Both the position numbers and the translations under genes were made by a program. A DNA stretch of 63,995 nt, counting the filler, from Bonamia ostreae (Eukaryota), in the NCBI GenBank assembly GCA_040357525.1. It is 12 parts of 12 records of this genome, joined end to end, with 100 filler letters (N's around TTAATTAATTAA, not from the genome) between each part and the next. Parts side by side here need not be neighbours in the genome. Positions count along the whole stretch, not along the records: positions 32,233 to 37,476 come from JBDODL010000213.1; 11 more parts are not named here. One strand, written 5' to 3'. Shown piece by piece: positions 1 through 63,995 of this stretch. Within the stretch, counting starts at the first letter, position 1. Each line of letters opens with the position of its first letter. Below the pieces are notes generated by a model. The model was not told the origin of the DNA and searched no databases. It saw only the letters and a list, made by a program, of their open reading frames with translations.

Positions 1-3000
1 TGAACGCCGAAGAAGAAAGAAACGATTTGAACAAAGAAAGAATATTCAAAATGACCGAAAGTCTCGCAAAACAATATGACATTTTAGTCCCTGCCGGTAC
101 AGAAATTTTCCAAGCGGAGCATTTATTGCAAAAACTTTGCTCCTTTTCTATATTAAAACACACAAAACTGAAAAGTTTTGTAGACGAATTTTTAATGGTT
201 TTGATATTATGTCTCGATTTTTGTCGCCCATTAAAATTTTGTGCTTTAAGTTTTTAAGGACTTTTAATGTTTTAAGGCTATATTGCCGTTTCACAATTAA
301 TGGCAATATAGTTTTCATTTTTTCAAATTTTTAATATAAATTTATCAGTAAGATTAAAATATAAAAAAATGAATTATAAAGAACGAGGAAAAACTTCGAA
401 AAAATCTAGAAAAATATCAGCAAAATTTGGCCACAGAAAATCAAATATTAAAACAACTGTAATTTTTTTAAAAATTTAAGAAAAACGGAAATAAAATCAA
501 CGGATAACAAATTAAACGCAATTCAAATCAGATTAAATAAAAACAGAGACAAACAAAAAATGTCCAGCGCTGCTAAAAATCAAATTTCAAACATTCAAAA
601 TAAACTGAAAGTTAAAATTTGTAAATTTAGAACACTTTAAAATTAATCGAAAACGCAAATTTTGAGCAAATCGCGAGCGAATTTAAAACTGACATTAAAA
701 AATTGGAGAAAAAACTAAAAAATTTGGAGATCGATCTTGATTTGCATCGATTACAAGTTCGAAAAATTATTTTCTTGCAATAAATATCCAATTTTATTTT
801 CGCAATAACATTTTGTTGTAATAAAGTCGAGTAAAAGCGAAATTGTCAATGAAAAAATAAAAACGTTAAATGAAAAGAAAAAAGCTTTTCAAAATAGACT
901 AAAAACTTCAATTGAACTTTTAAGTGATTTTAACGATATCAAAATCGACGAAAAATCTGCAGATTTTAGTCAAATCTATTTTGACTTGATCACGAAAAAG
1001 TTTCAATTTTGCAATTTTGATCACCAAAAATGATTTTAGAAATAACGAAAATGAATCGAAACGAGACGAACTAGAAAAAACTATTATTGGACAAAAGTCC
1101 GAATTCGGAAATTTATCCGGAAAAATCTCGGTAAAATCACTTATAAATTTTATTTATTTGACCAAAATCACAACTTCAAAATAACCAAAAACTGAATTCT
1201 AAAAATAGATAACGAACAGTGAAATAAAAAAATTACAAAAAACAAAATCGAAAAACAAAAAATTAATCTTTAAAAAAGATAAAATTGATTTCCAATTGAA
1301 AGAAAATAGGAAAGAATTGCAAGAATTAAATTCAAAAATCTCTTTTGAAAAAGCTGCAATTTGCATTTATAAACGGATCGTTAAAGTTAAATTTTTAAAA
1401 TTTTTTTAACAATATTAAAATTCGAATTATAAAAATTTGGATCAATTTTAAAAGAAATTATCCGATAACAAAATCTGCCCGATTTGCGATAGAAAACTAT
1501 TTCCAAAAGACGTTGAAAGAGTGCTCAACAAAATAAACGAAAAAATTGGTTCTTTCGAAGATAATGAAAATTCTCAGAATTTTAAAAGTTGCAAAAATTT
1601 AAATGAAAAAAAAGAAATCGAAGAGATAAAAGTTGAAATCGAAAAACTCGAAAAACTAGTTCCGATAAATAAAGAACTGAAAGAATGCGAAAGATCTTTG
1701 AACGAGAAACAATCCGAATACGAAAAATTTCGAATTAATTTGAAAAACGTTTTAAAAATTTAACAAAAAAGTGTCAAAAAGAGTTAGTAAAAAACGAAAA
1801 AGATTTTAAGAAAATTAAAAATGAACAAACAAAAATTTTAAACGCGGCAAATGACGCAAAAGAGATTTCAACGCTTTTTTCCGAAATCGGAAAATTGAGC
1901 GATCAAATCGAAAAAGAAAAATTTGGACTAAAAACAAATGTTTTAAATGGAAAATCTGTCAATTATGATCAAATCAAAAAAGATCATCAATTTTTTAGAG
2001 TTTTTTTCAATTTAACTTTCCACCAAAATTTAATAAAAATTATAAATATTTTAAAAAATTTTCAAATCGCAAAATTAAAAAAAAATTGAAAGAACTTGAT
2101 GAAAGAAAAAGAATCAAAATTAGCAAAAACGAGGGAAAGAAAGGAAAAACTGTTCGAGACCAAAAACGAACAAATTGTTTAAAATTAAAATTTAGATGTC
2201 TTTGTCCAAATTAAGAAAAAACGAAAGCGAATATCAAAATTTAGTCAATGAAGAAAAAAGATTTTTAAACGAAATTAAAACTAATAAACAAAATCTAAAG
2301 TTTTATAATTTTCGGACTTTGCGTTATTATTATAAATAAATTGTTAATTAAATTTGTTAAAAGAGCTTTAAAAACGAAAATTGGAAAAATGGATATAATT
2401 GACGTCGAAAAAAGTATTAACGAGATTCAGAAAGAAATGAGAGAAAACTCGCTTAATTTCAAAATGAGTTTTCAGAATTTTTTTTTAATGCGAAAAATGT
2501 AAAATTGAATAGTCGAAATTGCTAAATCTTTTTAAAATATTAGAAAAAGATGAAAAAGAAGAAGAAATCAAAAAATTGGAAAAAGAAAAAACAGAATTTG
2601 AAAGCGTTTTGAAGCATTTGAAATTATATTCTTCACTTGAAATCGAAAGAAAACAAATAAAAAGATTATTTGAAGTTTTTATTGAAAAGAAAATTTTAAA
2701 AAATTAAGAAAAACAAAAAGAAAAAGTCGAGTTTGGAACAAGTTCTTAAAACAGAAGAAAAATCAATTTTAGAAATAAGAGAAAGTTTGAAAGAAAAGGA
2801 ACAAAAAGTAAAAAATTTTGAAGTTTTGATATTAAAATTTAGCAAAATGCAAAATTTAGAGAAACGGAAAAAGAATATTTAAAAATCGTAAAAGAACGAA
2901 ATGATTTGAAAAGTAAAGTTGAGAGATCTTTTGGAGAAAACGAATTGTTTTCAAAATACGAAGAAGCCAAAAAGTTTTAATTTTGAGAATTTTTAGGAAA

Positions 3001-4395
3001 ATTGGTGATTTGAAGAAAATGTTTTTTGAATCTGACGGACGGAAAAGCGCATTTAAAGATCAGGTTTTTATAATGACGAATTTTTTTATAAATTCCATTA
3101 ACAAATAACAAAAATTATCTCGAATAAAATCGCAATAAAAAAATTTGCAAAAACAAAAATTATCGAAAAATCTCAACAAAAACAAAATAAATTTGCAAAA
3201 AACAAAAATTATCTGATAAAATTGTCAAATTAAGGCAATTGAAATATCGAACACAATAAAAAACAACGAATCGTTCGAAATGATCGAAGATCATTTCAAA
3301 GACACTCTGATCAACTTGGAAACAAATTTGGTCGCAAATAAAGATTTGGATTTGTATCAAAAGGCGCTGGACAACGCTCTCATTGAATTCCATTCGATCA
3401 AAGTTTAATTTCTTTCAAAAAAACATTTACATTTTCCAAAAGATGAAAGAAATCAACGCTATTTTAAAAGTTTTTTTTACAAAATTTAAGAAATATTGGA
3501 AATTGGTTTATAAAGGGAACGACATCGATTTTATCGAAATCGTCTCGAATTGCGACGAAAATACAGTTCAAAGAACATCAAATCGAAATTATAATTATTT
3601 CGTTCTGATGGTTTGCGGTAAATTTTCTTTTTCTATTAAAATTTTGCTTTCNNNNNNNNNNNNNNNNNNNNNNNNNNNNNNNNNNNNNNNNNNNNNNNNN
3701 NNNNNNNNNNNNNNNNNNNNNNNNNNNNNNNNNNNNNNNNNNNNNNNNNNNATCAAATTTTCTTTTTCTATTAAAATTTTGCTTTCATTCACAAAATTTT
3801 TGAAATTCGTTATTTTTTATCAGCGCCATTTTAATCAAATTTTCTTTTTCTATTAAAATTTTGCTTTCATTCACAAAATTTTTGAAATTCGTTATTTTTT
3901 ATCAGCGCCATTTTAATCAAATTTTCTTTTTCTATTAAAATTTTGCTTTCCGAAAAATCAAAAATCAAATAATTAAGGCGACGCAAAGTTAGAAATGAAA
4001 GGTCGTTGTAGTGCTGGTCAGAAAGTTTTGGCTTCTTTGTTAATCAGATTATCTCTCGCAGGTTCATTTCCAAAACCAAAAAATTTTTGTTAATTTTGAG
4101 CCATTTTAGAAAACTATTTTAACAAAAAACAGAAACGTTCTGCAAAAACTGCAACATTTTGGCTTTGGACGAACCGACTTCAAATTTGGACGAAGAAAAC
4201 TCAAAATCGTTTGGAGAATCGTTGAACGAATTGATAAAAAACAAAAGAGATTTTGACGACTTTCAACTTTTGTTGATAACGCACAACGAAAAGTTTGCAG
4301 AACAATTGGGACGGAAGAACGATTTGGAGAGCTTTTATCGAATCGGAAAAGATAAAAATGGTCATTCCAAAATTAGTAAAATTGATTGGAAATAA
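1..4395 (+). CDS. RAD50: DNA repair protein Rad50, multi-exon, 5'-truncated
   Basis: Long coiled-coil exons; zinc hook CPIC at 1476-1487; C-terminal [24 protein letters not shown] signature, [13 protein letters not shown] Walker B/D-loop and LLITH H-loop; many short GT-AG introns. Confidence 0.95.
3618..3950 (+). repeat. 82-bp tandem repeat inside a RAD50 intron (intron 3618-3977), spanning an assembly gap
   Basis: Unit atcaaattttctttttctattaaaattttgctttc... starts at 3752, 3834 and 3916; partial copy before the N gap. Confidence 0.9.
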
Positions 4396-4675
4396 TAAAT
4401 TGTTGACTAATTTTGGCCATTTTTATATAAAAGCGATTTACAAAATTTGATTTTTTGCGATTTTGTAATTTTAGAAACATTTTAGAATTTAAAGAAGCGG
4501 ATAATTTTCACAGAAAATCAAAAATTTAAAATCGATTTTAGCGGAAAATGGAAAAATTGCAAAAACTCAAATTTCAGAATTTACGATATTAAAACAGCAA
4601 CGAGAAATCATTAAGCGACTGCTAAATTCCATTACATTAAAAACACAAAACAAGAAATCGGCTAAATAATAGCAA

Positions 4676-5082
4676 ATGGCAACAGTTTTTAAACTTTACA
4701 AAACAAGACCAAAACACAGTTTATTTCTTATTTGGAATCGAATGGCGTAATCGAAGCGCTTTCCGACGTTTTATTGGAAATCTACGAAAAAGACAGTAAA
4801 CCGGAGAACCCTTTGAATTTTATAAAATCAAAGTTTTCGCCGGAAAAAGCGGAAAACAAATCTGAGAAGGAAGAGATCGAAAACCTCAAAAAACAATTGG
4901 CCGAAAAAGAAGAAAAAATTAAGGCGCTTTTAAAACAAATCGAAGATTTGAAAGACGAAAATGCCCAAAAAGAGGGGGCAAATAATGGAACGGATTTGAA
5001 AAGCGAAAAAGAGGAACAACCGATAGAAACAGATAAAAAGAGTGAAGAGACCAATAACGGTAATCAAAAAATGGAAGATTAA
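4676..5082 (+). CDS. MYCBP: c-Myc-binding protein (MYCBP/AMY-1)-like
   Basis: ATG 4676 plus a 23-nt intron gives MATTKTQFISYLESNGVIEALSDVLLEIYEKDSKPENPLNFIK followed by a coiled coil. Confidence 0.75.
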
Positions 5083-5290
5083 ATTGTATCTTTGTCAATT
5101 TTTTTATTGCCATTTTGCAATAATTTTTATTTATTAATAATAAAAGACCTTTTTATATTGATAATTTTTGGCATTTTTTGGCATTTTCAAATATTATTTT
5201 TTATATTTTTTGCCTATTTTCAATATTATCTTGACATTTTCAAATATTATTTTTCATATTTTTTTGCCTATTTTCAATATTATTTTGACA

Positions 5291-5390
5291 NNNNNNNNNN
5301 NNNNNNNNNNNNNNNNNNNNNNNNNNNNNNNNNNTTAATTAATTAANNNNNNNNNNNNNNNNNNNNNNNNNNNNNNNNNNNNNNNNNNNN
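5291..5390. other. Artificial contig linker N-TTAATTAATTAA-N; also at 10678-10777, 16051-16150, 21421-21520, 26780-26879, 32133-32232, 37477-37576, 42820-42919, 48162-48261, 53496-53595, 58825-58924
   Basis: Identical 100-nt spacers with a six-frame stop core; contig lengths fall steadily (5287, 5273, 5270, 5259 ... 5229). Confidence 0.98.
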
Positions 5391-5529
5391 CATATTGCCC
5401 CGTCAGACCCATTGCCTCACCATCATTGTTGAGCCCATTGTCGCACTCTGTGTGAAACTTTGAGTCGATGTTTGACCATTAGGTTGACAATTTATCATCT
5501 TTTGCCAATTTTGACCAATTGGTTAAAAA

Positions 5530-5805
5530 TTGATCTTTTTGCCAATTTTATTAAAAAGAGCGTCGATTCCATTGGATTATGGATTAACTTACGGAGACGA
5601 ATATTATTTGCCGGAAGAGTTTCGTTATAAAGATCAACCGGTTCCGCGAAGACTGGACCCGCGGCTTCGGAACGAGATGGAGAGCGACCTCGGATCAAGC
5701 GGATTTCAGATTTTGCGCCGACCGCAAAATCTGAAAAACGAAGCTAAAAGCGAATGGGGAAAGCGCGCGCAACGGCGCCGGAAAGAACGGGAAAAGAAAA
5801 AGTGA
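5530..5805 (+). CDS. Hypothetical protein, 3' exon of a truncated gene
   Basis: Higher-GC ORF with a basic C-terminus (KRAQRRRKEREKKK). Confidence 0.5.
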   Translation: MIFLPILLKRASIPLDYGLTYGDEYYLPEEFRYKDQPVPRRLDPRLRNEMESDLGSSGFQILRRPQNLKNEAKSEWGKRAQRRRKEREKKK

Positions 5806-6096
5806 CTGCATTATTGTTTAAACAATTTGAAATTTGCCATTTTCAGATTTTGTTTTTTGGAAAGTTGTTGTTTTCATGAAAATAATAAACTTAATATCAA
5901 TTTTTGATAATTTCCTTTTTAATGGATAAAAACCAAAAATTTTAAATTTTCTTTTTAATCAAACAACAATAAATTTATCAAAATTTTTGATCGATAAAGA
6001 AATTTTTATAAATTAAGGCAAAGCTGAAATCTTTTTAAGTGATATTTAATTCAATTTTCGAATAAATGGCAAAAGTAATCCAAATTTAATGTTTGT

Positions 6097-6540
6097 TCAT
6101 TTTTGAGGAACGCATTTTCGCTCTCCGTCGATAGAAAATTTGATCGCGTCATATTGGACTTTTTTGTGCGTCAAATCAATTTTGCATTTAGCGCAGCATT
6201 TCGAACTGTAAGCGCAGCCATCGCAGAGAATGTGATATGCTCTGTAGATCGATTTGTTCCCACAAGAAGCGCTGTTTGGCAATAAATAAAATTTTAGCAA
6301 TTAAACCATTTTCTGGATTGTTTGAGGATTTTGTACTTGTTGGTGCGCTTTCTCCATTCGATGATTTGTTTGCAGTGTGTGCAAAGTTGGAATGTCGGCA
6401 TCGACGCGATCAACTTTTTTCTTTTGGATTTGTGGTGCCCTGCGCTAATGTCTTTGCTGTTGAAGGGTTTTTGCTGTTGTCTCCTTTGAATTGGATTCTG
6501 TTTTAGAAAACTTTTTTGCTATCGATTTTCGTTTGGCCAT
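6097..6540 (-). CDS. C9orf85/DUF2039-like Cys-rich protein, 2 introns
   Basis: Spliced product contains CTHCKQIIEWRKRTNKYKIL...CASC...YHILCDGCA...CCAKC. Confidence 0.8.
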
Positions 6541-6882
6541 TTTCGATTATATCAGAAGTCTTAAAAACTATTCAAACTTCCCGACTCGCTATTCTCCCTT
6601 AAAAAACAATCCGGCATTTTGGCAATCGGTCATTGCACAAATATTAATTACCGCGGAATAAAACAATTTGAATTTTGTGGGATAAAATAATGAGAAAACT
6701 TTTTCTGAACTCAAAAATTTAACTTATCGACTTTTCGTGACCACAAAGAAAACTTATTTTCTCATTATCAAAATCAGTAAACATTTAACATCGAAAACGA
6801 AAAAATTGTCTTTAACTTTATCGACTAAAAAAGTCACCCCAAAAAAGTGTCTAAAACTATCGACTAAAAAAGTCACTACAAA

Positions 6883-7678
6883 ATGCCATTAATATACGCA
6901 AAACACAATACTCAAAATCCAAAAAAAGCTCTAGCCCAAATGATAAGCAGAACGCCATTATCCAACACCAACCTGAAATGCTGGCAGAAGGCGTTGATGA
7001 TAACAGGATCCGGAATTCTAAGCCTCGCCAATCCTTACCGCGACGACCTGGTCGCCGCGCTCGGCGAACTGACCGGCGAAAGGGCTCTCACCGCCATCCG
7101 AAACAAGATGCTCAAAAACCCCACCGGCAGAGCCATTTTAAAAGAAAAGCCGAAAATCACATATAAATCGATCGACTTTGAAATGCTCAGAAACTTACCC
7201 AAAAACTCTTTCGGTAAAGTCTATTCCGACTACATGACCGAACGTTTGTCCGCCTCAAATTTTAGACGGAATCTCGCCCGATTCGAGAAAAGCGGTGAAG
7301 TACATTAAAGACCCGGAACTGGCGTTCGTCGCGCAGAGACACAGAGAAGTGCACGACTTTCTGCACGTGCTCTTCGGAGCGCCCACGAACACTTTTGGCG
7401 AGTTGGCTTTGAAGGTTTTTGGTCTTACGGAAAAGTTGTTCGAGTACCTTTCTACGGGATTGCCGATGGCCGGAGCCGCGGCACTGTTTGGGCCGTTGCG
7501 GATGTCGTTGGCGGACAACGCAAACTTTTTCGGCGTGGCCGTTCCGTGGGCTTTTTACGCGGCGCAAAACGCAGTGGATCTGATGTGCGTCCGCGTCGAA
7601 GATCAGTTCGAAAAAGACTTTAAAGTGCTTTTGGGCGAATTGCGAATCGTCGACTTTCCAAAAAATTTAAAAAGTTGA
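6883..7678 (+). CDS. COQ4: Ubiquinone biosynthesis protein COQ4
   Basis: NPYRDDLVAALGELTG, HREVHDFLHVLFG, GELALK..FEY..TGLPM; introns 7244-7265 and 7415-7435. Confidence 0.95.
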
Positions 7679-7681
7679 AAT

Positions 7682-8218
7682 TTACTCGTTATCTTCCGTT
7701 TCGGCTTTTCTGCTTTCTTTATTAAGCTCTTTTGCAAATCCGTTCATCAAACATTCAAAGTTCTGCTTGTTGAATCCTCCGAGCTTTTCGTCGCTTTTGT
7801 GCGTCATTTTCAGCGCGGGTGTTCTGAAGAAGCTCATGTTGTTGCCCACAAAATTGGAAAGTCGTGGCTTGGCCGCGGCCACAATTTTTTTCGCGGCTTT
7901 GGCCGCTGTGCGTGGGTCGTTGTCCCAGACCAAGTCGATTTGGTGTCGTTTTCGGTCGTAGTTTAAGTTCTGTACTTGGAACCCGATCGATTTCAGGCTC
8001 GAATTGGACGTTGCCGTCTCGTTGTTCTGGGCAAACTTTTGTATCAGAAAAGACAGTCTTTTGTTTATCTTGGTCGCGCTAAACGAATTTGCGTTCATTC
8101 GCGACAGATCGTTTTCAAATTTTGCGGTAAATGGTCGCTTTGAGCAAGCTGATTTCAGGTTCGCTTTTGGCCGTTTGAGCAAGTTTTGAGCAAGCGCGGT
8201 TAAAACGGTTTTGGGCAT
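7682..8218 (-). CDS. Putative mitochondrial ribosome-binding factor A (RbfA-like)
   Basis: Basic presequence-like N-terminus; C-terminal AAKPRLSNFVGNNMSFFRTPALKM resembles the RbfA LR..L...R.P.L.F pattern. Confidence 0.5.
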   Translation of the reverse strand: MPKTVLTALAQNLLKRPKANLKSACSKRPFTAKFENDLSRMNANSFSATKINKRLSFLIQKFAQNNETATSNSSLKSIGFQVQNLNYDRKRHQIDLVWDNDPRTAAKAAKKIVAAAKPRLSNFVGNNMSFFRTPALKMTHKSDEKLGGFNKQNFECLMNGFAKELNKESRKAETEDNE

Positions 8219-8312
8219 TTTGTGTTTATATCGGTTATTTTAATGTTTAAAAAAATTGGGATGTGCGATGTAAAGTTTTAAGTGCAATTTTGCGAGTTAA
8301 TTTATTTTAAAA

Positions 8313-9137
8313 TCAAATTATTTTAATTCCGTATTTCGTTGTCAAGTGTTCCCAATACAGTTTGATATCGCTTTCTTCCAAAACGCGCAATCTCTTGTTT
8401 TCCGCTTCATCAAAATCAATGCTCTCCAAGATGTCGATTTCCTTTGTTCTGTAAAAATCGTAGTCGTTTTCCCCGAGAGACTCTATTAGTTCAGAAAAAT
8501 ATCTTTTTTCCTCGGAGCCGATATAAAATCGAAAAATCTGTTCGAACAAAATCCTCAACATCTTGAATGCTTTTCTGGCGTTCTTGTTGTGTAGATCCTC
8601 GTCGTATGTGTGTCTCCGTACATGGAGTATAAAAGACGTATCCATAAAACAAAACTGACCATGCTCATTGAAGCAAATGTTCGTTTCGTCTACTTTCCGG
8701 AAAACCATCCCGATTAAACAGCACTGTTCAACCGATATTATCGCGGAAACAATTAATTTGAGCAATTTCTCTCTACCAAAGTCGATGTTTCTCAAGTGAA
8801 AAGTTAAGGTTCCGCCTTTTTGAAATTTAAGCCAAAGAGAAGTCAAGTTGTTCTCATCGCTGAAGCCTAATATACAGGGATAGAAAGATAGCTCTTCGTT
8901 GAGTATTGATTGGATTCCTTCGATGTTTGTTTTTTCGTCAACTACATAAACAGTATAAAGGTCTTCGTCTTTTCCTCTGTACAAGTAATAGTCACTCTCA
9001 GAGCCATATTGAATGATCCCTAAACAAATGCTCATGTTTTGTGAAAAGTATGGGATGCTTAACGCCTCTGTAAATGGGATGATTTGATCACTTGTGTATA
9101 GCGATTGGATATTTTCTTGTGATTGGTCAGAGTTCAT
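8313..9137 (-). CDS. Divergent protein kinase-like protein, probable pseudokinase
   Basis: LKFQKGGTLTFHL (subdomain V-like); MVFRKVDETNICFNEHGQFCFMDTSF in place of HRDLKPEN...DFG. Confidence 0.6.
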   Translation of the reverse strand: MNSDQSQENIQSLYTSDQIIPFTEALSIPYFSQNMSICLGIIQYGSESDYYLYRGKDEDLYTVYVVDEKTNIEGIQSILNEELSFYPCILGFSDENNLTSLWLKFQKGGTLTFHLRNIDFGREKLLKLIVSAIISVEQCCLIGMVFRKVDETNICFNEHGQFCFMDTSFILHVRRHTYDEDLHNKNARKAFKMLRILFEQIFRFYIGSEEKRYFSELIESLGENDYDFYRTKEIDILESIDFDEAENKRLRVLEESDIKLYWEHLTTKYGIKII

Positions 9138-9245
9138 TGTTTTTAGGAAAGTAATTTTATAATTTTGTTTCGTTTTATTTGCTTTAATGCAATAATATTT
9201 CAAAAATAATAATATATCTATACAAAAATTATAATATTTCGGTGT

Positions 9246-10677
9246 TTATTTAATTATTGGCAAATTAATAAATTCAAAGTTGAATTGATAGTATTTTAAC
9301 AGATTTTTGTTTTCGTTAATAATTCTAAAGAAAAATATAAATTTGGAAATGATTTCTTTTGTTGACAAGTTCAAGTACTTGGGAGTCATATTTGACATAA
9401 AAATGACAATGAAACCACAAATTGATTGTCCAAGAAGAGAGCTGCCGTAAACTATCTTAGTCAAAATACCTTGAGGGCCGATGAGGCTGTTAAGCCATCT
9501 GTTAAATAAATGTCTTGTACATTCAAAGGCAATGCAAACTTTTAAACTCAAGGTAGTCATTGCGAAATTGTACTGATATTTGTTAATGTTTGCGGTTGTG
9601 GAATTGCTAACTCTAGGATTTGAACCCTGGCTACATGATTGGCGTAGCCAAGTGCTAACCAATAGACCGATATCTTGAATATTTGTTTTAAAAGTTTTGT
9701 ATTTACAGACAACTCGGTTGAAGAAGATTTTTTAGATAAACAAATAATATAAATATATAAATCTTTAATCAGAAGGAGAGGGGGATCAACCAGAAGCAAA
9801 AGAGCAAGCCGATGTCGTACAAAATCAGGTAGAAAACCAAATTAGGAATACCCTTGCACGCAATATCGAGGAAGTAAACGTACAGTTCGTAGGCAAAATC
9901 GCAAGATTCTGCATTTTTGATCTCCTTTACCAAGCCATTCTTTCCTCCCCAGTCTTTTGACAAATCATCGTACAACCGGATTAAATCTGAAACAAATGGC
10001 CCCATGAATGTTCGCACGACACCATTGGGATCCACATCTGGTTGGCGGCTGCCAGTCAAATAAAATAAACATTCTGCTTTGCCATATGCTCAACAAGCTA
10101 CGCATACGCGTGAATACGTCATAACCCCGTTCAATGTAGTCCAAAATATCTTTGCCGTGCAATCTCAAGTCACCATAAAAAGCCTTTCGATGTTTAAATA
10201 AAAACATTCATCAAGTTCGAATCTTTCTTAAAAATACAAGTGTGCGCAATTTCCATTATCACGTGGTAAGCTGTGTCGTTTTTTGCCTGACCGAAGGTGC
10301 TCCACTGTGCAAAGCAACTTTTACTGTCTGTAAAGTACTCGCCTCTAAAGTAATAAAATTTGATGGGCTCGAGGTCGTCAGTGATGTCTTGGCGTTGAGT
10401 TAAAAACCTCTTATAAAGTAGCAAGCCCACATTAATCGTAAATAGATCATGTATTTCGCGTAAAGCATCACAAAGCTCAAAATAAGATGCACCGTAGAGA
10501 TGAATTTGAAGCTAATTTTCCAGCTGAACTTTATTCGGAGGATGAAGTAGATTGACATGAGTAGAGGAATTCCGTATTGGATGATGGCCATGTTTAGAAC
10601 GAACACCATCGCCAGGTTTCTTGAATACATGAGGATGTCATCAAAATAAGTGAATACGCTACCGTATTCGGTTATTT
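9246..10677 (-). CDS. Hypothetical multi-pass membrane protein, multi-exon, 5'-truncated
   Basis: Series of minus-strand ORFs with hydrophobic segments separated by short gtttt...ag gaps. Confidence 0.5.
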
Positions 10678-11255
10678 NNNNNNNNNNNNNNNNNNNNNNN
10701 NNNNNNNNNNNNNNNNNNNNNTTAATTAATTAANNNNNNNNNNNNNNNNNNNNNNNNNNNNNNNNNNNNNNNNNNNNAATCAAAATTTTTAAAAAAGTTT
10801 TAGACAAATTCCAAATCTAGACGAAATATTTAAGTCGGATAAATCTGAAAATAGTGAAACAAGTTTTAACAAATTGGATAACGTCTTTATTTTTTCACAA
10901 AATTAAAGCAAAGATTAAATTAAAAAACAAAAAGTTCCAAAAGCTAAAATTTAAAAAAGATAACAGTAAAAGCAGAAAAATCCTTTCTATCACATAACGT
11001 CTTTATTTGTCCAATAATGAAAGAAGAAATGGAATTGAACGACCATGCAGTCAAATTGCCATGTGGTCATGTTGTCGCAAATTCTTCCATTCGAAAAGTG
11101 CATAAAAGGAATTGTCCGAGTTGTCTGAAAAGTTTCCGATATGACAAAATTGAAAAAATTGATTTGTAATTTAATCGAATTTTTTCGACTTTTGGAATTT
11201 TAGCAAATTTATTATCTTCGATTTTTGTAAAATAAATATTGAAAAAATGCAAATT

Positions 11256-11564
11256 TTATTTATTTCCGTCTGGATCGCGCAGCACAACAATAACAGAATC
11301 GCCTCTTAAAAATAATTTGCTGATGTACCTGTCTCTGTTAACCATTTCACTCTTTTTATCTTTGGACCTTACGTTCTCTGTCCAAAATTCAGTGACGTTT
11401 TCTAGCACCATGTTCATATGTCTATCGAAAGATTTAACGTAAGCGAGAAGTTTTTTGTTGTTTCTGCAATTTACAAGGACTTTTGTGTTTTTGCGGACAG
11501 ATTCAGCTAACACAGCCATCGGTCCGTTTTTGAGTATTTCTGTTTTTTCTGTCGTTGTAGTCAT
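11256..11564 (-). CDS. SNRPD2: Small nuclear ribonucleoprotein Sm D2
   Basis: GPMAVL...[29 protein letters not shown]...[19 protein letters not shown]. Confidence 0.97.
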
Positions 11565-12204
11565 TTTTAAGCTTTAGCTTCTAAAAAAATTATATTGAGT
11601 TGTCTAAAATATTGCGTTTTTTCAAATTTGTCTAATTTTAATTTAGATAGAACGTCTTTGGAAAATAACTAAACAGCAAAGACGTTCTTTGAGACTTTGA
11701 ATAAATTTAACAAAAAATGAGACTTAAAATGAATAAAAAATAGAAAAATATTTATTCAGACTTTACAAAAGGGACATCCCATATTTAGTAAAATATTATC
11801 GGAACAGATTTTGCAAGAAAAAGAAACTAATTAAAGACGAAATTGAAACCAATGAACACTTTTTAGAAAATGTTTTGGCAATAAAAAAGTAGTTTTATAG
11901 GAACTGCCAATGGATGACAAAACAAAACAATAGCGTCAGAGTCTATTAAAAAGATTAGTTTGACGTCAGAAGGGATGCCATCTTTAAAAACAAATTTCTA
12001 AAAACAAATTTTTAAAATACAAAATGTGTATATTAATCAACAAAACTAAATTCCAGATTTGATTTTATAAAATTGTAAACGAAATTTCTCAAATGGTAAC
12101 CAAATTTAAATCCGATATACACCACAATCAATTGTTTTGACAATTTGAGAAATTTGTTTCTACAGATCAGAAAAATTTATTTTTATCAAATCTTTAAATT
12201 TCAA

Positions 12205-12933
12205 ATGGTATTTTTAGGAATCAACGAGCAAACATATTTAAGTCGTTATATTGAAGATACCTACAACACAATACCTTGGAAATACTTCGCGTATATAGAA
12301 GACGATTATCCTATTCCAAGTGTCTTGGATATGATTATAGAATACGATGATATGATGGAATCACGTGCTGACTGTTTATGGGAAGAAATAAACGACACTG
12401 AATTTCGCAAAGCCTTGCATAAAGAAATTTTGATCGAAGAGACAATAAGTTGGGTAGAAAAGGGCAATATTCCTCTAAATGCGTTATTTATGGAGCAACG
12501 GAGTATTTTAAAGAAAACGAGAAAAGTCAAATCATTTATTCAAAACTATTATATGCTATCTGCGAACGATTTGAAACCCGACAGTGAAGGCTTCATCGAA
12601 CTGGGACATTTGCAAGGTTTTTTCTTATCGGCTTACAGCTACAAACACTTTTGGTACATCATTTCAACGTCAGAACATTTCGAAATTAAAAACCAGAAAG
12701 TAAGGTCAAGAAATAAATGGAATATTCTTTGTTTTGAAATGCAAAATTGTCAAGCCGAGAAAGCAAAAATAATCGATGACGAAACTGATAGTGACAGTGA
12801 CAAAGAAGAGAGTATAGTTCAAAGACGCTTTAGAAAAAGAAAGAATGACGGGGAACTCAAACAAGGAAAATTTGATAACATTTTTAATTTGGAATTTAGG
12901 AGCATAGCTGAGATTTTGGGAGGCTCTGAATAA
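12205..12933 (+). CDS. Hypothetical protein
   Basis: Uninterrupted ORF of ~240 aa with an acidic patch and a basic NLS-like RRFRKRK. Confidence 0.6.
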   Translation: MVFLGINEQTYLSRYIEDTYNTIPWKYFAYIEDDYPIPSVLDMIIEYDDMMESRADCLWEEINDTEFRKALHKEILIEETISWVEKGNIPLNALFMEQRSILKKTRKVKSFIQNYYMLSANDLKPDSEGFIELGHLQGFFLSAYSYKHFWYIISTSEHFEIKNQKVRSRNKWNILCFEMQNCQAEKAKIIDDETDSDSDKEESIVQRRFRKRKNDGELKQGKFDNIFNLEFRSIAEILGGSE

Positions 12934-13007
12934 ATTGTATTAGTATTTTTTGGCTCGAAGATGTGTTAATTTGAAGTATATTTGCGTGTATACAAATTAA
13001 AAATTGA

Positions 13008-16000
13008 TCATTTTGTTTGTTTATATTCGTCTCTGTACTTGTAACAAGCGAATGCAGACACAGCAATCGCTGAGATTAACGAACAACCAAACACGGGCAG
13101 TACAAAGTACAGAGAAGAGATTTTTACAGTGTCCAAATGCGCATTGATAAAATTGTCATCACATATTTTAGTTTTTTCATTGTATGATTTGTAAATTTGT
13201 CTTCTATCTGCAGAGTTATAAAGTATTTTCGATTTTTTGCATAAAATGTTCACTTTGGTGTTGTTTGAGCAAACAACTAAAATTTCCTTTCTATTTCTCA
13301 AAATAGTCGCGTTTTTCAAATTTGATGACATGTTAGGTTCCCTTAAAAGCAATTTCGAAACATTGCAGCCATTATCAATACCTTTTAAATAAAATAATTT
13401 AAAACTTTCACAGATGGAATTATGATGAACCAAATAAGTGTTTGAACACTTAATTTTTAGATTTGGATATAAGAATTCTTCTTTCGTAAGCCATTCTCTA
13501 TTACTGTTTCTGCATTTAACGTCATATATGCCTTCTTTTATGTAACTGCCAGTTTTATTGTTTTTCAGAATAAATTTTTCGTTTAAGATGTTACAGCCTT
13601 GAAAAATTTTAGTATATAAAACTTCTACAAGCAGTTAAAACTTTCTCCTTCCAATCAATATTTATTATTTTATTGATAAACATTTCAGTACATTGGAAAT
13701 TCAATTTTTTTATCTGACCATTGTTACCGATGTTGCATTCATAATGGTAATCTAATATACTCTCTTTACTAAAATTAGTACATTTTGTGAGATCTAGTTT
13801 CTCGCAATCAATTTTCTTTGCTCTTTTTAGATCAACATAATTTATTCCCATATAACATTTCAATTCAACAGAATCGAAAAATTTGTTGCCAATTTTCACA
13901 AACTTTTTATTCTGGCAATAAACAGTTGCGTTTAAGCCAGATTCTATCAGATCGACATTGAACCCGTTTTCTTTATTCAACGGACACAAATTTTTGCAAA
14001 AATCAGCGATTTTGTTTTTGCTGTCCAGAATCGTCCATATCTTTGTATACAATGTTCCCATTATGCAATTAAGGTTTTGTTTTATTTTTCTTTTTTCGCA
14101 AATGATCTCAAGGCTGTGTCCATTTCGAATTACATAAGACTCACTGTTGTTTTGTTTTTGTATTAAACGATGCGTCAATATCTGTTCTGCATCACAGCTG
14201 TTTATTTTATCTTTAAAATTTTAATATGAACCTTCTAGTTCAAGGAGGATTAAATCGTTTGGATTTTTGCATTCTATTTTAATGTACTCTAACAGTCTAT
14301 TTTTATACTTGAATAAGAGTGAGCTGTTGTAACTTGGTATTCTCTCGAAGCCTAAGTATTTTATCCATGATTTTTCTCTCGAAGAATTGTTGGGAAACAA
14401 ATACTTTACATCACAACCTTTAATTTTTCTAGAAAACCTTTGCAAACCGATTCGATTTCGCTTTCCAATCCGGGAATTTTAAAAAAGTCCTTGTCACACG
14501 AGAAATATATTCTATTAGGGGGGCAAAGATAAATAAAATTTTTGTTTGATATCTTGAAAATATAATGACATTCTTTTGTATCAATAATAGCACAATCAGA
14601 GTTATCGACACTCCAAATTTTTGTATCGCTTACAATCATTCCGTCATCGTCACAAGCCAGAGTATATGTACTTTTTAGTTTAGTTGTATTGGATGCAAAT
14701 TTTTTCCAAACGCAAAATCCTTTATTGATGCTTTCCAACTTTAATTTATCAATAATCTGTATAGACACTGGACAACCAGAAGTGCACAATTGTTGCAGTA
14801 CGCGAAATTCTTTAACATTTTCGCCAAAAGATGTGAATAAGTTTCCATTTTCACATCTTATCCTTATAGTGTTGTTATTGTTTGAACAGACAAAATCTTT
14901 TTCTTTTTTGTCAAGAATAATTTCCAAAAAGTTCTTGATTTCGCATCCCTTTTTTATGTCTAAAATAGTTTTTAAAAACCTGAGCATGTTTTGTTGATCT
15001 TGTTTTTCCAATCGTTGTCAAGATACTTTATCTTGTCATTGCACTTGAAATGAATTTCGTTCGTGTTGTCTTTGTCGTTTAAAGTATAATAATATCCAAA
15101 TTTCTTTCCCAGATCATTGAATTTTGAGGAATTAAGGTTTTGACATTTTATCTCAGCAAACTTCATCGAGTTAAAAATATATTTGCTGTTGTGGCATCCA
15201 ATTTCAACAGAATCGAAAAATTTGTTGCCAATTTTCACAAACTTTTTATTCAGGCAATAAACAGTTGCGTTTAAGCCAGATTCTATCAGATCGACATTGA
15301 ACCCGTTTTCTTTATTCAACGGACACAAATTTTTGCAAAAATCAGCGATTTTGTTTTTGCTGTCCAGAATCGTCCATATCTTTGTATACAATGTTCCCAT
15401 TATGCAATTAAGGTTTTGTTTTATTTTTCTTTTTTCGCAAATGATCTCAAGGCTGTGTCCATTTCGAATTACATAAGACTCACTATTGTTTTGTTTTTGG
15501 AATAACGACAATTGACAACCAGAAGTGCAAAATTGTTGCAGTACGCGAAATCCCTTAACACTTTGGCCAAAAGATGTGAATAAGTTTCCATTTGGACATC
15601 TTATCCTTATAGTGTTGTTATTGTTTGAACAGACAAAATCTTTTTCTTTTTTGTCAAGAATAATTTCCAAAAAGTTCTTGATTTCGCATCCCTTTTTTAT
15701 GTCTAAAATAGTTTTTAAAAACCTGAGCATGTTTTGTTGATCTTGTTTTTCCAATCGTTGTCAAGATACTTTATCTTGTCATTGCACTTGAAATGAATTT
15801 CGTTCGTGTTGTCTTTGTCGTTTAAAGTATAATAATATCCAAATTTCTTTCCCAGATCATTGAATTTTGAGGAATTAAGGTTTTGACATTTTATCTCAGC
15901 AAACTTCATCGAGTTAAAAATATATTTGCTGTTGTGGCATCCAATTTCAACAGAATCGAAAAATTTGTTGCCAATTTTCACAAACTTTTTATTCAGGCAA

Positions 16001-16050
16001 TAAACAGTTGCGTTTAAGCCAGATTCTATCAGATCGACATTGAACCCGTT
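13008..16050 (-). CDS. Cys-rich repeat type-I membrane protein, multi-exon, 5'-truncated
   Basis: Repeated Cys modules, short introns, C-terminal TM LYFVLPVFGCSLISAIAVSAFAC followed by YKYR. Confidence 0.75.
13859..16050. repeat. Near-identical internal duplications: 743-bp tandem period plus a ~300-bp block at offset 1339
   Basis: caacagaatcgaaaaatttgttgcc at 13866, 15205 and 15948; ORF starts 15011 and 15754 encode the same peptide. Confidence 0.92.
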
Positions 16051-16150
16051 NNNNNNNNNNNNNNNNNNNNNNNNNNNNNNNNNNNNNNNNNNNNTTAATT
16101 AATTAANNNNNNNNNNNNNNNNNNNNNNNNNNNNNNNNNNNNNNNNNNNN

Positions 16151-17199
16151 TAGAATTTGTTCTTTTATAAAAAAATGTTTTTATAAAAATATCTGAAAAA
16201 GAAAGACTTGCAAAGCAAACAATTCATATTCTGAAAAGATATTGGGATCCTCATTCATATCTCGAATTTCAATCGAGCCGACTTCTTTGGAATTCACCGA
16301 AACGATCTCCGATTTTGGGATTTTATGAATCCCTTTTTGGCAATTGTTCAAAAGCTCCACTTCTTTTGAAAGAAGATACGGATTGACTTCAAATCCGCTT
16401 ATTAGAGCGGTGAGCAGATCGGTGAGCTCTTCTGCAGCGCCGTTCTTTATCCTCAAATCGGCGTACTCCAATGGCGATATAACGCCGAATCGAACGCCGT
16501 AAAATGTCGAAATTCGCGCTAAAATTGGGCGAACGTCTTTTGCGGCGTGATGAGACGACTCGAGAGCAATTTCAAAGATTTGTCTTTTTAGATGTTTTTC
16601 GGTCACTGCTTTCAAGCAATTTCCGAGGCTCAACATGAAAAATTGAGGGTTGCTCGATTCCGTGGCCAATCCAATGACACCGCTGAAATCGCCTTTTCCG
16701 ACCATTCTGTCCGCGTAGTCGAGAATGATGGAGGAAATGTGCGGGTTCAACGCCGACTCGCGATGATTGTGGACATTGTTGCTGTGCCGCAAAAAGGTTC
16801 CGATGGCGTATTCTGTCGTGTGTTTTTAAGCTCGGGAAATCAAAACCGATTAACGTTTGCGAATAAAGAGTGTTGTCTGATGGATCGAAGTATTTCCCCG
16901 CGTTGGTCGCGTATTCGAACGAGAGCGCCGTGTCTTTGAGGTGATAATGGATTCGGGAGAAAATGGAAAAGACCAAGTCTTTGTCGGGGAAATTTTGATT
17001 TGTGTCCGTGAACTTTTTTCTTTTTGATTCGAAATGCAAAACAATCGGGGCAGATAGCTCGCAATTTCAGGCCAAAGGCGGTCGATCAAATCGTGGATCG
17101 CCTTCAAAGCGTAAAGTTGCGCCTGTGAAGCCGAGTCGTCGAGAATCGAAATAAGTCCTTTTGTTGATAAACAAAACCTGAAACTGAACTAAGAGGCAT
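16151..17199 (-). CDS. PSMD1: 26S proteasome regulatory subunit RPN2, N-terminal part, 3'-truncated
   Basis: SVSGLISILDD...YALKAIHDLIDRLWPEIASYLP, SRIHYHL...FEYATNAGKYFD, GVIGLATES; introns of 20 and 23 nt. Confidence 0.88.
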
Positions 17200-17624
17200 T
17201 TGATGTGTTTATGTGAAGTGTTTAATTGTTTTAAAGCTGTTTAAGCTTTAGAATATTAAATCGATTTTTAACTAAATGTCGATATTTCTAATTCTGTTTA
17301 ATAAAGGTTAATCCCTTCATTCGTAATTTGTAAAGTTTGACCTTTAAACGGGTTAAATCAAATCGAAAAACTAGAGCGTCGCTCATTAAACCGCTTCATT
17401 AAAGCACTAAATTCAATGAGGGATTTGATTATTAAATAATGTTAATTCTCCCAATTTGATTTACGTCTAAAAAATTTTATTTGCGTAGAATTTACTGCGA
17501 AAACAGGCGAAAACAAGTAAAATATTGCCTCCGTTGTGTTAAAGAACCATTCGCTTGGCCCATTAACATATTCCAAATTATATTAAACCAAAAGCTATTT
17601 AACTCCAGTCGAAAGTAACTTGTA

Positions 17625-20600
17625 ATGAACAGTAAAATTAAAACTCCCATGATTGAATTGGCCACTCGAGAACCATCTCCGAAAAGATGCAGCGACGCCG
17701 GTTCGTCCAAAGCAAATCCAAAGAACCAATCCGGCGATTGGTTTTGGTGTGACCACGGAAATTTTTTGTGGACACCGGCCCGCGTGATCAGTCGGGACCA
17801 AGAAAATGTTATTGTTGAAAGCAAGGAAGACGGAAAACTTTGTTTCAGTCAAAAAGATTTTGCCAATTTTGGAAAATGCGAGTCGAGCACAATCGTTTTC
17901 TTTGGCAAATTGATTCACTTAAAGAACGCGACTTTTGAGAATCTGGCTGATATGTCCGAATTCAACGACGCGGCGATTCTCTATCAGATGAGAAAACGAT
18001 TTTTTGCAAACTCGGTCTATGTTTTTAATTAACACTGAAAAGACCAGTATCGGCAAAATGCTGGTGACAGTCAATCCCTACAAAAACCTGCCGCTGATGG
18101 GAGACGAAATGGTCGAAATGTACAGAAAACTAAAATTCGCCGAAACGGGCAAACCACACATCTACAACATCGCCTCGAGAGCTCTTAAAGGACTGGCGCT
18201 CAACGGGAAGAACCAGAGCATCATAATAAGGTTTTCGCTCGTTCTAATTCAAGTGGCGATTCCGGCTCCGGGAAGACCGAATCCGCAAAGCACTCTCTTC
18301 TGTACTTTTCAAAAGTATCCAAAAGCAACAGAGATGTGGAAAGTAAAGTTCTCAGCAGTGTTCCGATACTGGAAGCGTTTGGAAACGCAAAAGTTTTTCG
18401 TAAGACCTAAAAGACGAACAAAAATAGCAATTCGAGTCGGTTCGGGAAATGGATGGAGATTTTCTTCGAGATCGATCGGTCGGTCAGCATCAAAGGCGCG
18501 AAGGTCACAGAATATCTGCTGGAAAAGGCGAGAGTTGTGTGGCAGGCTCCAGGCGAAAAGAACTTCCACATTTTCTATTTGTTGCCGTCTTTTCTCACGG
18601 AGTGCGAACGCGAAGATTTGGGTTTGACGAAAGACGTCGAGTTCAAGTACTTAAAAGTTTTGAACTAAAGTTTAGGGGCGAATTGGGGAAAGCGATCCGT
18701 CGCTTCGGGAAAGGGTATTGGCGTCGATGGCTGAAATTGGCATTGAGCGCTCAGAGCGAATGTGCGTCTTTCAGATAATCAGCGCGATTTTGCATCTCGG
18801 AAATGTCGATTTCGTGGGCGACAGCGACGACTGTTGTTCTGTAAAGGATTCGAGCAGAAAATCTCTCGGCCACTTTTGCCGATTGCTCCGATTAGATGAG
18901 AGTGAAGTGATGAAAATTTTGAACACGACTTTTAGTTTTTACTGAAAACAATAGTTCCGATCAAGAAGAAGAAGATTGAGAAATTGCTTTGTAAAGAAAA
19001 GGCGGTGGAAAACAGGTTTTCGCAGATAATGTTTTGTTAGGGATTCCATAGCTAAGACGATCTATGGACGATTGTTCGAATGGATTGTCGCCAAAATTAA
19101 CAAGAGTTTGGATTTCCATTGGAATGGTGAGCTGTCTGTTGGAATCTTGGATATTTTTGGTTTTAGAACAATTGAAATTTTTATCCAATTTTGAAAATTT
19201 GAAATAAAAAATTATAAAAGGATTTGAAAGTTTTAAAACGAACCGATTTGAGCAATTTTGCATTAATTACGCCAATGAAAAGCTTCAAAAACATTTCACT
19301 GAGTTTTTGTTTCAGCAAGAAGAGCGAGAATATAAAAAAGAAGGTATCAAATTTGAAACAGAGCAGTTCAAAGATTCGACCGAAGTGCTTTCGCTCATTG
19401 AAGGGGACCCGATTGGTCTCTTAACGCTTTTGTTTTTATTTTGCATTTGAAGGGATATGGAAACGAAGCTGCCAAACGGGAACGACCAAAATTTCTTAAA
19501 CAATTTGAACGCCAAATTTAAAAACAGGAAATCCAGTTCTTGTTATTTGAACGTTTAAATTTACAATTTGTAGAAAAGAGATAGCGAATTCGAGATAAAT
19601 CATTTTGCCGAGACAGTGGAATATTCCATCGCAGGTTTTGTGGAGAGCAACAAATACTCTTTTTGTCAGGCGTTCGAAAGATGTCTCGCGAAGAGCAGAA
19701 ACGTCGTCGCGAAAAATCTTTTTTCGAACTGTAGTACGCCTCCGAACAGTTTTGCGATGTACAAAAGAAAAGGCTCTCTCGCGACCGATTTCAGAAACCA
19801 GTTGAACAAATTGCTTTTGAAGATTCGAAAAACGGAGCCCCATTTTGTGCGTTGTCTCAAACCGAACATTGGGAATCATCCGAACACTTTCGACTCTGCT
19901 CTGGTGATGAATCAAATGAAGAACGCGGGGCTGAGAGTGGCGATCAAAGTTCGTTCGACGGGTTTTGTAAATATCAGACAGGTTACGCGTACAGAAAGCC
20001 GTTTGAAGATTTTCTAGAACGGTATCGAATGTGTGTTTCTGTGGAAAATCGAAAGCTCTTTAAGCGATCTGGTCGAAAAAGAAGCGAAGCTTCATTGTTG
20101 GTCTCAATATTAAACGAAGAAGTTTGTTTGCGCAAAAAAATCCAAGTTTTATTTTAGATTAATTGTCTCTATCGATTATAAATTTTGAATGCGACAAAAA
20201 TGGCATAAATCGATTGTCTTATAAAAAATTTAACGATAAGATTGGGAAAGAAAAAATATTTTATGATGCGGAGCATATGCGAATTTTGGAACAAAGATTG
20301 GCATTCGAAGAAGAAAGTTCTGCAAACGTTATTTTGGTTCAATTTCGAATATTGTTGGCCAAAATGGTTTTTTCGAGAAGAAGTTTGGCGCTGAACTATC
20401 TGTCGACTCAAACGAACAAACGCTCTTTTTCCGATATAAAGAAGGCGATAAACGCGGCGGTCGCAACTGGGATCAGTGTGTACCACCCGCTGATCGAGAC
20501 TGCAAAACTTGTTTTGTTGGAAATGGTCTGCGCTGAGAAGGTTGAGATGATCGAAAAAACGAAAGATCACATGAAAGTCAAAAATGTGTACGATTCTTTG

Positions 20601-21420
20601 AAAACGAATTACAAGAAACAGATAACTCGGCCTCATTTTCCCAAATCGAAGAAAGTTATCGCGTTTTTGAGTACGATTAAAGCGCATTGGAATCGCTTGA
20701 AAAACGCGTCCGAGATCGCAATGCTCAGCGAAGCCAAAAAGGCACTTAAATTCGAAAACAAGAAAAAGGTCGACGAACTGATTCGCAGAATCGAGCAAGA
20801 GCCAAACGAAAAGTTTACGAAAGTTCTGTCGAGTCTGAAGAGTTTTAAAACGGACTTGGTAAAAGTAGAACGAAGACAAAGAGCTGAGAGGAGGAAAACC
20901 AATGAACAAATCGTCAAAGACATTTTGCTTGGGATTATTGCTGACAAGTGCGGCGCAGAAAGGAAGACGAAGGCGACGAATCGATTTTACGTAAAAGGAA
21001 ACAGCGAAACCGTGCTGGGCGATGATTGTGAACAGCAGGAAAATGTTGGGAATGTCGAAGATGGTCGTGAAGGAGAAAACAAAAAATCGGATTATAAAAA
21101 CATAGAACAAACTAGTGGTGACAAAAGATTTTTCTGTTATAACAGTTCTGGAAAAAAACATTTTGGCGATGGCGAGAGAGATAGAAACTTTAAAGAAGCA
21201 GTAAAGAAAACTTACGCGAAAAATTTTAGGAAAGACCGCCAAATTCGCAATTCTCTTCCACAAACTTTAGCTTCAAAAGAAGCTTCTTCGGCACTTAACA
21301 GTACCTTTCCTGCTGCATCGAAAAGTTGTTACAGAAAAAACGCATTAAGAAATATCGACAAAAACAGAGTTTATATGCGAAGGACGTGCACGTTTGGTAA
21401 GAAGAATAACGGTATTTTTT
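17625..21420 (+). CDS. Myosin heavy chain (SH3-like N-terminus, motor domain, short divergent tail), 3'-truncated
   Basis: LVTVNPYK, P-loop [71 protein letters not shown]. Confidence 0.95.
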
Positions 21421-21520
21421 NNNNNNNNNNNNNNNNNNNNNNNNNNNNNNNNNNNNNNNNNNNNTTAATTAATTAANNNNNNNNNNNNNNNNNNNNNNNN
21501 NNNNNNNNNNNNNNNNNNNN

Positions 21521-23954
21521 TAAGAGATAAATAATCAGTTCTATCATTATTTTCTACACTAAAAATAGTATCTTCTATTGTTCCGGATGGTATATCTATA
21601 ACTTGCGTACTATCTGGTAAAACAATGCTGTGTATATAATAAGCCTTATAATTTTGTGTGCTTGTTGCGGGCAATACCGGAACTCCTTTATCCCTAAACA
21701 CATATGTAGGCAATCCACCGCTAGATATATCTGTTTTCAGTCTTTCTATTTCTGACTTATTGGCTGCTATATCTGCCTTTACTTGTGTGTCGTCATATGT
21801 TCCTGTTGTGCTAGAATCATAAAATACCGACCATTCATTAGAAGTAGCTACCAATAAAACTTTGTGTTTTTGTCCTAATACATCATAAGTGGAAGCATTA
21901 TTTATTTTATCTGTTCCGTTTGCTTGCAATGTCACTTTATTACTTTCTGTAGTAGATTCATTATTTACCCATATTTGAGTACCTTTTACAACGTCAGATA
22001 ATGCAGGAAGTTGCTGAAATATAGTTCCTTGACCGCCTGTAGTTAAGTTTGCATGAAGGTATACAAATAACGCTTCTGTACTTATTGTAGTGGGTAAACT
22101 CGAATGGTAATCTATATCTTTATCGTGATGGTTTATAACCAAGTAACTAGATTGAACTTCAAGCGCATTAAAGCTTGCATTATATTCACCTATAGAGTTA
22201 ACTGCTCCAAACACTCCGCATCTACCAAATAATTGTGGTATTTGGTCTTTGGTGTTAATTGATATAGAGTTATCTCCGGGTATGTCACTATCAAAACCAA
22301 TCCATGCTCCCATTCCTTCACTGGCAGCAGTAACGCCAGTTTGTAATGTGGCTATTAATTGAACATCGCCAGTGTTATTGTTGGCTGTTGAAACTCTTAA
22401 CATTCCGAATAATTCACCACTGTATTTAGTGTTTTTAGTTATTAATTGCATATGGAATGTTCCGTCTGGCTGTGGTGATACAAATACAAATGTATTAGCA
22501 TTTATAGTATTGCCTGTTTTGTTTAGCGCTGTAACTCCTAATGACTTTTTAAAGGTTAAATATGTATTATCTACAGTGCCACCACTAGGAAGGTTTTTAA
22601 CCGCACTTGCGTCTAATCTGTCGTCGCCTGTAAGGGTTTGCAACTTATTTCTTATGTCTTCGGCTGTTTCTCCACCTGTAATATCGTCAGCTAATGCAAT
22701 ATTATGTCTAGTTATTCTATTAATGTCTAGTGCAATATATGGTAAAGTTCCATTTCCCAGTAAATTAATCTGACTATCTGCTTTTATATACAAACGCATG
22801 TTATACTCTACTAAATGGCTCCAAAATGGTTCTAAAGTAATCTTTTGTAAATTAGTTCCTACATTATAACCATCTTCCGCATCGTCGTTCCACGCTGTTT
22901 TAGATGGGTAGTAAGCAACATCATTTCCATTTATATTTATTTTCATTTTAAACTTATTAACTGCGTTTACAAACTTAAAGTAAATAGCTTGCGCTTGATG
23001 ATCGAATGAGGGTGTACCCAAATTAATAATGTTTACATTGTTCATGACAGTACTAGAGTTTGGTTGATCTTCGTATCTTTCCATAGCACCACGAGCGTAA
23101 TAAATGGGTTTTTTAGTTCCTGTTTGTGGATCATTTTCATAGTCTAACATTAAATAATTCTTATCTAAAGTTCTAGTGTGATTTTCTAAGAACCCACCAT
23201 TTTCCTTAAGACTTGTGTTATCACCTATATGTAATGTATTTGGCGGTACTTCTATGGAATAAGGTGAACTAATAACTTTAGTTGCATCATTTATTTTTAA
23301 TGGTGCTACATCTAATTTGCCACCTTTTTTATAAAACATATCACCATCAGCGGCAGTGTCAAACTCTGGTATATTAGATAGATCTTTATCGGCTTTATCA
23401 TTTAAATTCTGTTCGTTTTCTGCAATGTCTGTTTCTGCTTGCGTTAAATCGGCTTTAATCTGTTGATTGTCAGCTGTCAATGCATCTACTTGTTGTTTTA
23501 CATCGTTATAAGTTGGTAAGTTGTTAGGTGTGGAAATAGGACTATAAGCCATGTTTTCATCAACATTATAGTTCATAGAATATGTATATATAACATTACC
23601 GTTATCTATTTTAATTATTAATTTACATAATCCAAATGCATTAGTGAACTCTTCTGCAAATGGCAGCACTATTTCGTTACCGGATATAGTTATATTATAT
23701 TTGGAATCTCCTGTTTTAAGAACGTAATTTCCATCATCAACCCTAACTCGTTTACCTTGTTGAGTTTCGTATCTGATATTGTATATTACTACGGCACTAA
23801 TAACCTCTGTACCGTCAAGGGTAAGGGTTTCGCCGTCTTTTAACAATGTGAAGTTAAAGGTAGTATTAGTTGTACCTTGTAAGATGTGTTTTCCTAGTGT
23901 CTTTTCTAAATCAGTATCTAGGATTTCTTTTAGAATATTTACTGGTATTGCCAT
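21521..23954 (-). CDS. Large phage structural/tail-fibre-like protein, 3'-truncated
   Basis: SD AAGGTG; BppU-like beta-rich N-terminus, coiled coil, IRNKLQTLTGDDRLDASAVKNLP segment, Gly/Thr/Asn-rich. Confidence 0.65.
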
Positions 23955-24080
23955 AAAATCACCTTCTTACAGTAATCTTATGTCCGATATACATAGACCG
24001 ATAATATGGACGCTTAAAAATGCTTATCGGCTACATCTGTCCCCTTGATAGCTAATCAAGAGTAATTAAGCGCCTTGTTA

Positions 24081-24344
24081 CTATTTATTATGTGTAGCGT
24101 TATATTTTTCTTTGCTCATCGCTATATGTTTAGCACCACTAAACAAGCCAGAAGCAGATAAACCTATATACAATCCTTGTACTATGCCAGATTTTATGTC
24201 ATTAGGTTGGATTAACAATGTTCCTGCCACTAATCCTAGCCCTAAATCTACCAGCGGTAAATATTTGGGTGGAAAACCTATCTTCTTGAACATTTCCCCT
24301 AATCCAACTATTAATGCTATAACTCCTATTCCTGCATATTCCAT
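24081..24344 (-). CDS. Phage holin
   Basis: 87 aa with 3 hydrophobic segments; KKIGFPPKYLPLV..GL...GLYIGLSASGLFSGAK; SD AAGGAGG. Confidence 0.85.
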   Translation of the reverse strand: MEYAGIGVIALIVGLGEMFKKIGFPPKYLPLVDLGLGLVAGTLLIQPNDIKSGIVQGLYIGLSASGLFSGAKHIAMSKEKYNATHNK

Positions 24345-24408
24345 GTTATTTCCTCCTTTGTTATATTATATACTATTTAAAGCAATTTGTTACTTATAAT
24401 TAATAAAT

Positions 24409-24867
24409 TTATACAACTTTTTTGTCAAGTATCTTATCAACCTTTTTATCTGTAATTTCTTGTCTGTCTTGCATTTTTACAAGTGTATTTGATATTTCTT
24501 TCATGGTTTCGTCTTGCTTTTCAATGTGACTATCTTGTCTTTCCATGTGATCGTCTTGTCTGTTCATATGTTGTTGTTGCTTATCCATATGTTCTTTATT
24601 AATTTGTAATTGCTTTTGCCATTCCACCTTTTCTTCTTTGTATGTCTGCCTATCCTCTTCCCTTATTTTATTAAGTTTTTCGTAAACATCGGCTCTTTCT
24701 TTTTTGTTTTCTTCCTTTTCTTCTTTATTTGCCTTAGCTGTGTCTCGTTCTTTTTTAATAAGATATCCCATTAGAGCAAATACTATGACTACGAATATAT
24801 AATAAGTCTTGTTTTCTATGGGCTTTAATGCTTCGGCACTAATCGTTAGATAATACATCATTATCAC
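24409..24867 (-). CDS. BhlA/UviB-like holin-associated protein (one TM plus coiled coil)
   Basis: YIFVVIVFALMGYLIKKE then a coiled coil ending MKEISNTLVKMQDRQE; adjacent to the holin. Confidence 0.55.
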   Translation of the reverse strand: MIMMYYLTISAEALKPIENKTYYIFVVIVFALMGYLIKKERDTAKANKEEKEENKKERADVYEKLNKIREEDRQTYKEEKVEWQKQLQINKEHMDKQQQHMNRQDDHMERQDSHIEKQDETMKEISNTLVKMQDRQEITDKKVDKILDKKVV

Positions 24868-25195
24868 CCGATTCTACGCATTCTTTTATGGAATTAAATA
24901 TTTTATCGTCTATTCCAGCTACGCTTTTTAATTCATATATATCCATATAGGGCCTGTTGCTTATTATTCTGCCTGCTAGTACATCGCCTATGTTAGCAAG
25001 ATGTTCTAGTGCTTCTTTGCTACAATTATTGATATTTATTTTGCCGGGTTCTTCTGTGCTTACTGTAACGGTTTGGGTTTGGGTCTGCGTAACGTTGCCA
25101 TTTGATTTGCTACAAGTTAATATAGCGGTTGTAATGGTAACTGACAATATTACACTTATTACTATTATTACTATGTCTTTCTTGATTTCGTTCAT
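24839..25195 (-). CDS. ComEA-like helix-hairpin-helix protein with an N-terminal membrane anchor
   Basis: TM segment, Thr-rich linker, KININNCSKEALEHLANIGDVLAGRIISNRPYMDIYELKSVAGI. Confidence 0.85.
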   Translation of the reverse strand: MNEIKKDIVIIVISVILSVTITTAILTCSKSNGNVTQTQTQTVTVSTEEPGKININNCSKEALEHLANIGDVLAGRIISNRPYMDIYELKSVAGIDDKIFNSIKECVESGDNDVLSND

Positions 25196-25247
25196 ATTAT
25201 CGCCCCTTCTTGCATGAATCGTTATTTTATTAGTTAATTAATTCATC

Positions 25248-25412
25248 TTATGCGGGAATAATAATATTAACTATGCCTTGAACTTCTTCTTGTGTAGCTT
25301 CTTCATGATCTACCATCTTTTGCAGTTTGACTATAATGTAATCTTTATCTATTCCGCCTACGGCACATTTTTTTAATGCCTCTAATGTTCTTTTTTTACC
25401 AAATAATAACAT
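25248..25412 (-). CDS. Small phage protein (54 aa), XkdX-like by position
   Basis: SD AAGGAGG; MLLFGKKRTLEALKKC...EEVQGIVNIIIPA directly after the tail gene; below the ORF-track length cutoff. Confidence 0.7.
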   Translation of the reverse strand: MLLFGKKRTLEALKKCAVGGIDKDYIIVKLQKMVDHEEATQEEVQGIVNIIIPA

Positions 25413-25424
25413 AATATTACCTCC

Positions 25425-26779
25425 TTATATTGTAGCTACTATAATTAAATCTAGTTCGTTGTTTATTCTGTTAATTTCTTTGTTTATTTTAGCTATGGCA
25501 TCACTGTTGGTCCCTATGGCTGTGCCTATATTAGATGGTACATTTCCATGCAGTTCATTGTTTAGATATACGCCAGGGTCTAATTCGGCTTTAACCAATA
25601 CACTTTTATCAATCGAACTAGGTAATGTTAATGTTAGTCCGTCGCTACTAAGCGTTACACCCGATATTTTATTTAATGCTTGTTGATTTTTATCTAGTTC
25701 CCATACTCCATAATCTCTACTGTCTATGTCAATTAGTTTTTGGGGTACTGTTATAGTATCTTGATTTGATAATGTATATATTTTTTCATGTGTACCAATT
25801 TGAGTCAAATTTCCGTTTTTAAATGTTTTAATACTGGTTGGTGCTTGATAACCTTGTTCGCCATCATGGATAGTTGCGGGTTGTGCAAGTTGATAGTATA
25901 CTATTGTTCCAATTAAATCAGCTTTAGCCTCATTTACATCTGCATAAGTATTTAATGGAAAAGTAAACACATAGTTACCAGGATTAATATAATGCGCATA
26001 AAACGTACTGCCTGCTGGATTAGAACCTAACGGAGTGGTTCTGCTAGTAGCCATGCCTTCACTATCTATATTTGGCAACATTCCTATAAGTGTTACTTGT
26101 TTAATAACAACATATTGTACTAAATTATTAACTCCAATAGCTTGAATATCTGTGCTTTTCAATACGTATCTATTAGCGTTATAAATTAAGTCATCATCAA
26201 TTTCATCAGATATACCGTTTTGTAACTGTGCCATTGGTCGTGGTAGCGTGATGCTTGCTGTATCTTCTTGATATGGCTCATAACTTGCAACATCGCCTTC
26301 TACCAACATAATATTAGTTATTTTTTGTGTTAATACAACGCTAGGATTTTGATAATAACTTATTACTAATTCTCCGTTGCTATTACTAATTCCACTGGTT
26401 TGACTACTTTTTTCAACACCAAGTAACATAGTGGGAGGGAGATACCTTGATATGCTGTATTTTGTATTAGGTTTTACTTTTATTGTTGCTATCCAAATTG
26501 ATTCACCTAAATGAGTAGGTGCAAGTTCTCCATTAAAAAACAATGGTTTATAATTGACTCCATAATTTAATATCATTTTATCGACTACGTATTGTCCGAA
26601 TAAGTTTTTACCTCTACTAAGCAAATCATAATTTGTTGCACCTTCTACTCCGCCCGATAGTGTTGCGCCTTTTAACGTTAACCCGAATTGTGAACCGTCT
26701 AAAATGCCACTAGGCATATCGTAAATAACTTTAGCTTCATTGCTAGGATTAATAGGTAATGTGCTATTTTCTTTTAACT
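25425..26779 (-). CDS. Phage tail/receptor-binding-type protein, 5'-truncated
   Basis: GKNLF, IKVKPNTKYSIS, IMLVEGDVASYEPYQ, VYYQLAQP motifs typical of Firmicutes siphophage minor tail proteins. Confidence 0.75.
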
Positions 26780-26879
26780 NNNNNNNNNNNNNNNNNNNNN
26801 NNNNNNNNNNNNNNNNNNNNNNNTTAATTAATTAANNNNNNNNNNNNNNNNNNNNNNNNNNNNNNNNNNNNNNNNNNNN

Positions 26880-27609
26880 CACAAAAACAGTCAAAAATCA
26901 CTAAAAAATGTTCTTAAAGTTCAACCTGTGAGACCAAGCATGATAATTTTTAGGCTCTTGCAGCAAACACTGTTTTAAAACTTTAAATTCATTTTCCAAA
27001 TCAAAGTTTTCCATTTTTTTGATGACTTCTCTTCTGTGAAACCAAATTTGATAATTTTTAGGAGCTCTTTTCATTATTATTTCCGAAAAAGTCATTTCCT
27101 CTTTTAAATCCTCATTTAGTTCAAATAGACATTTTCTTCTCCAATGCCTTTTTTCAAATTTTACAAAATATTTTATGCCTAATAAAAATTATTTGATATT
27201 TGAGAACGGAGTACTATTTTATCGTAAAAAATAAAGAGGGACTTATTTTTGAACTGAACAAAAATTAGAGCGGAATTTGAAAGGTGGTCATTTAGAAAAT
27301 TATTAAAGACCAAATTGTGTAGTTAGTCGGATTGTAAGGAATTGCCGCAGTTGTCAACAAAAGGGCTCTTTTGGACACCTCTTTCATTGAAAACAAGATC
27401 CGAAAATACTTAAAGACCTCAACAGCTTTAAATTTTAAGAAAATTGAATAGCTTTACTAAAATAAACGTTCATCGTCAAAATAGACAGGAACAATGACAT
27501 TGTCTATTTTTTGATAATCATATTTATCTGGACTTTCATTTATGAGCTTAGTTATATCAGCAAATTCTTTTTTTTCTCTGAGCGGGAAGAACTTTTTATC
27601 TACCGACAT
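26880..27609 (-). CDS. FNTA: Protein farnesyl/geranylgeranyltransferase-I alpha subunit, 3'-truncated
   Basis: PPTA repeats NPTNYTIW, APKNYQIWFHRR, EPKNYHAWSHR. Confidence 0.88.
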
Positions 27610-27820
27610 TTTTTCAAATTCAGCGTTTATATGAGATTTTTTAAACTTAAACTTAATAACGAGCTTAACTTAATGAACTAAAAATATGTAAAAATAAAGT
27701 GAATTGTAAATTGTAAAGTATTTAAAAGAACTGCCAAAAATGTAAATAATTTTGCTTTTTTAAACATTTTTTCACATTAATTATTAAAATGTTTTATTAC
27801 AACGTTTCTATTCAAATTTT

Positions 27821-27945
27821 TTGGCAATTAAAAATAAAAACCAAAATTCAAGTAACAATAAAAAATTAAATTTTGGCAATTAAAAATAAAAACCAAAATT
27901 CAAGTAACAATAAAAAATTGGCTTTTGCAATTAAAAACCAAAAAA
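27821..27945 (+). repeat. 52-bp tandem repeat (2 copies plus a partial)
   Basis: ttggcaattaaaaataaaaaccaaaattcaagtaacaataaaaaatt at 27821 and 27873. Confidence 0.85.
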
Positions 27946-27955
27946 ATAGTTTTTA

Positions 27956-28780
27956 ATGACTTATCCAAACAAAACCTTCTTCGAAATTCACCGCTACGTT
28001 ACTCTCCCGATCAGCATTCTCTTCTCCATTTTATATCCTTTTCTTTTTTTCTGCCTCAAAAAACCTTTCGACACCGAAAACATAAAACACAAATGCCGTC
28101 TGATCGGATGGATTCTCAGCATTTTTATCTCCGTTGTTAACATTGATTTCTATTCAGAATTACAACATTTACCAAAAATGACTGTCAGCTTACTAAAACT
28201 GAATATTGAATTTCTAAATTGTTTAATGTACATCTCAATGGCTCATTTTATGTTGATGATGTTGTTTGAAGCGAGGATGTCGCCGAATAGGAAATATGTG
28301 AAGAAACTGGATATTTGTGTTATAGTCGTTTATATTGCTATTTTGGTCGGTTTGGAAGTCTTTTGTTTTATCTTTGAGAATTTGTTTTTTGTTATTTATC
28401 AATTTAAATATTTTTGAATTTTTTTAAGTTTAAACGGCCAAATTTAATAAAATAGCAATTTTGTTTATTTTGCAAAAATACTGACTGCAATTTTCCTTTC
28501 TTATGCTCTTTACTTTTTGGTGATAAATTTTCTTTTGCTGCTTGAGACGATAAAAACAAGAGAGGAAGATATTTCTGTAAAACAAACTTCTTTCGGAAGA
28601 GTGCAAATTTTTATATTTTATTCGGTTGCTTTGGCGTTTTTTACCACAGCCGTTGAGTTGATCGAAATTTTTATAACTAACAAAATGGAAAAATTTTTGT
28701 TTTTGAGTGTTGCCAATATTTGTTATTTCTTGAGAAACTTTTTGATCGTTTGGTTTTCTTTTTCTTGCATGGATTTTTAG
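27956..28780 (+). CDS. Hypothetical multi-pass membrane protein (~6-7 TM)
   Basis: Two ORFs with successive hydrophobic helices; exon ends approximate. Confidence 0.6.
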
Positions 28781-29432
28781 TTGTACAAAAAAATTTTTCC
28801 AATTTTTATTTTGTTCATAATTTTTACATGTTTAAAAAATCAGATTTTTACAAAATAATTATTTTTGTGTAACAGTAATCTGGCAATTAAACAAAATTTT
28901 TCATCTTTTGTTTGAATTAACTACGCGAATTCCATATGATCTAAGAAATCCGAAACAGAGCTTTAAACAAAAATTTTCTAAAAAATTGCAATTAAAAATG
29001 TCAAAAATTTGTAAAAAAAGAGCTCACACAAATCAAGATTTATTGGATGAAAATTCGATTCAGTGTCTAAAAAATGTCAATAAGAAAATTGAGAACATAT
29101 TTTGGACAAAACTCAGAAAACGTTCTTGTAATAAAATTTTGCTTCGACAAAAATTTGAAATTTTAAAATAAAGAAGAATTGGCTTACAACTCAAAGTGTG
29201 AAATGACAATGGAAAAACTCAAAAACGGCTCTACGAACATTCGTGTCACTGCTTGGGGATTTGAAGGGAGTTTGTACTTTTACACAAAACCTTATTTCAG
29301 AATTTATAAGAGGGAAATTAGACAGATTTGGGGTGAACACGAAGAATAAATTTTTTGCAATTAAAAAAATTTTTAATAATAAAAAAAATTTCAATTAAAA
29401 TTAAAAATTAAAAAAAATTTTGTAATAAACAT

Positions 29433-30908
29433 TCAATCAACTTTGACCCAACTGCTCTCTCCAATGGGCGAATAAGCGGTTGAAGGACCTTTTCGAACAC
29501 TGAAAACATTTTGCGTTTTGGTGACACCTTTGCACTCGCGGCAGTCACAACATTTTTGCTTCGCCATTTCAAGCGAATCAATGTTTTGGGAATTGCCACA
29601 CGCAAAATCTTTCAAAAATGTATTCTTTTGTTCCTCGCCGAACGAACATTCTTTGAAAATTTGATTTATCTGTAAAAATCACTGAACAATAAAAATAACA
29701 ACCATCACTGTTGCCGTCATAACTGTCACCACTGTCATTGCTGTTACCACCCTTAACAACATCCGAGCCCGGCGCTGTATTCAGGATCCAATCGACAAAC
29801 TTGGAAACTCTTATGAAAATCCCATATTTCGCACACGAATTGGCACCGTGAACGACTCCCGTCTGAACAAAATCAGAGCCACTCCGCACAAACAACGGCG
29901 ATCCACTGTCTCCCGGTGCGATTGATTTCCCTGCGACGTCTTTTAGGCAAAGTTCTGTGTCAAGAGGCCACCAGTTTTCACACATTGCAGCGCAATCTTG
30001 TTGCGACAAAATGGGTGCAGTGATTTCTTGAAGTGTCTTTGGAAAGACATATTGAGAATCGGGTGTTGTGTCGCCCCATCCAATCACTGTGTTTTCTTTG
30101 TCTTTTTTATTATTTTTAAAATAAATCTTTGTAGCAATTTTATTCTAATTTTTCTTTTTAGAAGTTTTTTAAAAATGAAAATGCTTTTTTTAATATTAAT
30201 TTTTAAAATATTTTAATTTTCGTCGGGAGCATGAAAACTGTAAAAACTGTAGAAAAAATAAGTAGTAAAGAAAAATTGAAAAAAATTATTTTTGATAAAT
30301 ATTTTTTTGTTGTTAAATTTTTTGAAATTTTTTGAAATTTAACAAATTTTTTGTTAAATTTTTTGTTAAATCGCTAAAATTTTTTGATTGTTTTCTAAAT
30401 TACGTTCTAATATTTATTCTTTGATGCAATCGTTATAAAAAACTTGGATCGGAAAATCCATTTTTTCCGGAATCGATTAAAATCGGCTTGAAATCATTTA
30501 CAGTGGGACTGATTTTCGCAATCAGAATATCTTGTCCCTCACCACTGCCGTTTTTCCATTTTTGGAGCACATTCAATTTTCTTCCCCCGCTTTTTTAAAT
30601 TAATGTAACAAAATTTTATTATTTTTTGATGTTATTTGGCTAAATATTAGGAGAAAAATTATAAAATAGCAAATTGGAAATTACGAAAATTCGGTTCGTC
30701 CAATCCAAACGGAATTGCCGACTTCACTTTCACAATGAGCGGCAGTTAAAATATAGTTTGGTGCAATAAGAGAAGCGCCACAGCCATTCGCCATTACGAC
30801 GAAAGGATATTTTCCAGGCGGAACGTCTGTTCCGTCGATTATTCGATCGATTGAACGTTTTTGTGGTTTACACAAATAAAAAGAGAATAACAAAATAATT
30901 ATTTTCAT
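29433..30908 (-). CDS. Secreted S1 (trypsin-fold) serine protease with a Cys-rich C-terminal extension
   Basis: Signal peptide, R|IIDG activation site, LTAAHC, QDILIAK (exon ~30460-30600), GDSGSP. Confidence 0.93.
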
Positions 30909-31020
30909 TGGAGTTTTAAAATTTAGCTTTATAAAATTTTAATATTTGTAAAATTTGAATCTTTCGTCCATTTTATCAAAATTTTCGTTTAAAATTTTTC
31001 CAATAAAATGAAAAAAATCG

Positions 31021-31776
31021 TCAAATTTTATCAAATCTTTCGATCTTCGAATACTCCCTTTCTGCAATTGTTTCAATTACGATTTTTCTGATTTCCTTTT
31101 GAACCTCGAAGATATCTTTCGCTGCGTCGATCATGTTGAAATGAGCCTCCATTTCTGAATACGCCTTTCTGACTTTCTTTTGGAATTCCTTTTTCTCGTA
31201 TATCTCATTGCCGTAATGGCCTCTTTTGCCACTTATTTCTAATGGAGCGTCGAGGAAAAAGGTGATGTCGGGCGCAATCAAGCCAAAATCAGGCATTGCG
31301 CACCATTTTTTCGAGATCCCTTTTGCCATCGAATAAGCGATTCCAGAATAATAGTATCTATCCATCAGAATGTGCACGCCATTTTCCATTTTTTCGAGCA
31401 TGTCCGAATTAAGTTCCCAGCGATTTGCTGAGAAGAGGAGATGGATTGTTTCGTCGCTGAGTGCTGTTGACTTAATAAGATAACTGTCGATGAGCTTTCC
31501 TACGGGGGTGTCCCTTTCTTGAGGAAATTTGTTAATTATTTACTTTTTAGGGAATGTTTGTATTGAAAAGATTGAAATTTTTAAAAATTGGCAAATTTTC
31601 TCTAAAATATTTTTAATTTAAAGTAAAGCACGCGGGCAAGACATAGTTTCGAAAGGAATGCTATTTTCCTTAAAAAATTTAGCCAGCAGATTGACCTGCG
31701 TGCTTTTGCCGCTACAGTCCAATCCTTCGAACACGATTAAAGTTCCTCTGCGGTCAATATTATTATTAATGCTCAT
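31021..31776 (-). CDS. DTYMK: Thymidylate kinase
   Basis: RGTLIVFEGLDCSGKSTQ, IHLLFSANRWE, MDRYYYSGIAYS, EIYE. Confidence 0.96.
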
Positions 31777-31816
31777 TAATATAAGATCAAAACACGTTGC
31801 ACTGGATTACAGTTTA

Positions 31817-32132
31817 ATGACGCAAAATACCCTTTTTGTAATTCTGAGCATTCTCCTCGGATTCGTTACGAGCGAAGTCACGCTCATTAAAACCGAAAAA
31901 GAATTCAAGGAGCTCATTAAAAACGAAAATGCACTTGTCAAATTCTATGCTCCATGGTGTGGACATTGCAAAGCTTTGGCCCCAGAATATGTTCAAGCGG
32001 CCAAAGATCTTATGGCAGACAAAGTTAAAGACGTTAAAATGGTCGAAGGTCACTCAATTTTTAAACCGCTAAATTTTGACTCGTTTTTGACATTGAGCCA
32101 AATTTCTGTTTATTTTAATCGATAAATTTTGA
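31817..32132 (+). CDS. Protein disulfide isomerase, N-terminus only
   Basis: Signal peptide, then VKFYAPWCGHCKALAPEY. Confidence 0.93.
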
Positions 32133-32303
32133 NNNNNNNNNNNNNNNNNNNNNNNNNNNNNNNNNNNNNNNNNNNNTTAATTAATTAANNNNNNNNNNNN
32201 NNNNNNNNNNNNNNNNNNNNNNNNNNNNNNNNTAAACTAAAAATCTGCAAAAAAATTGCAAAAAATAATCAAAAATCTGAGAACTAGCAATCAATAAAAA
32301 TAG

Positions 32304-32926
32304 CCGCGCAACATTCCCAGGATTTCTCGTCCTGGTACTCGTCCGTGCCGGGTCTTAAAGTATTCTCTGTCTTCGATGCCTAAGATGCACGCGGAATGGT
32401 CAAAAGCGCCATCCGAGACGACAACCCCGTTCTTCTGCTCGAGCACGAGTTGGTTTACGGCGACTCCTTCCCCATCTCAGAAAAAGCTCTTTCAAAAGAT
32501 TTCCTCGTTCCTTTCGGAAAAGCTCGCATTATGCGAGAAGGAGAAAATGTCACAATAACAGCAAGTTCCATCTCTGTAAAGAAGGCGCTGGCTGCGGCAG
32601 CAATGTTGGAGAAAGAAGGTATCTCCACGGAAGTGATAAACTTGCGTTGTCTGCGCCCTCTCGACACGGAGACGATCCTCTCTTCCGTGAAAAAAACGAG
32701 AAGACTTGTGTCTGTCGAGGAGGGTTGGCCGCAAAATGGAGTGGGCGCAGAGATGTGCGCGCTGTTTATGGAAAGGAACCGGTTCTATGAATTGGACGCG
32801 CCAGTAGAAAGGGTGACGGGCGCAGATGTTCCGATGCCTTACGCAAAAGAGTTGGAGGAAAAATGCACTCCATCTCCCGAAGACATTGTGAAGGCCTGCA
32901 AACGAACGTTGCACAAGGACACGTAA
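32304..32926 (+). CDS. PDHB: Pyruvate dehydrogenase E1 beta, 3' exon
   Basis: AQHSQDFSSWYSSVPGLKV, SAIRDDNPVLLLEHE, EVINLRCLRPLD, LDAPVERVTGADVPMPYA. Confidence 0.96.
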
Positions 32927-33190
32927 ATAAGCTAAAAACTTTAAATTTTAAATAAAAAATTTATTTCAAACATTTTTGTTGTTGTTACATTTATTGTGAC
33001 AAAAAATTTATGAGATTTCATGTGCATTTTACGACATTGGAAATTGACAAAAATTCTAAAATCTCACTGCAATTTGAAATTATCGTTGGCGAAAAAATTT
33101 TCGATCTAGTTTAGAATATGTTAATGGCAGAGAATAAAATTTCTGAAAACAACAGATTTGGTGTTTTGGACAATTTGATCGCAAAACTTC

Positions 33191-33646
33191 AAAAAGCCTT
33201 GAGGGATTCGAACCCCCGCGGAGACCAGTAGTCAACTGCGACTCCACCAACCGACCATATCTGGACGGAAGGATGTTAACCACTGCATCAAAGGCTATTC
33301 GTCGATCGCCGTCCAAGCAAGTCACAGCAACACCGCCCAACGCTCCGTGAACTGCATGGACAGCTTCCGCAAATTCGCGTGTTGCGAGCGATCGCCAATG
33401 GCGGGCATCACGTCAGGGCACTTTTGGCGACAAGACGTGGGCTCGAGAGAGCACATCCCATCCCGCCAGAAACTTCGTGCTCGCCGCGGCCGTTCGAACG
33501 GTCTGACTAACGCGGAGGTGTTGTTTCAAGATTTCGACAATTTTAAAGTGATTTTGTAATTGTCGTGGCCGGGGATCGAACCCCGCGGTTACGTTCCAAG
33601 TCATTAGCAACACAAGGTTGTAACAGCCAGACCATCGAACGGCGAT
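33191..33646 (-). ncRNA. Putative Pol III structured ncRNA locus, family unidentified
   Basis: GC-rich island; two GGTTCGANNCC B-boxes on the - strand; no T4 run until T5 at 33195-33191; several long helices with G-U pairs. Confidence 0.7.
33195..33296 (-). ncRNA. tRNA-like element with non-canonical middle arms
   Basis: Acceptor-like AGCCTT/AAGGCT, D-arm GATG-CAGTGGTTAA-CATC, T-arm GGGGG-TTCGAAT-CCCTC, oligo-T terminator. Confidence 0.65.
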
Positions 33647-33766
33647 TCAAATAGAAAATTTTTTGTTTATTATGTTTTTGCAGCCATTATTTGCTTTTAC
33701 ATGTTTTAATTCTCGTTGCTGCGATAATGTAAATAAACTTTTCAATAATGTAAAAATTTGTACAAT

Positions 33767-36700
33767 TTAAGAATATTCAAAGGCTTCGTCGATGATGAGA
33801 ATATCTGGATCCGTAATTTGGTAATTTGATTCTCCGTCCATGAAACTTATATTCAAATCTCTTTTATCTGGTTTCTTAGAATTAGTTTTCTCAAAATTTG
33901 CGTATAAAAGGTTTGCCAAAGCTGACACCAAAACCAAAAAAGTCATTGAATATGGCAAAATTGTTTTTAGTTTTCCTTTTTATTATAAAATTCGAAAGAA
34001 TGAGCAAATAAATTATAAAATCGCAAAACCTGGAGATACTTTGCTCAAACAAAATGATGTTTTACTATTCCAAACGCCCTCATTGCAAACAGGATGGTCT
34101 CCATAAAATTTGTAGTTGTTCCTACATACTATCTTACAAGTGCTTTTGTTCCTTGTGTTGTAACAATATTTTATTTTCTCGCTGTCAGCGTTTTTGATAA
34201 AGGGCAACGTTTCAATGCAGTCGAGATTATCGACACAAGCAAAATTTTGGTCGTCTTTTATCTTCTCAAATACATTTTCATGGCCATTCAAGTTATAAAC
34301 CCAATCCTCCTTGCATGTAACAATGGTGGATTTGACAGGTGATTTAAAATTGAAAGTTGTATGCTGATTTGCACAGAAGACTTGACAACTGTCACCCTCT
34401 GAAAAATATTCTTTCCCGCAATTTTCATCAATGGAAGGATGCAAAATGGCCCTTAAATCGTCAAGTACACATTTTGCTTTTTATTTAAAAATTGTTGCTA
34501 TTTCATAGAATATTGTTATAATATTGATTTAAAACATTGTTTATAGAAACCGTCACAATGTTGTTTATAGAAAGATTCAGAAAAGATTTTTTCGCTGTCG
34601 GCGAGAACAAATTGGTTCTTTTCGTCACATTTAACGACAAACGGGTTTGATTTCGGATTGTGTAAGCATTGAATCGACATTCTTTCTCCTGGTCCAAGTC
34701 CAGTGCTCAAAGAATCAATTTGAAGGATGTTTTTATCGAGCAAATTAATGGAGCAGTAACTTACGTCTCTGTTCGTTTCTTTGCAATCCAGAACATCAAC
34801 CACATCCTTCAAGCTTTCGAAAACTTGGTTGTTGTTTTTGTATTTCCAGACAAAAGTGTTTGCGTCCAAATCACAGACGACATTTACAGAAACAGATGTA
34901 GTGGCAAAGTTGAGTACTTTATTCGGATCTTTACAGGAAATGGTACATAATTCTTTGTAGTAGAATGTGTTTTTTTGATCACTTGGAGTTTCCGCAAACG
35001 ATATCGATGAAGTCGATATCGTTAATAAATCGCTTTTCAGGCAAAAAGCTAAATTTTAAAACGTTTGGTTAAATTTTAGATTATTTTTTGAAACTACCTT
35101 TACAGCGTTCGTAAAAGCCAAAATAGCTTGTTGGCGAATTGTTATCAGTGAAATAAAATTTTGATTCATCTCCGCAGCGAATTTGAAAAATTACATTGTT
35201 GATGCACAAAATAGTTCTAATTGTATCAAAATATTCTCCTTTTGCATTTTCTGGAATTAGAATAACGGGCGAAGTTATTTGTTTGTAAGAACAATATATC
35301 TCTTCCGTTGTTTTGTCTTTTGTTTTCAGATGTAACAATGATATAATTGGTGATCGAAGAGTTAAAAGGAACGGATGTTTGAAAACCTCTACAGCGAATG
35401 GTGTTCTTAATGCCATTAAAATCAACCGCAGAATCTTTTTTCGCGGTCCATTTATACAAACTATTGCAATAAACTTCGGTTTCAGTGGTTGGAGTACTAA
35501 AATCGAGAAATTGGTTTTCGTTTTCACAATAAATGCAGCAAAAATCTCCAACGCCATAAGATGCTTTCACACATGTGCTAGCAATTCCGTTGCCCAAATG
35601 TCGAGTTATGTCTGTAAGACTACAATACTTTTCCGGTAAAGCAGGCACTAAAAATTTAAGTATTTTTAACTATTGCACTCTTTTCTGAAAGAGGTTTCGT
35701 TCAAAAGAGTTTTCGCATTTTTAAGATAAAAATTAGAATCGACCCCACAAATAATCTCGAAAAAGTATCTCGATGGACATATTAATGTTGTTACCACATT
35801 AACTGATGTGCCCATTATGCCATAAGGAGTACCTGCAAACGAATGGATGGTACTGAATAGACAGTATGCTTCATTTATTTCTATTTATTGTACAATTTAT
35901 AGTTTTGTCGAGATGATTTAATTGTTACATACAGTTAGTTAAAAACGGTTACAAACTATTCTATCTGAACTTAGATCCACAAAAGGATCATTTTCCAATG
36001 CCCAGTTTAAATTCGAGTTACAATAAACTTTTACGAAAGCGACATGTTTCGTTATATTTAGTACTGTATATGGTTTGCTACAAAGAATAAGACAAGTCCC
36101 TCCAGGCGAAGTTTGTTGGGCAGGGCATTGAAGCAAAACTTCCTCTCCCAAATTTTTCAACAGACCTTGTTGAGAGCAATTTGGAACGCATCTTTTTCTG
36201 TAGTCGTTTTCGTTAAGTGCCGTTCCTGTGTCCACAAAATGAAAATTGGAATCGGCAAAACATTGCACTTTAAAAGTTATTTTCGAGATACAGATCAATG
36301 TTTTTATTGTATTCAAAGTTTCGCCTTTCACGTCGAATGGGACATGTAATATTAAAGGATTCAAATCGCTGTATGAGCAATATGGTTCTTTTGGGTTCAA
36401 CGCTTTTTATTTAGTTTCGTTGGATGCATCTCCAATATTAGTTAGGAAAGTTGGTAACACAAAAAATTTTAATTTTCAAAGTAGTACAAAAACATCTACA
36501 GCGCACCGGATTGGAGATATCGTAAAAATCGACTGTCGGATCATTAGCTATAATCCATTTGAACTGCTCACTGCATTTGACAGTGCTCATTGTTACAGGA
36601 GCTAATAAATTTAACACTTGTTTTTCAGTGTTGCAATAAATAGCGCATTGATCACCAAAGTAATTCTTTTCTTTCGGGCAAACAATCACTATTTCGCTTC

Positions 36701-37301
36701 CCGTGTTTTCGTGCAAAACTTTGTTCGAACAATAGATATCTTTGCAAAAATCTGTGACCTCTTTCACATTTGTAACAATAAGATTCGCCGAGTTTATTAG
36801 ATTCTTGTCTCTGCAATGTAGGTTCATCTTATCCCCGCCATTGCATTCCACGACTACATTTTGATCGGTACCAACACCTTTGACACCGTATTTAAAAGTT
36901 ATCGCACTACCGTCAAACTCTTTTAAGCTGCAATAATTCTGGTCATTCTTTAAAGCGACGCATGAAAATTGAGGGCTGATCTGACCATACGAATCGAACA
37001 AATTGTTTTGTTGCTTATTATCGCCGATCTTAGACATGTAGACCCATTTTCCCTTGTTGCAAAAGACTTCGAGTTCAGTTTTTTCTTGCCCAGGCACTCC
37101 GAACAGGCTGTCAGCGAACTTGCAAACGAAAATACAACTATCGCTCTGTTTTATTTGCTCGCTGACACATTTTTCGCTGTCAGCCATTTTTACGGTTGCC
37201 GTAATGCGGTTTTGCAGCAAACTGCGTGCGCAAGTTAAAATTTTGGTTGATCGAGTAAACGCACTTAGCGTTGCCATTAACGCAACGAATGAAAAAATCA
37301 T
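33767..37301 (-). CDS. Cys-rich sushi/CCP-like repeat surface protein, multi-exon
   Basis: Signal MIFSFVALMATLSAF; modules C...G..C.I.C...V.C...W; a sushi-like CKIVCRNNYKFYGDHPVCNEGVW; hydrophobic segment near the C-terminus. Confidence 0.8.
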
Positions 37302-37576
37302 TGTTATTTCTATGTTAAATTTTATTGTGCACACAATTCCGTTATTTAATTGATGCTGTGATTTGCTTGGAATTTTAGGTTTTAGACGATTTTGTAATTT
37401 TTTTGAATGTAATTTTTTGCGACAATAAGCGATTTTAGACGATTTTGTTTGTGAATAATTTTTTGCGACAATAAGCNNNNNNNNNNNNNNNNNNNNNNNN
37501 NNNNNNNNNNNNNNNNNNNNTTAATTAATTAANNNNNNNNNNNNNNNNNNNNNNNNNNNNNNNNNNNNNNNNNNNN

Positions 37577-38118
37577 GAGATTTCAAACGATATCCCAAAA
37601 TTGCCTCGCCTAAGACAAATAAAAATTGATGAAAATAAAAATATTGAACCTAATTTGCTGAAAATAATGTTATCTTATTTAAATTTAGTCTTGGTTACGC
37701 GTTTTGTTCGAAACTTTATAACGGAGACGTGTATCAATCAGATTTTGCATCAGATTTTATCTATATCTCGGAAGCTCATTCAAAAATATCCTGTAAAAAT
37801 ACGTCTGAGGCCGTTTCGGACTTTATTAACAAAGTAAAAAAACCGCCATATAAGCAATTGTTTCTCGGAATTTTGACGCTAAAAGATGTTTATCTCATTT
37901 TGCAAGAAAAGGAAATTGTCTTAAGAGCGTTGGGGCAAATTTGCGGAATTTTAAAAAACGCCAGAAAACAATTTGGGACTTTTTCAGACAAAAAATCAGC
38001 TTTTCTCTCAAAAAAGAAAATAATTTATTACATTGAATGGACTCGCAAACACAAAAATTTTAAAACGATGGCAGAAGATATTTATATTCTTTTTAAAAGA
38101 ATGTCGACGAATAAATAA
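37577..38118 (+). CDS. Possible ZNHIT2-like C-terminal region
   Basis: YAFCSKLYNGD read upstream of ORF 37729; C-terminal KKKIIYYIEW. Confidence 0.4.
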
Positions 38119-38238
38119 TCATTTTTTCTTTTCTCAATAATAATTTTTTTTCTCAATAAGTATCAAAATGTTTTTTGATATATTAAACAAAACGAAAAAT
38201 ATAAAAAAATACAAGCCTTAAAACCACAAAAAATATTA

Positions 38239-39275
38239 ATGAATTGTTGTTCTGAAGCTAATATTTTGAGAAATCAAAATCCTCAATGGAGCGAAAATGA
38301 GCAAGAAGATTTCGTGTCCAAAATTAAGATGTGTGAATGTATTAGAAGTTCTTTGACAAAATTGGTCAATAAACAAAAAAATATCCGTTCAGTAATGGCT
38401 GGTTTTTAAAATAAATGCCAAAAATCTGTGCGCTTTTTAAAATTTTAACGAGAAAAATAAAGATAATTGAATAATAAAAGTAACTTATTACAATAAAGTA
38501 AATTGTTACAATAAAGTAAATAATAAAAAAAATAAAGATAACTTGAAAGTAAATTGTTACAATAAAGTACTTAGCAATTAAACAATATCGTTATCATCAA
38601 TGTTTATCTAAAGAACTCAGCAAATACACGGATAACCTTGTTGTTCAAGCAGAACGATTAAACAATGCCCACGAAAATTTTCGCTCAATTATCGCATTTT
38701 TGAAAGTTTCTCGATTCCTCAAAAAGGAGATGAGTGTGCTTAAACTTGGTCTCGCTGAAATACTTCGAAGTAAATTGTTTCAACCCCTGAAAAACGCCCT
38801 CGAAATTCATCTAAACAATGTACATGATCTCAAAAATGTTTTCGTCTCAAAGAAAAAACAAGATTATGTGAATAGCACTCTTCTTAAAAAAGAAGAAGAG
38901 AAGAGTCAAATGAGAAGCGAAGTACTCGAAGATTTGAGATTAAAAGTTAAACATAGCGGGATTGATGTTGAAACGGCAAGATCGAATCTTGAAAAGGCTG
39001 TTGTTGAAGCGTTGACACACATGGAAAGTTTTATATTGTTACCATGTTTTAATGACACTTTTATTGCTATCGTTTTTTCACTGGCAAAATTTAAAGGCGA
39101 AATGTCTGAAATGATAATGAGTTCGATTGAACTTATGCGAGAAACATTTGAAAATATGGCAAAGATCGAAGAGCCGAGTGGTGAAATGCCAACATCCCAA
39201 AATTATGACATTGTCAAAATTTCACAGTCTGTTGTTGCCAACCAACAGGAAGAAATCAAAAGCGAAGGTGCTTAA
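38239..39275 (+). CDS. Hypothetical helical (BAR-like?) protein, multi-exon
   Basis: MNCCSEAN... first exon plus helical ORF 38700-39275. Confidence 0.5.
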
Positions 39276-39768
39276 TGCCACATTGTCTGTTAAATAGATC
39301 TTTAAATATTTATTGAATATTATAATCGGTTAGCTCTATACTTCTGAAATGTTTGAAAATATTACGTTTATTTCAACCAAATCAAAAAAACGGTAAAAAA
39401 TCAGGAATGGAAATCCTTTAAATAATTGATATGATTAAGTAATTTTTTATTTGTACTTTGGGAGGTCACGACCTCGACTTGACTGTTCATAGCCTAAGCA
39501 GACATTCAAGGTCTTAAATTTTAGAAGCAACCTCAATCAAATTAGATAAACCTACTTTTCCCGTCTCGACATCAGTTTGGAAACGACATCACTGAGATTC
39601 AAACTCTTCGATTAAATAATTTTCTATTCTAATGATTTAAAATTTTATCTACAATTAATTTCGAAAACATGTCAAATTGATCAACAAAACCTAATACAAA
39701 ATCTTTATAACGTAAATATAAATTTTTATTCACAAATATAATCAAAATCACAATCTAACACATAAAAA

Positions 39769-40811
39769 ATGATTTTTAAAATACTGATTTTTTTACTGAT
39801 TTCAAACAATGTCAATACCAGTAGCGTAACCGATGATTTAGTTCAATCGATTATCGAAGAAATCTTGAACCAAATCATTGCGGACAGTTTATCCCCATCT
39901 GAAACTGAAGTTACAAGTGACTCCACATCAGGCAGTAAGAACGTTGAAGATTGGTTCAAACCTAATGAATGGGATGTGCTTTTTCCGTACATGGACTATA
40001 TTCTTTGTAACAACAGCGGAAGATTCACATACGATGCGTTCATTACAGCTGCGAAAAAATGGCGTAGCAAGGGATTTTTGAATTCCGGCGACCACGAAAA
40101 AGATCGACGTGAATTGGCGGCTTTCTTTGGACAAACTAGCCATGAAACCACAGGAGGGGGAGGAACTTGGACTTACGACCTTCCAGGGTCCCCCTCCCCG
40201 TTTGAATTCGGGTACTGCTTTTGGGACGAATTAAACGGGCACCTGAGTCCGTACTGTGCCGTGGATCCAACTTACCCGTGCGAACCCGGGAAATGGTATA
40301 GCGGGAGAGGCCCTCTGCAGCTGTCGTATAATTATAATTATGGGCAGTTTGGAGATGCTATCGGGAGACCAGAGATTCTGAAGAGGCCAGAGTTGCTTGA
40401 TGAAGATCCTTCGTTGGCGTTTGAGGTTGTCTCTTTCAAAAATACTTTTAGTTTAAATTTGTATTGACTAAAACACGAATTTTGGTAATCCGGAATAGCG
40501 TGAAGATCGAATTTAATTAAAATTTGGAAATTTTAATAAAGGGAGCGATGTGGTTTTGGATGACGCCTCAATACTTGAAACCAAGTTGCCATGACGTCAT
40601 AGATGACATCGTTACTACCTCTCAAACCAATGGAAAGCCATTGGGGTTCGGATTGTTAACCGTAATTATAAACGGCGGAGAATGTCATTGGGCATCCGGG
40701 AACGAGTCTGAGTTTTCAAGTGACAGAATTGGCTTTTATAAACGTTACCTTGAATACTTTGGTGTAAGTGATAGCAGAGAAATGGGGTGCAAGGACATAA
40801 GGCCTTACTAG
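39769..40811 (+). CDS. Glycoside hydrolase family 19 chitinase, secreted, one intron
   Basis: RELAAFFGQTSHETTGG, YSGRGPLQLSYNYNYG, WFWMTPQYLKPSCHDVI, IINGGEC, DRIGFYKRY. Confidence 0.96.
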
Positions 40812-41414
40812 AGATAGATTATCTCATTAAATTGTTCGACTTTTTTGTCTCATTAAATTATTTTTACCCAATTAATTTGTAAAGCCTGATTTTTACTCAA
40901 TTAATTTGTTACGCTGTTTTCGAAGATTGTCGTTTGCATTTAAATTAAAAATTGTAAATTAAAGTTTTGTCTTTTTATCCATCAGAGAATTAAATTCGTA
41001 AAAAATTCTAATTGATCTGTTTAAATTACGAAAATCTAAATAGATTTACAATTTGCACATTTTCTCGCTCAATTTGATTTTTATAAATTTAACGCACATT
41101 ATTATTTGTTCAGGCATTTCTTCATCAGTTTCAGATTGCACAACAAATCCAAAGCCAAAATCAAAACTTTGCAAATACGGCCTAATTCCACTAAGACCTG
41201 TCTGACTCAAATATCCAAATTTATTCATGTCGACATTGACCTCAAAATAGCTTTCCCCTCTTTGTTGGAAATTACATATTTTTATCCCGATAACACAAAA
41301 CGAGAATGGATTAATGTTAACATTACAAACAACAATGAATTAATGAGATCATTACAAACAACAAAAATACAAATATATGCAAATCCTCAATAATATTTTT
41401 TTCATAAGAAGCTT

Positions 41415-42376
41415 TTATAATCCGAAATGGACAAAATCCTCATTGAGGTCACAAATGCTAAAACAAAACAGAAAAAAGCTAGACGATGTTCTGGCTAAAA
41501 AAGGTTTTCCGTTAAATTTCTTCAAAAGACTTCGAACAATCTTTGGGAAATTAATCGTTTCGGCGTTGAGAGTTTTTGCAATAACTTTAAATCGTTTTCT
41601 AATGGGAAGATCTGGACTTGTTAAAGTTTCTTGATTGAAGACGAAATGCTTCAACAAAATTAGAGACGGATCTTTCATTTTTTACATTAAAAACTTTTTT
41701 CTCTTTCGGCCTTTTCGATAATTTTGTGTTGGATTTGGCCGTACAAAACGCAAACGTTGCTTTTCTCGTCTTTCTTGGAACCCAAAAAAGACTTTGCCTC
41801 GAGAGGCACTGTTATGCTTATCACAAACCAAGTCGGCAATTTCATTTTCGCTGTTGGTTTTGCGGTCAATTTGAGGTTCGAATTGGGTTCTGTTGCCAGA
41901 TTGATATTCGCTTCGGAAAAAAAGGACTTGGAAATCTTGAAGTCGCGAGAACTGCTATCGCCGATTTCTTGGTTCGAGGAAATCGATCTCTTGATCGCGT
42001 CATCGGCCGCGTTGGTAATGTTCGAGTGTGATAACGGTTTTCCTTTTATGTCTTTGCTAACTTTTTATTTTTTAAACGGGGCAAATTTGCTATTTTCTTC
42101 TTCGAACTTTCTGTCCAAATAGTCGAAATCTATCAGCGCCCCAAAATTTTTCAGTCCCTTTTCGGAATTAAAGATGTCTACCGCCACCGTCTTGTAAAAA
42201 GCGTCTTTCGATTTTTGTTTTAGTCCGTTTGATTTGTAGTTTTTGCCCGCCCTCACTTTGAAGGATTGAGCTTAAGTTGGAAATTTAAACAATCGATTTG
42301 GTCCCAGCATTCGTCATTTATGTTGTTTTCGGCATCGTATAGCGGGTATTTTCCGGGATGGCGAATTTTTTTCATT
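41415..42376 (-). CDS. Hypothetical protein, multi-exon
   Basis: Chain of minus-strand ORFs separated by short GT-AG gaps; boundaries approximate. Confidence 0.45.
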
Positions 42377-43145
42377 TGGCTAAAATGAATTTATGGGAAA
42401 GTTTGTTTAACGTAACTAAAGTCAATTTTGGTTTTGGGATTTTTTGGGATGGATTTTTGGCGATTATCGACTTTTTAACGATCTCTTCGACTCCATCGAT
42501 TTTGTCAAATTTTATCAGAACGCAAAAAAGTTAAATCCCAAAATGAGATTTTTACATTTATCTCATTTTTAAATCCCAAATTTTGCGCAAAAAGATAGTT
42601 TCAACTCAGATTTTACATTTCAGGTGGTTACAACGCACGGAAATAAAAATTCTGACGATTAATGTGTCATAAAATTTTTCGGGACTGATGTGAAATAATT
42701 TTCGGGACATCATTATTTTTAAACATCAACAACATTTTTTTAGCCATCTGTAAATAACAACAAAATCAATTTATTTCACTTTTCCATTATTAAACCAACA
42801 CAACGCTTGAGCATATTATNNNNNNNNNNNNNNNNNNNNNNNNNNNNNNNNNNNNNNNNNNNNTTAATTAATTAANNNNNNNNNNNNNNNNNNNNNNNNN
42901 NNNNNNNNNNNNNNNNNNNTGTACTAACATTCGTAACTCCTTTGTACGGATGGCAAACACGACAAATGATAATAGTTTTCTTTGCAGTTTTTATTTATCT
43001 ACCCGTCTACTTTGACTTTGCTGAAAAACTTACATCCATTTTCGGTTTTGAAAATGTCGGAAATCTCAACATATTGCTTTAGTAAATGACTTTACCTTTC
43101 CATTCGACCAAATAAAATTTTACAATCGACAAAAAATAATAGAAT

Positions 43146-44259
43146 TTAATGTTTAGTGCTCTTAAATGACATCTTTTTGCGCTGAATGTAAAATTGCAGG
43201 TTATTGACCTGGTCCATGTAATTTGCAACTTCGACTTTTAGCTCAACCAGTCTTTTCTCAAACAACTTCCTCTCCTTTTCTAATGAAACTTCATGAATAC
43301 ACAACCCGCTGATCTTAATTTGAAATGTCAAAACTTTGTTCGAACACTTTTTGGCGGGAACTGAACATTCCAAAGCTTCTATTTCTTCTTCTTTTTTGGC
43401 GATGATTTGGTTTTGCTTTTTGATGACTTCTTCATATTCCGCCAATACTTTTGCGACCATAGCGCTCGTTTCACTGAATAGTACCTTTTTGCTTTTGTGT
43501 TTCTGTTTTTCGCGCAGAACTAGAAGCAAGCCGCTCCGCGCTTTTGAAAATGTTCGTGGAATCGAGTTTTGAGCACTGCTTATGGAACCCCAACGCTCTA
43601 AAACCTGTTCTAGCTTCGGTTCGTTTTCGAAATTGGAATTTGTCTTTACTTTTGTATCGCCATTTTTCTCGAGCACGCCATTTGAGAATTTGGGGTCATC
43701 GAAAATTTGAGAATTTGTTTCATTTTCCATTTCTAAAGAATTTTGAGAATTAGATTTTTTGGGACTTCCATTGTCTTTTCTTGAAGATTTGATTTCCGAG
43801 TCTTTAGCGTCAATGCTCGGCTTCTTATGAAACTCCAACGACATTTTTTCAAGTTCGCTTTCTATTTGGTTTGTTTTTCCAATTTCTTCCGATTTCTTTT
43901 CTGAAGTTTTCGAAAGAATCGGTTTGTCTTTCTGAGACGTTTTGGAATGTTTTTTTGAAAGAGAAATTTTGGAAGATTTTTTGGAAGATTTTTTGGAAGA
44001 TTTTTTAGAAGATTTGGATCCGAAAAAACGGAATTTTTTAGATTTTTCTTCGATGATTATAGAAACCTTTTTTCGAAGCGTTTTGGAGCTCAGAGGACAT
44101 TTTTCTGGCCGAGGCATTGGAAATTAATAAATCATAGCAATCTTTGCAGAGACGATTTTTATCTAGAAAAAAAGTTTCCGATTTGTCCATTTTTTTAGAA
44201 CAGTTCTTGCATCTATTGTTATAAAGTAAATAAACCTTTTGCCCATATTCGAATATCAA
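43146..44259 (-). CDS. Hypothetical protein: N-terminal zinc-finger (LIM-like half), Ser/Lys-rich linker, coiled coil
   Basis: CKNC...LCKDCY, (SSKK)n repeat, C-terminal coiled coil. Confidence 0.55.
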
Positions 44260-44588
44260 TTTTAAACGTTTCTATCTTTAAGATATAAATCGGTTTATAT
44301 TTTTAAATTATTAAATGTTTTCAGTTATTTTTTTACTTTTTTTACAGATTTCTTAAATTGCATTGGCTAAATATTATTTAGTTTTTGTCATTTGAACATT
44401 TTTTAATATTTTAGTTTATTGTTTTTGTAGAAAATTGCAAATTTTTATTCGGTTTAAAAGTTGTTGTTTTGTGTGCCAAGTTTTATTAATATGTAAATTT
44501 ACTTGGTTCCAATGGTTAGTTCCAATACGCAATTACAAAAATAATTTAATTATTCGAAAGTGACTTGCGAAAAATAAGATATAAAGAT

Positions 44589-45687
44589 TTATCCACATTT
44601 TAGACGAATATTATCAAAGTTCCATCTCCCCATTCGGCACATGACATAATCACTGAATCCGAATCTCCCCATTTCAAGGACAGAACTTTCCTCGTGACAA
44701 CGCACATTGCAAATGTTGTACCAGTTTTCAGCCAGCGGAGAGTTGCACTTGACCACATAGTTACCGAAGCGACTCTCGACGTTCTTTCCTTCTATTCTGC
44801 AGCCTTGGTCACACTCAAAATAAGTGTTTAGTTCAAAATTCTTTTCTTCTTTGCATTCAAAAAAGGCAGAAGTAGATGCCAAAGAATAGTACCCGTTGTC
44901 GTTGTTGCACACCAAATTGCAAGACGAGACCAAGTTTGAGTCTCCGGAAGCCGTGAATCCGACTTGGTCGCAATCGGATTCAGCTCCGAACGAGTTCTGG
45001 GTGACCGGGTTGTTCAGTCCAAACTTGTTACACCCTTCGATCAAAACAACCAAACCCAACTTGCACTCCAAAATCGTCACAACGCCATCTGCCCATCGCC
45101 ACGAATCCTCAGTGTCGCCCTTCTTTCTCGTGCACACCATGTAAATCTTCAGATTATGGTCGAAGCTCCCGACTGAGTTTACTGAGAAGTACCCTGGTTT
45201 GCAACTGACCGCCGCTTTGTAATACCGAATGGGATCCGCATTGATGACGGTTTCAGTGGTCGAATATACGAAATAAGGCTCATTTATGTCGACTTTGGAA
45301 TGGCATCCGATTTGGCAATTCAAATCAGCGTCTGTCCCTTTAAAAGCAGGCGCCCAAGTTGATTCAGGGCCGCTTCCGTCCTTCCTATAAACCGAGTAGA
45401 AACTGATAGAATCGCCATCTGCGACGGGCAAATCTTTATTTTAGTTGCGAAAATGAGCAAATTAAAAAATTGTGGAGATTATGACCCGAAGGGAAATATC
45501 CCTTTTCTTCGTCACAAATAACAGCACAGAGATAGCGATCTTCCGTCTCGTCATGTTGATAATAAAGAGGTTTATAGCCTTCGACGTGAAAATCGGGGCA
45601 GTCGAGATGGCCTAAGTTTTTAGCGAGATCGAAACATAAACGCAGCCACACGAAAAAAAGAACGAACTCCATTTTTCCTATGTTCAC
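44589..45687 (-). CDS. Secreted Cys-rich sushi-like protein
   Basis: Signal-like MEFVLFFVWLRLC; CAVICDEEKGYF, VSCKPGYF...C...W, CNLVCNNDNGYY, VMCRMGRW. Confidence 0.75.
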
Positions 45688-45761
45688 TTAAAATAATTCG
45701 CCGAAGGAGGATAAGAAGAACGCAACGAATATAATCAAATTAAAGTGCAATCGTTTACTTT

Positions 45762-46155
45762 TCATCCGGGCGGCCACTTCATATTTCTCCCGGAAATCAG
45801 ATGAACGTGAAGATGGTAAATGCTTTGCCCTCCCGATTTGCCGTCGTTGATAACGATTCGAAAGCCGTCGAGCTGCTTTTCTCTGGCGATCCGTCGAGCT
45901 ACAAGGAGCAGGTGGCCGAGGATGTCTTTGTCGGATTCTTCCGCTTCGGAGAGACGAGCGATTGGCTTTACAGGGAAAATGATGATGTGCGTCGGGGCTT
46001 GTTTGTTGATGTCGTTAATGGCCATACTAAACTTTTATCCCGAAAAACCATTTTTCGTCTTTATACACTTTGTCGGAGGGGATTTTGCCAGTGATTATTT
46101 TGGTAAAAAGGGATTCTCCGGGTTCAGTCGGTGGATCTGCGCCTATTTCAGCCAT
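45762..46155 (-). CDS. HINT1: Histidine triad nucleotide-binding protein
   Basis: LFTKIITGKIPS, DINKQAPTH, GGQSIYHLHVHLISGRNMKWPPG. Confidence 0.95.
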
Positions 46156-46479
46156 GAAACTTTTGGGAAACCATAAATGTACAGGGAAATGTTTTTTGTA
46201 AGCCTTACATTTACTTACAAAAAGAAAAATATAAGACATAAAACCGTGTGAGCTTTTAAAGTTTAAATGTTTTGTGTATAATAATTTCAATTAAAGCTTA
46301 GAAACATTTTTAAAAATTTATTAAATGTTTAAAAATTTATGTTGATAGTTTTCTGCGAACGACGATTTTTGCAAAATTTTTGTGAACTTTGGAAACTAAT
46401 TTAATGTTGGGCACAATTGAAAATCAATCGATTTTTGTTGTTATTAATAAAAAGAATTGAATTTTTCGATTCAAATTTA

Positions 46480-46775
46480 ATTGATTAAAATCGAAAAATA
46501 TGATTAAAAATTTGATAAAAATTGAACTTATAAAATTGAAAAAAAACGATCAAAAATTAAAAATTTGATAAAAATTGACTAAAAAAATTAAAAATAAATT
46601 TAAAATAATCGAAAAATTAAAAATTTGATTAAAAAATTAAATTTAATAAAAATTGAAAAAAAATGACTAAAAAATTAAAAACAAATTTAAAAAAAATAAT
46701 CGAAAAATTAAAAATTTGATTAAAAAATTGACTTAAAAATTAAAAATTTGATAAAAATTGAAAAAAAGATAAATT
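46480..46775. repeat. Degenerate AT-rich minisatellite-like tract
   Basis: Repeated aaaattaaaaatttgat(t/a)aaaaattga units between HINT1 and NOL10. Confidence 0.7.
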
Positions 46776-46966
46776 TGTTATTACTAAATCTGAAAAAATT
46801 TATTTTTAATTCGAATTCGCAAAGAAAAACGGAAACTTTTGCTGACCCAAAAATGTCTTTTTCAGTTAAAACATTTTACCAGTAGGTGGCCATTAGAGCC
46901 TCTCACCATTATATCATCACATATAACGATCTCCCATATATCATTATAATTCGCCAAGCTCTAAAA

Positions 46967-47895
46967 ATGCCCTTGCCATCAACTGTTTCTAACGGAGTAA
47001 AAGCATACAACCTATCAGCCGCGAAAATAAGCCCAAAATGGGAAACGGCCAAAAGCGAAAAAAATCGTGTTGAAGAGCCCGACAGGGAAAACTCGATTGA
47101 ACTGCTACAAGACTTTAGTTTTCCATCATCGACCACTTTGATCCGCATTTCCGAAGATAACGGCCATCTTGTCACAGCGGGGACCTACAAGCCCCAAATC
47201 AAGGCGTTCGAGCTGTCACAGCTGTCCCTCAAGTTCGAGCGCCATTTAGAAGAAGAAACCGTCGATTTTCGAATTCTGTCCGAGGACTATTCAAAACTCT
47301 GCTTTTTGCGGAGAGACCGGTTTCTGGAATTCCACACGCAATTTGGATCGCACTACAAAACAAAGTTGCCCCAAAACGGCCGTAATATGGTTTCGATCTG
47401 CAATCTTTAGATTTTCAACCGCTTCAATTGCGATCTGTTGATCGCCAGTAGTAGAAAAGAAGTGTACAGGTTGAACCTGGAAGAAGGCCGTTTCAAAAAA
47501 TCCATAACGACGGATCTGGAGTTGAACCACGGCGCTCTCCATGACAAACTGCGTTTCTATGCGTTCGGAGGAGAAGATCACGTCGCCTGTTTCGACGAAC
47601 GGTCGAACGGCGAGATCGCTTCGTTTGAAGTGCAGAAATCGCTCGAGAATGGATCGGAAACGGTCAACGGAATAAGGAGGATCGCGTTCGACAAAAGTGG
47701 CGCGAGCAACGATTTGTTGATGGCCGTTGGAACGGGGAGCGGGAGAACTTTGGTTTACGACATTCGAATGAAAAAACCGCTCTTTGCGAAAGACCATCGC
47801 AACGAACGGCCAATCGTCGACTTGTCTTTTCATTCTTCCGATAAGTTCGTCTCGGCAGACCAAAACGGAATAAAATTTTGGGATTGCAAAACTGT
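46967..47895 (+). CDS. NOL10: Nucleolar protein 10 (Enp2), 3'-truncated
   Basis: VKAYNLS, IELLQDFSFP, GTYKPQIKAFELSQLSLKFERH, ILSEDYSKL, EVYRLNLEEGRF. Confidence 0.95.
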
Positions 47896-48261
47896 TTTTG
47901 CAACAAATTTTGGGATTTTGGTCATCGCCGAATTTATAAAAATTTTAGTCGATAAAGATTTAAATCTCTCGTTAAAATACATTTCATCCTTTGTGGGTAT
48001 GTCGACGCTTCATTTTTGAAGAAATGTCGATATTGATGTAAATTTTAATTAGATTATTGCAAATTTTGTTGCAAGAATATTTGGATTTTTGATTGTCTGT
48101 TTTAGCAAATCCTTATTTTTGGAGAATATATTTTGTTTGCGATTTTTTGTGATGACATTTTNNNNNNNNNNNNNNNNNNNNNNNNNNNNNNNNNNNNNNN
48201 NNNNNTTAATTAATTAANNNNNNNNNNNNNNNNNNNNNNNNNNNNNNNNNNNNNNNNNNNN

Positions 48262-51200
48262 AATGCGCAAAAATCAACAATAACGTCAAAATCGATTATA
48301 AAATTTTTTAGACAAATTTTGCTTTTAAAACAATTTTTGTTTTTAAAAATTGCTCGAACGCATTTCTTTAACGGCAATTTTTCAATCAAAATCTTTTTGT
48401 TTATTGACGAAATTTTTGTCACGTCAAAATTAATTTTAAAATTTTCTTTTTCTTTCAATATCGAAAAATTTGCTCTTTCCGATATAATCTGTTTTTGATT
48501 AAATTTTTATTTTTGAACTAAAAACAACAAAATCGCAAACACTTTCCAAATCGAAGACATCGATCGACACAAAAACACTTAAAATGGTCGAATTTCGTTT
48601 GAAAAACTCCAAATCGACATTTGAAACATATTGACAAAATCTCTTATTCGCGGTTTGTGAAGCACAAAAGAAAAATTTTAAAAATTTTAAGAAAAATTCA
48701 AAATTTCCAACTTTTACAAATTCGATTTCACTTTTAATTCTTTCCGTCATTTTTCCAATTTTAATATTTTTGAACAAAAAATAATCAGAAAAAATTTTTT
48801 CGACGTCAAAATTGGAAAAATTTGTTTGATATTTGTAAACAAAATTTTCGATTGAAACATCTTCATCCAAATATTCAATGGCAGTAAAAATTATTTTTTC
48901 TGCAATCAAATCAATTTTTATTTTCGTAGAATTGTCTTCTTCCAAACCTTTGATATAGTCGACAAATCCAAAATTTTCAAACAAAACATCTTTTTTAAGA
49001 TATTTAAACTTTGTAAAAGAACAAAATTGGAAAAAGAAGAAGCGATTTTAGTTTCCTCTAAAAAAAATATTTTTGCTTCTGTCAAATTATTCCCAAAAAA
49101 GACAATAAAATTAATTGTAAAACTTTGAGCAAATATAAAATTCTTTGACAAAATATTCGAGATTTCCATTTTAACTTCGAATTGGCCGTTTTTGTATTTT
49201 GATTCAAATTTTTCTTTTTTTGATTGCAAAATTTAATTTTTGTAAACAAATAATGAAAACCGACCAAAACATCAAATCTCTCTTCGTTTTTTACATTACG
49301 TGGCAAAATGGCCACAGAATTTACAAAATCGACCATTACTGTCAAATAATCTTCTTTTTCTATATCATCTCGACAAAGTACACTTTTCGAGTTTCCGAAC
49401 AAACGAGAAAATTCGGCGACAATTCGATTAACGATAAAATTCAACACAAATTGAATTCTGCTTGCCAAGGCTATCACGCCCATTCCGAAAAATTTTATTA
49501 AAAGATCGTTTTTCTTTCCGCTGTAGAAAAATAGAATTCTGTCGTTTTTCTGTTTTTCAAATATCTTTTCTGCGCAGAACAGATATTTTCTGAAAATCTC
49601 GTCTTCGAAAACGCTCAAAGAAGCTTTTCTGAGACATCCTTCGATTTTTGTAAAAGCGCTCAAATCAATTTTGACATCGCAGATCGAGTTCAAAGTAATC
49701 ATTCCGACATTTTCGGCAATTTTTCGGCAGAACAAAATTTTTGTCGTTCCGTGAAAACGGAATCTTATTTTGATCGTTTCGAAATAATCCAAAATTTTTT
49801 TGTTAATCGAAAACTTAAAAATTAAATTGGAAAAATGGTTTTTAGGAAAATCATTTTTGAAACCATTTTTGTATCAAATTTTTTATTGTTATCCTCGATA
49901 GGCGTGGAACCACATTGGATAGTTAAAAAAGCGTTTTTCGCAAAAACGTCAATTGCGACAAATCTGTTTTTGATATTCAACAAATCCAATTTCACACAAA
50001 TTCGAACGCAATTTATAAAATTTTGTATTCGAAAGCCACTTTTTATTCTTATTTGCTTTCTACGCCCGATAAAATTTTTGTAACAACAATCAAATTTTTT
50101 TAGTTCCAATAACGGAAAATTTGTTTTTGCAAGTTTTTCCAAAAAAAGTTTAGTTTTTAATACAAAAAAGTTCATTTTTTTCAGAATTTTAAGAATATTT
50201 TTAAAATTTCGTTTTTTTGCGGCAAAATTTTCCATTTTAGCAACAACTACAGAAAAAGAGCTAAAATTGAATTGGATTTGGGCAAAATCGCAACAAAGTT
50301 TTTCACGGAAAATTTTCAACTTTTCCGCAAATAATAATTGAATTCCGTTTACCACAAAAATCCCAAAATTTACGAAAATTAAAATTTTGCGGTTCTTTTC
50401 TCGACAAAATTCAATGTCTTTCGCGTTAAAATACGCCAACATTTTCTCGTTTTCGAAAATTTTTAAAGAAAAATTTTCGATTACGATTTTTTCGCGTTGT
50501 TTAACAAAATTTTTTCCGGCGCCATTTTCGATCCCGTTATTTTTAAAAATCGCGTTATTGAAAAATTGAACACTTGATTTTTTGTTATGAAGTTTAAAAC
50601 ATAATTTTTTCGAGCGTCAAATTTTGAAACAACAAATTTTGAAAAAAATCGAAAATTTGAATGTTGAAATCGATGTTTAAATATTTTATTGTTACAACAA
50701 GGCGATTTTGCTCAACTTTAACATCAACAAAATTTTGATAAATTTTATTTGAAAAATGGTCGATTTTCAACTCAAAATTTTTATTTTCGTTTTGCTTAAA
50801 AAATTTGGCTATTAATTTTGTTTTTAATTTCCGATTTTGAGTAAAATTTAGCCCTTGAGAATCAATTTCAGTTTTGATAAAATAAAATTTTGTTATTTCG
50901 ATAAAAAAATTATCTCGTTTTGTTTTATTGAATTTTTCTTTTTTTGTTATAACTTTTTGAACAAAAATAATTTTTGGAAAAAATAATTTAACTTTTTTTT
51001 GTAATACTGCGCGAAAGAAATATCTTTTTTGACAGAGCATTCCATTTTTTCATCGCATTTGAAACTCTGAAAATTTTTAAAGAAAAGGAATTTAAAAGCG
51101 CAAAAAAATGATCGGAAAGGTCAAATTTTGCGATTTTAAATGATTTGGGACAAAAAATGAATTCAAAATTTTTTATTTTCACAATTTTGTCAGTTTTTGG

Positions 51201-51798
51201 GATTTTACCCAATTTTCGACATTTTTTTCCGACTGTAAAATTTTGGAATAGAAAAATTTCATTACAATATTTTTGTTTTGAAATAGCATTTCGCTCCATT
51301 TTCAACAGATTAAAATTTATCGAAAAAATATTGTCAAAATTGGCTCCAATAACGATTTTGTCCATTTTTAACCAAAAAAGTTCATTTTCATGTTGCAATA
51401 ACATCACAACATTTCTTATTGTTATCTTTACAAGTTTTTAAGACAGTTTTTTAAAGGAGTTTAAAAATGGCCAAAACAAAAACATTTGCAAACAGAAACA
51501 ATTTTTTAAAATATTTTTGATTATTTAAATCTCTCCAGTTTTGCTCATAGTTCTGCAAAAGCTGTACAAACAAATGTAAATCGTCGATTTTGACATTAAT
51601 AAATCGTTTTCTGAAAAATTTGAAAACGATAAAAATTTGAAAGGCGCAACCATTTTTAATTTTGACTTTTTCACTAAACTTAAGAAATTTGTTTGTGAAA
51701 ATTAGTGCAGAATTTTCGATTTTGACGTTCTTAATCAAAATAGTTTTTTGTGCCAAGTTTAAACTGATATTTCCAAGTTTAATGTGCAAAGGTTTCAA
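48262..51798 (-). CDS. Large, highly AT-biased hypothetical protein, multi-exon, partial
   Basis: Series of F/I/K/N-rich ORFs with beta-strand character; possibly a bridge-like lipid transfer family (weak). Confidence 0.4.
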
Positions 51799-52089
51799 GA
51801 NNNNNNNNNNAGAAATTTATAATTGTCAAAAATATGTTGGACATTTTTGCAGTTATTTTGATTTAACTAAAATTTTGTAATTTTGGTTTCTCATTTATCG
51901 TTATTGCGTATAACAATTTTTTTGTTAAAGAATTTTTGCTTTTTTTGCGGAACTGATCGATAAACTTAAACAGATAAAGTCTTAAACTCGAAAAAAAACC
52001 ATCCTTAAAACAAATTTAGCCAAATCAAGCTTACTGTGATTATATTCAAAAACCTAAAACATCCAAATCAGACTTGATTAGTCGACAAA

Positions 52090-53495
52090 ATGTCTCCTCA
52101 AACTCTTTTTATAAAAAACATACCGCCATTTTTCACAGACGTAGATTTAAAAGCTTTAATTGAAAAAGCTTCAAAAACAAAAGCTGTCTTTATCGCGAGG
52201 AACAAAAAAACTCAAGAATCTAGAAGTTTTGGATATGCAAAATTCCCCGACGAAATCGAATTAAAAAAAGCTGAAAGTTATTTGAAAAACAGACAAATTG
52301 AAAATTATCAATTAAATGTTGAAATGGCGAACAAAAGGAAAAACAAAAATGAGAAAACCAAAAAAGTACAAATTTCGAAATATCTTTTGATCAAAGGAAT
52401 TCCGGCAAATATTGATCAAAAACAGTTTTTTCGTCAATATTTAGATTTTTCAAAACAGTCAAAAAATTGAATAAAATCGAACATGTCATATTTCCAGCTC
52501 CAGAATCGACATTTGGGGATTTTTCAGGTTCAAACTTTATCAAAAATTTAGCAAGACTAATTTTCAAATCCGAAGAATTTGCGAAAACAGCAAAATTGAA
52601 AATTCCAAAAATATTTTCAAACATAAAAATGAATTTGTCGATTTACTTTTTAGGCAAAAACGAAAAGTTTTTTTCGACAAAATAATTTTTTACATTTTTT
52701 CAACAAATATTTGTTTATTTTATAATTGTTTCGACAAATATTTTTTTCGACCAAGTAATTTTTCTATAAACATTAAAATGGACAGATTAAGTCGCTTAAT
52801 AGTGAGAAACGCCCCTTTTCAAATAAACGAAAAAGACTTTGAAAAAATATTTGGTCAATTCGGGAAAATAAAAGAAGTCAATCTAATTTACCAAACGACT
52901 AAAAATAACTAAAATTTAGCAAAATTAAATATTTTAATAAAAAAAATTAAATATTTTTATCAATAATTCGAACGACATTTTTATAAAAAAAATCTAGATG
53001 AAAATGCCGAAAGACGAGAAAAACAATGCGAAAGGTTATCTTTTCATCGAATACGAAAATATCGAATCTGCTGCAAAAGCAATCGATTCATTAAACGGAC
53101 TGAAAATTATCGACAGAAAAATTGTCGTTTTATTTTGAAAATTTTGAACAAAAATTAAAGGTTGATTGGGCCATCTCAAAATTACATTATGAAAGAATCC
53201 AACAGAAGAGAGAAAAAATTAGTCAAAAAATTATCCAAAAAAATAAAAAATTTGATCAAATTAAAATCGATCCGGAGAAAAAATTGATCGAAAAAGAAAA
53301 TTTGATTAAAGAAGACGAAGAACTGATGAAAAAAAATTTGGTCAAAAAATCAAAATTTGGTGATGTTTCTGAGAAAAGAACAATTTTCATCTCAAATTTG
53401 TCAACAGAAATAACCAAAAAAGAGCTTTTTGAAGCTTTTAAAAAAATTGGACGAATAAATTACATTAAAATTGTAATTGATTCTGTTACAAAGGA
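52090..53495 (+). CDS. RBM28: Multi-RRM nucleolar protein RBM28/Nop4, 3'-truncated
   Basis: TLFIKNIP...SRSFGYAKF, RLIVRNAPF, KGYLFIEY, VDWAISK, RTIFISNL. Confidence 0.85.
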
Positions 53496-53595
53496 NNNNN
53501 NNNNNNNNNNNNNNNNNNNNNNNNNNNNNNNNNNNNNNNTTAATTAATTAANNNNNNNNNNNNNNNNNNNNNNNNNNNNNNNNNNNNNNNNNNNN

Positions 53596-54459
53596 TAAAA
53601 TTTTATTTTTTGGATTGTAAATTTTTAGCTTTCTTTCTTGAAATATTTTTGACATTAAAATTCGCAAAATTTAGTTTTGAAACCAAAATTATGTTGATCA
53701 ATCTCATCAGCCGATCTGGCAGATTGCTCCAATTAAACACCAAAAACACCAACGCGAATCCCAGATACGCGAACAACGCTCCAGATGACCCGACCGAAAT
53801 TCGGGTCGAATGCTCGACCACAGCTGAAAACGCCGTGGCGCCCCAAGCGCCCACAAAGAAAGCGAACGCTATGCGCCAATGACCCCAATCTTTCTCGAAG
53901 AAAAAACCCAAAATCAATTGGAAAAAGACGTTGAAGAAAATGTGAGAAAAATTTGCGTGCAGAAAAGCGGGAGTGATAAATCGGAAAACTTGTCCTTCTT
54001 GTATTTTCGGCAAGCTGCTCGCTCCTAAGAGCACTAGCGCGTCCTTTGAAGCGAATTTTGGTATTTTTGAAATTACAAATTTTTAACGAAGAAATAATTT
54101 TTAACGACAAACAAAAAATAAATTTTAACGAAAAACAAAAAAAATTCTTTAAAAAGAAAAACTGAAAAAAACCGGATTAATAGAAATGTCATTATCAACG
54201 ACGACGAAGATTATTTTACTGCCCACAAATTTGGCTACGACGATACTAACGACAAACATTAAGATCTAAAATTGCATTGTGAACAAATTGAAACTTGTAT
54301 CAGAATAATGAAAAAATTGAAAGTGAGCACATTGAAAAAGGGGAAATAGATTTTCGAAATTTTCGGCCAAACCGTTTCGTACGTCGAAGGCAATCCTCTC
54401 GCGTTTGCGTTACCATTTCTACTGTTTTCTATATCTGCGACTGTATGGACATTCGCCAT
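53596..54459 (-). CDS. Rhomboid intramembrane serine protease, 3'-truncated
   Basis: GQVFRFITPAFLHANFSHIFFN, catalytic VGSSGALF. Confidence 0.93.
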
Positions 54460-54699
54460 TTTAGCGAAGTTAAAAGTTTTTAATATAATTTTTATTAAAG
54501 AGTTTTAAATAAAGAGCTTTAAATTATTATTTTTATTAGTTTTCGTTATGTTTTTTGTTATAAAAATTTTTGTATTTCAAAGAATCTCTGAGACGGCTTT
54601 TATTAGAAATATTTGGAAAATGTGTTTATTGTTTGGAATATTAGGACAAAATATTAAAAATTTTGAAAATGTTTACAAAACGCAATGTTCCCAAGGATC

Positions 54700-57436
54700 C
54701 AAATTAATGCCATTTATGCATTCCTTTTCATATTCTAAAGCTGTTTTTTTGAAGTGAAAATTTTCGATTTTTGATAATTTGCAAGCTTTTCCTCTTTTCA
54801 CTTTAGTTCGTTTTTAGCAAATTTTTAAATCAATTTTAGTTTTGACAAAAAAATCGATTTTTATTAAAATTTTTTGTAAATTTTGCTTTAACGAAAAATA
54901 ATTATTAATTTAAGTTTTCAATTTTTAAAAGTAAAACTTTTGCATTCAAAAACTCCATCGTTCAATTTTAGAGATTTTAATTCTCCAAAATTGTCTTTAT
55001 ACATAAAATTGAAATCAACACAATAAATTCGTTTATCCAAATTGATCGATTTATTATAATTTAGATCGTTTAACGCATTGCATTTTGTCTCGCAAAATTT
55101 TTCGAGATTTTTATCATTCTGATTTTTAAGAACACAATTTGTCGTTGTTAACATAAAATTTTTCCTTTTCATCAGTTCAACTAAACTTTCTAAAGAACAG
55201 TCTTTTCTGGCTAAATTTTAAAATTTGAAGAAAACGTTTACAAAATGAATTTGTGTTGTTTTCATCAACATTTTGATTTCCATTAAATTTGAAAAGTCCG
55301 TTATCGCAATATATTAAAGCTTTTAATCCGGATTTTGTACAAGTCGCATTAATTTGTTGCTTATTTTCGATTCCATTTGTTGTTGAATTTATTGATATCA
55401 AATTTAATGGTAAACCGGCAAAAAAACAAAAATTCGATTTTACTTTTTTTATTAATTTTTTTGAATATTTTTAATCTCTTTATTAATTTTTATTTTTAAA
55501 TATTTTTATTTTTTATTTATTTTTTTAGACATTTTTAACTTAGTAAACTTTTACAGCTAATTTCCTTTTCGAAATCATAATTCCATCCATTTTTGGTGCA
55601 AACAACAAAAAAATGATCCAAGTTTTTACCAAAAACCGAAAATCCGTTTTCACAAAAAAATTTACATTTTTCTCCGATTTTAAATTCATTTTCGGTTTGG
55701 CTAAAACACTCAAATTTAACCAAATTTTGATTAAAAATAGCGTTTTTGTCGCAACGAAAGCATTTTTCCAAAAACAATTTTTGACTAAAAACGTTAGAAA
55801 TGCCATTTTCGTTATTATTTAACAAATAAATTTGGTTATTTTTGCAGTAAATTTTAGCTTTTTCTTTCGGATATTTTTTGCAATTAATTTGAACTGTTTC
55901 GTTAAAAATGTGATTTTTGTTTGTTTCAATTTCTATTTCGGAAACGTTTTTCAGATCACCCAATTTGCAGTAATCTTCGCGATCTTGTTATTTTGAAACA
56001 ATTTTTTATTTGAAAATAATTTTAATTAACCTTCGCAAATAAACGATTCCAAATTGGAAAATGGATCGGCAAAATATTCCCCGTAAAACGTTCCAGGAAG
56101 TTTGATTTTCCAATCTCCAAAACAATACAAAACAATTTTGTCCAGATTTTGCTTAAAAGCTCTAAAGTTGTCTTTACAGATCACGGAGCAACTTTCGCCA
56201 TAATCGAAAAAGTCTTTGTTGCACTTAAGAAGAATGTTTGGTTTTAACAATTGGTTTTTCAGGATTTGGACGGGACATCGCTCTGATTTTTATTAAAAAA
56301 TTAGTGACCAAAAAATAAAATTACAAAAAAAATTAAGTCGGAAAAAATTACAAAAATCTTACGAAAAACGTTTACAAAAAGATTTGGCCAAATAGCTGTC
56401 GACAATTTCGCCATCAAAAGTATAAAGAATATTTCCTCTGTAACAATAAACATATTTTTTAACGTTTGGAAAATCGGCACAAAAAATTGTTGCATTTTCA
56501 TCTTTCAGAACGCCATTTTTATCAATTTTGTTTTCAAGTTTCAACGGAAACGGCAAATTTTTTGTGTCGCAATATTCTTCATGTACTTTTTAAAATCGAT
56601 TGTAACAATGAAAATTGATAAAAAAGCCTTTTAAAAACCTTCACAGTAAAAAGTACTTTTCTCAACAAAAAATTCATCGTCGTATTGCCAACCACCTTTA
56701 CATGTGACAACGACTTTGTTTCTGTCATATTCGTTTGCGAAAACATGTTTTCTGAAATCAGAGCAAATTATTTCACATTTTTCATCCCATTCAAAAATCT
56801 CTTTTTCGCAATTAAAAATTGTCATGTTGGCTCCAATGTTCTCCAGCAACCTTTTTTTGCTGCATTGGACTATTTTAAGTTATTGTTACAACCTTTGCAC
56901 TTATTGGCAACATAATCGAATGTAACAATCGGATCGAACCAAAAATCAACATTAAGTTTCAATACGTTATTTTCGCAATACAAATTTAATGCGCCGTTTT
57001 CCGCCCCGTTTTTGCAAAATATTTTTGTTTTCTGGTTTTCGATAATACCTTCCAAATCGTTTTCGATTGTTGCGATCTCTTTCAAAAAATCGATTCCACA
57101 ATAATTTTTGTTTTTTGAAACTATTTTGCAATTTGATTTTTTATCAAATTTGCGAATACCGCTTCTATCGAAGAAAAACGATTTGTTGTAACAATAAATA
57201 TGTCCACCCGTTGAAGGCACAGAATTTTTGTAAAAATGGGTGTTTTCAGCGCATCTCAAAAAACATTTTGATCCGTTTTTCAAAGATTGCTTGTGCAAAC
57301 AATTTTTGTCCAATTTTGTGTAAACATTTAACATTTTTTGGAGTAAAATTAAATCGCAACTTTTTGTCGAATTTTTAGTTTTTGAGAGATGGATGAAAAT
57401 ATAGAAGAATATTAGATTTTTTAAGAAAGAAGCCAT
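54700..57436 (-). CDS. Cys-rich sushi-like repeat secreted/surface protein, multi-exon
   Basis: Signal MASFLKNLIFFYIFIHLS; modules GEKCKFFCENGF...CTKNGW, GESCSVICKDNF...CFGDW; 3' end approximate. Confidence 0.78.
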
Positions 57437-57800
57437 TTTTGTCTTTGTTGTTTTTTATATGGAAAAGGTGTTCGTGTTGATGAACGTTCTTTTTTTAAAA
57501 AATTTTGCTGTTTTTTGTTTTTGGAAATTTTGCTGTATTTTTACGTTTTTTGTAAATTTTAAAAAATTTGGGAAATTTAGTTTATTGCGAAAAAATTATA
57601 GCGCTTTTTAACAAAATTTCGATTTTGTCGTTTTTCGACTTTTCAAGGCCTTATTATAAAATTGAAATTGAAATATGATAAAAAGTTCCATATTTTAAAT
57701 TGAACAATTTAGAATATCAATTATATCGGTTTTTCGTTAAACAATAAAATACCAGCTTAAATTTTTAAGCTTTTGATATAAAACAAAAAGAAAAAAATAT

Positions 57801-58824
57801 ATGTCTCCTATTTGTCAAAATTTTTGAAAAGTTTTATTTAAAAAAATAGAACTCGTTGTAAATAAAACCGAATCGGAGATAAATCAAAGTCTCAATAACA
57901 GTTCTATGGTACTCAACGAAATTGGTTATTTTCTATAATTTTGTTATCGAATTTCAAATTTGCCAAAATTATTTGTTATTGAAAGAATTTGATGGCGATT
58001 TCTTTAACAGTTTTTTGACGGAAGAACTTTCAGAATTTGGGATTGCTAAAGCGACGGCGTCGAATTTGAGAATTGAAATGCCGTCGATTTTTAGTTTAAC
58101 CAACCAGGCGATCACTTTATTTCTTGGAATTGTTGACATTAGAATCGATTCTGTTCTTGGGCGAGAAAGAATATCTTCCGATAAAAATGATCAGTTTTTA
58201 TTTAAAATGAAAATTTTTTTATTAAACATAAAAACATCAAAATTTGATTAAAATTGAAAAATATCAAAATTTCGTTTAAAATAAAAAAATATCAAAATTA
58301 AAAATATTAAAATTGAAGAAAAAACAATTCATATGGATTGGCTCAAAATTTAGTTGATAATATGCGAGTGAAATTTGAATCAGTAAATATTTCTTTTGAA
58401 ATCGATTCTAAAGAACAAAATTTGGCAAATCGATTCATTTTTAAACTTTATTTCTTTAATTCGATTTTGGCACGAACAAATCAAAATTTTAAAGTTTTTT
58501 TCCAAATTGCTAATTAAAAAAAGCAAACGGCGATTAAAGAAATAAATTCTAAACTCGGCGATTATATATTAATTCACAAAATGCTGAAAACTCGTTTAGC
58601 ATTTGCAGAACTTTATTATTTGAAACCGGGCGATGAGACAATGAGTCACATCGTCTTGTTTGGGAATCAGTCTTTGGATTTGACAGTCAATCTTAATTTT
58701 ATTCTTTTCAGCAAAATTGCAATACAAAACAATTACAAAAAATGAAAAAAAATTTAGGACTAAAATTTCAATACAAAAATCGGCAAAATATTAATAGAAA
58801 AATGAGTAAAAATTTTAATAAAAA
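57801..58824 (+). CDS. Chorein-N/VPS13-like (BLTP3/UHRF1BP1-like) N-terminus, 3'-truncated
   Basis: IAKATASNLRIEMPSIFSLTNQAITLFL and SYGLAQNLVDNMRVKFESVNISFE resemble the chorein-N pattern. Confidence 0.55.
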
Positions 58825-59031
58825 NNNNNNNNNNNNNNNNNNNNNNNNNNNNNNNNNNNNNNNNNNNNTTAATTAATTAANNNNNNNNNNNNNNNNNNNN
58901 NNNNNNNNNNNNNNNNNNNNNNNNAAATTCGAAAAAGTAAGTTTGAAAATCAAAATTCGCGGTTCGGAAATGGCAACTATCGCAGTCGATACAAAATTGC
59001 AAGAAACGCAGAGACAAATTGCAATAAAAGT

Positions 59032-60069
59032 TTAGTCGCTTTCCTGTTCGAGCTCTCCACCCGAATCGCGGTTGAAGAGACGAGAGTCGTACATGACGAT
59101 GTTGTTGCTCTTGAGCGACTGGCCCAGCGCAATTTTCTCGCTGATGTCTCTCCGCTTTTCTCGCGCCTGGTGCCCTCTCTTCTTCTTGCGCTCTTCTTGC
59201 CGCAACTCGCGCCGCCGATCGTGCATTCTGTCTTTCCGCAGCTTCTCGCGCAATATGCGTTCTTTGAGCCTTTTCGCGCTTTCCTCCGAACTTTTCTTGT
59301 ACCGCGGCCGCTCTTCGCCGCGAGCGCTCGCGCTCTTTCTGTTCGAGGCTTTGGCGACGGCTTCGTTGTACTTCTCCTCCATCCGCTCTCGGACGTTTGA
59401 GACGAACTCCGCGTCGTGCGACTGCTGGATCGCGCCCATCGCGCGTTTCTCGAGTTCAGCTTCAGCCTTTTGTCGCTTCTGCTGCGCCAGGCGCTTTACC
59501 TGCTCTCCCCGCAAGCGGACGTTCTCGCGCGCGACGTTTTCGGCTTCGTAGAGCGCTGTGGACAGCGCTGAGAAGCGGCTGTTGATGGTGAACGACTCGT
59601 ATCCGCGGCCGTCGGCCGCGACTCTTTTGTCGAGCGGGATCGTGTAGCTCTTCACGTTCTTCCAGTTGGAGACGCACGGCGGGATCTTCCACTCGGCGGC
59701 TTCTTTACGCGAGAGCTTGCGAGGAGGGGATTGCAGCACCGGCGGAGGCGGGGAGGAGGCGCGCATCGGCTGTTTTCGGAAACGGTGTTTCGGGGGGTCG
59801 AGGGGGTCGAGGGGCATTTCCTGCAGTCGGATGACGCGCGTTTTGAGGGCGCTGTTGTGCTGTTGCGCCGGTTCGAACTTGACGTAGACCGGCTCGTTTT
59901 CTTTGGCCTTTCGGATGTCCCTTTGTTTCTTGGCTTCTATTTTGCCGCTGATGATCTTTTCGAGCGCCGTCCTGGTCTGCTCCGTGTTTTTGAGTCCTTC
60001 TTCTCTGGTCGGTTTGCGACTGATTTGCTTGTCGAAGTAGTTTTCGTTTTCGGGTCGCGTTGTGATCAT
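59032..60069 (-). CDS. SNW1: Spliceosomal protein SKIP/Prp45
   Basis: DPLDPPKHR, SPPPPVLQSPPRKL, WKIPPCVSNWKNVKSYTIPLDKRVAADGRG, RDISEKIALG, YDSRLFN. Confidence 0.97.
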   Translation of the reverse strand: MITTRPENENYFDKQISRKPTREEGLKNTEQTRTALEKIISGKIEAKKQRDIRKAKENEPVYVKFEPAQQHNSALKTRVIRLQEMPLDPLDPPKHRFRKQPMRASSPPPPVLQSPPRKLSRKEAAEWKIPPCVSNWKNVKSYTIPLDKRVAADGRGYESFTINSRFSALSTALYEAENVARENVRLRGEQVKRLAQQKRQKAEAELEKRAMGAIQQSHDAEFVSNVRERMEEKYNEAVAKASNRKSASARGEERPRYKKSSEESAKRLKERILREKLRKDRMHDRRRELRQEERKKKRGHQAREKRRDISEKIALGQSLKSNNIVMYDSRLFNRDSGGELEQESD

Positions 60070-60565
60070 TTTACTTTATCCTTTGTCTTTAATATCTTTT
60101 AAGGAACGATTAGTTTCTTTGTGTATAATGTCTTTTTTATTTGGATCGGTGGAAACGGCATCGGGATTCTATCTCTTATAACGTTGAATAATGTCTTAAA
60201 GCTGACAAAAAGAAACTCGACGACAGCAGAAATCAAAACGAAAACTAATAAAAATGCTCTATGAACAAAATAATAAAAAATTTGATAATCGCGAGACTTA
60301 TGCCTCCAAATACAAACAATGCAGAGGCACCGAATGCCTGTAACAATCAACCGACACTTCTTCTTTCTAAAAGAAATTACGCGATTGCAAATACTCAATT
60401 TAAAAAATTCTAAACAATTGATCCAAAATTATATTAGGAAACATAAAATAGACGTATAGACTTTACAAGAAACTAGGTCTAAAAACATAAACATCAAAGG
60501 ACATAAACAACTTGTATTTATATTTTAGAAAAATGTTTTGCAAAACGATAGAGAAAATCTTTTCA

Positions 60566-63333
60566 TTAAGAATTTATGATCAAGATTATTAAAATCGTGA
60601 CTACGATGCTTTCGATTTTCTTCGCATTCGATTTTTCTGACTTGATTAACAAAAAATTCTTCTTATCAATATCGATGCTATCGTTCTCTGCATCTTTTTT
60701 TAAACAAATCTGCTTCGTCCAAGCGCTCACACTAAATTTGATGTATCCGCTTGCGATATTCAACTCGTTCTCAGCTATGAAAGGCCCTTCGTAGTCGTCG
60801 ATGCATGTGTAGCAGCATGTAACTTCTTCAATTGAATTCATTACGCAGTTTTCCCAGTTTATAATCGATCTAGCATTTTCGGACCGCGCGAAAGAAAGAG
60901 TTCCATTGTTTAATTTTTCAGAACACATCGGAATGACCCACTTCCCATTTTGGCACCAAATCACTCCTTCACACGTTCTCGACCTATCTTTGTCGTAAGG
61001 CATAGCAATCCTACTCCCATAGCACATAAATCTGCAGACGGATCCTTCAGCGTGAAAGCCGCATTCACTTTTGACATATTCCCCATTTTTCAAATCGGGC
61101 AATTCCCCGCAATAAGCGGATTCCGTTATTTCCACACTGCAAATCAAAAAATTTGATGACACCTCTTTTGCGAAGATCCCGCCTTCTTCGACCGACGCTG
61201 CGAACCAAGAGCCGCCTTCGCAAACTAATCGCAACTTTTCATTTTCAGATAATACAAATTTGCCGATCTGACATATTATTGTGCAAGACTGGCCACTTGA
61301 AACTTTGTTTCTGTTCCCACAGTCAGAAGATGCACTTATCCCATGTTTATCCTTAAGCAACTTGGACAGATCGCATTCCGAATTTTTGTCTCTGATCATT
61401 ACAACTGTACTGTTCGTTAGGAATTTTGGCAATGTGCACAAAAACTCGTTTTTGCTAAAAATCTTGCCAACTTTATAAATGTTGTGAACCCAGACGCCAT
61501 TATAACAAGACGAATAAGCTAAGCTAAAATTTTGTTTTGACTGCAATCCTAACCGACATCTCAAAGAACATCGTTTTCCATTTTCTATCACTTTAGAACC
61601 GCTGCAGTTTCCTGTTGTGAACGTTGAATACAGATCATTTGTAGGGCAGTACATTATATTTGCCGAAACTGCTATTCAAATAAAAAAAACCTTCTTTGCA
61701 TTCCATTTTGCCTACTTTCAAAGAAAACTTTCCATTTGAATTCCTTGAATACCACCGCGAATCTTGGCATTTAACATCGATTTCGACGCCAATTTTACGG
61801 TTTTGGTTTATAAAGATAGTTGAATTGCATTTTATTTTACAAATGTCTCCATTGTAAACGAACCCTTTGCTTTTTTTACACACAAGCAACTTGGCATTTT
61901 TTGGGACTACCGAGTTTTTGTATTGGCAACCGTGATCAAGATCCAAGCAGTTGAAAGTATTTATTTTGAAAGCATTAAAATTTTTGCTCTCAAACTTTCC
62001 ATATTTGTTGCAAGTTAAGATTTGTTCTTTCTCACCAGAGACGCTCAATCCTCTTTTGCACTTTAGTTCACAAATGTCCAAGTAATCCACTCTCGGTTGA
62101 GTGCAATTTGTTTCGACTCCTATTTTTTCTAGTCTTTTCGTAAGACAAAACTCTAAAATTAACGTAAAAACGTGGAATGCATTCGAAGAAGAACTTTTTA
62201 ATACCGTCGTTTGAATCTTTTTCAAACCAAATGCCATCATAGCAGAAAATTAGCTTTACTTCGCTAAATTTGCAATCCCATTTACAGAAAGTACCACTTG
62301 TGAAGTATTGAGCTTTGGAGCATTCGAATATGTTCTTCATATTTTTAATTTGAGTGTGAGAGCATGTTTTATTCGAGTGACAAAATATTTCGATGTTGCT
62401 TGGATCGAATAATGAACCGTCTTCGTTTACAAATTCTCCAAAAGAATCGCACAAAACTGATTTTTCTCTATTATTTATTCCAAAGTCATCCGAAAATCCG
62501 TTAATGCAACTGATTGAACATCGACCACCAATCGGAATCGTGCTCAAATTGTGACAGTTGCCTGTGTGCATTGCATCAGAATACAAATTATTTGGACAGA
62601 ATCTTTTTCTGCATTTGTTCAACGACTTGTTCGTCTCAAAGTTAATCCATTTTCCGAATAGACATTTAACCTTTTTTATCTCTCCACATTCGGCATCACA
62701 AACTGATTCGGATGGAATGTATCTCGATTGGTTTAAAATTTTAATGCCATTCTTAATGCAACCTGTAATTTTTGTTGTCGTATTTAGAGAAAAAGTATCG
62801 CAATGAGAATCGTCAAAGCACATCAAGTATTTGCCTATAAATTTATCTAGATTTGCGACAAGTTTAGCCGTATTCAACTGAAAGAATTTTCCTCCTTCTC
62901 CGCATTTGATCAAAGGAATTTCGTCATTTATTCTCAATCCCTTTTTGCACCGGAATCTGCATATTGTGTTCCGTTTTATTGCTGTTTTGCTGCAATTCCA
63001 ATCAAAATTTATTTTTTTTATAATATCGACATAGCACAATTCTTCTTCACTCCTTACACATAATGGATTTTGCCCGGTAAATGTTTTCCCTCTATATTTG
63101 AGTTGTCCGTTGACACAGTGGGCATACGGGATGCTTGGAACCAAAAAATTTTTTTTAATCCGAAACTTCTCATTTTTGCATCCAATATAGCAAATGCGAT
63201 TTTCTTTTATAAAATCACTGTTTAGGCTAAATTCATCGCCACATATTTGATCAGGTATCGAATAAATATCTTTGTTCTCGAACACACAGTCACACTGGAA
63301 TTTTTTTAAAATAATTAAAAAAATTATCGACAT
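60566..63333 (-). CDS. Cys-rich sushi/CCP-like repeat protein with a hydrophobic C-terminus (GPI-signal-like)
   Basis: Signal peptide; repeated C..G..C.(I/F).C..G...(L/I).C..G.W modules; 19-nt intron 62153-62171; ends IVVTILIILIINS*. Confidence 0.85.
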
Positions 63334-63995
63334 TTTTATTTTTGGAAAATGCATTTTGCAATTAAATTATACAATAGATACCGACTTTTAATCTTTATAG
63401 TGTTTCTAAACCAAGAAATTATAATTTTATTTCTTCCAAAATTTCTATTGAGAGAGATATGTTCTCTTTTTAAACTCGGTTTTTTTCGTGTCAAATCGCT
63501 TTCCGAGTTTTTAAAGAGAATCTCTTTTTTGATTTATTCGATTTTGATCTTTTTTCGATGAATTTTTTATTGAACAAAATTCAATGTTCATTTTTCTTGT
63601 TTTCGTTACCCACTTTTTATCTTCTAAAAAGTTGATTCTCTTTGCAATTTCATTTTCATCGATTTTTTAATTCAATATTGTCGATTCCAATATTGTATTT
63701 TTCTAACTCCATCTAGAAATTTTTTATTATCGATTTTTGTTTTTTCTATCTTTTCTAACACCTTTTTGTTTATTTCAACAAAACTCATGTATTTTTTTAA
63801 TAAATATGTCATTATTTTAAAGAAATTTATGGCCATACTTTAAAAGTAAGACAGTTCTTCTCACTCCATGGATTCAATTTTCAAAAATTTTATTACATCT
63901 TCTTTGTCAGCAGATTAAACAATGTTTTGTATAATCTGGCTTTGGTCGGGAAACTCCAAATTGGACTTCCATATTCCAAAACACTTCTCACGTGG

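Follow-up and report, generated by a model that had tools for sequence, protein, structure and literature searches.

What is encoded by a GC-rich island that stands between two protein genes and does not itself appear to encode a protein? The question is raised by positions 33191-33646 of the window (the whole stretch of Bonamia ostreae DNA that was analyzed, 63,995 nucleotides or about 64 kb), where a sequence-only reading had placed a structured RNA gene of the Pol III type on the minus strand. The window is AT-rich, intron-bearing eukaryotic sequence with a mean GC content of 0.325, and GC content rises to 0.56-0.62 over 33200-33600, as that reading had described. PDHB and other exons in the window have GC contents of 0.52-0.67, so GC-rich stretches are not unique to the island. 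On one side of the island is the stop of PDHB, whose C-terminal exon lies on the plus strand at 32396-32926 (Pfam Transketolase_C, 1e-40), and on the other side is the 3' end of a Cys-rich gene on the minus strand, given by the ORF ending at 34013. Since PDHB and the Cys-rich gene converge on the island, it is not the promoter of either. The N blocks in the window are paired, with a spacing of ~5.3 kb.

The best relative of PDHB, on a short contig the size of a transcript, is 74% identical, the named relatives, from across animals, fungi, and stramenopiles, are ~61% identical, and the best JGI relatives, on contigs of ~1 kb, are 61 to 64% identical. Among the 10 large ORFs of the window, a Pfam family was found for 2 (SKIP/SNW and a weak CBM_14). 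Judged by the PDHB identities, the source of the orphan structured RNA described below is a poorly sampled eukaryotic lineage.

The coding potential of the island was examined over 33150-33720, where each of the six frames contains several stops. The longest island ORFs (70, 66, and 86 amino acids) belong to no Pfam family; a single match, with an E value of 0.097, was below the cutoff. The absence of a convincing ORF, claimed earlier, was thus borne out.

The signals and modules on which a Pol III assignment would depend are as follows.

33562-33645, minus strand: E1, a decayed tRNA-like head of 84 nt with a B box and a 6-nt T-like loop (relaxed ARAGORN)
33193-33297, minus strand: E2, a tRNA-like element that retains the acceptor, D, and T arms (Rfam tRNA, 24.5 bits; fold; relaxed ARAGORN)
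33572-33582, minus strand: B box 1, GGTTCGATCCC, inside the hairpin at 33585-33570 (consensus match and fold)
33204-33214, minus strand: B box 2, GGTTCGAATCC, in the T-arm hairpin at 33217-33201
33624-33634, minus strand: the A-box-like TGGTCTGGCTG of the sequence-only reading, a weak match that lies in the 5' strand of the long helix of domain 1
33191-33195, minus strand: T5 run, the sole run of at least four T's on the minus strand of 33191-33650

Within the 64-kb window, the B-box consensus GGTTCGANNCC is matched twice, at 33582-33572 and 33214-33204, 368 nt apart and in each case on the minus strand of the island. The expectation for the window is 0.20 matches, and two or more were reached by 2 of 100 shuffles. 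Each B box stands in a hairpin, CGGGG-UUCGAU-CCCCG (33585-33570) for the first and GGGGG-UUCGAAU-CCCUC (33217-33201) for the second. The two B boxes and the B-box hairpin reported for this strand were therefore confirmed, and no other match to the consensus is present in the window. The A box proposed near the 5' end, a box that type 2 genes carry 30 to 60 nt upstream of the B box, is weak: TGGTCTGGCTG lacks the invariant A of the A-box consensus, and the consensus itself, TRGYNNANNNGG, has no match in the island (nine in the window versus 9.6 expected). The claim that no run of four T's occurs before a terminal T5 was correct for the run itself, at 33195-33191, but the absence of others is not significant, since the chance probability of finding no T4 on the minus strand is 0.16 to 0.26. 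The plus strand has three internal T4 runs. A scan for bacterial-type promoters and terminators picked up the T arm of E2 and the T5 run and was otherwise uninformative. On the minus strand of the island are found 4 of the window's 27 occurrences of GTTCGA and 3 of its 9 occurrences of CCGCGG.

E2 aligns to positions 1 to 71 of the Rfam tRNA model (RF00005) with 24.5 bits, below the gathering cutoff of 29 (E value of 0.002 in a 121-nt search), and its D-arm (A-box) part aligns well. At default settings, ARAGORN called no tRNA in the 64-kb window. In place of the anticodon arm, E2 has a 35-nt stretch and an 18-nt insert, with no 5-pair stem carrying a decoding 7-nt loop; two long hairpins, with loops of 4 to 6 nt and 5 to 7 nt, replace the anticodon and variable arms. 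Folded alone, E2 forms a cloverleaf-like five-way junction (z of -2.49; 4 of 200 shuffles were as stable). The loop of the first long hairpin has one extra base in two DNA runs, so this loop is not fixed. Against the Rfam mascRNA model, scores of 12.1 to 15.2 bits were obtained (cutoff, 42.5). By its sequence, E2 is a non-decoding, sub-threshold look-alike of tRNA. The acceptor/T-arm stack and the elbow formed by the D loop and T loop, both of which E2 keeps, are the parts of a tRNA that processing enzymes recognize. A "permuted tmRNA" called by ARAGORN on the plus strand at a lowered threshold was rejected, as its tag runs into the AT-rich flank.

E1 was called by ARAGORN solely with thresholds lowered, had no Rfam tRNA match at an E value of ≤10, and formed no cloverleaf when folded alone (z of -0.23). 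Its T-like stem has 5 pairs and encloses the 6-nt loop. Global alignment of E1 with E2 brought out collinear words at the 5' ends and around the B box; by local alignment, the likeness was not significant, the score being reached by 15 of 300 shuffles. Local alignments of the central 263 nt between the modules with tRNA were not significant either (33 of 300 and 76 of 300 shuffles reached the scores). A metagenome scan with the E1 pattern returned no loci.

Two tRNA look-alikes, both sub-threshold, at the ends of one element could simply be what is left of older DNA. In that case, the island would hold a pair of decayed tRNA pseudogenes or an ancient insertion of a composite tRNA-SINE, and the surviving B boxes would still drive transcription of an RNA without a function of its own. 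The recurrence of GTTCGA and CCGCGG on the minus strand (4 of 27 and 3 of 9) also favors such an origin, as does a mismatch in run X4, where the sequence past the T5 run (below 33190) differs from the window in a 110-nt loose end that resembles another insertion site or a variable flank. However, the X4 contig agrees with the window for 54 nt past the other end of the element and is thus from the same locus, and the 263 nt between the modules have no tRNA likeness. Copy number argues in the same direction. No second copy was found in the 64-kb window by blastn or nhmmer, and a 3319-nt contig of DNA run X1 spans the element plus flanking sequence with the depth of a single copy (10.3, versus 12.2 adjacent). 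In the window, then, the element shows no sign of being a high-copy repeat. We regard a relic as unlikely, and the fold and the RNA described next both weigh against it.

The RNA predicted from the minus strand upstream of E2 folds into three domains.

33489-33645, minus strand: domain 1, in which a 20-pair helix closes a loop with the T-like hairpin and a hairpin at 33565-33535 (z of -5.31; 0 of 200 shuffles as stable)
33376-33488, minus strand: domain 2, branched, with CGCG/CGCG, GCGAGC/GCUCGC, UGGCGGG/CCCGCCA, and two hairpins
33297-33375, minus strand: domain 3, a long irregular hairpin, with the presumed 3' end in the helix that closes it (z of -3.95; 0 of 200 shuffles as stable)

The minus strand of 33296-33645 has a minimum free energy (MFE) of -137.5 kcal/mol (z of -3.60), a stability reached by 0 of 100 shuffles, and its centroid, at -133.8, is nearly the MFE structure. 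The corresponding values for the plus strand of the same segment are -127.7 (z of -2.86) and -117.9. Two coding controls gave z values of -2.74 (the PDHB exon, with a centroid of only -34.6) and -0.01. Because the PDHB control reaches -2.74, z alone is not specific, and the definition of the ensemble separates the island from controls better. Ensemble diversity on the minus strand is 43.5, the lowest among 11 GC-rich segments of 350 nt (the others range from 54.6 to 140.7) and below that of all 40 shuffles (minimum, 51.4); the plus-strand ensemble is less defined. A fold so much better defined than those of shuffles and of 10 other GC-rich segments argues against a decayed relic.

In domain 1, positions 33643-33624 pair with 33509-33489 through 20 pairs interrupted by one bulge, and the three pairs that are not Watson-Crick are all G-U on the minus strand. 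An inverted-repeat scan at the DNA level missed this helix because of the G-U pairs and the bulge. One of its strands is the 5' half of E1, with 33509-33489 as the partner. Domain 2 is not significantly stable (z of -1.15; 27 of 200 shuffles were as stable), and its centroid is the MFE fold. The single base difference seen inside the RNA, at 33441 in run X4, lies in this domain; it changes a G-C pair to G-U if the minus strand is read and would produce an A-C mismatch if the plus strand is read. The 5' and 3' ends of the RNA do not pair with each other, and the last 5 nt before E2 are paired in an ordinary helix. On the minus strand, the body contains no run of four or more U's.

Some of the helices read by eye from the sequence are found in this fold. 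CGACAAUU/AAUUGUCG (33565-33558/33542-33535) and UGGCGGG/CCCGCCA (33468-33462/33405-33399) are present in the MFE structure. CAACACC/GGUGUUG is complementary, but in the MFE fold CAACAC pairs with a different GUGUUG, at 33613-33608; GUCGCCAA/UUGGCGAU, complementary by reading, is absent from the fold. The suggestion that G-U pairs favor the minus strand stands only as a slight preference, with 14 such pairs on the minus strand versus 11 on the plus strand.

Is the island transcribed? Eight rows from four studies contain it; none is on record as RNA, and run X5 was taken to be RNA by guess. Over 32400-34600, X5 is RNA-like: one of its contigs jumps across 82 nt at a GT..AG joint (34464-34547), the PDHB exon is very deep, and the intergenic stretch 32992-33287 is not covered. 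The island is represented in this run by one separate contig.

33292-33673, strand not given by the contig: a 382-nt contig of run X5 with a depth of 190 and 0 differences from the window

Thus, the locus is transcribed, as had been supposed, on the evidence of a 382-nt contig in a single RNA-like run. Its depth of 190 compares with 28.6 to 91.4 for the neighboring Cys-rich gene, contig depth being no expression level; a depth greater than that of the neighboring gene is a further point against a relic. The contig includes E1, and contigs cannot tell a precursor from a mature form. It starts at 33673, ~28 nt upstream of E1 and hence of the 5' end that had been proposed, and by our reading takes in TTTT at 33658-33655 on the minus strand. 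At the other end it stops at 33292, 5 to 6 nt inside E2 (which starts at 33297), and leaves out the remainder of E2; contig ends are approximate. Neither 33674-33799 nor the rest of E2 is covered in X5, and such gaps alone prove nothing. The earlier proposal of one transcript made of a structured RNA and a tRNA-like tail is therefore supported in part: a locus for a ~350-nt RNA is followed by the tail, but the contig stops at the 5' edge of the tail, so the stable RNA and the tail appear to be separate pieces. The E2 tail is either cut off or a separate small RNA that was lost by the library.

The second of these possibilities leads to a reading with two genes. A TATA-like promoter near 33673-33700, used by Pol II or, as an external promoter, by Pol III, would give an RNA of ~380 nt that ends by its own means near 33292; E2 would stand apart as a Pol III gene of ~105 nt, complete with A box, B box, and the T5 run. 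In agreement with this, the contig begins at 33673, before E1, where the sequence is AT-rich and contains TATA-like words. E2 agrees with it too, as its D-arm (A-box) and T-arm (B-box) parts match the tRNA model well and it is directly followed by T5. Standard libraries often lose RNAs as small as E2, and such a loss would account for the absence of E2 from the contig. On the other hand, 33292 offers only TTT by our reading, with no poly(A) signal and no longer T run, and two separate genes would leave both B box 1 and the coincidence of the contig end with the E2 edge to chance. On balance, we consider this arrangement distinctly unlikely.

If the locus produces one structured RNA, it might still be a familiar one. 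At the gathering score, Rfam gave no matches in the whole 64-kb window. At an E value of ≤10 on 33050-33800 and 33290-33660, only chance-level snoRNA and mascRNA matches were found, apart from the match of E2 to tRNA, and no covariance-model match was found for RNase P/MRP, SRP, 7SK, U3, telomerase, vault, or Y RNA. The nearest thing to a standard family is thus the match of the tail to tRNA, at 24.5 bits against a cutoff of 29, in keeping with the earlier expectation that no standard Rfam family would apply. When the sequence was searched by eye for consensus motifs, nothing convincing was found for RNase P CR-I/CR-V, SRP helix 8, box C/D, H/ACA, an Sm site, a telomerase template, or the GAUC stem of 7SK. 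That agrees with the sequence-only reading for the SRP, RNase P/MRP, and telomerase motifs.

An RNase P or MRP, 7SK, SRP, or telomerase RNA could nonetheless have diverged in a fast-evolving lineage until the Rfam models no longer recognize it. The lineage is divergent, 8 of the 10 large ORFs of the window being without a Pfam family. Short, mutually pairing GGCGAUCG words may correspond to the GAUC stem of 7SK. In its size, its stable GC-rich fold, and its tRNA-like leader, the RNA also resembles yeast RPR1 (PMC2566860). Against this, on 33290-33660 no family was found at an E value of 10 except for one chance-level match, and none at the gathering score; reading by eye revealed no CR-I/CR-V, GNAR-capped helix 8, box C/D, H/ACA, or 1.5-repeat template; and the 5' and 3' ends are unpaired with each other. 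A disguised member of a known family is, in our view, very improbable.

Even less credit is due to a plus-strand transcript, a stray UTR piece of a neighboring mRNA, or a short coding exon. In favor of these, contigs are strandless, the plus strand also folds (z of -2.86) and has T6 and T5 near the 33673 end, and ORFs of 70 and 66 amino acids are present. Against them, it is the minus strand that carries both B boxes and the matches to tRNA; the plus-strand fold is less stable, its ensemble is less well defined, and three T4 runs occur within that strand. In addition, no cover joins the contig to its neighbors (32992-33287 and 33674-33799 are empty, gaps being no proof), and no protein family is encoded.

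These results indicate that the locus is real, transcribed, well folded, and non-coding, with tRNA-derived ends; it is no artefact, and it fits no described RNA family. The reading that we favor, at a probability of roughly 0.45, is that the minus strand encodes an RNA of ~350 nt, probably made by Pol III, with a tRNA-derived promoter at its head and a 3' end set at the downstream tRNA-like element in the manner of MALAT1 and mascRNA. Direct observation covers the sequence motifs, the statistics of the fold, transcription, and the lack of E2 in the RNA contig; the strand, the polymerase, the RNase P cut, and the function that enter the following scheme are inferred.

The locus would be a single-locus gene for a non-coding RNA of ~350 nt on the minus strand, organized around two tRNA-derived modules. 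E1 (33645-33562), with its B box and weak A box, would act as an internal type 2 Pol III promoter, as do the leaders of RPR1 and SNR52 or the head of BC1, and B box 1 would be the firm part of this assignment. Within the RNA, E1 would be refolded, its 5' half closing domain 1 through the 20-pair helix. The polymerase would pass two more stable domains without meeting a T4, enter E2 (33297-33193), and end at the T5 run. A cut at the 5' edge of E2, with RNase P as the simplest candidate, would then release it, just as mascRNA is released from MALAT1, and the 3' end of the stable RNA would be held in the closing helix of domain 3. As to its role, our guess is that the RNA may serve as the scaffold of a lineage-specific RNA-protein particle. 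Two details sit less easily with the scheme. A Pol III start just before E1 fits poorly, because the contig starts at 33673 and includes TTTT, and the contig end, 5 to 6 nt inside E2, is off the expected RNase P site.

A more far-reaching version of the favored reading can be formulated. In it, the locus encodes an abundant, lineage-specific Pol III RNA of ~350 nt that founds a new family; the head serves both as promoter and as one strand of the 20-pair helix, RNase P makes the 3' end at a dedicated, non-decoding E2, and the ~105-nt E2 piece, with its two long arms, is a second product. This version is doubtful. If it were true, an end-forming device of the MALAT1 type would exist inside a small Pol III gene, far from vertebrates. 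If the favored reading holds, tRNA-like elements would have been recruited twice in one small gene, as the internal promoter and as the 3'-end signal. RNase P-made ends of non-coding RNAs would then extend beyond vertebrate MALAT1 and NEAT1 and into Pol III genes, and an orphan structured RNA whose three-domain fold is well defined would be a further gain. A locus that is no more than a transcribed remnant of tRNA-derived DNA would be ordinary.

How does the locus compare with known systems? BC1 RNA and the master genes of tRNA-derived SINEs have a tRNA-derived 5' head with a B box, folded as a hairpin and not as a cloverleaf, and are expressed from a single locus, and in each of these respects the B. 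ostreae locus is like them. It differs in that it has no A-rich tail, is longer and GC-rich, carries a 3' tRNA-like element, and shows no sign of a dispersed family in the window.

A second likeness is to the yeast genes RPR1, SNR52, and ZOD1. The tRNA-like promoter of RPR1 lies within the first 84 nt, and in snR52, RPR1, and Zod1 the mature RNA is preceded by A and B elements (PMC2566860). What is shared is a tRNA-like leader of ~84 nt before a longer structured RNA, with A and B boxes in yeast (PMC2566860); E1 measures 84 nt and has a B box. In the yeast genes, the leader is removed, whereas E1 is present in the contig described here, and its 5' half helps to form the strongest helix. The A box of our locus is also weak, and its body matches no RNase P or snoRNA model.

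The 3' end recalls a different system. RNase P makes the 3' end of MALAT1 at the tRNA-like mascRNA (PMC8457004 and PMC4824109). In both MALAT1/mascRNA and MEN-beta/menRNA, as in our locus, a stable RNA is directly followed by a tRNA-like element whose anticodon arm does not work. As in a MALAT1-type ending, the RNA contig comes to an end where E2 begins, to within 6 nt (33292 versus 33297, the ends being approximate). MALAT1 and MEN-beta are Pol II transcripts of several kilobases whose ends are protected by a triple helix and an A-rich tract. Our RNA, in contrast, measures ~350 nt, is probably a Pol III product, lacks U-rich and A-rich motifs, and ends in an ordinary helix.

Finally, dicistronic Pol III genes with a leader tRNA exist (PMC2566860). 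Those from Yarrowia (tRNA-5S and tRNA-RUF70) and Schizosaccharomyces pombe (tRNA-Ser/tRNA-Met) resemble our locus, in the favored reading, in forming one unit with a leading tRNA and processing at the edges (PMC2566860). The same is true of plant tRNA-snoRNA genes and the tRNA-like-miRNA genes of MHV68, which are Pol III units led by a tRNA or tRNA-like gene and processed at its edges (PMC2566860 and PMC4337559). The dicistronic genes begin with a true tRNA and have short spacers. In our locus, by contrast, neither tRNA-like part can decode, the two are separated by a structured body of 263 nt, and the second of them stands at the 3' end. The locus thus departs from all of these precedents: no known family matches its body, it has no triple-helix element, both of its tRNA-like parts are non-decoding, and its head appears to be kept in the RNA.

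Two repeated words were found on the minus strand of the GC-rich island (33191-33650) that lies between the PDHB exon and a Cys-rich gene. The first, a 17-nt direct repeat, joins E1, the decayed tRNA-like head of the island, with domain 3, the long irregular hairpin of the proposed structured RNA. The second, GGCGATCG, occurs twice on this strand in the whole window, both times inside the island.

Repeated words in the island
33613-33597 and 33334-33318, minus strand: copies of the 17-nt direct repeat, GUGUUGCU(A)AUGACUUG and GUGUUGCU-GUGACUUG, respectively
33396-33389 and 33310-33303, minus strand: copies of GGCGATCG

The direct repeat was not significant, its score being reached in 33 of 300 shuffles. 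Each copy of the direct repeat carries GUGUUG, and a single CAACAC (33523-33518, minus strand) is a possible partner for either; since both copies are able to pair with this one element, alternative folds of the island RNA are possible. The GGCGATCG copies are self-complementary and, by reading, could pair with one another across domain 3.

The DNA sequencing runs X1 and X4 were compared with the window around the island. An X4 contig matching 33190-33699, from thin cover (depth 2 to 5), extends another 110 nt, below 33190, in sequence that differs from the window, the mismatch beginning directly past the five-T run that ends the island. At this break, either the AT-rich flank differs in structure or a different junction is present. 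Between PDHB and the island, the AT-rich spacer (32950-33170) was polymorphic in X1: over 32953-33039 it had one insertion and four base differences from the window, and 33054-33169 was represented by two alternative contigs. In contrast, 33140-34600 in X1 was the same as the window except for one inserted base.

In X5, an RNA-like run (the RNA label is a guess), depth on the PDHB exon (32400-32940) was 3300 to 19600, compared to 28 to 190 for its neighbours, a contrast that points to either very high expression or amplification that was very uneven. X5 also showed two alleles in this exon, at 32608, 32627, and 32629. Part of the sequence upstream of the exon is concealed by a pair of 44-N blocks. 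Such pairs, with 12 letters between, recur approximately every 5.34 kb (e.g., 5291-5390, 10678-10777, and 32133-32232), and further blocks of 100 N (3652-3751) and 10 N (51801-51810) are present; these look like masked or withheld stretches, not biology.

The "surface-protein gene" of the sequence-only reading corresponds to a series of Cys-rich ORFs (143 to 360 aa; 34013-37520, minus strand) with recurring C...C...W...C spacing, one of which begins with a hydrophobic, signal-like stretch. Neither of the two tested had a Pfam family, and the series looks like a paralogue array. Window-wide, 8 of 10 large ORFs (277 to 833 aa) had no Pfam family.

Matches from the large-ORF Pfam search
59032-60075: SKIP/SNW
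60566-61675: chitin-binding CBM_14, weak

The proteome looks very divergent.
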